DNA of 64,000 nucleotides from Phoronis australis. Taxonomy: Eukaryota > Animalia > Phoronida. The first letter of the stretch is position 1, and the number at the start of each line of letters is the position of its first letter. Made by a program: the position numbers and the translations under genes. The DNA lies in contig NMRA01000146.1 in assembly GCA_002633005.1 (NCBI GenBank), positions 369,981 through 433,980 of the forward strand, given 5' to 3'. This document shows, in pieces, positions 1 through 64,000 of this stretch. The notes under the pieces are model-generated. The model had not been told where the DNA came from and ran no database searches. It was given only the letters and a program-made list of their open reading frames with translations.

Positions 1-729
1 TATGGAAAATGTTACTTGATTTACAGAAATATGTTACACTAGGATTATGAGATATGAAGCTCACTCAAACCATCTGCCACATATCTTCGTATATTTTTAT
101 AGTCATGCTTGTCAAATTCTAGTTTTAGGAGCTGAAATGGTTTAATGGTAACAATTATGCATGTCCAGTTTACTACTTAACGTGATTTTGGATAACCCTG
201 CTTAATGTGGATTCAGGTAAGTGGCGTCGCACAGTTCTTGGCATGCCTGATTTTTCTCAGAAAAGCCACAGTATTTAGGTGGTAATGGGTGACAAAGTAT
301 AAGCATATCCACACTTTGCTGTAATTTTTCATGGAAGAAAATTAGAGGAATGTTTTGAATACAAATATTAGAAGCTCGCAGGAATGATTGAGAATTAAAC
401 ACACATTCTTCTGCATTTTTGCCCAAAACCAGTTTTGGTATACGACAAAAAATTTATACCTAATATATCGACGTCCTTCACCTGGGGCAGAGTATTATGA
501 TATCGCCCATGTCATATCTAAGTAAATTTTGTCCTTACCCTAGATTACCATTAAATCCGCCCTAATGGTCTAATATTCCCAGAAGCCTCACCCTACTTCT
601 CGCGCCCAGGGGCTGCTGCACCACCTCCGCTAAGCCTACGAGGCACTTGTCAAATGTCGGGATACTCGAACAAATTTCGCAGTGATTGGCACTCCAAGGG
701 TATCAAGAGGAGTACGACATACGCAACCT

Positions 730-1215
730 ACCGTGATATGAGAACTAGGCTCCCTATACATTCAGATCTGAAATTTGATTCCTACAACGACGTTTGACGT
801 ATACTCCCGTACAGCGATATCTGAAATATGCTCTGTGCAGTTATCACTGAAATAAGCACCGTATAGTGAACCCTGAAATGTGCTCTCACTGTGATATCTG
901 ACGTATGCTCCCTGCACTGACGTAGGAAGTATCCTCCGTACAGTGGTATTCGATGGATGCTCCCAACAGCGATACCTGTGGTATGCTACCTACCGTAAAA
1001 CCTAAACTACACTTCCTACAGTGACACATGAAGGAAGCTACCTAACGTAATATTTGAAGTACGCTCTCTAGAGACACATCTGAAGTTTATTCCCTACAGT
1101 GATATCCGAATTTCTTCACTACTATGATACCTGAAGTGCACCCCCTGCAGAGAAATATTAAGAGCGCTCCCTATATTGTTACGCAATGATATCTGAAGTA
1201 TGCCCTCGACTTTGG
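730..1215. repeat. Degenerate ~33-35 bp tandem repeat (CAGTGATATCTGAAGTATGCTCCCTA-like)
   Basis: Recurrent gtgatatctgaa..tgctc units; a second array lies at ~10950-11290. Confidence 0.75.
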
Positions 1216-1320
1216 ATATTATTGCCTTTGATGTTTGTCGTTGAATCAGTGTTAAAATCTCAACATGTGTAAAAACTGTCGTCGCTGCACAAAAGTCTAG
1301 TTCCACAAAAACGAACTCAC

Positions 1321-1641
1321 AGAATACGGTTGCGGTAAGTTGTCTAGTAACAGTCTGTTGAGTCAAATTATTTACAGCTGTGCAGCTAAGCTTCATTCCA
1401 TCTATGCTCCGGTCTACTGATAAGACTGAAGAGTAGCTTGTAGAGCCGTTGATTGTGTAGGAAGTTGACGGGTAGGAAGTAGTCAAATTGGACGAGAACC
1501 AAGTCACCGAAGCAGCAGGATACACGTGGTCCGTAATGCAACTGATGTTACTGTTCTCAGCAATCGACACTTTGTCCGCCTTATCGTTGATGTACGTGAG
1601 ACTTGGGCTAAAAATCGCAAATGCCAGTCTTGTAGGTCCAC
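1321..1641 (-). CDS. Ig-like domain exon (phase 1-1), multi-Ig gene A
   Basis: Acceptor tatttccAG and donor GTgagt; 321 bp open frame. GPTRLAFAIF...NISCITDHVYPAASVTW...DGMKLSCTAVN...TVF has the Ig B-strand Cys, C-strand Trp and DGxxLxC F-strand motif (nephrin/C2-set-like). Confidence 0.9.
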
Positions 1642-1929
1642 CTGGAAATAAGGTAAAACGTTGTATGCATAACCCTTATCTAAGAGGTTGCAATTAGTAA
1701 TGAAATATAATCAGAAATATACACACTTGATTGCGGAAGTGAAAAAAAAGACTTGTTTAAATAGAGGTTTGGTTGTTGCTCTGATAAAAGGCTTTACAGG
1801 TTATTGGGATTGTCCAATCCCAAAGCATTGCCATACGATTGGCCAATAGTAAAGCATTGCCTCCGGTTGGCCAATCGTAAAGCAGGTGATTGCACGTCAT
1901 GGAATGAACTGTCATTTCTTCCATGCATA

Positions 1930-2188
1930 CAGTGGCGGATTTAGGGGCTCGAATTTCTGAGAACGTAAACCTTTCACTAAAAAGGAGGCCTAAAAAGCAC
2001 TGCACCGGTGGTCTCAATGGGGTCTGAGACCCCCTTCTAAACACGCGCTTTCACACAAAACTGTTAAATCGCGATACTGTACTGCCACATGTAATTACTG
2101 GAGTTAGTTCATAAACTCAATATTTCCTCACGCTCTTGCTGTTTTATTTTTTGCGGCAGCCAAGGCGCCCACCGCCAATCCGCCTACG
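1930..2188 (+). mobile_element. Short MITE of the CAGTGGCGGAT-terminus family
   Basis: Starts cagtggcggatttagggg and ends aatccgcctacg; shares the subterminal tttttgcggcagccaagg with the 8608-9578 element. Confidence 0.65.
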
Positions 2189-3061
2189 CAGAAGCGACCC
2201 CCTCTAAGTGGGCAGCTTGGGGAAATATCCCTTTGTCGCTTTACACAAGTAAATCCGATACTCCTAAGAATTCACGATGGGAATTGGGGACTCCAATTGC
2301 GTGTAAAAACACAAAACATTTTTGCACTGCGCTGCAGTATCAAAACATTGAATGTTGAACTGCGTGAAGAACTCTATTTGTGAATTGGACAAAAAGGCTG
2401 GTTAGTTATTAAATAAGTAATGTTACTTTCTTTTCAGGAGTTGTTTGTAAGGAATCCCCGGGGCACATGTCGAAAAGTCTGTCGAACCACGATTTTTGAT
2501 GTCCATGTACATATCAAACAGGGATACTCAAAATACTCTCGCAATCATAAACGACAATTTCACCGTTTATTTTCGTTCAAATTTACCTCGTGAATCGTTA
2601 TATACCTGTGAAATGAGCAAAAATGCGTCTTAATACGAATCTCCCAAAATTTCCCGGTTACCCGTAAAGATAGGCGAGTAGGTGTGCGGAAATTGCTAGT
2701 AACTTTCCGCGATGATAAACAAACTCGTTGGTTTCTGATTTACATGACTGTTTTTGTATCTACAAAAATCGATAGATTCATAGATATTTTTTTATAATTA
2801 GAAGCTACTCTTGTAAAAGCTGATAATGTATTTTAGTTGCAGCCTGAAGTTGGAAAAACTCTATAATTTGATCCCCCAATAGTCAAATATACGTAGACGA
2901 TTTTCACCCGTCTAAAACACCTCTTTAAGACATGGGTGAAATTTGGACAGTTCTCATTTACTCACAACTCACATGACAAGACATCCATTGCTTTTTGACT
3001 TAGGTACAGGATTTGTCATATAAATTTACAAAAAGGAGATAAAAAAGGACCTTGTCATTAA

Positions 3062-4728
3062 AGGAGAATGCCACCCAAAAAAACAACCCATTTTGTATCA
3101 ATTTAGGTCGAGTAATTCTGCTCGATAACTGCAAGTTCGGTTAAGTTACTTGACACCTGACTGCAGACGGAGGTGTTGAAATTATCCATTGTCGTCACTG
3201 GTTTCACACGCAGTCTGTTCAGCAGTTCACAACACGGGTTACTGGTGTCAGCTCATGGGTTGCATTAATCGTTTAACACCAATAAATCATCAAACTTCAA
3301 TGTAAAACTCTTACAAATACACCGAGTTCTTATAACAACGTGTTGTTTTATTTCACTTCTACGGATTTATTGGTATTTGGACTCACCGTAGCTTACAAAA
3401 TTCGGCAGGCCAATTTACCAAGGTCCGGAGCAGGAGTTTGGTGTCTGTTTGGAGATAGATTCTAAGTATTCTTCCGTGAATAGAAAACAGGAGAACATAG
3501 ATCTGTGTGGTTTAGACTTGTGATTTTTTGAGTTCTAAACACCCAAAACGCTTGTTATCCCGGCCAGTAGCTCGGAACCCGTTCGGGCCCGTTACGGCCG
3601 CCGGGACTGGCAAGAATATAAACCAGCTTGAGTTGGAAACTAAACCTCCAGTCACGAAAAGACTATAATAGTGAGCCAAAGAAATAATGTGGACGTGATT
3701 ATTTATGTGAACTAGCCTCGATAGTGAAAATCTACTTTCTTGTCGGGGGCCGCGAAGTCGGGTTCCCCTTCCACAGACCGTCAGGGTAGAGGTTGTACAG
3801 TATTAATGATTTGAATAATGTATTTGTATTTCTAAATAAAGGTTCCCCTAACATGTGACCATAGCAAATAAAATCGAGTAATTGTTTCACAAGGGCTTTC
3901 TGTCAGCAAACACTGAATTAGCATGCGCTCACACGGCCTCGGTGCCCGGTCAATTACCTTTATTGCCGGCATCAAAAGCCGGTAACGCAGTGGTATATTC
4001 ACTGCTGGCTTCTCAACATTTGCACTCACAATACTGCAAAGGCATTAAAAATTGTATCTAATGAGACAGACTTTGTTTCAGTTTGATATAAGCATTAGTT
4101 AGGATGAGAATAATTCATTTTGAAACAGAACGCAGAATAATAAATGTCTACATGGCAACTCGCCCGGCGCCAATGAATCCCGACTTAGTCAAGAGCTCAT
4201 CCGACGAAGACTTCACGGGTCGGATCGTTCGGTTTCACAGGCTATCAATTCGAACCGGAATACAGTAATCAAGAAATACTAGACAGGTGCCGTGAACATG
4301 CACAGGCAACGGAATGTATGGATAGTTCTTTGGTAAGCCGGAATTCGTCAGAGAAATCACTGTCGACGAAATGCCAGCCACAGACACGGAGATGTTTCAC
4401 GGCCTCATACTTGCTACTAACAGCGTACCTTTCATTTTTCACTACTGCGAGACACTTTCTAAGCATTTCGGGCTCTCCATGAAGTCGCAAAAACGATATA
4501 CCCGCTTTCTTCGCAGCTTCATAGTTCGGACACGCGGGAAAGATGCACCGCAATATAGCGGCATTCACTCTGCAAGCGAAACACTGACGTCGCTGCGTCT
4601 TGTCTCACCTTCCCCACAGGTTAACGCGACACCTCTCGGCAAGTTGAGTTCGACCTTCTAAGAGGCGATGTGGATATAGACCGATTAAGACGGGAAAAGG
4701 GACTAATTAAATCGGGTGGCATTCTCCT
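3062..4728. mobile_element. Kolobok-type DNA transposon (non-autonomous/decayed)
   Basis: Perfect 15-bp TIR AGGAGAATGCCACCC / GGGTGGCATTCTCCT, flanked by TTAA (3058-3061) and TTGA (4729-4732). RR termini, a TTAA target and an internal THAP domain are Kolobok hallmarks. Confidence 0.8.
4269..4568 (-). pseudogene. THAP zinc-finger coding remnant inside the Kolobok element
   Basis: CIFPACPN...SFLRL...LRKC(W)LAVVK...LRVCGWHFVDSDF fits the C2CH THAP pattern; the conserved Trp is lost and the start appears frameshifted. Confidence 0.75.
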
Positions 4729-6499
4729 TTGAATCAATATTACTGCATTGGCCAGGGAATCGATTGCTGAATTCTGATTTACATGTACATACATTTACGA
4801 TAATCGATTGATCGATAGACAATTTTTGACCATTAGAAGCTAATCTTTTAAGAAATGACAATGCTTTAGAGAATTTAGATGCAGGCTGACATTTGGAAAA
4901 TTCGATCTATCACCAGATCCCTAAATACCAAAGTCCACCGAACTATTGTTGTCTAGTATATGGAATAAGTCTCAAGGTTATTGGTGAATGTCGGACAGCT
5001 CTACAAAGTGTCTAAAAATGTTCTCACAACTCAGATGACAAAAAAATGTTTATCGACTTAGGAACTAGATTAGTGGTTTAAATTCACAAACCGTAGATCA
5101 AAAAATATTTAAGTCGTAAATAAACAAAGTCAATGTAACTCCTTGGTCATTAACTAGGAAAGGTTGCTGTCTTTGAACTTCCTCAATGTTATTGTTTTCA
5201 GCAGTATTGCGCACTGGTTTTTTGTTCTTCAAATCTGAATCGTTTGCGTGCATACTGCACAGATGAAGCACGTCATGACTGACGCACCCACGTTAGAGAT
5301 AAAATGTTACCATGCAGTAGGCCCTCGCAGAATTACAGTGATCCAAGGGAACTGTATTTTAACTCAAGGCGTTAAGTGTGTACATGTACATTTTAGGGAC
5401 ACTCTGTATCATTTCCCTAACCACCAGAAACTGGAATACTGCCCTTGTTTCAACAAGGGATTTTGAAACAGTCCCAAAGGCACTACAACAGGGACCTCAG
5501 GACCTCAGCTTTTCAAAATATTCCTTCATTGAATGACCATAATAAAATGAAGTTTTACAGAGACTGGATCACAATAAACAGGATGTTGAACTTAGAGTCA
5601 GCCCAGACGGATAGCTAAGAGCGAAGCTGTCTGCCTCTTGTGATACATAGCTGAGCTGACTAGCGACTAGCTTTAGTTCATCGAATTTCACATTTTCACT
5701 GTTAGTAGATATCAGCTATAGTTACTTGAAGCTGCTGTAAACTACCGTCAGTGCGCTGGCTCTAGGCCCATTCTTACTCTCCGTGAAACTTTCTTGGTTC
5801 ACGGTTAGTCAGCTCCTGATGTCTGCATCCACGGGAGATTTGGTACAAATATCTCGCGGCATGAGGAGCACGGAGGCAGGGCTTGGGGGCGGATGTGGTG
5901 GCAATAAGGAGGGGGGTAGTTTGGAGAAGTCAAATTAGCTTGTGCCCCGCAATACGTTTTGTCTTTTTTTCGGTCCTGTATTATGTGAATAAAATCACAA
6001 TTGGATTACACCAACAAAACAGGGGGTAATTCCATCTTCTCTTACATGTATATCAACGGACAAATGTTTAAAGGCAAACGTAAATGTCATTGCAATGGAA
6101 ACATTCATCAGGCATTATGCAAAATACACTGTGGGAAGCAAGTCGTACGCTGTCTTTTGTCAGCGAAGTGCCGTGGTTGGGATCGAGTCCGTGAGCTTAT
6201 TTCCTTGTACATGTAAGCGAGTTGCCTTCAGAGTGCGTAAGCCGTGGGGTTTGTATCGACTACATACGAATTCACGCGCATGTGCAGGCGCATGTGCATG
6301 ATAATTTATGCTGGTGCTGCATACCATGCGATGCATATGATCAAAGTGGTTTAAACTGAACTCAATAAAGGAACACTTTCAGTTGGAACATGCGTAAACG
6401 GACGTAATGAAATGGTCTTATATGTCACACTTGTCCAATAAATAACTTGACTCAGTTTCTACTATCCATATACACTGTATATATACGTATAAATATAAA

Positions 6500-6533
6500 T
6501 ATATATATATTTATCTATCTATCTATCTATCTA

Positions 6534-6576
<43 letters not shown>
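6500..6576. repeat. (TCTA)n/(TA)n microsatellite
   Basis: Directly visible. Confidence 0.95.
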
Positions 6577-6579
<3 letters not shown>

Positions 6580-6993
6580 TGTGGAATGCTTGTTTCTCGG
6601 AATAATGTAGGGTCGTATCAACAAGTCGGTGCATTGAGTGACATATCTACAAAAATATTGATTTGAACTGAGCAAAAGTATGTATGTAATGAGAGTAGTG
6701 CGCTTTGTATGAGTGTGTTATTACTTGGTATAATTTGTCAGACGGTTACTGTACATTCGTGGCAAGAAACGGCTAACAGGGTCTCCAAGAACCAGTCGTC
6801 TTTTGTCCGTGTACATTTCTTAAAGAATAAATATTTCTCCTTCATTTGATATCTGTTCTCCCTGCAACATCCTATCTTGATTACAACCTGTCCAAATATA
6901 CTATGGAAATTTCCGATTCTGAAAGCTGTTATGTATGCAAGACTTGTCTCAGTTGGGGCAGTAGTTTGAAATTTGTTCCAGGGTTATACTCAC

Positions 6994-7329
6994 TTATTAC
7001 TTGAATTGTAACTGAAGAGTTAGCGGACAGGTATTCTGTTCGCTTGTTGGAAGCCGTGCATATGATCTTGACATCGTGGTAGTCGTTTGTAATGTTGAGC
7101 GTCACCACAGCGGTAAAGATTCCGCTGCTTCTTTCTTTCACTGCCGACTGTGCTAAGAGAAACCTTTGACCGGATATAGGATTGTACTTGGAAGAAGTCA
7201 TATTCACGCCTTCTTTACAGTAGTCAGTAGTACATGTTATCTCAACAGACTCGCCAACTATTACGACGATAGACTTGCCAGGTCCCCAACGGCCTCCTGT
7301 CTGGTTAAGTGTAGTCATGGTGGGCCCCA
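6994..7329 (-). CDS. Ig-like domain exon (phase 1-1), gene A
   Basis: Acceptor ttacAG and donor GTgagt; 336 bp open. GESVEITCTTD...YHDVKIICTASNKR...VTIQVI has the Ig Cys pair but no canonical Trp. Confidence 0.88.
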
Positions 7330-8607
7330 CTGTAAGTTTAGATATAATACGATCAAGCTGTTTTTTTCAGAAAATAATGCCACGCTAGTAACGTAGGCCA
7401 TGATAAGAAGTTTCACCAAGGCCAAGGGTCTGTCTACAACTTCTTATTTACCAAAAGAAGAACAAAAGTCACTTAAACCCAGAAACAGACTCACGAGTGC
7501 TTCACTGTCTACTTACATGTATCTGAGAGTCAGGATAATACGAAACGACGATTACAACTGCTCAAAGGGAAAAGCCTTAAAATGAACTCAAAGATACGAT
7601 GAAATGTTATTTTTGTATGTTTTGCAGAATATTTTATGAAGGCACTAAGTCCCATGACAATCCACCTATAATCCCCCATGACTAAATCCCAAAAATAAGC
7701 ATCATTGTTTCGCATACGACGTTACATATTACATGTACCTGTAGGTTGTCTTCAGTGTGCTAGTTAAATTAAAAGTGTTATATTGAGTTCTCGTACATAT
7801 ACATATCGGTTTGCTTAAAAACAGGATTCAAGCTTCACGTACATGCACATGTACATGTGTGCTCTGCTTTAAAATTACCTAATCGTTTGGATTTGTTTGA
7901 AGGAGAAAGCACTTTAATTTGAAGAAAGTTCTGGCCAATAGGAAATTAATTTGCTCAACGTCATGTTGGCGTTTTGGTCCTCTGTAATAGGGCCGTCCCG
8001 GATTACACAGTAACACAAGAATGTCACTGTATTTACCCATGGTGCGTAAACATGAGTCAGAAACACTTGCTGCCTCGGTTTCTTACTGGCAGTTGGAGTT
8101 TCACAAGTTACTTGTTGTCGACGTCTGATTCTTTACGTCTGATCCTTTACAAGTTTTTCTCGGTTGCAATCTTACATTTGTCCTTCCAACACTAACAAGA
8201 TATCACAGATGTGCTGTAAGCAAGAACTCTGACGTGAGGAAGTTTGATAAACTGAACAAATTCCATTGCATGCGTGATGTGAAATTCTTCGCCTTCCCGA
8301 CGAAAATGAGAGACGTGAAAATGTACTGGATTTCCAAAACGAGGTTTCTCATTTCCGTGACAGAGGAGAGTCCTCGTAATCGCCCTGTAATCGTGATAAT
8401 TCTATTACATGTCCGTGCACGTATATAACAATACAAAAGACGCTTTACAAAATTCATAAGTTCTGTATTCGCAGGATATCACGAGGGAATCAAGGAATGT
8501 CACGTGCTTTGCAGGTAATACGTAGCATGATCTTACGTTTCCGAAATGTCCTCGAACCTTCAAAGTTCCTTGAAAGAAAAAGTGTGCCTGACTCGTACCA
8601 GGCGTAA

Positions 8608-9578
8608 CAGTGGCGGATCTAGGATATCACAAGGGGGGGCCCAACACTTTGTCCGAAAACATTTGTGGAAAGCACGATTAGATGCGCAAAGCACCCAATG
8701 GGGGGAGGTCGGGAGGGGGGTTCGCCCACCTCCCGCCCAGGAAAATTTTTCTGTTTTTCCTCTAAAAATCGAGCATTTTCCTTGATTCCTGAAGTATTAT
8801 GCAAGAAAAAAGGCAAAGCAAAAGAAAAAAAAGGCAATGGTCACAGACTCGAACTCACGATCTGACGTTTAGTGCGCGTGTGCTTTACCAATGCACCACT
8901 GACGACTTCACTCACGTTCTTGATAATAAGAGATCTAAATGTTTATGGTCCACAGCGTTTGCGCGCGAAACCTACTTCTTTTTGTAATGCTTGTTACAGT
9001 TTTTATATTTGTGCAATCAGTTCGTAACAAATTTGTTGTATTTAAAATAGTTTTCAATTGCCCAAAAGACCAAATCCGTTTTTTGTGTTGGCATTAATGA
9101 CGCGATTGCTTTGGAAATCGTCTTAAGTTAAGGTGTGACAAAGAGAGAATTATGAGTTTCTGAATGATTCACTAAGGCTTCGAATAAAATTGACATCTTA
9201 CCAGCAGCTTTTGTTTTTTCATCGTCACTCAGATTCCATTTCCTTTAAAAAAATGAAGTAATTTTCTTCATTTCACAGTGAAGCAGACGACGGAAACGGA
9301 GTCGTAGTGCGCAGCGCCACTGCCGGTCGCCTGGGATACCGCGGGAGAGCCGAGAGCCTATACTTAGTCATAGTTTCGATCCGAATTTGACACTTGAATT
9401 TGGATCTGAGCCCCCCCCCCCCAACACATTAAAACTGCACACATTTAAATCTTGTTTCCGCCGTATAATGTTAATTACCGGCCGGGTTAATTAATAAACT
9501 CAACATTTCCTTACGCTCTTTTTTATTTTTTGCGGCAGCCAAGGGGGGGGCCCTGCCCCCCCCCTAAATCCGCCTATG
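8608..9578 (+). mobile_element. ~970 bp non-autonomous TIR element with 5-bp TSD
   Basis: Termini CAGTGGCGGATCTAGG / CCTAAATCCGCCTATG; CGTAA at 8603-8607 and 9579-9583; inverted sister copy at 54147-55117. Confidence 0.85.
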
Positions 9579-9900
9579 CGTAAAAGGTTAAAAATTGTAT
9601 TTTCGTCTAAAATAAAGTCATAAAAATAGCCAGTTCCGGAGTTTAAGTCACCGATCATGAGGAAAAAGCAATGTTGGTGTTTATCGTCTAGTTTAGACAG
9701 TTTCTTATGAAGAAGTGTGTAGCACTGTTTCTTTCTGACGTAGTTTAATAAGACACAGGCACTGCAGGTAGTAAATAGAGGAAGCGCATAATAATGTCTT
9801 CTCCACATGTAACAACTTTTGTCGCATTTAAAATAAACACCACACGGGAACTGAATATTTATATGCTTGGAGAAGGGTGATATCGATTGATTTATCAAGG
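9579..9900 (-). mobile_element. LINE apurinic-endonuclease domain remnant
   Basis: LMIGDLNSGTG..DFI resembles the GDxNARTG motif of LINE APE domains; degenerate. Confidence 0.5.
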
Positions 9901-10221
9901 AATTGACGCCACCGAGTACCTGCCATACTTTCTGGCTTTCTTATTACAAGTTTGTAGCTTCACTCTTATGAGAATTCTATTAATATCAAGTTCAAGTGCT
10001 CATTCATTTGACCTTGCACTGCGCAAAAATACTGGTTAGAATTGTTTTGTAATCGTATTTTTACTTGCACGCCAAGTTTTGTTGAAGTTTCGATTATGTG
10101 TCACAATAGGGCGCATATTTTTCTAAATTTTATGCATAAATCGTGCTTTCGATTTATGTTATGTGACTATATGTACTTAGTTATACTTTCTACTTCAGGG
10201 TATACCAAAGCTGCAACAAAG

Positions 10222-11760
10222 CATGAAACTGTGACTTGATTTACAGAAATATGTTACATTAGGATTATGAGATGTGAAGTTTACTCAAACCATCTGCCAC
10301 ATATCTTCATGTATTTTTATAGTCATGTTTCTTAAATTCTAGTTTGAGGAGCTGAAATGGGTTAATGGTACCCAGTCGCCATGGTAACAATTATGCATGT
10401 CTACTTTCATACTTAACGTGATTTTGGATAACCCTGCTTTATGCGGATTAAGGTAAGTGTCGTCGTACAGTTCTTGGCATGCCTGATTTTCTCAAAACAG
10501 CCACAGTATTTAGGTGGTAATGGGTGAAAAAGTATAAGCATATACACATTTCGCTGTAATTTTTCATGAAAAAAATTAGAGGAATGTTTTGAATACAAAT
10601 ATTAAAAGCTCGAAGGAATAACCAATAGATTGAGAATTAACCACACATTTTTCTACATGTTTGCCCAAAACCAGTTTTGGTATACGACAAAAGTTTTATA
10701 GCTAATATAACGACGGCCTGCACCTGGGGCAGAGTATTATGATATCCACTGGTCATAACTAATTAAATCTAGCCCCTACCCTAGGTTACCCCCAAATCCG
10801 CCCTAATGGTTTCCTAATCCCAGAAACCTCACCCTACTTCTCGCGCCCATGAGAAGCTTCTCTGCTTCCCAAAAAGCCTCCGAGACACTTGTCAAATGTC
10901 GGTATTCTCGAACAAACTCTGCAGTGACTGACACTGCCGTATCAAGGGGAGTACGAAGTTTGCTCCCCACCGTGATATCTGAACTACACTCCCTACATTC
11001 AGATCTGAACTTTGATTCCTACAACGATGTTTGAAGTACTGTACTCCTTTACAGTGATATATGAAATATGCTCTCTATAGTAATCACTGAAATAAGCACC
11101 ATACAGTGAAATCTTAATTTAATGTTCTCTCACTTGTTATTTCTGATGTATGCTCCTTGCACTGACGTCAGCAGTAACCTCCTTACAATGATATATGATG
11201 GATGCCTCTCGCAACAGCGATACTGAAGTATAATTCATACAGTGATATCTGAAGTATGCTTCTTGAAGCGATACTTGAAGCATGATCCAGGCAGTGGTTT
11301 GTACATGTATGTCCTTAGCATTTCTTGTGGGATCAGTTTTAAAGTATCAACATTAACGAAAACTGCCTGTGGTCCAGAAAAATAGTATCACGAAACACTA
11401 CTCACCGAATACGATTGCAGTAAGATATCTAACAACTGCTTGTTGAGTAAAATTATTTACAGCTGTACAGTTAAGCTTTGTTCCATCCATGCTCCGGTCA
11501 ACTGATAAGACAGCTGAGAAGAAGACTGTAGAAGAGTTGTAGGTAGCCACTTCTCTTTTTGCTGTGTAGGAAGCAGTCAAGTTCGACGACCACGTCACCG
11601 AAGCAGTAGGATAAACATGGTCAGTAATGCAACTGATGTTACTGTTCTCAGCAATCGACACTGTGTCCGCACTATCGTGAATGTAGATGTACGTGAGAAA
11701 TCGGAGATTTAAGATCGCAAATCTCAGTTTTGTAGGTCCGGCTGGAAGAAAGGAAACATG
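10222..11760 (-). repeat. Intragenic duplication copy 2 (Ig exon plus downstream intron)
   Basis: Aligns with 1-1660. Confidence 0.9.
11406..11741 (-). CDS. Ig-like domain exon (phase 1-1), gene A; paralog of 1321-1641
   Basis: Acceptor ttcttccAG and donor GTgagt; 336 bp open. SIAENSNISCITDHVYPTASVTW...DGTKLNCTAVN. Confidence 0.9.
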
Positions 11761-11998
11761 CTGCATGCGTCACACATAAGCAGAGGATATAATTTATAAT
11801 GAGATGAAATCGAATTATAACACCATATTGTGGAAGTGAAGCACGGCCTGTTTAACAGGGTAAAAGTTGGGTTAACTCGAGTTAAGGTTTTACTCACATG
11901 AAATTGGTATCATACATTTCTTATCGTGATAGGATTCTGTAACCACCTATAACATCAATAGCGTTAGAAAACACGAGTTAACGTTCCGGATGTCTTTG

Positions 11999-12355
11999 CC
12001 CAGTAAACATGCAGGTACTGGGCCAATACTGGCCCTGAACTGTCTTCTGTATTAGCCCAATGATGTAGGCCAGTACTGGCCTGATAACATTTTGCACACC
12101 CGATGGGTATTGGGCCGGCATAAGATTGCGATATCGGGCCAGTAAAAGGCTATTATTGGGCCAATACACCAAAATCCGGTTTCGGCGCTATAAAGAGCCA
12201 GTATTGACATACTGTGTTGGGCCATTGATGGGCTCATATTAAGCCAGCATACTAATTGCATAGGCGAAAGTGCAGTGGTGGGCCAGTACAGTGCCACTAT
12301 TGAACCACTAATATTGCCTTTACAGGCCCAATGCAGGAATATTACTGTTTGTGGG
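11999..12355. mobile_element. MITE with CCC...GGG termini and internal (A/T)TGGGCC repeats (CMC/EnSpm-like)
   Basis: cccagtaaaca...tgtttgtggg ends; many actgggcc/ggcccaat subrepeats. Confidence 0.55.
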
Positions 12356-12779
12356 TATAACGAAACAACGAGTTTGTTTCTTCAATGTTTCAGGTTTTTA
12401 ACTCCTACAACGTTCGCTTTGTTTGTCATTTCAATAATTTTGCATGTGCATTTGTGACTTAAAAGAAGAAAAGGCTCTTGTTATTTAAAGATTTTATTAC
12501 TATGAAACTGCTAAGGTAAAATAAGCAACTAATTATTTTTACATAATTGAGTGAAGCGCGTGAGGCTGGCGCGTGACAATTGCACAGTAGCATGGGGAGG
12601 TATCAGGTGAAATTTGTAAGATTTGTGTCCCTGAAACTATTTTTTCGCCAACATGTGTGATTTCGTGTAAGTTCCTCAAAAATGGCACCCGGTAAGAGAA
12701 AGTCGAGCAAACTGTATCACAAGTTTCCTAAATGGACGACAACAAACTGTAGTTGTCAGAGGCGGGACGTCGTCAAGTA

Positions 12780-13080
12780 TACCTGTGGAGTCTGGGGTAC
12801 CCCAAGGCTAAGTATTAGGACTCTGCTTCTTCCTATTATAAACGATGTTCCCCTTGGTCTCTCTGGTAAAATTAGACTATTGGCAGACGATAAAATTTGT
12901 TACAACATTGGTAACTCAGCCAATGAGAGAGAGGGGCTGCAGAAAGTTTTAGATAGTCTTGCTCTGTGGGAAGACACGTCGGACGGTTCAGTCGTCTGTC
13001 CTCAATGTCAGAAACCCTAAAATGGTCCACACTTAGCCACAGACACAAAATCTGTAGGCTGAAAATGTTTTACAAATATG
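12780..13080 (+). mobile_element. LINE (CR1/L2-group) reverse transcriptase remnant
   Basis: GVPQG*VLG, then IINDVP..LSGKIRLLADD..Y...LQKVLDSLALW and LKWSTLSHRHKICRLKMFYK; has frameshifts and an internal deletion. Confidence 0.8.
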
Positions 13081-14574
13081 ATTTAATAAGTAACCTTACT
13101 CCTCTTGGCAAGCCTATATGTTCAAGCCTGTGTTTACCGTTCAGGCATTCTAGCGCAAGCACCGTTTTTGTACTGGAGGCTTGCTTGTGGGCCAATAGGT
13201 AAGGGTTCTCTCGATTATTATCTTTGGAGGGTATTGGGTCATCAGTGGCCAGGTACGTAAACCGGTATGCGGTACACGCGGTAACAAGAAACAAAATATT
13301 CAGTACTGGGCCAATACTGTAATGAGCATCGTTGAAATGTGGGGCGTATTTTAATATATTTTAGTACCGACGCTGGTCGTTTTATTTTTGCTATTTTTAC
13401 TATTATATAATTGCATTGAGCATTAGAACTCTTACATATACGCCCACTGCCTTCATTTAACGCCATGTGGATGAATCAATGCAGCCTCGCTGATGTGAGC
13501 ATCACATTGAAAGTTGCCAATTCGATGCAAACATATACCTTTAGAAAACATGCGATTTCTAGCTGAATTCTGAAACGTAGTCAATCACCGAGTGGCCTAG
13601 AGAACTAAATTATTTCAACGTGTGCATACGCGACGATTGTAAACATTTTAAATACAAGGAACGGGAGATACATGTATGATAACGATTGCCAAGATGCCAG
13701 TGACAATCCACACAGTTTAACGGGATTGGCTAAATATTTCAATTTATGCGAAACTGTGGATTAGCTGCGAAATTTGTGGCAAAAGCTGATATTAATATAT
13801 TAATATTGTACACGTCAACGTCACACGGAAATGAAACAAACTTGGTATCATATGAGCTACGCTCTGACGGTAACCACTGCAAAGAATAAGAATACGCGAC
13901 TGAATCTTTCCGTGAGTTAACGTGTCCTGAAGTCACTTGTGTTGTCACTCATACATGTAGCAGTGTAGGTTCCAAATATTTCGTTGTGGGTCTAGTTTAT
14001 ATCAGCAAGAAAGAAAGCAAGACAAGAAAGTATTTGCGACACGTTTTACACAAAAAATATTTCATTTTAGACTTGTTCATTTTGAATTATATTCCAGGGC
14101 GATGCAGTGTTTACCTTTCCGTGCACCTTGATTGGCTGGTGTATTAATTCATATAGCTTGAGTGACAGTTGGTACTATCAAATCCAGTCTTCCTTTTCAA
14201 GATCAACTAATTATTAAGTAATTCGTTTTTGGGTTTTCGTTGCAAATTTCGGTTTGCGCACAGATTCAATTTTCTGAACCTTTCATCGATGCATTTATTG
14301 TACTTTTTAAGTAGAGAACTGGCTTGACCAAAAAGCAAGAATATTTTATTCATTCTAGAGGTTCGTGGTAATAACCTTTTTCTGGTACACGGCGGCAACT
14401 AGATGGCGTATATTGCAACAAAGATGAGATTGATTCTCAGTAACGTCAGCTCGAGTAAGGCTTGCAAAACATAAAAAAATTGGAAAACAGTATTCCGAGG
14501 CATTTCAGGGGTTCGGGCTCTACTTTAATTTTAATTTGAATGCTTATGTGGGCAGTAAAAATGTGCATACTTAC

Positions 14575-14922
14575 ATGCAACGTGGATAACAACTCTTTGG
14601 AGTTTAAAACGAGTATTGCCTCTGTCTGTGCAATAATACGATTTTTGATTGAATCGTCTATCAGGTAAAAATGTCATCTTGTGGGAACATTTCCAATAAG
14701 TTCGCAAGCCCATGACTTGCTCACACGCTTGAGTATCTTGTGTAATATGCGCACCGTTGTCATACGTTATGATTACTTGGCGAGACGCAGGTCCCAAGTA
14801 TGTTTTGTGGAAGCATTCCAGATCGTGTGTGGTCCCATCGTGAACATACCAATTGATGTCGTCTCGTATATAACTAAGGTCTGACAAGTTAATTTCCAAG
14901 TGCCCCATTGTGTGCACAGAAA
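14575..14922 (-). CDS. Divergent Ig-like exon with an extra Cys pair (phase 1-1); 5'-most visible exon of gene A
   Basis: Acceptor ctttgtAG and donor GTaagt; 348 bp open. GTTHDLEC...C...WKC...FNQKSYYC...VVIHVA includes the YYC F-strand motif. Confidence 0.8.
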
Positions 14923-14989
14923 CTACAAAGAAACCAAAATACTGAATTCAAGATATTTGCATGGTAGAGTCTATGAAAAGTTTCTCTAA

Positions 14990-15321
14990 CCTCGGTGGAA
15001 AGCTGTATACTAAATATACAGCTTTAAGTCTACGTGGGTAAAAAAATTGGCAAATTAAAATCTACTGAAAGTAGTGTCGCTCAAAAGTACACTCTTTCTT
15101 GGGTAAATTCAATTATTTACCGGTGATGGAAAAATGGCGTTCTACCCTTACTGTGCTACTCAAATTGTGGAGCGATCTTTTGCGTCCGCATTCTTTGCCA
15201 TGAAATATTGCGTCACTTATTTGCCATTTCTTTTTTGCTGATTCTTCAATCAACTGTTGTAATTTCAAAAGATTGCGTACACGTCACAGCAAATTATTGG
15301 AACTGGATTCACTTCATTATA
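14990..15321 (+). repeat. Interspersed TIR-type repeat, 5' part; resumes at 18801-19210 after the BEL insertion
   Basis: Similar to 20320-20760, 21020-21350 (inverted) and 59380-59970; the uninterrupted copy reads cttcatttataagtttt across the insertion site. Confidence 0.7.
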
Positions 15322-15868
15322 TGTCATGAATTATATATATTACTTAGTATGTTAGTTTGATAGTATTATTGATATTTTTTATTTTCTAACCAATTGTTTA
15401 TGTTTATAGAAACTTGTTTTGGCTGTTAGCTGAGTCAGCGACCAACACATGCGGTGCATCCACTCATGTTTTGATGATCTCTGTAGTAAACAAGATTGCG
15501 AATTGGTCATTCACAGAATCATAGCCTGAAGACAGAAAATCATTACCATATATGGCAAACACAACATAATAGTTCAGATGATTGTTGTGAAAGTTCTTAT
15601 AGTTGCTTCCTGTTATTTCCTGTAGAATATTTAGAAAGTTTAGTGCATTTAACCCACATATTTGTAACTTGTATACAAATTCGATCACTTGTCTAATAAA
15701 GACAGTCCTCATCTTGCTACTGCCAGTTGCTTTACTAGTGTAATTGAGTGTTCCACGCTTACTTACTGAATACAACCATCTCAATGACCGACCGAGACAT
15801 TCCATAACACAACACAACGCTGCTACTAAGTCGAGTCATTCTACTATTCTACTACAGTGTATATTGTT

Positions 15869-15883
15869 TGTTGCCGTGACCAG
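15869..15883 (+). promoter_or_regulatory. Primer-binding site, tRNA-His-like
   Basis: TGTTGCCGTGACCAG just after the 5' LTR resembles the tRNA-His PBS TGGTGCCGTGACTCG. Confidence 0.65.
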
Positions 15884-15890
15884 CGCGAAG

Positions 15891-18463
15891 ATGGAACCAC
15901 AACTGGCCAAACAGAAGAAAGTTCACGGTGCGCACAGAGGACTCATGACGAAGCTTATCGATCGTGCCACCAACTTCATGACTGCGACTCCATCGGACCC
16001 TGCTGCCGACCTGGAGAAAGTTCTGAACTAGATACACACCAAGAGAACTCAGCTAGAAATGCTCGATGCCAGCATTATCGCCCTGGTTGATGGCGGAGAT
16101 GCCATCGAAGACAAAGTCATCAGTAGCGATGTCTACATGTCCACGGTGCTGGAGACCATTTTCGACACGACCAGATTTATTGACCAAGCCAAGACACCCT
16201 CACCGACCCCAACCGCCACGACGTCTCCTGCTAGCCACCCGACTCGGACGGTACAACTACCCAAGCCGCAACTGACTATTATCTCTCGGGACCCACTCCA
16301 GTGGCTGTCGTTTTTTGACTCGTTTAATGCTGCGGTTGATTCCGATTCTGGACTAGATTCAGTCCAAAAGTTACAGCACCTGCGTGCCCACATCGGCGGC
16401 GACGTCGCCAATGCCCTCGCTGGCCTCCCACTGACGAACGCCAGTTACATAGAAGCCATGGACCTGCTTGCTGACAGGTATGGAAAATCCACTCTATTGG
16501 TCAATGCTTATATGAAATCTCTGTGGGAAATCACCATCCCCCCAAACAACTAGTGCCAGCCTACGTTACATTCGTGACACCCTTGAGACATACATCCGGG
16601 GGCTGAGGACCCTGGGTAAAACAGAAGACTCCTATGATGACCTCTTGGTGCCCATTATCTTTGACAAAATCCCTGGAGGTGTGAAAACACAGATTTGCCG
16701 AGACCATGGTCAACCTTCCTGGACGCTGACCGACCTTCTTTTGGAACTGTCCCGACAGATTTGTGTCAGCATGGAAGAGGACTCTTCCGTGGCACTTTCA
16801 GGTGAAGCGCATTACACGTCCACTTCAAGTTTTGCAGTGAGCGACAAACTAGGACCAGCGAAACATTTTCCTCCGAAGAAACGTGTACACCCACGGACCA
16901 GACGACCTTCGCCAAGATGTGCTTTTTGAAAACAAAGTCATGCGTCACACACCTGCAGAATCTTCAGCGACCCTATGAAGCGACTAGAGATTGTCCGCCG
17001 AGACCGCCTGTGTTTCAATTGTTTAGACGCTCACCAGGCCAGGGACTGCCCGTCTATGCACACTTGCCGATCGCGCAATTGTAAACACCACACCACGTTA
17101 TGTGCCACCTTTTTGCGAGAAAATTCGAAACCCGACAACAGATCGGAGGCCAGCCAACCGAACAACGAAGTCACGTCCATTGCTTACCCACCGAGTACTA
17201 CTCGAGATGCCCAGGTGGAACTGGCACCCACAGCAGGGCCAGTTTTGTTGAAGACTGCCGCTGCCACAATTGAGAGAGCGGGACATCGGACTAAGGTAAA
17301 TGTTTTAATTGATGAGGGTTCACAAGGAACGTTTCTAACCGTCAACGCCTGATCGTTGACACTGACCACGCTCCTAGAGAAACGCTCAACCCATCCACTT
17401 TCGGAGATTCTACTGCCCAACCCCAGGTACTTCCAATGACTACATTTATGCTGAAAACTCAAAATTGTAACGTACAACTGTCTGCTGTCATTGCTCCAAC
17501 AATATCTACGCCTGTGAAGAATTACATGCCAACTACTGTTAACTGCAGCTATGACTTTTTACAATGTTTGCCCATTAACTCCCCTGCTAAGTCGATGATT
17601 GAAATTGATTTGCTGCTTGGTACCGACCATTACTGGTCAATTGTTGGCGACACCACAATCAGAGGTTCAGGACCAACGGCTGTCGCTTCCAAACTGAGGT
17701 CAGGTCAGATCCCACCCGTTCACAGTGCAATGGAGCGCCGATCACTCATGCGAACATCACCTGTATGAAAATTCTTCAAGAGGAGCCCGACCCTGCCACC
17801 CAATACTGGGACCTTAAAACGATTGGAATCAAAGACCCTACGAGAGAGACGCCCTTTGATTTCAGTAGCTACCGTAACCATGGTATTACTCACGATCCTG
17901 ACACAAAATACTCTGCGAAACTACCATGGAAGGACGATCATCCACCACTGCCTACTAATTACTACATTGCCCGAAAAAGAACTCGTTCCATGGTGATGAC
18001 AATTCCCGGCAGATCTACAACAAGATAATTGTCGAGTAACTTGCCCGCGATTTTATTGAGCCTGTACTTCATGATAACTGCACAGAGGGACATTACATAC
18101 CTCATCACCCAGTGACGAAAGACAGCGCTACGACACCCATCCGCAATGTACATGATTGTAGCAGTTCTACACGCGACCATTCAAGCTTGAACGACTGTTT
18201 GGAAAGTGGTCCCTCACTCATGAACGATCTTGTTGCTACACTGTATTTTACTCCGGTTTCGTACGAAACACATTGCCATCACCAGCGACATTGAGAAAGC
18301 ATTTCTCAATGTCCGACTTCATGAAAGTGATCTTCAATTCACCAAGTTCCTGTGGCTCAGTGACCCGACTGACCCCAACAGTCCATTTATTGTATACATG
18401 TACCAGTTCAAGTCCCTACTGTTTGGATGCAAAAGCTCACCATTCATACTGAATGCAGCCTAA
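15891..18463 (+). pseudogene. BEL/Pao gag-pro-RT(partial) pseudogene
   Basis: Successive ORF fragments with stops and frameshifts; RNase H and integrase are missing. Confidence 0.9.
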
Positions 18464-19210
18464 AAACAGCTGACCATTACCATAGATGGCGAACACAACA
18501 GAATAGTTCAGATGATTGTTGTGAAAGTTCTTATAGTTGCTTCCTGTTATTTGTTGTAGAATATTGAATCACAAAGTTTAGTGCATGCAACCCACATATT
18601 TGTAACTTGTATAAATGTATAAATCCGTTAACTTGTCTAATAAAGACAGTCCTCATCTTGCTACTGTCAGTTGCTTTACTAGTGTAATTTAGGGTTCCAC
18701 ACTTAGTTACCGAATACAACCATCTCACCGATGGACTGAGACAGTCCACAACACAACACAACGCTGCAACTAAGTCGAGTTATTCTACTATTCCACTGTA
18801 TTATAAGTTTTTAGAATTTTGATACCGAAAAACCTAATTTCAGAAGAGATATTTTGTTGCTGCCAAGCTATCATCATCTCCCGAGAGATGTCGCAAAATT
18901 TAGGCAATGGCGCGTGCTCGTGTCACTAGCGTATTGTTTTTAAAACGACGACGTAACTTTTCTTTGTCAGAAAAGGCGGAGGATTGCACAAGAGAAATGA
19001 CGTTTATTAATGGTTTTCCACTTAAACAGTTGTAACGGGCAAAGTGGGTGTAGTTTAATTCCCAGACTTTGCATGCACCTCGTCCGGCATTTTGTTCTGC
19101 ATGTTGATAAATTTTTCACGGCCAGCAGACAAGCAATACTACCCTGGCTGTGTGCAATTTCGCGTTCTATGGAAGACGAAACACAGTGGGACCTAGCTGC
19201 ATTTTGACGA

Positions 19211-20313
19211 TAGTTTTCATACAACTAGCTGGCTGGCCAGGTACCACTGTGTGTAAAATTAAGGATTAACACTCACCTTGGCCGTTAAGTGAAAAACAAG
19301 CTAATCACTGTCATTGTTTGCGTAGTTTTCCGCCTTTTGTAACAAAGAAAAGTATAAAAGAATTTTCCGCAGCAAAGTGAAGAAAACAGAACTTGAGGTG
19401 TCGTGCGCACATAAGCTAATTGTGTGCATTCGGGTAAATGTTCATTAGATTATAATAGGAACATTTCCTTTAGTAATACACTGATTATTTTAACTTCCAA
19501 GTTATATAATTTACTTCATTTGGCATTGGCTTTATAAAAATAAACTGTGTACGTGTCACGTTTTCCCCGTGTGTGGGTGGGCGCAGGTTGTTGCAGACCG
19601 ATGCTAATAGCTTTCGGTTGGACTATATGCTGAAGACTGGTTCGAGTTAATCACTTTATTAATCTCGACCGCACCCTTACAAGCCTACTCAAACAAAATG
19701 TCTGACGTAATGTCTCTTTAATTCTCCAGCCAGGGCTGTGAAGCCTTGACTTGTGTTTAACTTTTGAGTCACTTCCAATAACCGTACACTCGTTGATTCA
19801 ATAACCTGCTGTCTCTATAGCTGGCTCTCTCTTGACTATTGCTGTAACTGCTGATTCTCCTCAGCGCAAGTCAACCGTAACTTTTTTGTGACAAACTTTA
19901 ACTAACGTTCAAATACCTGTCACAAAACCGTGCCTGAGTATTTATAGTCTTATGCAATGTTCTAGAACCACATATTGAAGCACATTTTAGAACTTTCCGG
20001 AATCTACCCAATCATTCTATAAATTTATACTAGACTCTAGAATGTTGCATATTAAATTAATCACTTACATGCTAGAAGCGTTTAGAGTATTCTACACTAT
20101 TCTCTGCTAAACAAATTACGTCATCGCTGTACCGACCTTAGGGACATTGTCACTTGTCATTCAACAACTGTCTTCAAGAACACACATAGAACAATAGAAC
20201 AAAATAAATAAACTAAGAAAAAAGACAGTCCACCCTGACGGTAAATCTGCGTCAGTTACCTCGGATTAGTCGGCTTAATGCCCCCAGCCAGCCAGCTAGT
20301 TGTATGAAGACTA
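19211..20313. mobile_element. TIR element with TAG...CTA ends (Academ-like MITE) containing a solo LTR
   Basis: tagttttcatacaactagctggctgg versus ccagccagctagttgtatgaagacta; a similar end occurs at ~59975. Confidence 0.6.
19554..20240 (-). mobile_element. Probable solo LTR
   Basis: TGTCA...TGACG ends; minus-strand TATAAATA (~19940) upstream of AATAAA (~19657); no clear TSD. Confidence 0.5.
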
Positions 20314-20319
20314 GCATTG

Positions 20320-21350
20320 GCGCAAAGTTGTATACTAAATATAGAACTTTGCGACGATGTGTGTAAAAAAACTGGCCAAATAAAATCTGGCTCAAAATTC
20401 ATGTCACTAAAAACTTGAGTAAACTAAATCATTTACCGGTGTTTGAAAATTTGGCGTGCTACCGTTCTTCCGCTACTAAATGTGCGGAGTGATTGTTTGC
20501 GTGGACTTTTGGTGCTATGAAATATTGTGTCACCTATTGGCCAGTTCCTTTTTTCGCCGATTCTTCAATCTACTGTTGTTTTTTCACGAGATTGCGCACA
20601 CGTCACAGCTAGTTATCGGAAATGGCTAAACTTCATTTATAAGTTTTAAGAATGTTGATACCAGGAAACCGAATTTCAGAACATTTTTTCTGGAAATGGC
20701 GCACGCGCGTGTCACGAGCTTGCTGTTGTCAAAACGATGAGACTTACATTTCTTTGTTAACTAACGTAGAAAATGAATCTGAAACTATATAAGGCGATCC
20801 AGATCCTCCTAAGGATACTATTGTCTCGCGAAATGTAGAATATAAATAGGTAAATAAAACAACAAGAATGGATCAACTGAAATTTTCGGATATAATGATG
20901 TCCCTCGTCAACAGAAACAGAAATAAGACGGAGAATTACGCTAGAAAATGACGTTTACTAGATTGTTTTTCAGGCAGCAAAATTTGTTCTGAAGTTCGGT
21001 ACGCGGATCTTAAAATACTAAAAACTTGTAATAAAATAGTGAAATGAAACCAGTTCCGATAACTTGTTGCGATGTGTGCGCAACCTTGTGGAAGAACAGT
21101 TGATTGAAGAATCCGCGAAAAAAGAAACTAGACGGTAGGTGATGCAATATTTCATGACGCCAAAAGCCGACTCAAAAGATAGGTCCAAAAATTTAGCAGC
21201 CGAATAACAGTAGAACGCCAATTTTTCCAACACCATTAACTGATTTAGTTTACAAAGGAAGAGTGCAGTTTTAATGACAATAACTCTGTGCCAGATTTTA
21301 TTTGGTCAGTTTTTATCCACATCGGCTCAAAGCTGTATATTTAGTATACA
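20320..21350. mobile_element. Element with long (~330 bp) diverged inverted arms
   Basis: 20320-20650 is the reverse complement of 21020-21350 (tgtatactaaatat / atatttagtataca; gattcttcaatc / gattgaagaatc). Confidence 0.65.
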
Positions 21351-24179
21351 TCTAATTGCAACAACACTAAGTGCCCCGGTAAATCCTTAATCTAGTGGTT
21401 TGCGCGATGAAAATTTTGGCGGGTGCTATTTTGTGGTACGTACGATAGATACTAAGTAATACACTTTCATTGCATGGTCGTACTTCCCAGCCTGTGTGCC
21501 CTTTGATTCGTTTACCGTTTAGTGCTGTGACTGGTAGTCTAGATGACAGCGAAAAATATTCAAATGACTGTGATTAGCATTGTCTTGCTCACCTTTTGTC
21601 TCCAAAAATCTGCCAATAATGACAATAAGCAGACAAAATCGACCGCAAAACAGGCCACCGATGACGGCAAAATGCACATTCATAACTTTGAAATTCTTTA
21701 TATGACGGAGTTAAATACTTATATCATAGCGGCAAATCACGTTACGCGTGTATACTTCGTGCATTTTCTGAAGCGCCATCCATCTTGACTTGAAAAAGAG
21801 ACATATGTACTCTAGTCTGGTCTTCCATCACCATGCAAATTATACACGTAACGTATCCGTAATAAGTATTCGCACTATACACCAGGGTAATTAAAAGGTC
21901 AGAAACTCTGTGAAACATTTTGTTTACTATAATTTGACTTGCAGGTAAAGACAAATGATGGAAAACGGTGCGTGGGCGTGATCCAATTCACCTAGAAAAT
22001 CCTATCAGATAACTAAAAAATCCTAAGCTGATGACGCCAATTTCTTATTCATGAACCCAATTCAAATAACATCTGCAGTCATTTTAATTGTGCACGGATA
22101 TGACATGTCGGCTGGATGTTTCATTGCAGGGGCAGTTGAATTGAGGTAATTTGCCTACGACACGGGATTAAATGGCACGCTAGACGTACACTTAAACTGC
22201 ACGCTGTGTTGTGCCCTTTTTAAAAGTGGCTTTTTCGAGCAGAAATCTTCTATAATTTCGGAATGCAATGAAGTGTGAAGAATAAAGGATAGGTTAAAAG
22301 ACAACAGCAAATGCGTGAGCATTTTCTCGAAAGCTCGAGCTAGATATAGCAGAATATCGAAAGAGGCAAGCGTTATACTGCAGAACTACTCGTAATATGA
22401 GTTGCAGCACATTGAATCTTGGAGTCGCCAGGTTTTGGATCTCTCAGGACTTTCTTGACTAGTTTGCGTGTTTATCAAGTTATCTACAAAACCGAAACGT
22501 TTGTCTTCTTCTGACAGTAGGAAGCCTAGAGATTGATATCGGTTTGTGACCCATCATCAATCTGACAGTATCTGGCGGGTCACGTCAACATGCCAGTCAA
22601 GTAAAATCCAACAAAAAAGGTACACTGATTGCAAATCAACGATAACAATTGGCCTAACGACAGAATGAATGTTGGTACCTGGCGCCGTTACATATTATAT
22701 AAGGAATATCAGCGGCCAGTACCTCGGCCGACGAAGGGTCCTCGTGCAGCCGAACGGACTCGAAAGCTAAAGGTCCGCAAACAAAAACAGATCGCCGATA
22801 TGTAACGATATCAATACCGTTACAAAATTTTATGTGATATAAATGTTCAATACTTGGGGCTTGTTCCAACAAAAGTGACTCAGCTAAGACAAATCTTATA
22901 TTTTGCATGCTATGAACATTCCCATTAAATAAGATTGGTTCTAACCCCAGTGGTTAAGGTAAACGGTGGGGTATGGAAAATTGAACTAGACCGTATTTAT
23001 CCACCTTGGCTGAGTCGCGCTCGGCTCACAATCAAAGGGAAGCCGCCAAGCTGCTCTAGTCATCGAGTCACGAGCGAGGATAGTTGGCTTCGCTCATGCG
23101 GCTATGATCAACTGGTTACAATCTAGCTAGCAGACTGTACTTTTTATGGAGAGAGTTTTACGTAGTTTTTACTGTAATATTTGAAAAGAGGAGCGAAAAC
23201 AAATATCAGTAACGCACATTTGGACTTAATCGCAATTAATCTGGACTCCACATGAACTTTAAAAATTGTAAAACATCAGGAAGATTTCAGGTAATTTGTT
23301 GAGTCGAAACTATATTTTTATTCAAGAGTACAAGTTTTCCTATTGACAATCGCGATTCAGCGACGCATCAGTCGGCAAGTTTTCGCCCTGTGATGAGCAC
23401 AATTTTTTGAAAAAGTATCGTAATTTAACAACGGAAGTTGATAGCAATGCACCACAATTTTGTAGAAAGGCAGTCATAGGCTACAAATACGTCACAGAGC
23501 GTAAATTTGATGAATCCTAGCTTCCGATTTTACCCGTTTGGGTAACCGGGTTTCAACTGCCGTAGGCTCACTACAATAAGCGTCCCCTCCCCGTGAAATG
23601 AATTTTTCTAAGTGTTTGTTTGAGCCAATACAGTATACAGCTTTTCACCAAGGCTAGGTGATGCAAGACATTATTCTTTGTTGCATTATAGTAACTGGTC
23701 TTGGCTAATTATCATTTTATGGCCTGGTCATCCATTCAGCCAAAAGTAGTTCCAGAGGTGGCTTATCAGCCAATTATTCACGCATGCTGACTCACAATAG
23801 AAGCCTGATAAGAGTGAAGGTGGATAAATGCGGTGTTCCTACAGTTTCTTGTTTTGGTGGATGTGTTCACGACATGTGTAAATTTTGGAATAAAGGTTAC
23901 ATTTGTCTCAAAGCCAATTCAAAAAATAGATCATAAGTTTTAAAAAAGTGTTTGACATAAGTTTTGTCTTAATTTTGATTTCACCAAATGTGGATGTTTC
24001 AAAGTGTGGGGGTTAAGACAAATCTTAAACTTAATTAAAAAATTAATTTAAGTCAGGTTCTTGGAACATGTCCATGTTCTGCAGGCTGTTATACATGTAC
24101 ATGTTGTTAGTTCTCTACAGGATTCTGGAATTGGTGGCAGCGTCATCGACAAAGGTATTATGTGCTGTTCTACAAATAT

Positions 24180-25202
24180 CCATCAATAATGAGCGATGTT
24201 TGGGAGTTCCTGAATGCTGCTGTCTACCTGTCTCCAAACAGCTGCGTGGTAGTTATCTCGTTGCATGTGCCATTGAATAGCGTCAGACGGCGGCGGCAAA
24301 GACTCATGGGAGACACCTTTGCCAAATAAGGTCATACGAGCTTTTTTCGCAGACAGCTTGATTGCCCACAACTTAAATATGGCACACAAACTCTTCAGCT
24401 TGAGATGCCTCCTGTGGTGTAAGGATTTTCCTCCCAAAGAGCTTGGTGTTCCATAAACGCGTCCCAGGTGGTCTTTTTCCGTGTTCGTGAAGCTGGGAAA
24501 CTGCATTACAACCTATCATTGCATGAAACGCTGGTAGGCTCGCAACCACGGGACTGGAGAAGTGGTGTAAGATGGCGGAGTGTTGACCGGGGTGATAACT
24601 GTCCCAGACCAGGAACATGTGGCGTGAATGTACTGACGAACATGAATTTGTGTATGTCCGCAGTGGTTTGCCATTTTTACGATCCTAATACATGTAACTG
24701 TGACAAGAAGTTATAAACCCTAGTAATTGCCAAGGAGAACTCCCCCTGAAGTAGGCTTCATTGTTGTTGCTATAATTGCCTCACAGGTCCTGCTTTTTCG
24801 TATTTTATTATTTAAACAGCAACACGTAGTTCGCTTGGAAGTGTTTGGAAGGTAGGTATTTCGTCGCTCGTTTAATGTAATCATGAAACATTCCATGTAT
24901 GGACTCTCAGACCCATTTGCCAGAATGCCAGTGATTGAGAAATGAATGAGGTCTTGGTTACTAAAGCACTCGAGGTTTTTGTTTTGTCTTTTGTGAAATG
25001 CCATTAGCTTGTAAACTTATCTCTAATTTCAATATGACCGATGGTGGCCATCTTCGCCTTGAGGGTTATGCCTGCAAAATCCAGCCTGACATACATTTTT
25101 TTGGATCAGCACCCTAAAATTAGTTAAAATCAATCACCAGATCTACATTATCCCCAAATGCCCTCGACATTCATTTTTTACCAAACTGGAACCTGACAAC
25201 TA
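24180..25202 (-). mobile_element. Academ-like (XPG/FEN1-nuclease type) transposon remnant
   Basis: LPAFHAMIGCNAVS (FHAxxGCDxxS) and LPPPSDAIQWHMQRDNYHAAVWRQ (LPPTxxAxxxHxxRxxYQxxVW); TAG-type terminus at 25202. Confidence 0.65.
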
Positions 25203-25317
25203 GACTTTTTAACCCTAGAATTCATGTGGGAACAGTTATCTAAACAGATCGATTAGCCTTATACAATAATCGAGTAAAGTCGTATTCGGTTCCGGAATTT
25301 TGACTGGTTTCTTATAG

Positions 25318-25403
25318 GACAAGTTACAGGATCGCCTATAGAAGCAAAGGGAGATTAGGCTGTTGTCAGGGATACACAGACAACGGTTCTTCGTTTTGCG
25401 TTC
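25318..25403 (+). CDS. EMI-domain C-terminal half exon (phase 2-1), gene B
   Basis: Acceptor tttcttatAG and donor GTaagt; TSYRIAYRSKGRLGCCQGYTDNGSSFCV matches the YRxxYR...CCxGY....C motif of EMI/MEGF10-Draper proteins. Absent from the ORF track. Confidence 0.75.
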
Positions 25404-26317
25404 GTAAGTTTTGGTTTTGTTCCTGCATAATTCGAAGCAATAGTTGTTATTCTCCGTATGACGTCATGGGATGCCTTACTGAAAATGTTAATACCGCTAA
25501 CGCTTCAGATTTTCCACCAAGACCTACCCTCGTCTTTACTGGCAGGGGCTTGACTGTAATAAAAGGTTTCCTCGGGCGTAAAAAGGTGCAAACGTAGTTC
25601 ATGATCCAAACTAACATCATATTTCTGTCTTATTATGGTTGGTTGAGATCTCGTGCGTGATACCACAATGAAAGTGGTATCCCAAGTTCACCCAAAGAAT
25701 CTCAACAACATACTAGCAAGCTGTCATGTAAGTGAGGAGTAGTACTATACGAATTAGTTGCGTATCGAAAAAAAAAGTTTCCACCTAATTTTGCTCACGT
25801 TTGAACGTTTATGACAGTGACTGCGCTAAGACCAATTGTCAGGAAATCAATGTGCCTCATCTGTTGACGGGACTGCATAAACAACTGAATTTATCTAAAT
25901 AGGTTTTGAACTCCAAAATCGTTGCATAAGTTTGTCTTATGTGCACAGTATAACTTCGAACGGAAAGCGAGGAATACTGTACAGAGTGAGAGTGAGTTTG
26001 AGAAAAAATGGAAAACAACTGATTACGCAGACATAACTGAGGAAAACGAAACTTGAAGCGGGCCATGCTGTCGAAAACAGACTATGGGACAGTTAAAGCA
26101 GTTACCGATTTTAAAATGATGATCGATTTTCATTAAATAAAATGATCAATTATACTTGATTATTGCTAGCCTAGTATGTACTGGGAGGGACTTTGACTTA
26201 GCAGCGCGATTCGCCCAACATTGTTTATTAACAACCCAGGGTACGTAAATAACCTCAATTCATGCATTTGTTGTCGGTAGCGTGAAACAGTCCCAAATAG
26301 GAGCTCAGTTAATGTTC

Positions 26318-26552
26318 CATGTGGGCCCATTGCACTGATCACCTGGAAATATTTTTATGCTTTATTAACATATGCTTAAAACGGAGCTGAGGAGCTAGAA
26401 ACCTGGCTCAAGAGTTTAGCAGTGTGACCTGTTGGGACACACCACTAAACCCTTGAGCCAGGTTTCTTGCTCCTCAGCTCCGTTTTAACCATATATGTAT
26501 ATTAATAAAGCATAAAAATATTTCCAGGTGATCAGTGCAATGGGCCCACATG
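26318..26552. repeat. Near-perfect 235-bp palindrome (foldback MITE)
   Basis: ~100-bp arms catgtgggcccattgcactgatcacctggaaat... and ...atttccaggtgatcagtgcaatgggcccacatg around a short loop. Confidence 0.9.
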
Positions 26553-29083
26553 CAAGGCCTGCGCACGTCTGATACAACGTGTATCAGACCGCCTGCAATT
26601 ATTCTTTTTAAAGTTTCATCTTTTCACCGCAGTTGTAGATTTTTAAAAAAGCATATGAAACTTTCTTATACCTCCCTAAGACAAATTCCAGCTATGATAC
26701 ACTTCGAAGGTTACAATACCTCAACGTTGATTTCTAGAAATGTTTGAAAGTAATACGACCTTTTCATTCGAAGTTACTGTTCGGAGAGTCATTTCCAATT
26801 TATTTTCATTTGAATATACATGTAGTCGTTGTTTTTAGAAACAATTTCAGAATATTGTTAGAAAATCTCATGAGCAAATGAAGAGCCCGTTATCAAGATA
26901 AAGGGACAGCAAACACTAATGTGAATATGCACAGAAACACAGATTTAGCGAACAGATTCACATTTATGCACAGAGAAGTATTTACAACAGCTGCGACAAT
27001 TCCTTAGATCGAAGTATAATCAGCATAATAAACTTAACGGCAGTCAATGTGATGTCTGCCATAACAAAAAAATCTTTGTAGTTGACCAAATATGTGGTAA
27101 ACTAATAATTGCGTGTATGTAAAACATAGAATTATGCATGTAGACATGATGTAAAATAAAATATGGCATTTTGTGCTAGATGAATACGTGTGTTTTTATT
27201 AAAAGGATACAAAACCCTCGTTCTGTCACTGCTAATGTACCGTTGGCATCTCATTTGAATGATGAAAACAGATTGATTTAGATTAAAAAAATGCTCACTG
27301 CGAATAGATGTTATGGTTCTTGGTGAGCGGTCTCCCTTGCACTTGTCGTATAACTCGTCTAAAGTGCGCCAGGGAACAGTTGCCGATATGGCAAACTTTG
27401 TCAGGAGTTTTTAAAATTTGGTCCAAACATTTGAAGTTTGGCAGAGATACAAAGCAGTATTCTGATTTATAAAGCTTGATGGGAACATTGTTTTTAATGT
27501 CTGTGAATGAGACCAAACTTGGCTTATGATCTTTTTAAACGCTCGCAAGAAGATGCATTCGCATCAAATAACGACATCAACAACGTATCGAAATTGATAG
27601 ACTTGTTCAAAATGGACTTCTCCGAGCACTGCTATTGTTTTTGCAATTTTCTTTCATATTCATTTTGAACAACTTTTGCTTTTTAAACTACCCACAGAGT
27701 AATTTTCTGTTGCACCTCGGTACGAACTCAAGATGGGCAAACGTGGTCAAGTTATTAGAGTGTACGCCTCCTTTTCTGAAGGTAGTCGGTTTTAAATCCC
27801 ATTGGACCCCATTTTTAGACCCCTGAATCAGATATCTAACTCCTAAAATCAGTGCTAATTTTTTATGACTTAAGTGGACGGTAAAATGATTTCAATAGCA
27901 TTGTAAGGCTTGCGCACGTCTGATTCAACGTATATGAGACTACCTGAACTATTTTTACTATGTACTCAAGATAGAAGGGTCTGTTTTAGTTTACGCAAGG
28001 ATGTGTCGAGTCCTAGCTGGCACTTAATGACCCTTAGCTGGAGTAAGTTTTTTGTATAAACAACAATATCCAATGCACTTACAGAGAACTAGACACATAT
28101 CTTGAGTTCACATTGTGTATAAGAAGTAGACAACGGGTCCTGGATTTCGTGTCTCTCTTTGAATATTTATTCGCCACCTTACTGTAGGCTTCAGCTATTT
28201 AAAACAAAATTATTTTCTGCATCCCCTCACATCCTGCATAAGTTGGAGTAAACTTTTAATGAAGGCGGGTAGCTACCTTGAAATCCTGCATACATAGTGC
28301 TCAACGTTTGTAATACCGGTAGATACATGTATAATAAGTTAAAATGTCACTAATAAGTGACACAATACCACAACTAAGGCAGGGAGAGGCCGTTTGAATT
28401 TCTCACGACTTATGTGATATATTGTAGCGGAATGGCTGAAACAAAAAGATCTTGACCTGGTCGTCACTTGTCAATACAAACACAATTTAGACAGTGTGAT
28501 TGAGAACCTTCGCAAGGTCGTCAGCAAGAATTTCAAGACTTTTTGACATTAAAAAAGAGAATTGAAATATTCGTTTGTGAAATTGAGGAGTAACGCTTCA
28601 ACTGATTGTGAAAATGAAAATCGATTTATTACTTGTACAGTTGCAGGCGTAGTCATACTTTCAATTTCGATGAATTGAACAGATAATACGATGGTCCAAA
28701 CCGCACGAAGGTCATCAATTTTAAGACATGGTATATTCAAGGGATTGACAGTTGAGATAAAGTGCACAGGCGCGTATGCAAAATACCTTATCATTTGTCA
28801 ACAGGGCATTACTTCGGATTTAGTCGCGTAGGGTTACATGTACGTGTGCGCCTAATCGGTAGGTGTATTCAAATACCACCTTTTGCTGCCTGTGTGCCTG
28901 TCCTGTTGACGGCAAACTCCGCCCCAAACACCATTATTAAGATTCAATATAACTATTTCTCAAGGGCTTAATGGCGTAGTTCTGGCTACCATTGTTAATT
29001 TACTACGTTTACCCTGCAGTCGATCGCAAACTATCTGAGGTGGCGTTTCTGATTGTATCGCTTGACTTGCACTCATTTTTCAG

Positions 29084-29269
29084 TCATGACATGCACAGTT
29101 CCAACACCGGAGTCAAGCACCAGAAACACAGAGAACACCACAGTCAACGTGAACACAACTTTACATTTCACATGTGATACTGGAAGCGAGCTGCCCACTC
29201 ACGACACCACGGTTACAGCTACATGTGTCGAGCAGGAAATATGGTCAAAATCTGTCAGCAACTGCACAG
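29084..29269 (+). CDS. Sushi/CCP domain exon 1 (phase 1-1), gene B
   Basis: Acceptor tttttcAG and donor GTtagt; 186 bp. TCTVP...LHFTCDTG...ATCVEQEIWSKSVSNCT has four Cys plus Trp. Confidence 0.9.
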
Positions 29270-29919
29270 GTTAGTGCTCTTGTGCATTCACGGTCGACTA
29301 GAGCAAAGTCAGTGCTGCTATTTGTCGTAAATGTTTACCAAAATAACGCTGGGATTTAGTGACGACATGATGAAATACTCCTTGTCACAATATGACGATA
29401 GAGCAGTTGATGGATAGCGTTCTGTACTTACATGTGACGGTTTATGTAGTGGGGTTTACTTCTTCGCAAGCTATGTGCCGCTGTATCGCCTCTGCTGAAC
29501 GGAGAGATAATTAACCGAATCATTCGTAAAACCTCCAATGCCTCAAACAGTCATTTGATAGAGAGAATGTGTTTCATCTTTTTAAAACCATATAACGCTA
29601 CCTAGAACTCAAGCGCGAAAAGCAAGATATCTCCAAACTTAAGCCGCTGATTATGGTTGTATTTTGTTCTGATGTGTAGGTAGGACATCTCCAAGCGCAA
29701 TTGGATTTTAGAGTAACCTTAGGCTTATTTTCAAGGTCACAGCCAGAAAATAAAGTTTTTAGCTAAGGTTGCTGCTTGCTCGATACCTCAAAAATGAAGC
29801 TGTAGTTTTTATTTTTATTTGTATTTTGTTCCAACCTGTAGGTGAAACATTTCCAGATACCAGTTGATTTTGGTGACGTTGACATTAGTTTCAATGTCAC
29901 TGTGAAAGAGTCTAGTTGT

Positions 29920-29920
<1 letters not shown>

Positions 29921-29965
<45 letters not shown>
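29921..29965. repeat. (TA)n microsatellite
   Basis: Directly visible. Confidence 0.95.
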
Positions 29966-29969
<4 letters not shown>

Positions 29970-30318
29970 TATAGTATGTTCAGAAAGAAGCAGCAGATTT
30001 TGTTCATATTTTGCTCCAAAATGTAGAAGGAACATATCCAGGTGACCTTGTTATACTTTTTAATGTCACAGCGAGAAAAATCAAAATTTTACTTGGAAAA
30101 TGCTTGGGCGATACTTCAAGAAGGAGGCTTTTCAGTTTTTTTCACATTATCCACCGAGGTGTAAAGAGAATAAGGAAATTTGCATAAATTTAATGGTTTG
30201 GTCATAAAACTTTTCGATTTCATCACCACATCAAGGTACAAGCTAGCGGTGTTCATCGTGCCATGACGGGGGGGGGGCAATTTAGTCACTCTGTGACAAA
30301 TGCTTATTCTCCTTTCAG

Positions 30319-30504
30319 TCACCAAGTGCACCGTCCCTACAGTTCACAATGCTGCTGTTAATGTATCATCGCTTACGGTACCTTACGGGACTTCAGTAAC
30401 TTTCACGTGTCAACGGAAATTCCAGTTTTCAGACAAATCTAGGGAACGAACGATATCTTGCGACGGCCACGAAAAGTGGAGTGAGCAACTACCTGCTTGT
30501 GAAG
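30319..30504 (+). CDS. Sushi/CCP domain exon 2 (phase 1-1), gene B
   Basis: Acceptor ctttcAG and donor GTcagt; 186 bp. KCTVP...YGTSVTFTCQRKFQF...ISCDGHEKWSEQLPACE. Confidence 0.92.
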
Positions 30505-30933
30505 GTCAGTTGCTGATTAGAAGTTCATATGAAAATTCCAGATCCTCTGTTTTATGTACTGTTCTCCAATTCGTTGTTAGAAATTGTTTTCAAAATGTTT
30601 TTGCACGAGAGGTTTTCAAAGATAAGACTTTTAATATTTTCGTGAAAAAATCAAGAGTTTCATAAACGAAAGCTAGGCTACATGTAAATGATTATTTTGA
30701 GATCTGTATCAGATTCTTTGAGATTTTTTTAGCGTTAATATCTAATGAAATTTGGTCGGGATATTGATACCTTTGCTATCGATGCGTCTTACCCTTTAGC
30801 TGAATTTTATCAAAAATACCTGGTTACGCCACTCAAGTAACGACAGGTTGGTGAAAAGAGAAAATCAATATTTAGCAAGATGTCGGTGTTCTAAAACGTA
30901 CATGTATGTATACTTTCACTCATTTATCTGTAG

Positions 30934-30978
30934 ATGTCGAGCAGGAAATGTGGTCGAAGGGTGTCAACGACTGTACAG
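30934..30978 (+). CDS. 45-bp mini-exon, truncated copy of the CCP exon 1 3' end
   Basis: Acceptor ttatctgtAG and donor GTtagt; VEQEMWSKGVNDCT versus VEQEIWSKSVSNCT; frame-preserving. Confidence 0.55.
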
Positions 30979-31418
30979 GTTAGTTAGTTTGCGCAGTCCC
31001 TGAAAATATCAAACGACAGCATCATCCGACATCATTACTTATCACAGTTTCACAGTCTTCCACATTCTTGTGAAAGCCGATGTCTGACAAAGCTGTATGT
31101 GTCATATATTTCATCAATGAATAGATGGCGATAAAGTATTTCATGAGATTTAGAAACGTTTTTAAAGTATTTTTCTGCCATTATGACGTCAAATCACAAC
31201 TATTGAAGAAAATGACAGATGTCATAAAATATCAGCAAACAAAGGAATCAGTCACGCTGAAAAAGCACAACTCTTTTTGATAAATTCGGTGATGTATATT
31301 TGTCACCACCCCAGCTTAATAAGCTGTCGTCGTCACTTTTTGTCGCGAACTTTTCAGCACGTTCTCCTTCGACACCCCGTATATATGATGACAAAATCAC
31401 TGTTGCTTTTGTTGTCAG

Positions 31419-31442
31419 TTCCCTACGTCTTGTCTAGAACGA
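31419..31442 (+). CDS. Possible 24-bp micro-exon (phase 1-1), gene B
   Basis: Acceptor ttttgttgtcAG and donor GTaagg; PYVLSRT; would leave a 70-bp intron before the terminal exon. Confidence 0.3.
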
Positions 31443-31512
31443 GTAAGGTAATCCAAAACATTTTGTAGGAAATGGGATCATTAAGTCCGTATCACATTTT
31501 CTTCTTTTTCAG

Positions 31513-31796
31513 AAACCTCTCGGACATTGACCAGCGGAGGACAGGCTCAAAACACTTCATTGGGGATTGCTATAGCATTTTTCTCCACGGCTGTTCTCGT
31601 TTATTGCAAAGGAATCTTAAACAATGACAAACATCTACTTTTAAAAAGATTTCATTTGAAATATGACATGAATTTTTCATTTATGAATATCCGCTTAGAT
31701 CGACTTATATCTTTTGAGTTACTTATAGCACGTCAGGCAAACGTAATTGACCTTTGGCAGCTTCCTTTATCAGTCAAGCAGCTAAAATCAATTTAG
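31513..31796 (+). CDS. Probable terminal exon of gene B with GPI-signal/TM-like segment
   Basis: Strong acceptor ttttcttctttttcAG in phase 1; TSRTLTSGGQAQNTS-LGIAIAFFSTAVLVYC gives small residues, a spacer and a hydrophobic run. Confidence 0.55.
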
Positions 31797-31902
31797 TTTT
31801 GACGTGCTAAAATACAGTTATAGTTCAACAATTTTTTGGCGAACTCGGATTTCGTTTTTGTTTGTTCTATATATTTCCAGAATCATAATTCCTTGAAGAT
31901 CT

Positions 31903-34900
31903 TTAGAATTCCAAACACCAATTTTATATCGTTACAAGCAGTGTTGTTTATTATATGTTATGACCTTGCTCGTAGCACTCAATTAACTGTATTAAAACAA
32001 TTTGATTGATACTCGCTGACTTAAATTTATACTGGTGAGGGTATGTGGATCTCGCTTGTAATGTACATTTTTTGATGTAGAAGTCAATGTACATGTAAAT
32101 GACAAATTTAATTGAAATGGATAGAAACCAGTGGTAAATAGAGAAAGACAAATATTTGTTATTTAACCTTAAAAGCAATATTCTAGGTCTTCTGAAGTAA
32201 TTACTTTTCATTACCTATGACGGTAGTAGATAGTTCCGACAAGCAGGCGATTATGCCACGCCTACCTTAGCTGCCTTGAAGTCCCACTGGCCAATATGGC
32301 GGATATTTTTTTGCAAACACACAACAGCGTCAGACTATCTGCCATGTGTTTTGATCGTTGTTCACTGAAATTGTTGGCAGTCATGTGTAAAACGTAGATT
32401 TCAACAGACACTGTGGCTCCAGCAAAGTTGTTTCACATTATACTCAAAATACTTACATTCGGCGGCAAGATCACGTGCACCGGTAAATTGCTTAGTTGCA
32501 CAAATGATGATGACTGTTAACACCCAATTTCACTGCATTTTGTTTTTTTTGTCCAGTGGTGGTCGTTTCCGTCCGAACGCTGCGATATCTATCCATATTA
32601 CCACTAACATTATGTACTATTGCCAAAAATAATATAAAAAATATTTGGGAAACTTCATCATGAAATTGGATTCTTTCAACTTGAGCATGTTCTCCATCGA
32701 TACTCTAATAATTGTTCTAAACTTGGCGAATTCAAGATTAGTGCCTACATTATGGTTTATCATGCAAATGAGATTATAGTCCAAATTCGTATCAGTTTGA
32801 TGGCACCTTGATTGAAACTAAGAAACTGAGTTAAAAATCACGGTTTTGAATAAAAAACTGAAATTTAGAGTTCAGACTCAGTTTAGCCTTAATGCCGTTT
32901 GGGCAGTTCAGTGCAAACTAGCATCAGGTAGTTATTCACATGAGCCGTTATACATGTATACTGGGGTTTAGAATAATAAGTAGTAAACTTCAGTTCCAAC
33001 CACCCCACCCAGTGGTTACAATAGCATTGGCATAGTCGAATAGTAGCTTGACCGGCGGGCTATTATTACGTATTAGCATCTGTATGTTACGCGGGTTTTG
33101 GTGGCAAGCGTTTGTCGAGTTTAGCGGCATTCGTTGACAAGATCTGTAACGCGAATCATGTTTTCCTCGGATGCTGGAACCTTTATATTAAGCACAGACT
33201 GCTGGCCAAACTGTTGTAAGTACTGAGTATTATGGCATAGCATTTTTATACTCGTATATATCTACTAGCTAAATTTAGAGCGTATATAGTTGTTGTTTGG
33301 CGGTATTGTTTCCTTCAGCTGCTTCTTTGGCGTATATGTTGCGCGGTACCCGGTTCATAGAATAAATAGTTGCGGGTCGCAGTTAGGAAGTTGTTTGTGT
33401 ATGGTAATGGTTCACAGTTGTAGAATGGATAGTACAGGTTCCAGTCAATTGTGTATAGTTAACGAGGTAGTACAATGTATTTGTGGGCCCTGTAATACAG
33501 TCATTGTCGCGAGTCTTTCTAACGTTCTGATGTATAGTGCTTGCTAATTAATTACGCTTGATTGCCGAGTTCTCAGAGTGTGTGTTTTTCTATGTTGCTG
33601 CTAGCCACCTGTTCGGTTTCTCCTTTTCATCGCTAATTCGGTTTCTCCTTTTCATCGCTTGTTCGGTTTCCCCTTTTCATTGCTTGTTTGGTTTTCACCT
33701 CGTCAACGCCTCTTAGTTTTCACTTTTTCAACGCTGCTTTGGTATCTCATTCNTTAGAATTTCAAACACCAGTTTTATATCGTTACAATTAACTCAATTA
33801 ACTGTATTAAAACAATTTGATTGATACTCGCTGACTTAAATTTATACTGGTGAGGGTATGTGGACCTCGCTTGTAATGTACATTTTTTGATGTCGAAGTC
33901 AATGTACATGTAAATGACAAAAAAATTGAAATGGATAGAAACCAGTGGTAAATAGAGAAAGACAAATATTTGTTATTTAACCAAAAAAAGCAATATTCTA
34001 GGTCTTCTGAAATAATTACTTTTCATTACCAATGACGGTAATAGATAGTTCCGACAAGCAGGCGATTATGCCCCGCCTACCTTAGCTGCCTTGAAGTCCC
34101 ACCGGCCAATATGGCGGATATTTTTTTGCAAACACACAACAGCATCAGACTATCTGCCATGTGTTTTGATCGATGTTCACTGAAATTGTTGGCAGTCATG
34201 TGTAAAACGTAGATTTCACCAGACACTGTGGCTCCAGCAAAGTTGTTTCACATTATACTCAAAATACTTACATTCGGCGGCAAGATCACGTGTGCCGGTA
34301 AGTTGCTTAGTTGCACAAATGATGATGACTGTTAACACCCAATTTCACTGCATTTTGTTTTGTCCAGTGGTGGTCGTTTCCGTCCGAACGCTGCGATATC
34401 TATCCATATTACCACGTTTAATTGTTAACTAACATTATGTATTATTACCAAAAATAATATAAAAAATATTTGGGAAACTTTATTATGAAATTGGATTCTT
34501 TCAACTGGAGCATGTTTTCCATCGATACTCTAATAATTGTTCTAAACTTGGCGAATTCAAGATCAGTGCCTACATTATGGTTTATCATGCAAATGAGATT
34601 ATAGTCCAAATTCTTATCAGTTTGATGGCACCTTGATTGAAACTAAGAAACTGAGTTAAAAATCACGGTTTTGAATAAAAAAACGAAAATTAGAGTTCAC
34701 ACTCAGTTTAGCCTTAGTGCCGTTTGGGCAGTTCAGTGCAAACTAGCATCAGGTAGTTATTCACATGAGCCGTTATATACTGGGGTTTAGAATAATAAGT
34801 AGTAAACTTCAGTTCCAACCACCCCACCCAGTGGTTACAATAGCATTGGCATAGTCGAATAGTAGCTTGACCGGCGGGCTATTATTACGTATTAGCATCT

Positions 34901-35571
34901 GTATGTTACGCGGGTTTTGGTGGCAAGCGTTTGTCGAGTTTAGCGGCATTCGTTGACAAGATCTGTAACGCGAATCATGTTTTCCTCGGATGCTGGAACC
35001 TTTATATTAAGCACAGACTGCTGGCCAAACTGTTGTAAGTACTGAGTATTATGGCATAGCATTTTTATACTCGTATATATCTACTAGCTAAATTTAGAGC
35101 GTATATAGTTGTTGTTTGGCGGTATTGTTTCCTTCAGCTGCTTCTTTGGCGTATATGTTGCGCGGTACCCGGTTCATAGAATAAATAGTTGCGGGTCGCA
35201 GTTAGGAAGTTGTTTGTGTATGGTAATGGTTCACAGTTGTAGAATGGATAGTACAGGTTCCAGTCAATTGTGTATAGTTAACGAGGTAGTACAATGTATT
35301 TGTGGGCCCTGTAATACAGTCATTGTCGCGAGTCTTTCTAACGTTCTGATGTATAGTGCTTGCTAATTAATTACGCTTGATTGCCGAGTTCTCAGAGTGT
35401 GTGTTTTTCTATGTTGCTGCTAGCCACCTGTTCGGTTTCTCCTTTTCATCGCTAATTCGGTTTCTCCTTTTCATCGCTTGTTCGGTTTCCCCTTTTCATT
35501 GCTTGTTTGGTTTTCACCTCGTCAACGCCTCTTAGTTTTCACTTTTTCAACGCTCCTTTGGTATCTCATTC
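31903..35571 (+). repeat. Direct duplication 31903-33752 / 33754-35571 separated by an N (probable uncollapsed haplotypes)
   Basis: The copies abut exactly at the N (33753); SNPs and small indels are concentrated in the 5' half. Confidence 0.85.
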
Positions 35572-35683
35572 AACGCTTGTTTGGATACTTTTCATTGCTT
35601 ATAACTCGATCGTTTGGCGAATAAAGTGTGTTATACAAACGGCTTCTTTCAAGTTATCCCTGTAGCCAGACGCGGCTACAACA
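34904..35683 (+). mobile_element. Solo LTR (Gypsy-like); truncated copy at 33085-33752
   Basis: TGTT...AACA ends, flanks TGTA/TGCA (4-bp TSD with one mismatch), AATAAA at ~35620, internal ~26-bp tandem units. Confidence 0.7.
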
Positions 35684-35849
35684 TGCATCACCGTGTTTTC
35701 TGGAAATTGGTAATCCTCGGGTAGGTCGTACTCCACTAGAGCAGAGTGCATCAGGTAATATTAATTTATTAGCTACTCTGGGATGACAAGGTATATTTCA
35801 AAGACACATCAACACACATTTCAAACTTCAAAAGGCTGGGTAAACATTT

Positions 35850-37400
35850 ACTGTTAGTTGTCTTTTGTAGCTGTCAGTAATCGCCGAAATAGCAGTTGTG
35901 GATCCACTTGTATAAAATCACTAATGGCAACATGAACTATTGGACTTGCCATTGCCACAACATTGTCTTTCCTTCCGAATGTGAAGTCTTTCACTATCGA
36001 CCACTCTGTATACTAAAGGATTGCCTTTCCCGCTCGTTCTCTGGCATAGTCGGCAATGGTGCGTGTGCCTGTACTCATGGCAATGTTTTGTAAGGTTTCC
36101 CTTTCAAATGGGTTTCTGCTGTGGTGCAATCAACATGGCTGAGGATGTCTCCGTCATCCCGAGAATGTCTTGCCTGGGCACATTATTTATAATGGTGACT
36201 TGTTTCACAACTCAAGTTTGTCATACCCTGCATGACACCATTTATACTTGAGCATGCCGGCAAGGAGAGCAGCCACCGTGCACGCTGCGCATCTTCCATT
36301 CCGCAACCTCTAGTTGAATCTCCTGGAGATTTATGGTTTTCATGAGCGTTTGATCAAATATTAGGTCAGATGACAAGCCTGCCCAGAATCTGTAACTTCG
36401 TCTTAGTTCGTGATGGTGGTTAATAAAGGTGCTGTAGTTTGGATGGGTGTCTTTGAGATGCTGCATCTGCTGCAAGTATATGTATGCAGATTTGCGTGCG
36501 AGTTGTGACCATCAGCTGCAAAGTAAAGCAGCATTTCAGAAACAGCTTTTATGTGAAGTTCCCAATCTGACATTATTTCTGCTTATAAAAAGTCGAAGGA
36601 TGTCAAGCATCTTTATATGCTGTAGTCAGACGTCATGCCAGCAATAAGATTATCATGCAGCTTCAGACCAGCTTTCAAATCATCTTCGAGTACATGTATA
36701 TCGGTGGCCATTGATTCTTCTGACGAACCATTCTGTCACTGCGAACTCTGAAAGCCTATACTCTGATTTAGTCGTGTTTGAATATATCAGTGGAAGTTTG
36801 TCGGAAACCAGAAATGAACTCCCGTGAGGGTATTCCACTGTAACCCAAGGCTCAGAATCGGAAGACACTGCCAGTGCATTGCCTGTCCCAGTGTGTACAC
36901 ATTTAGTTATGTGATCAGTTGGGATGACTGGAGAATCTGGCTCCATAAACTCTGATGAGCCAACGTTTGTGTAGAAGCATTGAATTATTCCACCTCTTGG
37001 CACTGAATCTATGTGTTTTGTGTAGGTAACAGTTGGAATTTCTGAAGAACCGGAACTTCTTTCTTCAAATCCTGAAGTCATTGGTCCTGGATTGGCGTTA
37101 CTTTATCTGCCAATATTTGGATGTGGTATGTTGGACGCTCTGGCTGTTATGATAGCATTCGGTGCTGAGTCTACCAACATATGCCCACTCATTGTTCTAT
37201 CCAGACTTTTTCCATTTAACATAATGGGTCACACTGTTTGGTACATACACTGTCTCAAGAACTCGAAGCCTGGTGCCTGACGTTACGTACTCGATACATT
37301 CCAGAGAGTGACTGCAGATTACTGTCGTTTGCTTTGCTGCCACTAATTTCCTCTAAAACCAGTTTGTTCATAAGAAACAATTTTGAGTACTAAATGATAC
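35850..37400 (-). mobile_element. Academ-like transposase remnant
   Basis: MLNGKSLDRTMSGHMLVDSA, MLDILRLFI and RRSYRFWAGLSSDLIFDQTLMK match motifs of the large XPG-type transposase family; multiple stops and frameshifts. Confidence 0.7.
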
Positions 37401-37479
37401 GTATACTACAATATCAGCCACGAATGGCTAATACAACAGTGTAAAAACCCATTTAGTTATCTGACGGAGTGAGATAACA

Positions 37480-37560
37480 TTTTGGCGGGAAACCGAGGCC
37501 GGCTTCGAACCCGGTCCGCAAGAGTTTCGAGTCGTCGACTTTACCACTACACCACTTAGC
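37480..37560 (-). mobile_element. tRNA-derived SINE head
   Basis: Minus strand reads agtggtgtagtggtaaag...gggttcgaagcc (A and B boxes), without a proper acceptor stem. Confidence 0.5.
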
Positions 37561-38058
37561 AGCTGACGTCATCGAAAGTCAAAATAGAATACTTAAACGA
37601 GCACGCGAAACAATCGCATGTTCAGCAAAGGGCATTGTACGGACATTTATACGCTATGAAAAATTAAGACGCAAAATTTCCATGAAAACAATATTTTAAT
37701 TCAGTGAAAATTTTCTCTCACTTTCTCTCACTTGTAAATCACCGATCTCCAATTTGAATGCGGGTAGGGTGTCGTCGCGATCCGTTGACTTGAGCATTAT
37801 ACTCAGTTACCAGGGGTAACCTACTTTAGCAGACGATATTTTCCCGGTCGAAGCTAAAATGTATATTAAGCTATAATAGTTGCTAAACCTAAATTTATAG
37901 ATTCACTTTATTTCTATTTTGTTTAAATTTTCAATTGATTTTGAGTAAAAGCATTATTTGACAAAAATAGCTGACACAGGAAGTAGTTACAAAGCCGAGG
38001 CGGGTCGAGAAAGGTAGATCGATTCATTGCAATGTTTCTCGTTCAGTATGTGGTATAA

Positions 38059-38223
38059 ATAGATTATTACATGTTCGCAGTCGTTACCCCCCTTATCTAG
38101 AGCCCTCGTGGATTTTGTAGAATTATCAGCCTCGGGGCTAACGCCCCTCGGGCGATAATTCTCCAAAATCCACTCGGGCTCTAGCCTTACGGGGGAGAAC
38201 GACTTCGCCATGTAATAATCTAT
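38059..38223. mobile_element. Small palindromic MITE
   Basis: atagattattacatg / catgtaataatctat ends; internal symmetry centred on ggggctaacgcccc. Confidence 0.75.
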
Positions 38224-41200
38224 ATTTATTTAATTATTAAGAGTCACTGCATGAGAACGTCAGACGATTTGCAACATTTTGGGAACATGACATGTCACGA
38301 ATTTTAAGTTTGATATAGTACACATAACACTTGGGGTGAAGTAGCTACAAAAGTATAGAAGTTAGATTCTTTCATTCGTCACTTTGTAAATATATAACGA
38401 ATGACTAAATCGGGTGAGAATTTTGCAGTTACCCCTTATTCGCGAATATTGAAAATGCTCTATGTTTCCATGGGAATTAAACCACTTTGCAAGCGTTTCA
38501 AAATAAAAATTTGATTGAGTCATACACTACTATCCCTTTTGAAGTTGAGAATGTCAATAATAAAGCAGAATAACGTATTTTGATATTTTTTAGGAACTGA
38601 TTTCTTTGTTTGCGAAAACCGAGTTTGATTTGTCGGAACGGGGATCGGCTTACAATTAGATGTGTGAGTGGTGTTCACGATTGTTTTGACAATTGTTGTT
38701 CAGGTAGCCTGATAATGGACTAGATAACATACACTATCTTATTGATGTTTGTATTCTTAGGTGTAAAAATACAGGCAGCTAGTACCCAAACAGCAGGAGA
38801 GTCATACTGCGCAATGGGGTGAGCTCTGAAATCAGCGTAAAGGTCTGAAATAATGACTGAAAACGTACAGATATTTTTGACTGATGCGTTCAACAAACTC
38901 GTGAAAACTGGTCAAAAATCGATCCAGTGAGGTGTTCTCAACAAACGAGAACTGCAGGACACAATCATAGAACTTCTGTTGGAATATCTTGAGCAGTGCC
39001 CATGCAGATCGTAATAAACAGTGTTACTGTATTCTTGTTATTATTACTACATTGGATTTATTTATTATAGTGACATGAGCCAGGGTGCCAGTAAACACAA
39101 TCTCAAAGACAGAATATTCACCACACACCCCAGCCTCAAAGGGCTTACTCAGTCACCTAGTGATAATTTAACCATTACATAACATAACGTATTGCACATG
39201 CTCAAATATGACCACTTCAGACTAGTTTATAAACAAAAACTTACTTCTAAGCTGCAAAGCGTCTTGAATGAAATTCGCTGGTCCTTTTAAGTTATTTTGG
39301 TATATTTGAGGTAGGGCAGAATTCCGTATTCTTGTTATGTACTTAATCGTGTGTCTAGTGCTAAAAAGTAATAATGCTAGTGACTTTGATTCCATGATAC
39401 TTTCTGTAAAATTACTTCTCATGCCGAGAGTGTCCCTTTAGCTGTCGTTTCCAGGTTATTTGTAAACATTAATATACAGTACAAGCCAAATGTACTCCGA
39501 CAAAATAACCCGGAATTCCTTGCCATCACACAACTGGAACAGAATCAGAATTCGTCATCAAAGTATTCTTCCTCTGAGAATGAAGGGAAACAGGAAAGTT
39601 AGTATGGTGGCGAAGACATTCTGCAATTAACCGCCGTAATATTTATTACCGGTTATCTTTGCATTAACAGTCAACTGGGACAAAGATTTATATTGCCCGA
39701 TTACTTTTGCTTTTTTCTGTATGACTGTTTGCATGCATGCAAACTTTGTGTGTAGGCTCATTATGCTGTCATCCCCGTCTTTTGGTCTGGCATTCGCTGC
39801 TGCCTCTCCAAACCCTTGATGAATGTGAAATTTTACAGATGGGATGACACAAGAGAGTTTTGGGATATATTTGACTATCAATGCGTCCCTAGTGGCAACT
39901 TTACTTCTTCATGTTAGTCTCTTTATCTAGCATGCTCCTTGACTGATTTTCATCAAATTTCGCAAATAGGTTTCAGTTATGGAGACAACCACACTTTCCC
40001 ATTTCCTGGCGTACCTAGGTACCTGTAAGCTGTACAGAAATATAACTTGATATCGACACTGATTGTTGATTGGACGATCTCTTATGGTGCCCCCTAATTG
40101 CAATTCAGGTTTTCTTTGAGTATGCCTCTATTCTACCAAGTTTCTCGTGCAATATGCTAAATTTGTTTCTGTTGAGGAAACGAGAAAAAAATGCCAATTT
40201 CGGCTGGATTTAAAATATTACATGCCACTAAATGTTACTATTTCTGGCACCAGCCTCTCTGTCCTTTAAAGTGCTTGGAGAATAGTTATGGAATTTTGCT
40301 CATTCGTTCCTATTGAGATGATCACGACAGGCAAGTTTTCTGATGGGTGCAATCACTGAGGCGCCCGGAGTGGCGATTTGTTTGTTTATCTGCGCCGCAA
40401 TATCTACAAAGTTCTTGTGATGAATCTGGGTCAAATTTGGTGTATGTGTTACATTATTGAGGAGAGTACGCCCGACATCAATTTTAGGACATGTCTGAGT
40501 GCCGTGGCGTCATCTAGTGGTTCTGTATCAACCAAAGATCTTGATGTATGGGATTTGGCAAATAGTTGTCAATAATATAACAAGGATTTGTCTTGTTTTA
40601 GATAAATATAATATATGCTGCACCACCTAATGTTTTTTATTTTATATATTACATATTATTAACACCCCGGGAAGCATACTGTGAGAGGTGAAATCTTGGG
40701 CGCTTTGCAGTCCACCTGTTTTTGTATGATGTTGACAAAAATTGCAGAGTGATGTAGACTATGGTTTCCTTTTTACCTCTTTTGAGCAATGATCTCGATC
40801 TCCGAAACTTGCTATTGACAACCAGCTTTAACACACACACTAACGTGTATACTACACATATGAACTATGATCAATTTCCAGGTGGGGAACTAAAGTGTCA
40901 TATCCATAGCTCGATGTCAACCACGACCAAAGGCTACGTTGTACAAATTTCCTGTGTAATAAATACGGCACTGAAGTGTTTTTCTATGTGCTGCAAGTCA
41001 GATTTTCCATGAGTTTTAGACAATAAATACACAAAACGTACCGAGCGTGGCGTACATGAAATGATATCCCACGAGACATTATTCCTCGTATCGACCGAGA
41101 CCGAATTCGTGAGTTTCTTTTGTTTTCTTTCAGCATTTTATAAATACTTCACCATGACTGTTTACGTGGCTAATCACAACCTGTTGTGTATGTACGTGCG

Positions 41201-44200
41201 GGTTATGTTGCTAACTTACTATAGTAAAAGAAAACAGTTTTAAATGTAACGGTTTATTACTTGAAATTAATAAAAAGTGTGAAGACGACAGTTATCGTGC
41301 ATTGAACTTGTATCGTATTTCAAAAATAAACGATAAGAATATTCATAACATTGTAAAATCCTCATCGAGTAGCTGCACTCATTCATGAAACTAGGTCATT
41401 GACCGGAGCTTGTAGCCTACATGTCGTCTGCTTTCACGAAAATATTATAAGTGCCACCATAGATATTAGTAAAGAGATTCGCCACTCCGTGAAGTCTCGC
41501 GGCCTAACGCAAAAGTACGTGAGCAGGATTCAAAACTTCCGGTCTCATGGATAAGCGTAGTAACGAAGGTGAACTTTGGTTATTATTTCGCGCACGTTAA
41601 GCAAATTTTTGAGTTTGAATGTATTTGTTGTGTTTAATGCAAACTAAATCGCTTATGCGAGCCATTCAAGTCGGATTATTGCTACGAAACGTGTCGGAAT
41701 TAACTTGACAAGTTGTTGTTGATCGGTCCGCCTGCTGGCACAGTTCAAGACACGAATGGAGGAGTTTGGCCCAATGAAAAGGTTGAGCTAAATGGATAAT
41801 TCTTTTCACCAGTTGAATTCTCAGTCATTTACGATGAAATTTAGTTTCAATTTGGTGATTTTGTATCAATTTTGGATCGACCTAAATGCAGTTTCTCATT
41901 CGTCACTATGTTTACAATACATGAGCCATGGTTTACCAATATACAGTATGCAAAATTCAGCAAGAGCGAAATTTTGTCATTTTTCATGATTTTCAGAAGG
42001 TCATAAATATTAGCATGATGAAAGGTGGTGGAAAATGAAAAGCATGCCATCGAAATATTTAAACTTTCTTCTTTATATTGATATCCATTTCAACAAATGG
42101 GGGCATTCATGAATATTTTTAAAAATCGAAGGACTGCAGCACTTGAAAAGGGTGTTTTTGTATTCGTTCTCAGAAATGTATGCAACAGTTTATGTAATGT
42201 TGTTATTTTTTTCCTGTTTGTTATTGTAAAAATCCCTATGCATATTTGTGTTGTCATTTTTCACTTACCAATTGTAAAGTAAGGCAGGGGAATCCCAGAC
42301 CCCTGTTACTTACTCATTGGAACTGGGAAAATAAAAAAATGAAAAATGTCTGTTCTGTTTGTTCTGTGCTATCTGATAACCATTAAAAATAAGGCTGACA
42401 GAACACCTTTCATAACCCGAGTCTTTACCTCTCATGTTCTCTCTACTTCAAATTTTGTGGTATTTTGTTTCAGTTGGTGGTTTCATTTCATGTTATAACT
42501 TTTTTTTTCTGCAGGCAAAAATGTAACACTTGAAACTGAATTCCCTTCACTGTGTATAAAGTGCAAAAACTTAATTAAAAGAAAATATACTATACAAGTT
42601 TCCTACAGTGCCAACTGGTCCTTCCAAATTTTGACTTTTTCAATTCAATCGCTGGTTATCTCCACTACTCAATAGTGGCACTGATTCTGCTGTGGCAATT
42701 AAACATTCACGCTCAATGCGATACTGAAAATTAGCTCATTTTTTGTTAAAAAGCCATAGAAGAGTCCTGGGGGAAAAGTTCACTTTCACAAAATCACGTT
42801 CCAGATACAACTCTTCGTTTCGTATTAGTTTATAGATATTCTATGTATTTGTAACATTTAGATTATGTTCAGAAGCTGAAAGATAAGAATAGACATTAGG
42901 TCTTAATGAGCATGCCCACCTTCAAAATCATAAGTATCACTGTGGCGAATATGTCTACACAGTCGACATGGAGAGCATGATGAGCCGCTATTGAAAATAT
43001 TGAGAGTCCTTTTTGATTACGTTTACGAAACCCATTTTGAATGAGCAGCAAACAGGGTCATGCTGCACTTGTTAGCGCGACATTCTTGTTACCCTCTCCA
43101 TTTGTCAGTCTTTGCAGTATTTCACACCTGCTGTGTACCATTGCATATTTGATTAGCTTTTACTTTGTGGTGGTATTACTGAGTCATTTTATTTCCACTT
43201 GATGAAGCAAGTATTTTCGAAATATCGTTTGTATCTTGGTCAGTTCCTTTACCAATGTTCTGACGATACGAACAGAATCATTGAATAAAGATTATTAACA
43301 GCAACAACTGTCATGTATAGAACCAATTTTGCATAATCGTAGCTATGTTGCCTTACAATGTACTTTTGGCCTATGATAGTAGTGACAGCAAGTTTGTGAC
43401 ACACAAGTTTTTGACACTCAAGTTTTGCAAATGATATGTCAATGTCAGTTAGCCTAAGGCCCTTCCCCCTAGCTGGAACAAAGCTGTGTGAATTACAAAT
43501 ATTTATAGTGTAACATTGTGACAAATTCATTTTTGTTGGTTTATACTTGTGCTTATGATTATGAGCTGATTCGTACGGTACTCAATTTAAACAAACATCA
43601 ATACTAATTGCAACAAAAAATCAGCTGGTGCGACTGTGTAAGTGTAAATACGGGAAAATCAGCTGAAGACGTTTCTGGCGTTAATAACTCATAACATGTC
43701 TGAATTATCTTGTTAATATTTTAAATGACATGACAGAGAACAGTATACGGATTTTATTTTTACAAGTCTTAAAAACTCCAAAAAATCAAGCAATTCGACT
43801 CATTACTTTACCAAACCTTGAACCGAGGGAACGACCGTTCCGTAAAACCGGACGTTTTCTATCCTGCGTGTGCAGCGCCCTCTCATCGTTAGTGCTTTTG
43901 TCCCTTGGTCCCTGACATGCTCAACCCGCTCTAACGGCATTTGGCAGTCCCTATCTATAGTCTATGGTGCCACCGTTGATGACAGCTCCGGCGAATCTGT
44001 CTATTGTAGCGTTGTTGCAGGTACGTAGTCGCATTTCTACGGATGCTGTAGCCTTGCTACAAAGCTGTATACTAAATATACGACAACCTGTTGATACAGT
44101 TAGCTGGCTGGCCACGTATTCTGTAGCGTGGATAGGCTTAGGTGTTGCTGGGACGGTCGTCGTTGCTGCTTGTGTATCGGGTGCTGTCATGGCCAGTGAC

Positions 44201-44215
44201 AACAATGTTTCATAT

Positions 44216-44821
44216 GCAGAATGGTGAATGTTGGCCAAATCCCCTTTTGTCCACTGACGTCACAAGCACACTGGCGTCCCCAGTGGAGGCCCTGAGAACT
44301 CGTAAACAAGCATGCTGGCGACTGTTATTAAAGTATTTTTAATGATTTTTCCAGAGTCGATATGCTTTAGTGTGATTTTTAAATAATGTTGCATGTCATA
44401 CCTCTCAGAAAATTAATATTGTTCCAATAAATTAAGAAAATTGGAATATTCATTCTCGCGATCCTGCAACACCATCTAAATGTTCTTCTGTGTTACACAC
44501 GGCAAAGCCAAAGTTTTATCCCCACGCGAAATAGCCTCGTTTACGCTCGACTAAAAAGGAATCTTTCAATCATAATTAATTGATACTATATACCATTCAT
44601 TATTATATACCATGCATTATGTTTTTAGAAAAAAACGATACCCAACGTCCCACATTAAGTACATGTCTGTTCTCCAGCTTGGCTCGGCCGTTGCTAGGCT
44701 GGATACTACCGGGTTCCTGAAATCGCTTTATTTACGAGTTTTCAGGACCTCGACTGGGAGCGCCAGTATGCTTGTGACGTCAGTGGACAAAAGGGGATTT
44801 GGCCAACATTCACCATTCTGC
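44216..44821. mobile_element. MITE with ~95-bp TIRs
   Basis: gcagaatggtgaatgttggccaaatccccttttgtccactgacgtcacaagca is exactly inverted at the right end. Confidence 0.9.
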
Positions 44822-45069
44822 GTTTTAGTCGGTGGGCCAGATCTCGTAGCGTTCATCCTTGTGAGTACTTTGGGGGGGCAACCTAGTTTTTTTCTATGTG
44901 GCTAGATAATATACCTATAAATCAAATTCCAAAAAGTTCCCACGTCTACACTAGCACATTTTTTTAAAAAAGGTGTTTTTGTTGCACAAAATATGATGCA
45001 CATTCCTGCCACTTGGTGGCGCTTTTCTATTGAATTGACCAATCGGAGAGCCAGATTGTATTGTTGTGC

Positions 45070-46860
45070 TTAGTTACTTCAATATGGCTGCTCCCATGGA
45101 GTGTGATGCCTGTATAATTCAAGGTTTATCAAACAGCACAAAATTGTGGTGTCAGAGCCTAAAGAAGCTTAGGAAAGCTCCCTGACGAAAGCTGATTGAC
45201 TGTGGAACTCTGTAGATCAGTAGATCAAAAAGAAGAAGAGGTGTCACAAACGTTTGTGCAGAAAAAAGCTGCATGTCCTGGTAGCCTACACAGTATACTG
45301 CTGAGTGCTGTAGACTAGAAGACCAAGTGTCAGACCAAAAAATTGAATGGACATAGAACGGCATAGCAACGTTTCAAGGCACCAACAGTAGTACTAAAGC
45401 TGAAGTTGCTGAAAGGGATACAGATGTTATCCAAGATTTCCCAAGAAAATCAATTATACTTCCAAAATCTGAAACACCCAATTAACCTGAACAAGATAGG
45501 AACATTCTGAAACATGAGTGCATCAGTTGTTAGCAGGAAAAGTACATTATGGCCACATTTCAAGAAAGAGAAAGAAGTATAGCTTTCAAAAACAGGTACG
45601 TGTTTTTTAAAAATACATCTTGGTGTTTTCCATGTGTGTTTCAGTATTATCACCATGAGTTCTTTTTTAACTTGTTCAGCCCATTGGCTGCCTAGGCCTT
45701 AGACAATACTGCTGACCCAGTAGAGACGATGATCATACCATAGGTACTTCATATGCCGGATATTTTTCGGCAAATTATGTTCCTATAAGTTTAGAAGTAC
45801 CGTGTAGAGAGATACTCTGAGGAGGTCGTTAATGTTTTCATTTGTTCCCAGTTTAAACAAATATTCCTGCAATCCTGTTTTTCGAACACTCAATTCAGTT
45901 GCCACATCAACACTGCTTGCGCTAAGGGATAATCCTATGGCGTTATACTGTGGGTGTGATTTTAAAGCACTTTAAGTCAAAAATTTTTGAGAGGGTTAAA
46001 TGGAGTAGATGGTTGCAAACAACATATGCCCAAGTGGCCGTCATCCCCTGCCGTAGTCTCAATGTTTTGTAAACATTAATTACTTAGGTAGCTGCAATGA
46101 TAATTAAATTAAAGTGCCCAAGTGGCCATCGTTGCCGTCGAAATTTGAGGACGATGGAAGCCACTGTCCATTTCGTCAAACGTCGATTACCTTAAGTGTA
46201 AATCGATTGACTATGGTTTGAGCATCTGATTTAAAAAAATTAAATTTCAATCACTGCACTGGTATATAAGCTGATTTATTTTCAGTTGCATCTACTGATC
46301 TAATTATTAGACGATCAATATTATTAGGCTACAGACAGCATGTAAATTAGTTAGGCTGGTGGTGGATCAGTTCCTGATAAGTCCGTCTGAAAAAGTTGCA
46401 TGCCAATTCACTCATAGTTGAGTGTTAAATTAGTGTTAACAGTTCGGGTTTTTTTCAGTTGGACTTGTATGGCAATCAACAGCTCATTCCAGAGCCCTGA
46501 ATATGCAAATGAAATTCAAAGATAAAGACCTTGTGTCTTAGAAGCCAAGTACCACAGATCATTATGCTATAAAAAATAGAAAGACACAACGATTGTGAAG
46601 AGTGACGAATTCACAGTTTTCCGAGATGTTTTTCTACAGTTTTTTGTGGAGTTCATTGAATCGAAGCTTCTAACACAAGGAGATGTCATTTGCCTTTCAA
46701 AACTAAAGCAAGACTTTGAAGCTGTTCTTCAGAAAGCTGGTGTGCATGAAGTTCTTTGGACAGGCAATCTTAAGAAATATTGTTGAAGCTACTCACTGTT
46801 GTAGTTTGTGCCTGACTAAGAGATACGAAAGTGAATTGAGGCTAGTGTTCAATAATTCAC
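45070..46860 (+). mobile_element. Decayed N-terminal part of a large DNA-transposon protein (Academ-like)
   Basis: KDLV.LEAKYH at ~46520-46560 (DLVAxEAKYH motif) followed by the helical ORF 46595-46786; boundaries uncertain. Confidence 0.4.
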
Positions 46861-49069
46861 TTGCTGACTCTAATTAACACAGCCCATTATAACATTTTTT
46901 GAATCAAACTTTTGCCAAAATAGTGCCCGCCTCCAAACAAGGACTTAGTGTTTGACCCTTCATTGCCTGCGGGCTAATCACCAGTGTGCAATGCTGTACC
47001 CTCTCGAATCGACCATAGTTGGCNTTTTCCGAAAGTTTGACGATCTAACCGGCTAACGAGGTCGAGTCGACATTGACCTACCTTTTGAACCTGCAATGTC
47101 CGAGGTCACTGTTGAAGTAGTGCGGTAGGTGAATATGGAAAACATTATTACATGGCCGTACTTCCCTCGACAGATTCAACGCGTATGCGATAAAACACCT
47201 AACTTCACCGATACCTTACTTAAAATAATTTGACATGTTTGTAGCATGTCTGTATTTCAAATCCGTTGCACTACTGCACGTACCCCTGTTGAAATTCTGG
47301 ATCTGCTAGTGGTTTACATCTGATGCTCAGATTAAGCAATTATATACCTAGCTCTATGTAGTATTTTCATATACATTCATATTGTGTTATGATGTTTTAT
47401 AATAACGGTTGGAATCTTCTGGTCCATTCTCACCTGAACCTGCAACGCTTCATGCGATCTACATGTAGGGTTCAGTCCTTTACTTTGCAATCAACATCAC
47501 TAAAAAGGAAGTCATTGTGATGATTGTAAAATACCTATCTGAAACGTTGCTTCAAGAACTGTTGAGCGGAGGTTGACGAAAACTCTCTTATATAGAAATA
47601 GCAAAAGCCATTATACGTGTTTCTTGTATTGATTAGTAAGCAAAAATGTAGGATTTCTTAAAGTTACACGCTTGGGCCCACCCTAAAATATTGACTTGTA
47701 ACTACGTTTTATTTGTTCAACAGGAGGTTCATTTTTACAACTCGGTAAACCGGTGATCAATCTGATGAGCAACAGAAAAATTGCTACCCGCAAGATTTAC
47801 ACCTTTACAGGATAAGTGCTCCTTCGATACTTAAAGCGTATAGTTTGCAATAACCAATCAATCAAGTATGATTTTTGGATTGCTTCGTGTTAATATGCGT
47901 TCCCATTTTTCGGAACCACTTAACGTTACTAGACGTCAAGCGGACATTACAGGGCCGCCAGTTGTCATCGTTTTGATGCCGTAATTTCAACTTTCATTAT
48001 AGAGTTCTGAGCACCAGCTGCAAGAATTTTAAAGTTATTTAAATTTCGAGCTTTGGGAAACCTTAATGATTTTGCTGACATCGTTGGTTGTTTAATGGGA
48101 GTGTGACAGTAATGGTGAACAGGACAACCGATATCAGCAAAGTGGGTGGTTTCAATCAAAGCATGCAGGACACACAGGTCACTGTCCACGAATGTTTTAA
48201 TATGTGTGTACTCTACAGAGGCTCAGCTTTCGCATGTAGTATGACACTTTTCTGAGTGATTTTGCGCCGCAAAAGAAATAACGATCGAATGAAAGCCAAT
48301 TCCACCAGTTACACACATTGTCTTAGGTGGATTTAAAAAGTAACGAAAATAGCTTATTTGCGAATACGTTTCAACTATGACTTTGACATTTTCACTTTCA
48401 CACAATTTGTGTTTAATCAGTATGCCATTCTTAGCTTCTGTTAATTTGTCGTTGTTGCACAGTGACGCAACAAAAATGCTAACATTTTGATGGTTTCTGA
48501 AGCTATAAACTAGCCAAAAATTGCTAAGGGGCAGTTATCTGTGAAGAAGTCAAATATTTCAAATAGAACTATTTTAGGTGTTGGTCATTCCGCCTAAGAG
48601 TAAAACTAAGCTATATTTAAAAAAAAATCCGTGACATTTTATGTTTCCGCATATGCCTGACTTTCTCCTGCACTGACTCATAAGTTTTTGTAACACACAT
48701 TTATTTCCTTTCCATCGAATTCAGGTAAAATCTGTTGCCAAAATATCCACTCATGTCGGTAGCGGACGAAATCTTTTGATCTCCAAAAGGAGATAGCAAG
48801 GCTACTTCCCGTCAATGTGAGTCAGGGCTGGTGTAATGAATAAGCCAATAATTCCATCAGAATTACATATTTTTCTAGTAAATGTTGTTTTTAATGCCAC
48901 AAATGATTATATTTTACTGAAAAATAATTGAGTGTGTGAAATTTATTAGGAAAATTTAACCAAGGCCTTTTCTGGAAAACACCACTTTTCCAGTGAGGCA
49001 TGGAATATGTTGCAATCTGCCATAGTTTTGGTCACATCACGTGACCTAATGAATGCAAGTCCAAAATGA

Positions 49070-49350
49070 TTTCTACCCCGACCGGGTCTCGAACACAGGA
49101 CCTTCTGCTAACCGTGCAGACGCTCTAGCCACTGAGAAATCGGGACAACTGGTCAAACGCATAGATCCAATCAGACTTAGTAGTGGTCATCTTACCCATG
49201 ATCACATTTTTACATCTGTCTTGAAGAAACTCATCCCCATCATCGTAGGCTCCGTCAGCTTCGTCATTCAGCCAATCGGGGCTGAGTACCGTAGACACTA
49301 GAATCTTGCGAATACCTTCAGGTGACGAACTCATATCGTGATCCATGCCG
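49070..49350 (-). mobile_element. tRNA-derived SINE-like repeat
   Basis: Minus strand reads ctcagtggctagagcg...gtgttcgagacccggtcggggt (A and B boxes). Confidence 0.5.
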
Positions 49351-50237
49351 TTGTTATTTTGTTGCTTAATTAAAAGCGGTTGCTTTCATGCAATTCCCAA
49401 CTCAGAAACCCACCCTAGATTCAAATTTAGTGTAAGGTAAGGTTAATAAGAGGTGAGAAAGTTTTAGTCAATCGTTTTGTTGTTACTTCCGTGCTCTCGC
49501 GTTGACGTAATGTGCTGTAAAAATGCTAATCAATGTGTGATTTGACGTTCATGCCGCGTTTGCTTGTGCTATTATTCTTGTTTTCGTGAATTGCTTAAAC
49601 ATTACTTGCTCCGTAGCTATAAAATAACGAAAATGCTTAAAAGGAGGGCTTTAATGTGGCCTGGTTCTTCTAAGCAATAGTTCATCAGTACTTATAAAAT
49701 AACACTATTAGATTGGGTTTAGGCTTTAATTACGTCTGGTTTTTACTAAGCATGAGGTAAAATCACACATGGTGCATGGTTTTCCAAATTGTGTTCTAGG
49801 CAATGGTTGGCTCGTGGTTTTCAGACATCGGAATTGACTAGTGGCTTTAGTTCCTGTTGGTGTGTGTGTATCCATTTAAAATGTGGCCTTGACAGGCTGA
49901 GTGAGGTTGAATGTTCATGTAGAGGTATTGCAAATCAGCGCACGCGAAGAGCTACAATGTACGTGCCCACCTGGTTGCCGGGAGTGAGCGATAGCTGACT
50001 TGACACCTCCAAAGGCGTGAAATTACGGTAAAGTTTGATTGAACTAGCGATCAGATCTCATAAAAACAAGATACTCGCTATTTCGTTCAATTGTTCTCCA
50101 CATGAGTGCTGACAGCGCAGCTATCGTTCACTCACGAGTCAGCCAGCCGAGTCATCTGGTATCGCTCCCTCTGCGCTGGCTCTCGTAAACGAGGGGGATG
50201 ATATTTGCTAGGTGGTGCTAATGAAAAATGGACCCTT

Positions 50238-50243
50238 TTTATT
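50238..50243 (-). terminator. Candidate polyadenylation signal of gene C
   Basis: AATAAA on the minus strand ~1.65 kb after the stop codon, following a repeat-poor stretch. Confidence 0.25.
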
Positions 50244-51897
50244 CACATAGATTGATTTCAAATCAGTTTTAACTGTGGATAACAGCAAGGGGGCGTTCAA
50301 TGACAAAGTGCCCCATTTGGTAATCGAGGTTATTAAACCTGGGGCCGGACTCACTTCTACCTTCGAAAGAATTTTACACACCTCTAAAGTCTCAATAAGT
50401 GAGCATTGATTGCTAATTGTGTAAAATAATGCAGAGAATGGACGTTGTATTTTACCTTGCCATTAAGTCTTGACAATGATGCACTTCTCAAATATCGATG
50501 AGGCCCGCCAAATGACCCCAGTACAAGGGTCACCGCAGACAGATGTATTAGAGCCGAGCAACTGCCTCAAGCGAGCGATATCTGAGCCCATGACAGGTCA
50601 CGTCAAGGCGTGAGAATGCGACAACAGAAGAATAAACTGGTCGCTAATTCACTCGTCCGTGCATTATCAGCACACCAGTTGTTGATTTTAGGCTCGCGGC
50701 TCAGTTTCAGCACGTTTCTGTCTACGGTGGTCTGAGCTACTAAAACATGGACTTCCGCAGAGAATGTAGTCAAAAGCTCACTTTTGTCATTTAATTTTGG
50801 TTTTTCAGGACAGTCCACATTGGTAAAGAGTGTGGAGCGGTTGTCAAGCACAGCCAAACAGTGTGTTGCACATTTTTCATGCAAATTAATTTTGATAACT
50901 CTTTAGGGGAGGCTGGTGAATAGTTACCCGTCAGTTATCACCTGGAGAACACGTGATTGTCAGTGGAAGCCTACTTAAGGGAAGGTTTGCCAGAGTTTTC
51001 TACGTCACTGGCTGTCAAATTCACCAAAACATCACCAAACCCCGACTTCATTTTCTTGAGTTTGAAAACAAGAATCTGTTAGAATCTGTCAAAGTTGACG
51101 TTTTCTCTACCCCGAGCAGGTTACGGATTTCTATCTTTTGGCTTCAAGTCGTCGACCGATTTTATAAGATTGATTGCCTCAGCCCTATTGCGTGGAACAG
51201 GCTTAGTTATGGTTAGACAGATTTTTAGACGAAAGATAAGAGATTCTTTGGTTGACGAACATCCCTCTCCCCACTCCGTGTTGGATTAAGATCCGTTCAC
51301 ACAGGTGAACTCCATCAAACGTTAGCTCAGCAACATGACTTAAGTTTTGATAAGTTTGGAAACCAGTTCATGCTAGCAACAAATAAGGAGGATGCCATTT
51401 GGTTATTATTCACCAAACTCCACCAGTGTTCAAATTAATGTGCATGACCAAACTTCAGCACGTTAAGTGGATCGTGTCTGCAAGCCATCCAAACAGGAAA
51501 CTTTTGTCGGCAGACTTGGCCAAAATCAGGGTTGGGTTTTTTGCAAAGTTTACACAAAATGCCGATCTGGACGTGTCTTTCAAATCCATCGTGCGCATGC
51601 GATGATGTACATATAACTTTGGAAATCTTGTGTTATAGAAAGGTTATAGGTCTTGCGAAACTTCCTCAGTAACTCAACAGTCCGGTCGCACCCACCAATT
51701 ACGTCAGTTTTGTTCATTCCTCTAGTAGTATGAACTTTCAACGTCGCGAGCTTACACACGAAACCCTAGTGTGATCTAGCTCTTCACTGCCGTGTCTTTC
51801 CTCAAAATTGCAAGAAACTAGCTTCACTAAACACTACGACACTCATGTGCGCACCCTTTTAGATGTTGGAATTTTGATGTAAATATTTGAATATACA

Positions 51898-53162
51898 TCA
51901 CTTTTTGCCCACTGGTGTGGGCCTGTATACAGAATTGTGACTTTCGGGCAAAACCCTAGCTGTTCCGAGCTTAGGACTGTTGACGGAACTAGACCGCTGC
52001 TTCCTTGATATTGACGACGACCTTCGGCAGCCGAAAATGCTAAGCTGTTGCTCCAAATTTGCTGGAGAGACAGGACCACTCACTTTACTCAGTTTGTAAG
52101 TTGCCGTGGCGTGAGCCCAAGCATAGAAGTAGTAGATGGTATTACTTGACTTTTTCACGTCTTTGTGGTTGTAATGACCCAGTATTTCTAGAGCCCGTGC
52201 TGCTATGGTGGGAGGTAGATTTTCAACGTTAAAATTTCTCAACCTCGATTGGAAATCATGGTCTTCATAACACTGTTGGAGACAACTGACCCAGTCTTTT
52301 GTTTTCCCTTCGTTCACTCCAAGAATCAGCAATGCTGCAACTAAAGTGTCGTGTATTGATCGAGTTGGAAATCTGTATCGTTGTAGCTCAGCAACACGCT
52401 GCCTGCTTATTGTCATCAACATTTTCGTGTAGCGATTCATGGTTCTGATGTGAACCAGCCTGTCGCTGGCCTCTTTGAAATCTTCTAACACATCAAATAA
52501 TCCCTGCCGGGCAGCCACGGCGATCATTCGTTTCATTCCCGCGTGATCCTTAGTTTTCTCCATGCCTTGAATTGTAGACTTAAGCGTAAGCGCCATGATC
52601 AATTTCTGAGATTGTCGGATCAGCTCCACGTCTTCATCCAGCTGTTCCCGTTTCATATGAGCTGCTGTTTTATTGTAGTTTGTCAGAGCCGCTTGGATTT
52701 TCTCGCGGTCCTTAGTTCCTTGACTTAACGTCAACGTTATTTTGTTGAGTTCGTGCTTCAGGCAATTGATATCGCCTAGTTTCTTCGGAGGTTCCACCTG
52801 CTGCCTGACATGTTCGCTTTTCTTATCAGCAACATTTGAGCAGGTGGACAGGAAACGTCCAAGCATGGTTCCATTGTCTATCACATGGAGTGCGTTGAGA
52901 ATTAGAGTGTGCTGTGTTATTGGTTCTGCAATCTTACCACGGGATTTCTTCCTTTCCTCTAGCATTTGTAGCAACTTGGCCACAACGTTGTCGAACTCTA
53001 CTTCTCCTTCAATTATTAGTTGTTTCGTCTCTGCCAGGTAAGCATTGCGCATGTGCCACACGAAAATGAAGACAAATGTGAAGCAGCAGATAACCAGGAC
53101 CAATGTAGTCAATGTCTTTGACTCTGTAACATCGACGACATGAGTCCAGAGGTATTCGGGCA
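51898..53162 (-). CDS. Terminal exon of receptor gene C: TM helix, helical region, dynein-stalk MTBD-like domain, Ser/Arg tail
   Basis: Acceptor ttgattgtAG in phase 1, in frame with the TSP1 exon; ~420 codons open. TM segment LTTLVLVICCFTFVFIFVW; MTBD-like VAELQRYRFP..IHDTLVAALLILG...W...FQSRLRNFNVENLP...VKKSS....FYAWA. Confidence 0.9.
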
Positions 53163-53772
53163 CTACAATCAATCAAAACCATGTGCAGGCTCTTGAAATG
53201 CGAAACTTTTAAAAGTATTTCGAATAACACATTGCTTAAGTTTTCGTGGCCCCTAAAATTACCCAGATACCATTTGGCAGTTCGGGGGTGCGAACTGCTG
53301 ACCAGTATATACACAATGTCTAGACCTTGAACAAACCCGTTTTTTAGTAATACATGTAATGTTCACAGGCTCAAAAATTCGTGACACCCGCACCTACATT
53401 TTAGGCTGGGCGCGCGCATGTGGCGAAATTCTGGTTATTTCTACATGTATGTCGTGGCCGCCACTAACTCAAAATACGGGATCCACCCTTGCTATTGTCT
53501 CTCGTCGCTCAGTCGTTTTGACTATATTGCCACCCTTTGTATATCGAAAGTCTGTGACAGGCAAATGTCATTTGAGAGTCACCCCAGTTTTGCAACCCCA
53601 TAAACCACGTATCATCACAACGAAAAAGTGGGATTGTACTTCGAACACCTACATGTACCTACATGTGCCTACACGTAAAATATATTTTGAAGAATTTGCA
53701 GTTATTACACTTAGTGGTCAAACTACGTCTAGTTACATGAACCCAGTTAGTGGGTTTTGAATTTCTACTCAC

Positions 53773-53961
53773 TTTCGTGATATGGGTCACATGGGAATTC
53801 GTCTTTGCAGGCTGCAAACTGTTTGTACGAATCCGGGCAGTCGTCGCCCCCATTATCCGACGGCGGCGGGTTGGTGCAGGTTCGTTCTCTGCGTCGAATT
53901 CCCTTACCACAAGTTGTACTGCAACCGCCCCATTCAAGCCAATCTGACCACACACCATGAA
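53773..53961 (-). CDS. Thrombospondin type-1 repeat exon (phase 1-1), gene C
   Basis: Acceptor tttcttgaAG and donor GTgagt; 189 bp. HGVWSDWLEWGGCSTTCGKGIRRRERTCTNPPP..GGDDC...C....C. Confidence 0.95.
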
Positions 53962-54146
53962 CTTCAAGAAATGAGAGAGGACGTGTTACCGTATCTTAAT
54001 TAATCTACAGATAAAGTGTCTGCGTGCACGACACTCTTAAATAAGTCTTGTTTGAAGACTGAGGTTTGCAAAGCTTCTTGAACCTGACTTCTGCTAAACA
54101 CCACTAGAGATTCATACCGTCTCATACCCGTTCTTACATCTTCCCT

Positions 54147-55117
54147 AATAGGCGGATTTAGGAGGGCCNGGCTGCCGCAAAAAAAATAAAACACCAACAG
54201 CGTACGGAAATGTTGAGTTTATTAATTAACCCCGGTAATTAAAATTATACGGATGAAACAAGATTGAAATGTATACAGTTTCAGTGTTGGGGGGTCCAGA
54301 TCATATTTCAAGTGTCAAATTCGGAAAACGGCGCAATCGTTACGGAACTATGGCTAACTATAGGCTCTCCTGCGATATCCCAGGCGACCGGCAGTGGCTC
54401 TGCGCACTGCGACTCCGTTTCCGTCGTCTGCCCCACTGTGCAATGAAAAAAATTTACTTCATTTTTTAAAGAAAATGGAACCTGAGTGACGATGAAAAAA
54501 CAGAAGCTGCTGGTAAGATGTGAATTTCAATCGACGCCTGAGTGAATCACTCAAAAACTCATAATTCTCTCTTTGACAAACCTTACCTTAAGACGATTTC
54601 CAAACCAATCCCGTCATTTTTACCAACATGAAAAACGGATTTGGTCTTTTGGACATTTGAACATAATTTTAAATACAAACAAATTTGTTACGAACCGAGT
54701 TCACAAAATATAAAACATGTAATAAGCATTACAAAAAGAAATAAGTTTCGCGTGCATACGCTGTGGATCACAAACAAGTAGGTCTCGTAGTATCAGATTA
54801 GGATTTAAATCGTGATAGTGTAGTGGTAAAGCACGCGTGCTCTATCCACCAGGTCGTGAGCTCGAGTCTTTGGGATGTGCAGTTTTTCCTGTTTGACACG
54901 TTTTACTTTTTTGCTTTTTTTCTTGGATAATACTCCAGGAATCAAGCAAAACGCTTGATTTTTGGAGAAAAAACAGAAAAATTCCTTGGGCGGGAAGGGG
55001 GGCAAACCCCCCTCCCGACCTCCCCCCATTCGGTGGTATGCGCATCTACAATCGTGGGGTGCGCAAATGCTTACAGAAAAAATGTTGCCCCCTTGTGATA
55101 TCCTAGATCCGCCACTG
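54147..55117 (-). mobile_element. Second copy of the ~970 bp CAGTGGCGGAT element (inverted; contains an N at 54169)
   Basis: Reverse-complement colinear with 8608-9578; ends tcctagatccgccactg. Confidence 0.85.
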
Positions 55118-55309
55118 CGTCGGGGGTTTTCGTGGATGAATTCATGCAATTCATCACACTGCAAAATGGGTCCTTCCCCGTTGTTTTGGCGCTTCCTGGT
55201 TGACAGTTGGTGTGTCACCACTTGGCGACGCTAGTAGTAGCGGTAACGGCGAACTCACAAGTGAACTCTCCTATTCTACTACAATCCTTGGTTTCAGCTT
55301 AGGAGTTAA

Positions 55310-57450
55310 GAGACAGTCCATATAAAAACCAGTTGATTTTCAAAAATCAGTCTATACGTCAAAATTTAAAACAAATTCATTTTTGTACATGGGTAGGTAT
55401 CCTAAAATAAGCCCAAATGCCAAATTTTGTGCACTCAATGACCCCTAATTTCGCCGCTGGAGCATGATAACACAAATTGGCACAATTGGGCATATTAGCC
55501 GTCTCAAAAATCGCATGATTTCAGCAATAAAATGAGTAACATACAAAATAGATCAAAAGCTATATTTTGGTGGCTGAAATAACCAACGTATACTGTACAT
55601 AATTCTGTGCCAAAATCTGACAGTTTTGTGCTAGACATGGGAGATAACCCACAGACCACTTTTTGGGGCTAATTTTAGTGGCCATTTTTGTGACCTTCTT
55701 ACTGTCATAAAACACCTTTTAGCCTTATGTGACGTTTTGAACATACACTGTACAGTTAAAGAGTTAGTCTTGATGACTGAGCAATAAAAAATCTTGCCTC
55801 AACTTTGCACCTTAGTGAAAATTGTCTTGCAAAACTGTCTATTTTCATAGTTTGGAAATGACGAGCAGAGTTTACAGACCATTTGAACAAACATTTAGGC
55901 AACAAGTCTGCTTTAAATAGTTATAGAAACCAAGTCTAAACTCTTTCAAATGAAAACAAGATGTTTTCCGGGTTTATTACGCGGCTAGTATCAAACCTGA
56001 ACCCGATGACCTTTGCCCACTGAGGGAGTCAGTTGAGGTTAAACTTGAGGATATATAAAAAATGTACGTGTAACCCTATTGTATTCTTTCATTTCTTTTA
56101 CATTATCAGGTTAATTTAAACACTGTAGACATTTTAAATGTAAATAAATGCCTTTAAGATTAAACGAGAAAGAATTGATATTTGTAATGACTGGTTTTGA
56201 GAGAAGCAAGGGCATTTTAAAAAGACAAAATGGCGGACGATGTCGATGGGCCTTCATGTTCCTTGAGAGTTTATTCTGCAAAAAATCTGATCACAAAAGC
56301 TTTGTGCTTTAGTGAGTTATGTCAAAGACACCACTGAACATTTGAGATACAGGAAACTACCTCGCAAAGCAAGGCTTGTGCCAGAGTACGCACTCGTACT
56401 ACCCAGAGTCGGTGAATTTCTGACTGAACAGGACCAGTCATGGAAGAGGCAGGTAATGCTGGATGTTACCACTATGCTCCTCTCCTCCTGAACGTAACAG
56501 CCTTGTCAAATTCTACCGGCATTTCTGTTTCGAGATATGACTTTAGTGAAAGTCAGAATGGAAAGGATCTCTGTGATCGCAAGATCGCTCCACTCAAACA
56601 ACATGTAAAATACTTTGTAAACTTTCTGGATTTGAAATAAGCATTACTTTCCAGTGGCCGTGTGAAGGGATGTTATGTGCATGCATGTTCAGTCAATGCA
56701 ACAAAGTCTTTTCCAAAATACTCAGTTCCTGGTATAAGCACATTCCCAAATTCCCACTATTCCACCCAAGGAATTCGCGTGTGGAAATCATTCCATGTAG
56801 GTGACGGTAAGTTCTTACAAATACTGAGGAAATGGGAAACCTATTTCTCTAAAATACACTAACATCTCTAGACATGGCGGATTTTCAGCACCAAGAGTAA
56901 AGGTTGGCATTGTATCTTGTGAAGAGCCTCAACAATTGTTCCGTTGTACCCAGCAAGGTTACTCGAATTTTTTTGCTACAGACGCAGAACTAGGTCAGCA
57001 TTTGGGTGTGGGTAACCACACTGAACATTTAGAGAGGGAAACCACGTATGACCACATCACACGACAGTGGTCAGAAATGCTTTCAGATGCAAGAACTGGA
57101 GCGTCATTTGAAGCAGCCTCAGAGTACTATTTGGATGAGACGAATGCTGAAGCAATAGGTTAGGCATTGAAAAAAGGTAAAAGGTCAACAATATTTTCAG
57201 CAAAGGTCAAGAATTTTCTGACGAACATATTCGATGAAGGAGATAAGTCAGGTAAAAACGTTCACCCTCGGAAGTGTCAAAATGGAGAAAACATTACGAG
57301 AACCCACAGGTAAAGTGTTTACCTGTGATATTAAATGAATCGCAGATTGGTGGATTTTTCCGAGGTTGTCTGCAGCAATGTTTATGACGATGCAATTTCT
57401 GCTGAAGATGCTGTTATATCGTCAGATTTACTGAATGATGTGGTAAATGA
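55310..57450 (+). mobile_element. Sola3-like DNA transposon remnant
   Basis: TTAA|GAG left end; NAGCYH...YDFSESQNGKDLCDRK, a C2H2-like FRCTQQG..HLGVGNH, and a QIGGFF motif. No right terminus identified. Confidence 0.6.
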
Positions 57451-59379
57451 GCTCAGCGTTTAGCCTATTTTTGTGTCATACCAGTCAAAGATATGTGATA
57501 TATGAAGTCGAGACCTATACTTCTGATTACTTCATGTCTGTCATGAATGAGTCATTAATAAAATTGTCTCTCGTGAATTATTTTCTATTGACTGTGAATG
57601 TGTACCTTTTTATACCACTGATGATCACACTGACAGAAATATTCAGCGTTAGGGGGCCCGGTGTGTGGGGGAACACCAGATATCTGGCGACTGGTGGCGA
57701 CTAAAATGTGTAGCAACCAGCAGAGACGTTACAATATGAGCCCAAAGTTACAATGACTATTGACAAGTTGAAAGATTTTTTTGCACTGAACACTAGGGGG
57801 CCATATCCACCTTGGGTGCCTTCCTTTGCCTGTGGCACGAACAAGGCAGATAGATAACAAGGCAGGGGTGAGTTCAGTAACACTAGAACCTCTCTAAAAT
57901 TTATCCAAAACCACGTGTTCTCATTTAAAATGCAGGGCAATATCTCGCGAGTCTTGAATTACATGTATAGCAAGGTCCTCGTGTTACTGCTCTTATTCTA
58001 GATGCGTCTTCAGTCTCTACGTAAACAAAAGCATCGCCATCTATCATTTAGAACCACGCATGCCAGTTGATTTACGTTACATATTTTTTGTAATAAGCAA
58101 TAATCATCAATGCCGTTTTCAGAGAATGGTAATTAATAATACTGTCTGCCTTTTCTCCAAAATACAAGGTTTTTATGTCGTGTTTCGCAAGCTAATTATA
58201 TGTTCCAAGAGCCCCCTATCGGCAGCAGAGGCAACTGAGAACATGCAAAAGCACGAAGTGCAGTTCGTGTAATGCTTCGTACGCAAAGACTACATTAGAG
58301 GAAAGATTTTTTGTTTTAGATTGTGAACAGGTTAGGAATGACTAAACAAATTATTATCAAGTCAATTTCAGGAAAGGTGTGTTATGGCTGCTACAGAGTG
58401 CCAAATTTGGCCAAAAATGGCTTCAGTGAAACCCTGAAAAATAGTCGTTTTTGCCTCACAAATTCAAAACGTACAAATTTAAAAATGGATTTTGAAAGTT
58501 ACGCCATTAAATTATTCAGCCACTGCGCTTTCAATTCGTATTTTTCATTTGTTTTGACCTTACCACACATGTTAGTAAAATGCATTCAAACATGCCTACT
58601 TCGACGCCCAATTTTTTTGCAAAAGGGAGGTACAGGTCATAAAAAGAAAAATAATGAATGAAAATTCTTAAGAAGTGAAGTTTTTCTAAGAGTCAACAAA
58701 CCAAACTCATGTGCTAAGTTTCACAAAAATCGGTGATTTTACAGACAAAATGTTGGGCCCCCCTTGTGATATCCTAGATAAGCCTCAGTTTGAAAGTCAA
58801 TTGTGGTCCCGTTGTCTAATCTGTGTAATCGAAATGGAACGCGAAAATACTTTTTGTATTTTTCGATCCGTTATAATATTCTTTTGCGCAAGCTCCACAT
58901 TAGTGTTTATTATTCTGTACTCGATTACATTATGATTTTGCCGATGAGTCTCTAATTCAAGTTGGTGTGTGACGACACCAGCATTCAAACTCTAACTTGA
59001 GTTCGACACTGAACTCGAAATCTCCAGTCTTCAGCTCGTATCAAGTGCCCCCGTTCTTCAAAATACATGTATAAATACCTATTATATAAAATGCATCGTT
59101 TGCACAAACTCAGTCTCCCCCGTTCCACTACAGACCTTCGTTGTGCCCATTTCGGCACCTTGGTCCTAGGTATTGCACCGGCTCCCTGTTTGGATTCGAG
59201 GTGTTCTATTTTTTCTCGCGGACCGTTTTTTCGCAGACGCGGAGGTAGGATGGCCAGTTTCGTATTGGCTCAGTAGGCTCAAAGGCCTGGCTGACGTCAC
59301 TTCGTCGACTTAATTTCACTCCCTCTGGCTTCTGTCGCGTATATAATTCATCGGGTCTGTCGCCGCCAAATTTAATGAT

Positions 59380-59970
59380 GCCTCATTAAAAAAAATTTTA
59401 CTCTTCCTTGAGTAAACTACATTATTCACCCGGGTGTTGGAAAACTGGCCTTCTTCAGTCATTCTGCTCCTAAAATTGCGATGCGCTCTTTGGGCGCCAT
59501 TGCATCACCGATCGAGCAAAATTCCATGTTCTTCAATCAACTGTGGAGGTTGCGTAAATGTAATAACAATCGGAAGTGGTTTCATTTCGTTTCAAGTTTT
59601 TACTATTTTAATACCAAAAATAAAACAATTTCAGAAAATACTCTCGAGAGATATCTCAAAGTTTTGGGAAATGGCGCGTACGCGCGCGTGTCACGAGATT
59701 GCACTGTTTTCAAAACGACGGCAGATAGGATTTTCCTTTGTTACAAAAGGCGGAGAATTACGAAACATAAAGTTTATTAGATTTTGTTTACTTCTATAAA
59801 CGGCTGTAACGGGCACTGTGAATGTCGATTCATTCCCAGATTCTGCATGCACCCTTGCAGGTTCTTAGCTATAAGTTTCACGACGAGAGAACGAGGTAAG
59901 GACCCGGGTTGTGTGAAACGTCGGTGTCTAACGGAGCTCTACACTCGGCTACCTAGCTGACTGTATGTTG
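59380..59970 (+). repeat. Copy of the interspersed repeat also found at 15.0/18.8 kb and 20.3 kb
   Basis: Shared ttcttcaatcaactg, aatggcgcgt..cgtgtcacgag, ttcccaga.t.tgcatgcacc. Confidence 0.7.
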
Positions 59971-60051
59971 ACGACAGTCTTCATACATCTAGCTGGCTTT
60001 CTACCTCAGTAGGTACATGTAGATTCATGATGCAACGTTTGTAAATGCATC

Positions 60052-60212
60052 CAGGGGAGGATCCAGGATCTTGAGTTTGGGGGCACGGCAAATAGAGTAT
60101 TAGCCAGAATTTTGCCCTTCAGACATTCGCACTCCAGAACTGCCAAGTGGAAGCTGCGAGAATCTTATGGGGGGCCATGGACCTCCTTGGACCCCCTCTA
60201 AATGCGCCACTG
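60052..60212. mobile_element. Short CAG(G/T)GG-terminus MITE
   Basis: caggggaggatccagg...cccctctaaatgcgccactg. Confidence 0.55.
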
Positions 60213-61385
60213 ACTTCTATTTACTTTGTGCACTATACAATATTTTAAATGCTTTCTTAGTTTTCACTTTAAACTGAAGAATATCTGATTACCGTACTTT
60301 GCGTTACGGCAGGGTCAAATGTTCTGGACAGAAATTTGTACTGCCTAGGGTAAGAATCCCACAGCCGCACACCTTAATTGCCTACTAAAATGTGACAGGT
60401 GATAGAAATTCTGCTTGAAACTTTGAACACGGTCCATGTATCTTGCGATGAACACTTGATCGGTTCACTCTTAGGTGTACATGTAGCTATTTCCCCTCGG
60501 CGTTTACCACTAGCTGCTTCCCGTGCAAAAGCATGGGTAACGCCTAGTATAAATTAATTAGCGTTAATCATACTGTATTCAAGCACGGGATAGTAGGCAT
60601 TAACGCGGATTTCACTCAAAAGTACTACGGAAATTGTGAAAAACTTGGAGTTCACTTTTGAGCACATAGATTAGATTCCAGACTTTTCAGTACATAGATT
60701 AGATTTCAGACCCTGAGGTAGGGAAAACTGGAAGTCCTAATGACCAACATGGTCAAGTGGGCTTCAAGAGATCTCTCTCAAGCACTAACGAACTGCAACT
60801 ACCAAGCCAGTAGAGTACTTTTCTATCTCATGTGAAAATACTGTTAAGTTGTCAGAGAATGAGTAATCGGAGACATGGGAACATCTGCTACCCAGTTTCA
60901 CATTTCATATTTTTCTCTCTGCGGAGTTTGTCATGTACAGTATATACGTCAGGTTAAAGAGTTTCAAACCAACATTTTGGACTTGGTATCTACAATTTAG
61001 ACCACGATGAAATTCTGGGCCCAGTTGCATAAAATTTATAGGCTGCATAGCAAAAATGACGTCGCATTAACACGTGTCACGTTGTTATTGTTGAACACTG
61101 CACCTGACGTCATGCAACAATCAAACTTATCCAGCGGATAACTTTTGAAGCTTTATGCAGGCAACCCAGCCCTGGTGTATGCTGTTGCAGTAACTTAACA
61201 AGCGGCAGTTTAGGCGATTGTCACCGAATAATAAATTTGGTGACCTTCACAATTTTACACATTTACAGTAGTCAAAGACTAAAAAGCCATAATTAATACG
61301 TTAACGATCATAAATTAAAACTATATGGAAGACCTTTGACAAGCCATGAGTAAATGGTGTAGAAACTTTCACTGTAAGCAATTAC

Positions 61386-61709
61386 CCACAACTTTTAGAG
61401 TCGCCGAAACCGAGGCCGTGAAGGAAGGCTCTCGACTGTTCACCGCAGAACACGTGAACACTTCGTCAGCATGGTTCATATACCTCGTGAATGACAACAC
61501 CTTTTGTATATATGTCCCTCCGACTCGTCGTATGATGACCGTTGGTGTTGTTGAGTTAGCAAAATTGGACGAAAAATTTGCCCGTCCTCCTGGGTTTATT
61601 TTTCCCAGGCAGCGAATGGTTGCCTCGGTACCGTTGTTAACGATCACCTTGCCGTTAACAACACGTGAAACGGGGTCGTCGCTTTGAATGGACATGTCGT
61701 ATGGTCCAG
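61386..61709 (-). CDS. Ig-like domain exon (phase 1-1), gene C
   Basis: Acceptor tttttctgtAG and donor GTaatt; 324 bp open. NGTEATIRC...VFTCSAVNSR...ATLKVV. Confidence 0.9.
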
Positions 61710-63649
61710 CTACAGAAAAAAGGAGTATTGGTTGTGGCATTGCCGTGGTACAAGCTTAAGTCACACATACCATAGTTGCAAATTTTCTTGGAAATGATTA
61801 AATAGAGAATAGAAACTATAAATAGTTGTATTGATACAAGGATCATGAAATTAATAGTAGCAAAACACACTGCATCCCCTAGTCAGAAAAACTGCAGGGG
61901 TCGGTTGTACAAACGTAATGCGTTATATACAATGTAACAACAAGAACGTCCAATCATTAGGCGTTGAGTTGCCATTGTTGAACCTAGTATTTCAGTGACG
62001 TCATACAACGATCAAAACGTGTCCATCTGATAACTGAGTAAATTGAAAAGGTTATGTAATCCAACCTTGAAAATTAACTATAAAATAGACATTCAAATCA
62101 GTCGAATACAAATCCTTGAGTGTGCATTACGGGAAAACTTTCAGCGATAGAGAAAAACAGGACCCGTGAGATATTTTACTAGTCGAAGTATTAATGTAAA
62201 CTGAATGAAAATTAATAACAATTCTTGTTATTTGAAACCTAAAAGAACAACGATCTCAAGGGAAGGCCATGGATTATGACAAGCTCAATAACTGTCCGTG
62301 CATGGTTCGAATTACCCCGTGAGTGGCGCACTATACTCCAATCACTGAACTCAACCAAAATGCAAACGACGCGTCTTGAAATGTGGTAGTCATCCAGAAA
62401 ACAGGAGGTGAAGGATTTTCGTTGTTGGACGTTACAAAAACAGCTTGTTATGTCGTTTTAATGTTTCAACACGCACAGATATTTAAGTTCGTGATCGTTA
62501 AAAACAGAACTCTGCTGACTAAAGTAATGTGTGACATAAGGTAAAAAATCAAAGGCCACCTAACGATTTTCATTAGGAGCGATGGCCTTTCCTCTCTGAA
62601 GGAATAGCGAAGAAAATTACTGACGACTCACAACTAAAAAGAACAATACATGATGTATCAAGAAATGAAACAGATGACTGTCAGGTCATGAATAGACCAC
62701 ATGACGGAACTTGAAATGGTGAGAACACCAGTGACACCTTTGGGAAGAAAGAAGTTTTGCCTCGTGTCTGAAAGTAATTGTTTACAGACACGTTGCGGGT
62801 GTGAATCCAGCACTCGCAAAGCTAAGAACATTCGAGAATGAAAAAGGGGAGCAACGCAACTTAAAACGCGAGAAAGAGGTCCAACATGGTTTACAGGACC
62901 TCCAAATTTGCCCACAGGCTTGAGGACGGGTGGTCCAATTTACCAACACGCATGTTTTTCTGAAATGATCTCTGCATCTGTGGTCTATACCAAACACACC
63001 AAAGAACACTGACACTGCTTTACTTAGGTCGAGATGGAAACACGTGCTCGGATGTCGTCACACTCGAAAACGTCCTAACGGTGTTGTTTTCGGAGAAGTC
63101 TAAAATGGGCAGGACAAGAGGGCTATGTCGCGTAGGAAACCACAATATGCCAGAGTGTCAGAAAGTGCCATGGTACATGTTGATGGTGTAGCGATACTGT
63201 TGGATAGCAGTGAGCAAAAACGCGAACGTGTTTCCAGCACGACTGCAGACAGTGAGTCAATTCTCCATGCTGACATGGTGCCACAATAGTCGCTGATTGT
63301 GATTTGGGCTACGTATACCCGTCTTTTTAAACATTTTACTCAAGCACAGAATTACACGACGTGTGTTCTAAGTAAACCTGGGACTTAAACAACACTTAAT
63401 CAACTAGATTAGGCTCTACATATAACTCTCGTTGAGTGACAGGATTTCAGGCCATGTTTCGAAGTCAACCGGTTGAAGACGGGTGGTGTCACGATTGGCT
63501 ACACTTGGAACATACCTGACCTATCATAGCCGTAGGCTATAGCGGTAATGTGGCATGAATGTTATCGAGGACAACGGTAGAAAGCATCATGATAACTCAA
63601 TAGCGCATCTTTGCATTTAGTAAGCAAACGTATAGTGTATAACATTTAC

Positions 63650-63997
63650 CAGTGACATCCAATGTTCTTGATTTGGACGCTTTGATATCAGGTGCACGTG
63701 AATTGGTAGCAACACACTCTATGGTGCCAGCGTGATATTCATAAGTAATAAGTGCTGACGACGTTGCTTCGTTCATGTTGTCGAAGGCACGGAGGTCACG
63801 TGTTTGCAGATGATTCACTGCACTGTCCACCGTAACAAGCCTTATGTCAATGTCTGAGCCGATGTTGGCGACCCCTGACGTGCATGTCACTTTTAGCGTT
63901 GTGCCGTTGGTAACTACCACATCCTCATCCTCGCTGACTTCAGAGTATTGTCCGCGTAGTAATAAGTCAACCGTGTGAGGTCCTTTAGGCGGACCCG
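63650..63997 (-). CDS. Ig-like domain exon (phase 1-1), gene C
   Basis: tAG at the window edge and donor GTaaat; 348 bp open. GPPKGP...NGTTLKVTC...YHAGTIECVATNSR...TLDVT. Confidence 0.88.
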
Positions 63998-64000
63998 CTA

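What the first reader, a model, noticed from the sequence alone, without database searches (positions are those of the whole stretch)
51898..63997. Ig-Ig-TSP1 transmembrane receptor with a cytoplasmic dynein-stalk (MTBD)-like domain
Seen: four minus-strand exons, all joined in phase 1, give Ig - Ig - TSP1 - TM - ~380 aa tail. Near the end (~52100-52400) the tail reads VAELQRYRFPTRSIHDTLVAALLILGVNEGKTKDW..CL...DFQSRLRNFNVENLPPTIAARALEILGHYNHKDVKKSSNTIYYFYAWA. Established: this follows the dynein heavy-chain MTBD pattern (I.ELK.Y..PP..V..V..AV..LLG...W.......F...L..FD...I.........L......V...S......W). From recall, similar stand-alone domains end some invertebrate hillarin/KY-like proteins. Inference: an UNC5-like ectodomain end (Ig-Ig-TSP1) wired to a microtubule-binding fold instead of ZU5/death or a kinase could tether adhesion or guidance sites directly to microtubules or axonemes. 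I know of no described receptor with this architecture.
Basis: partly seen in the sequence, partly recalled or inferred. Interest (0 to 1): 0.9.

Follow-up and report, generated by a model that had tools for sequence, protein, structure and literature searches.

The report
Membrane receptor with dynein-like microtubule tip
A spliced, expressed gene, likely of an invertebrate animal, encodes a predicted cell-surface protein whose inner tail is predicted to fold like the microtubule-gripping tip of the dynein motor without the motor, so it would likely tether the cell surface to microtubules, which is untested.

Summary
The gene is real. RNA reads from 2 of 4 runs span all three junctions, giving Ig-like, Ig-like, TSP1, TM and a 385-aa tail; the 5' end lies outside the window. 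The tail holds two three-helix repeats and a dynein MTBD homologue: family profile E 1.7e-11 to yeast MTBD, AlphaFold pLDDT 92, structural Z 10.7-15.5 to dynein stalk heads. It is not a direct dynein fragment but a mobile C-terminal module: 33 of 94 relatives are KY/hillarin-like proteins, and about six are other membrane proteins (CLCA-like, MS4A-like, mucin-like, short single-pass). None of the 94 carries Ig or TSP1. It is not an UNC5. Microtubule binding is open. The domain keeps 3 of 6 yeast tubulin-contact residues (real dyneins 3-4 of 6), but helix 3 has no basic residue and a second expressed copy loses the helix-6 lysine. Best reading: a static, ATP-independent membrane-to-microtubule tether (0.42); the rival is a non-tubulin scaffold (0.35). 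This scan has noted motor-less MTBD proteins on other DNA; my searches of its notes returned no membrane-anchored one, and my paper searches found no description.

The parts
63650..63997 (-). Exon with Ig-like domain 1; starts at an AG acceptor in phase 1, so further 5' exons lie outside the window
   Evidence: splice sites; PF13895 E 8e-5 below cut-off; joint 61709/63650 in RNA
61386..61709 (-). Exon with Ig-like domain 2 (degenerate: two Cys, no core Trp)
   Evidence: no Pfam Ig hit; pairwise match to Ig1 exon E 6e-5; both joints in RNA
53773..53961 (-). Exon with one thrombospondin type 1 repeat
   Evidence: PF00090 E 5e-13; PDB thrombospondin-1, properdin and UNC5B hits; joints in RNA
51898..53162 (-). 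Last coding exon: short outer linker, TM helix and the whole 385-aa tail, in one exon
   Evidence: open frame; continuous RNA depth in X1 and X2
53056..53115 (-). Predicted transmembrane helix
   Evidence: Kyte-Doolittle 19-residue mean 2.66
52441..52773 (-). Two predicted three-helix repeats of the KY/hillarin-type C-terminal module; the last helix runs into the MTBD-like domain in place of dynein's CC1
   Evidence: AlphaFold helices, pLDDT above 90; leave-query-out family profile 14.6 bits against shuffle maximum 3.7
52087..52413 (-). Dynein MTBD-like six-helix domain, without stalk or motor
   Evidence: profile E 1.7e-11 to 6kio; Z 12.4, rmsd 2.6 over 124 residues to 6l4p_B; leave-query-out profile 85 bits
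51901..52086 (-). Basic, Ser/Thr-rich C-terminal extension, probably disordered
   Evidence: last 70 residues: 12 K/R, 2 D/E, 18 S/T
50600..51897 (-). 3' untranslated region (far end approximate)
   Evidence: strand-specific depth 8-27 in X1 and X2 down to the 50500-50950 bin
54587..54587 (-). Minor alternative donor inside an intronic repeat, spliced to the TSP1 exon; an in-frame stop lies just before the joint
   Evidence: 6 and 6 reads; translation

Best explanation
This spliced, expressed gene encodes a predicted single-pass cell-surface protein with Ig-like and TSP1 domains, whose tail is predicted to fold as helical repeats capped by a motor-less copy of dynein's microtubule-binding domain, and it would likely act as a static tether between an outside ligand and microtubules under the membrane. 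Shown: exon structure, splicing, expression in two runs, homology of the tail domain to dynein MTBD, membership of the tail in a mobile C-terminal module family, and an excess of silent changes in the exon. Inferred: (1) type I topology with the tail in the cytoplasm; (2) the module was taken from a KY/hillarin-like gene by shuffling, as TM and tail share one exon; (3) helices H1 and H6 plus the basic C-terminal extension bind tubulin weakly, with avidity from receptor clustering; (4) with no AAA ring and no long CC1/CC2 stalk there is no ATP-driven release, so it holds rather than walks.
For: A profile of 71 family rows without dynein heavy chains ranks dynein MTBDs first in PDB: best E 1.7e-11, and all 50 hits at E<=0.001 are dynein-length chains or dynein stalk/MTBD constructs. 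Model pLDDT 92.2. Foldseek top hits are dynein stalk/MTBD, probability 1.0 but E 3.6e-3 at best. VIA-align top five are dynein stalk heads, Z 10.7-15.5. Of six yeast salt-bridge residues (PMC7042235) the query keeps the K3117, E3122 and R3201 equivalents; four real dyneins score 3-4 of 6 (hand count from alignments). The E3122 equivalent is kept in 84 of 86 relatives and the R3124 equivalent is basic in 66 of 86. A short Toxoplasma intraconoidal-microtubule chain, not a dynein by the paper's protein list, has this fold (9ya2_L, Z 9.7, rmsd 3.0 over 125 residues); it is likely ICMAP2, which sits on the microtubule with 8-nm spacing. Silent changes are in excess: 20 of 40 listed differences against about 9 expected, pN/pS about 0.29 (hand ratio). 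About six other membrane proteins carry the module behind a TM segment.
Against: No binding test exists. The query has Gln at the R3124 position and no K/R in the 13 residues after the helix-3 Trp, where 84 of 86 relatives have at least one; that stretch is acidic. All four dyneins I could read keep Glu, the +2 basic residue and the helix-6 basic residue; the query keeps two of these three. A second expressed copy changes the helix-6 Lys to Thr (13 of 42 and 12 of 31 reads). Across the family that position is basic in only 13 of 86 and acidic in 33 of 86. Dynein's high affinity needs a fixed stalk registry (10.1101/590786); the module has no such stalk, and only 4 of 82 rows have a proline in the CC1-kink window. 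The query is on a long branch (1.8-2.2 changes per column). Each ICMAP2 copy also contacts unidentified helices, and it binds between protofilaments, so it may not use the dynein site.
Confidence: 0.42

Rival explanations
1. The tail keeps the MTBD fold but binds a non-tubulin partner, serving as a scaffold that links the receptor to the cortical cytoskeleton or to signalling proteins.
For: Loss of helix-3 basic residues and the Lys-to-Thr change in helix 6. The most conserved family positions apart from the Glu look like core residues (Y, P, L, G, W, S, W). Other axonemal chains match the fold: 9fqr_Xl, Z 9.5 at residues 1333-1492 (identity not confirmed), and a radial-spoke-head chain 7jrj_I, Z 6.8 over 74 residues. 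Real dynein MTBDs also bind other proteins: light chain 1 (title of 6l4p) and the N-DRC (PMC11779644). Hillarin is reported to act through septins (PMC3081291).
Against: The Glu that pairs with alpha-tubulin R402 is kept in 84 of 86 relatives, the domain is net basic (+3 in the query, family median +3), and no partner is identified. Z 6.8 is within the background range given for helical models.
Confidence: 0.35
2. The module is a decaying passenger on a fast-evolving, lineage-specific Ig/TSP1 adhesion or recognition receptor; the fold persists but has no specific partner.
For: No relative above 35% identity and none with Ig or TSP1 among 94. Long branch. A second copy about 5% divergent with many replacements. 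An Ig-rich locus with near-duplicate exons lies in the same window.
Against: The frame is open over 424 codons in the genome, the only two indels in the reads cancel each other within 6 bases, pN/pS is about 0.29 in the exon and in the domain alike, and all six helices are modelled with high confidence.
Confidence: 0.18
3. The architecture is an artefact: the last exon belongs to a separate KY-like gene or pseudogene lying inside or beside an Ig/TSP1 gene.
For: No single long read spans all exons; 2 of 4 runs show no expression.
Against: In-frame junction reads from both expressing runs at all three introns; every listed loose end at 53162 continues into the TSP1 exon (16 and 8 reads).
Confidence: 0.03

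Closest known systems
Dynein heavy chain microtubule-binding domain (middle of Pfam PF12777 MT; PDB 6kio/6kjn, 3err, 5ayh, 6l4p, 2rr7)
   Same: Six-helix fold and sequence pattern (profile E 1.7e-11; Z 12.4, rmsd 2.6 over 124 residues); 3 of 6 yeast contact residues.
   Different: No AAA ring, no long antiparallel stalk; preceded by three-helix repeats and a TM helix; helix 3 not basic; Pfam MT does not hit the query itself.
C-terminal module of invertebrate KY/hillarin-like proteins (Pfam PF23265 Ig-like_KY, often with PF01841 Transglut_core)
   Same: Same helical repeats plus MTBD-like cap near the C-terminus; leave-query-out profile scores 85 bits for the domain and 14.6 for the repeats; nearest rows in the trees are KY-like proteins and short fragments, named ones from annelids and flatworms.
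   Different: No transglutaminase-like or KY-Ig domain in the part of the gene inside the window; membrane-anchored; two residues shorter between helices 3 and 4 than 80 of 91 rows.
UNC5 netrin receptors
   Same: Order Ig-Ig-TSP1-TM; the TSP1 exon matches UNC5B at E 2e-14.
   Different: One TSP1, not two; thrombospondin-1 and properdin score better; Ig exons give no UNC5 hit; no ZU5 or death domain. UNC5 domain order is recalled.
Toxoplasma intraconoidal microtubule protein, PDB 9ya2 chain L (likely ICMAP2; PMC12819142)
   Same: Apparently motor-less protein with the same fold (Z 9.7), resolved on a microtubule.
   Different: Not a described receptor; no sequence match among the 60 of 78 rows shown; the paper has 0 occurrences of 'MTBD'. 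Identity is inferred from length (162 of 1,678 residues); the PDB title says ICMT1 but the paper's accession order would make 9YA2 ICMT-2, so ICMAP4 is not excluded.
Predicted amphioxus membrane proteins with the same module: CLCA-like (XP_078700756, XP_019614282), MS4A/CD20-like (XP_066272931, CAH1240778), mucin-like (XP_066263927)
   Same: TM segment(s) followed by the module at the C-terminus.
   Different: Other ectodomains; database gene models without a study that I found; a tree holding all seven TM-linked modules together is only weakly rejected (AU p 0.035).

Membership tests
Dynein heavy chain | AAA+ ring motor with the MTBD on a long CC1/CC2 stalk | tested here: not met
   A stop follows the domain by about 60 residues and a TM helix precedes it; the model shows three-helix repeats and a short final helix, no stalk.
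Dynein MTBD fold | Six-helix fold and sequence profile of the stalk head | tested here: met
Dynein MTBD fold | Tubulin salt-bridge residues on H1, H3 and H6 | tested here: inconclusive
   3 of 6 kept, H3 pair lost, H6 Lys varies between copies; real dyneins score 3-4 of 6.
Dynein MTBD fold | Binds microtubules | not testable with these tools
   needs co-sedimentation or cryo-EM
KY/hillarin-like proteins | Transglutaminase-like core and KY-type Ig-like domains | tested here: not met
   No PF01841 or PF23265 hit in the four exons at E<=1; exons upstream of the window were not seen.
KY/hillarin-type C-terminal module (undescribed family) | Helical repeats followed by an MTBD-like cap near the C-terminus | tested here: met
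   Leave-query-out profiles: 85.2 and 14.6 bits against shuffle maxima of 9.4 and 3.7 (200 shuffles).
UNC5 | Two Ig plus two TSP1 domains before the TM (recalled) | tested here: not met
   One TSP1 exon joined directly between Ig2 and the TM exon.
UNC5 | Cytoplasmic ZU5, UPA and death domains (recalled) | tested here: not met
   No such Pfam hit at E<=1; the tail matches the MTBD module instead.
Type I single-pass receptor | One TM helix between extracellular domains and the tail | tested here: met
   One hydrophobic peak, 2.66, in 708 residues.
Type I single-pass receptor | N-terminal signal peptide | not testable with these tools
   The 5' exons lie outside the window and no genome is held.

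The most novel reading that the evidence does not exclude
Invertebrates have repeatedly bolted a motor-less dynein microtubule-binding domain onto the inner face of membrane proteins (Ig/TSP1 here; CLCA-like, MS4A-like, mucin-like and short single-pass proteins elsewhere), creating an unrecognised class of receptors that grip microtubules directly, with no adaptor and no motor.
Probability: 0.35. Interest if true: 0.86.

Novelty: new variant of a known kind. Interest (0 to 1): 0.68.

Why it matters
Adhesion and guidance receptors usually reach microtubules through adaptors or motors (established knowledge, recalled). A receptor that carries dynein's own microtubule-binding fold would be a one-chain link from an outside ligand to the lattice. 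The gene also exposes a wide, apparently unnamed module that ends many KY/hillarin-like proteins and several amphioxus membrane proteins. One cheap co-sedimentation experiment on a 230-residue fragment would test a function for all of them, and would show whether the dynein stalk head works without its stalk.

Tried and rejected
Word-index protein searches found nothing for the tail at longer or similar lengths and only one dynein-2 fragment with an alignment. That last search did not even return the KY-like relatives already known, so these blanks say little about orthologues. Folding the tail without an alignment failed (pLDDT 41.7). The Atlas search gave unnamed, mostly mollusc clusters and one with MT in 14% of members, a lead only; a second Atlas search on the domain alone and a second VIA-align look did not complete. 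No RNA holder was listed by index; the runs came by species label. X3 has no reads on the exons and X4 no contigs, which does not show absence. No paralogue of the tail in the window by tblastn. The 'MTBD-like' hits in papers were TTLL11's unrelated helix-loop-helix. I could not confirm the identity of 9fqr_Xl (EFCAB5 was my recalled guess; searches give no chain ids, and one supplement was a picture PDF that could not be searched). The radial-spoke-head paper was not held. Direct descent from a dynein gene was considered because the helix 3-4 spacing (13) is nearer dynein's (12) than the family's (15); rejected because the repeats upstream match the family and a dynein-2 fragment does not match them. 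P0057 (partial module behind hydrophobic segments, possibly a gene-model fusion) and P0068 (KY-like, one 2.2 peak) were dropped from the membrane count.
Full report
Observation. Each has canonical AG/GT ends, all joins are phase 1, and the joined frame is open for 708 codons. No genome is held for the window, but four runs with the same species label were offered. In X1 and X2 all three introns are spanned by reads (15/11, 13/31 and 14/21 reads). Depth over the last exon is about 20-60 and strand-specific. X3 has no reads on the exons and X4 no contigs. The gene runs off the window at its 5' end: the first exon begins at an acceptor, with no start codon or signal peptide.

Ectodomain. The TSP1 repeat is firm (PF00090 E 5e-13; PDB hits to thrombospondin-1, properdin and UNC5B). 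The first Ig is weak (PF13895 below cut-off). The second has no Pfam Ig hit and rests on its cysteines and on likeness to the first. Neither gives an UNC5 hit in PDB. One hydrophobic segment (2.66) separates these from a 385-residue tail. With one TSP1 and no ZU5 or death domain, this is not an UNC5; the likeness is only in the order of domains.

The tail domain is a dynein MTBD homologue. Alone, the tail gives weak dynein hits (E 0.017-1.5) and no Pfam MT hit. An exhaustive phmmer search of 1.84 billion representatives found 94 relatives at E<=0.001, matching mainly query residues 110-390 of 420, at 21-43% identity. A profile of the query and 70 of these 94, leaving out the three with strong MT matches and most of the longest proteins, ranks dynein MTBDs first in PDB, best E 1.7e-11. 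AlphaFold2 with that alignment gives pLDDT 92.2; without it the model failed. Foldseek's top hits are dynein stalk heads, though none reaches E 0.001. VIA-align over 48,161 chains ranks five dynein stalk/MTBD structures first, Z 15.5 to 10.7, with rmsd 2.6 over 124 residues to 6l4p_B. That tool warns that helical models can reach Z 13 by chance, so I rest the claim on sequence profile and structure agreeing on the same region.

What the tail belongs to. Of the 94 relatives, 33 carry Pfam Ig-like_KY, 12 have an MT match at E<=0.001 (6 above the cut-off), and 0 have an Ig-superfamily or TSP1 match. Named ones come from molluscs, annelids, flatworms, amphioxus, a tunicate and a sponge (30 of 94 looked up). 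The module ends within 100 residues of the C-terminus in 83 of 93 rows. It consists of three-helix repeats whose last helix runs into the MTBD-like cap. Profiles built without the query score it at 85.2 bits (domain) and 14.6 bits (repeats), against shuffle maxima of 9.4 and 3.7; a dynein-2 fragment scores 31.8 and -1.5. So the tail is a member of this module family, not a fresh piece of a dynein gene. In trees it lies on a long branch among KY-like proteins and fragments, with no starred group (both quick trees). The window is therefore likely from an invertebrate animal (inferred).

The module sits behind other membrane proteins. Seven of 94 pass a hydropathy threshold of 1.9. I keep five: an amphioxus CLCA-like protein with TM at 892-910, two amphioxus MS4A/CD20-like proteins, and two unnamed single-pass proteins. 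I add a mucin-like amphioxus protein at 1.87 and drop two (P0057, P0068). The CLCA-like and MS4A-like builds each occur in more than one database record, but all are gene models. On a 34-row tree the TM label needs four changes, and one clade is weakly rejected (AU p 0.035; group defined by TM but after I had seen the first tree). Repeated independent fusion is likely, not shown.

Does it bind microtubules? Nishida et al. (PMC7042235, passages) list six salt-bridge residues in yeast dynein: K3117, E3122, R3124 on H1, R3152, R3159 on H3, R3201 on H6. Mapping through the alignment, the query keeps Arg, Glu and Lys at the first, second and sixth, has Gln at the third (Arg one further), and loses both H3 positions; its H3 stretch has no K/R, unlike 84 of 86 relatives (8 of 94 skipped for gaps). 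The family mode is 2-3 of 6. As a control, four real dyneins read by hand score 3-4 of 6, so the count does not separate binders from non-binders. But all four keep Glu, the +2 basic residue and the H6 basic residue, and the family mostly lacks the last (basic 13 of 86, acidic 33 of 86). R3382, the mouse H6 arginine, is also singled out in PMC4230729 (passages). Lacey et al. (10.1101/590786, parts 1-2 of 6) show that H2-H6 are rigid and primed and that the stalk registry sets affinity through H1; the module has no such stalk.

Selection. The reads show a second copy, allele or paralogue, in roughly a fifth to a half of reads at most listed sites, with 72 differences in 1,306 bases of which 40 are listed. 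Of these 40, 20 are silent and 20 change a residue, against 281 silent and 979 replacement sites, so about 9 silent would be expected and pN/pS is about 0.29, the same inside the domain (ratios by hand, no transition correction; a few of the 40 are not from the second copy). The exon is under purifying selection. One replacement is the H6 Lys to Thr, which argues against strong constraint on the canonical contact.

Precedents from structure. Two chains other than the dynein stalk entries rank next. 9ya2_L (Z 9.7) is from a Toxoplasma intraconoidal microtubule; by length it fits ICMAP2, which binds as a dimer between protofilaments with 8-nm spacing (PMC12819142, passages). The paper never uses 'MTBD', and its accession order conflicts with the PDB title, so the identity is likely but not sure. 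9fqr_Xl (Z 9.5) is a sperm axonemal chain I could not identify (PMC11779644, passages and a term search of 5 of 6 supplements). These support both readings: the fold can sit on microtubules without a motor, and it may also serve other contacts.

Mechanism. Most likely (0.42) a static tether: the ectodomain binds a cell-surface or matrix ligand, the repeats space the cap from the membrane, and the cap plus the basic C-terminal extension (12 K/R, 2 D/E in the last 70 residues) hold a cortical or ciliary microtubule weakly, strengthened by clustering. Every step after the domain assignments is inferred. Rivals: a non-tubulin scaffold (0.35; hillarin is reported to work through septins, PMC3081291, passages), a decaying passenger (0.18), an artefact (0.03).

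Novelty. Searches of the held library found no paper on this architecture: 0 papers with 5 of 6 terms; 2, both TTLL11, an unrelated motif, passages; 1, yeast Cyk3, listing only; 23, 20 listed; 2; 25, 20 listed; these were judged by title and abstract start. Subscription journals are mostly missing, and I recall, without a call, that InterPro marks such regions with a structural superfamily label. This scan has noted at least 20 findings with dynein MTBD words in 11 or more genomes, one of them an invertebrate giant helical-repeat protein with the same kind of cap; word searches adding 'transmembrane' or 'hillarin' returned none with all words, and no look-alike sequence. I rate it a new variant of a known kind (single-pass receptor with a cytoskeleton-type tail), interest 0.68. 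If direct binding holds across the membrane members it would be a new class of microtubule-gripping receptors (probability 0.35, interest 0.86).

Noticed in passing
window 51870-53175: A second expressed copy about 5% divergent appears in both X1 and X2 (72 differences, 40 listed). Depth is lower in the 3' UTR and the listed differences there are fixed, so the copy may not map there: a divergent allele or a paralogue.
   Followed up: partly
window 54587 to 53961 (minus): Minor splice from a donor in an intronic repeat into the TSP1 exon (6 and 6 reads), with an in-frame stop just before the joint. Either a poison exon or an alternative 5' end; the TSP1/last-exon joint forms an ATG that could start a short single-pass isoform.
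   Followed up: partly
window 1094-14947 (minus): A separate run of Ig-like exons (1094-1675, 6929-7366, 11398-11769, perhaps 14531-14947); two are near-duplicates with weak C2-set_2 matches (E about 0.001). Possibly a second Ig-array receptor gene.
   Followed up: partly
window 16032-18028 (plus): Broken frames with DUF1759 (E 2e-14) and a Cys/His-rich stretch, as in a decayed BEL/Pao-type retrotransposon (label recalled).
   Followed up: no
window 30297-30665 (plus): A sushi (SCR) domain exon, PF00084 E 4e-8, of another gene.
   Followed up: no
window about 33400 and 35240 (minus): An identical stretch of at least 160 bases occurs twice, about 1.8 kb apart (same translation at both places): a local duplication.
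   Followed up: no
window 55900-59100: Intronic region with strand-biased RNA depth, highest in X3 (up to 150), which does not express the receptor; probably a transcribed transposon remnant.
   Followed up: no
PDB 9ya2 chain L, residues 1207-1457: A Toxoplasma intraconoidal microtubule protein (likely ICMAP2) has a dynein-MTBD-like fold that its paper does not mention in the passages searched.
   Followed up: partly
proteins P0056/P0106, P0007/P0046, P0063, P0038, P0009/P0029/P0067, P0012: The same module ends CLCA-like, MS4A-like and mucin-like amphioxus proteins, a tunicate VWA protein, a group that looks EF-hand-like by eye (sponge, gastropod) and a KY-like protein with a CARD domain.
   Followed up: partly
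proteins P0023, P0043, P0082, P0078: Short proteins made of one to three MTBD copies that are closer to dynein proper (Pfam MT above cut-off) and lack the helical repeats.
   Followed up: no
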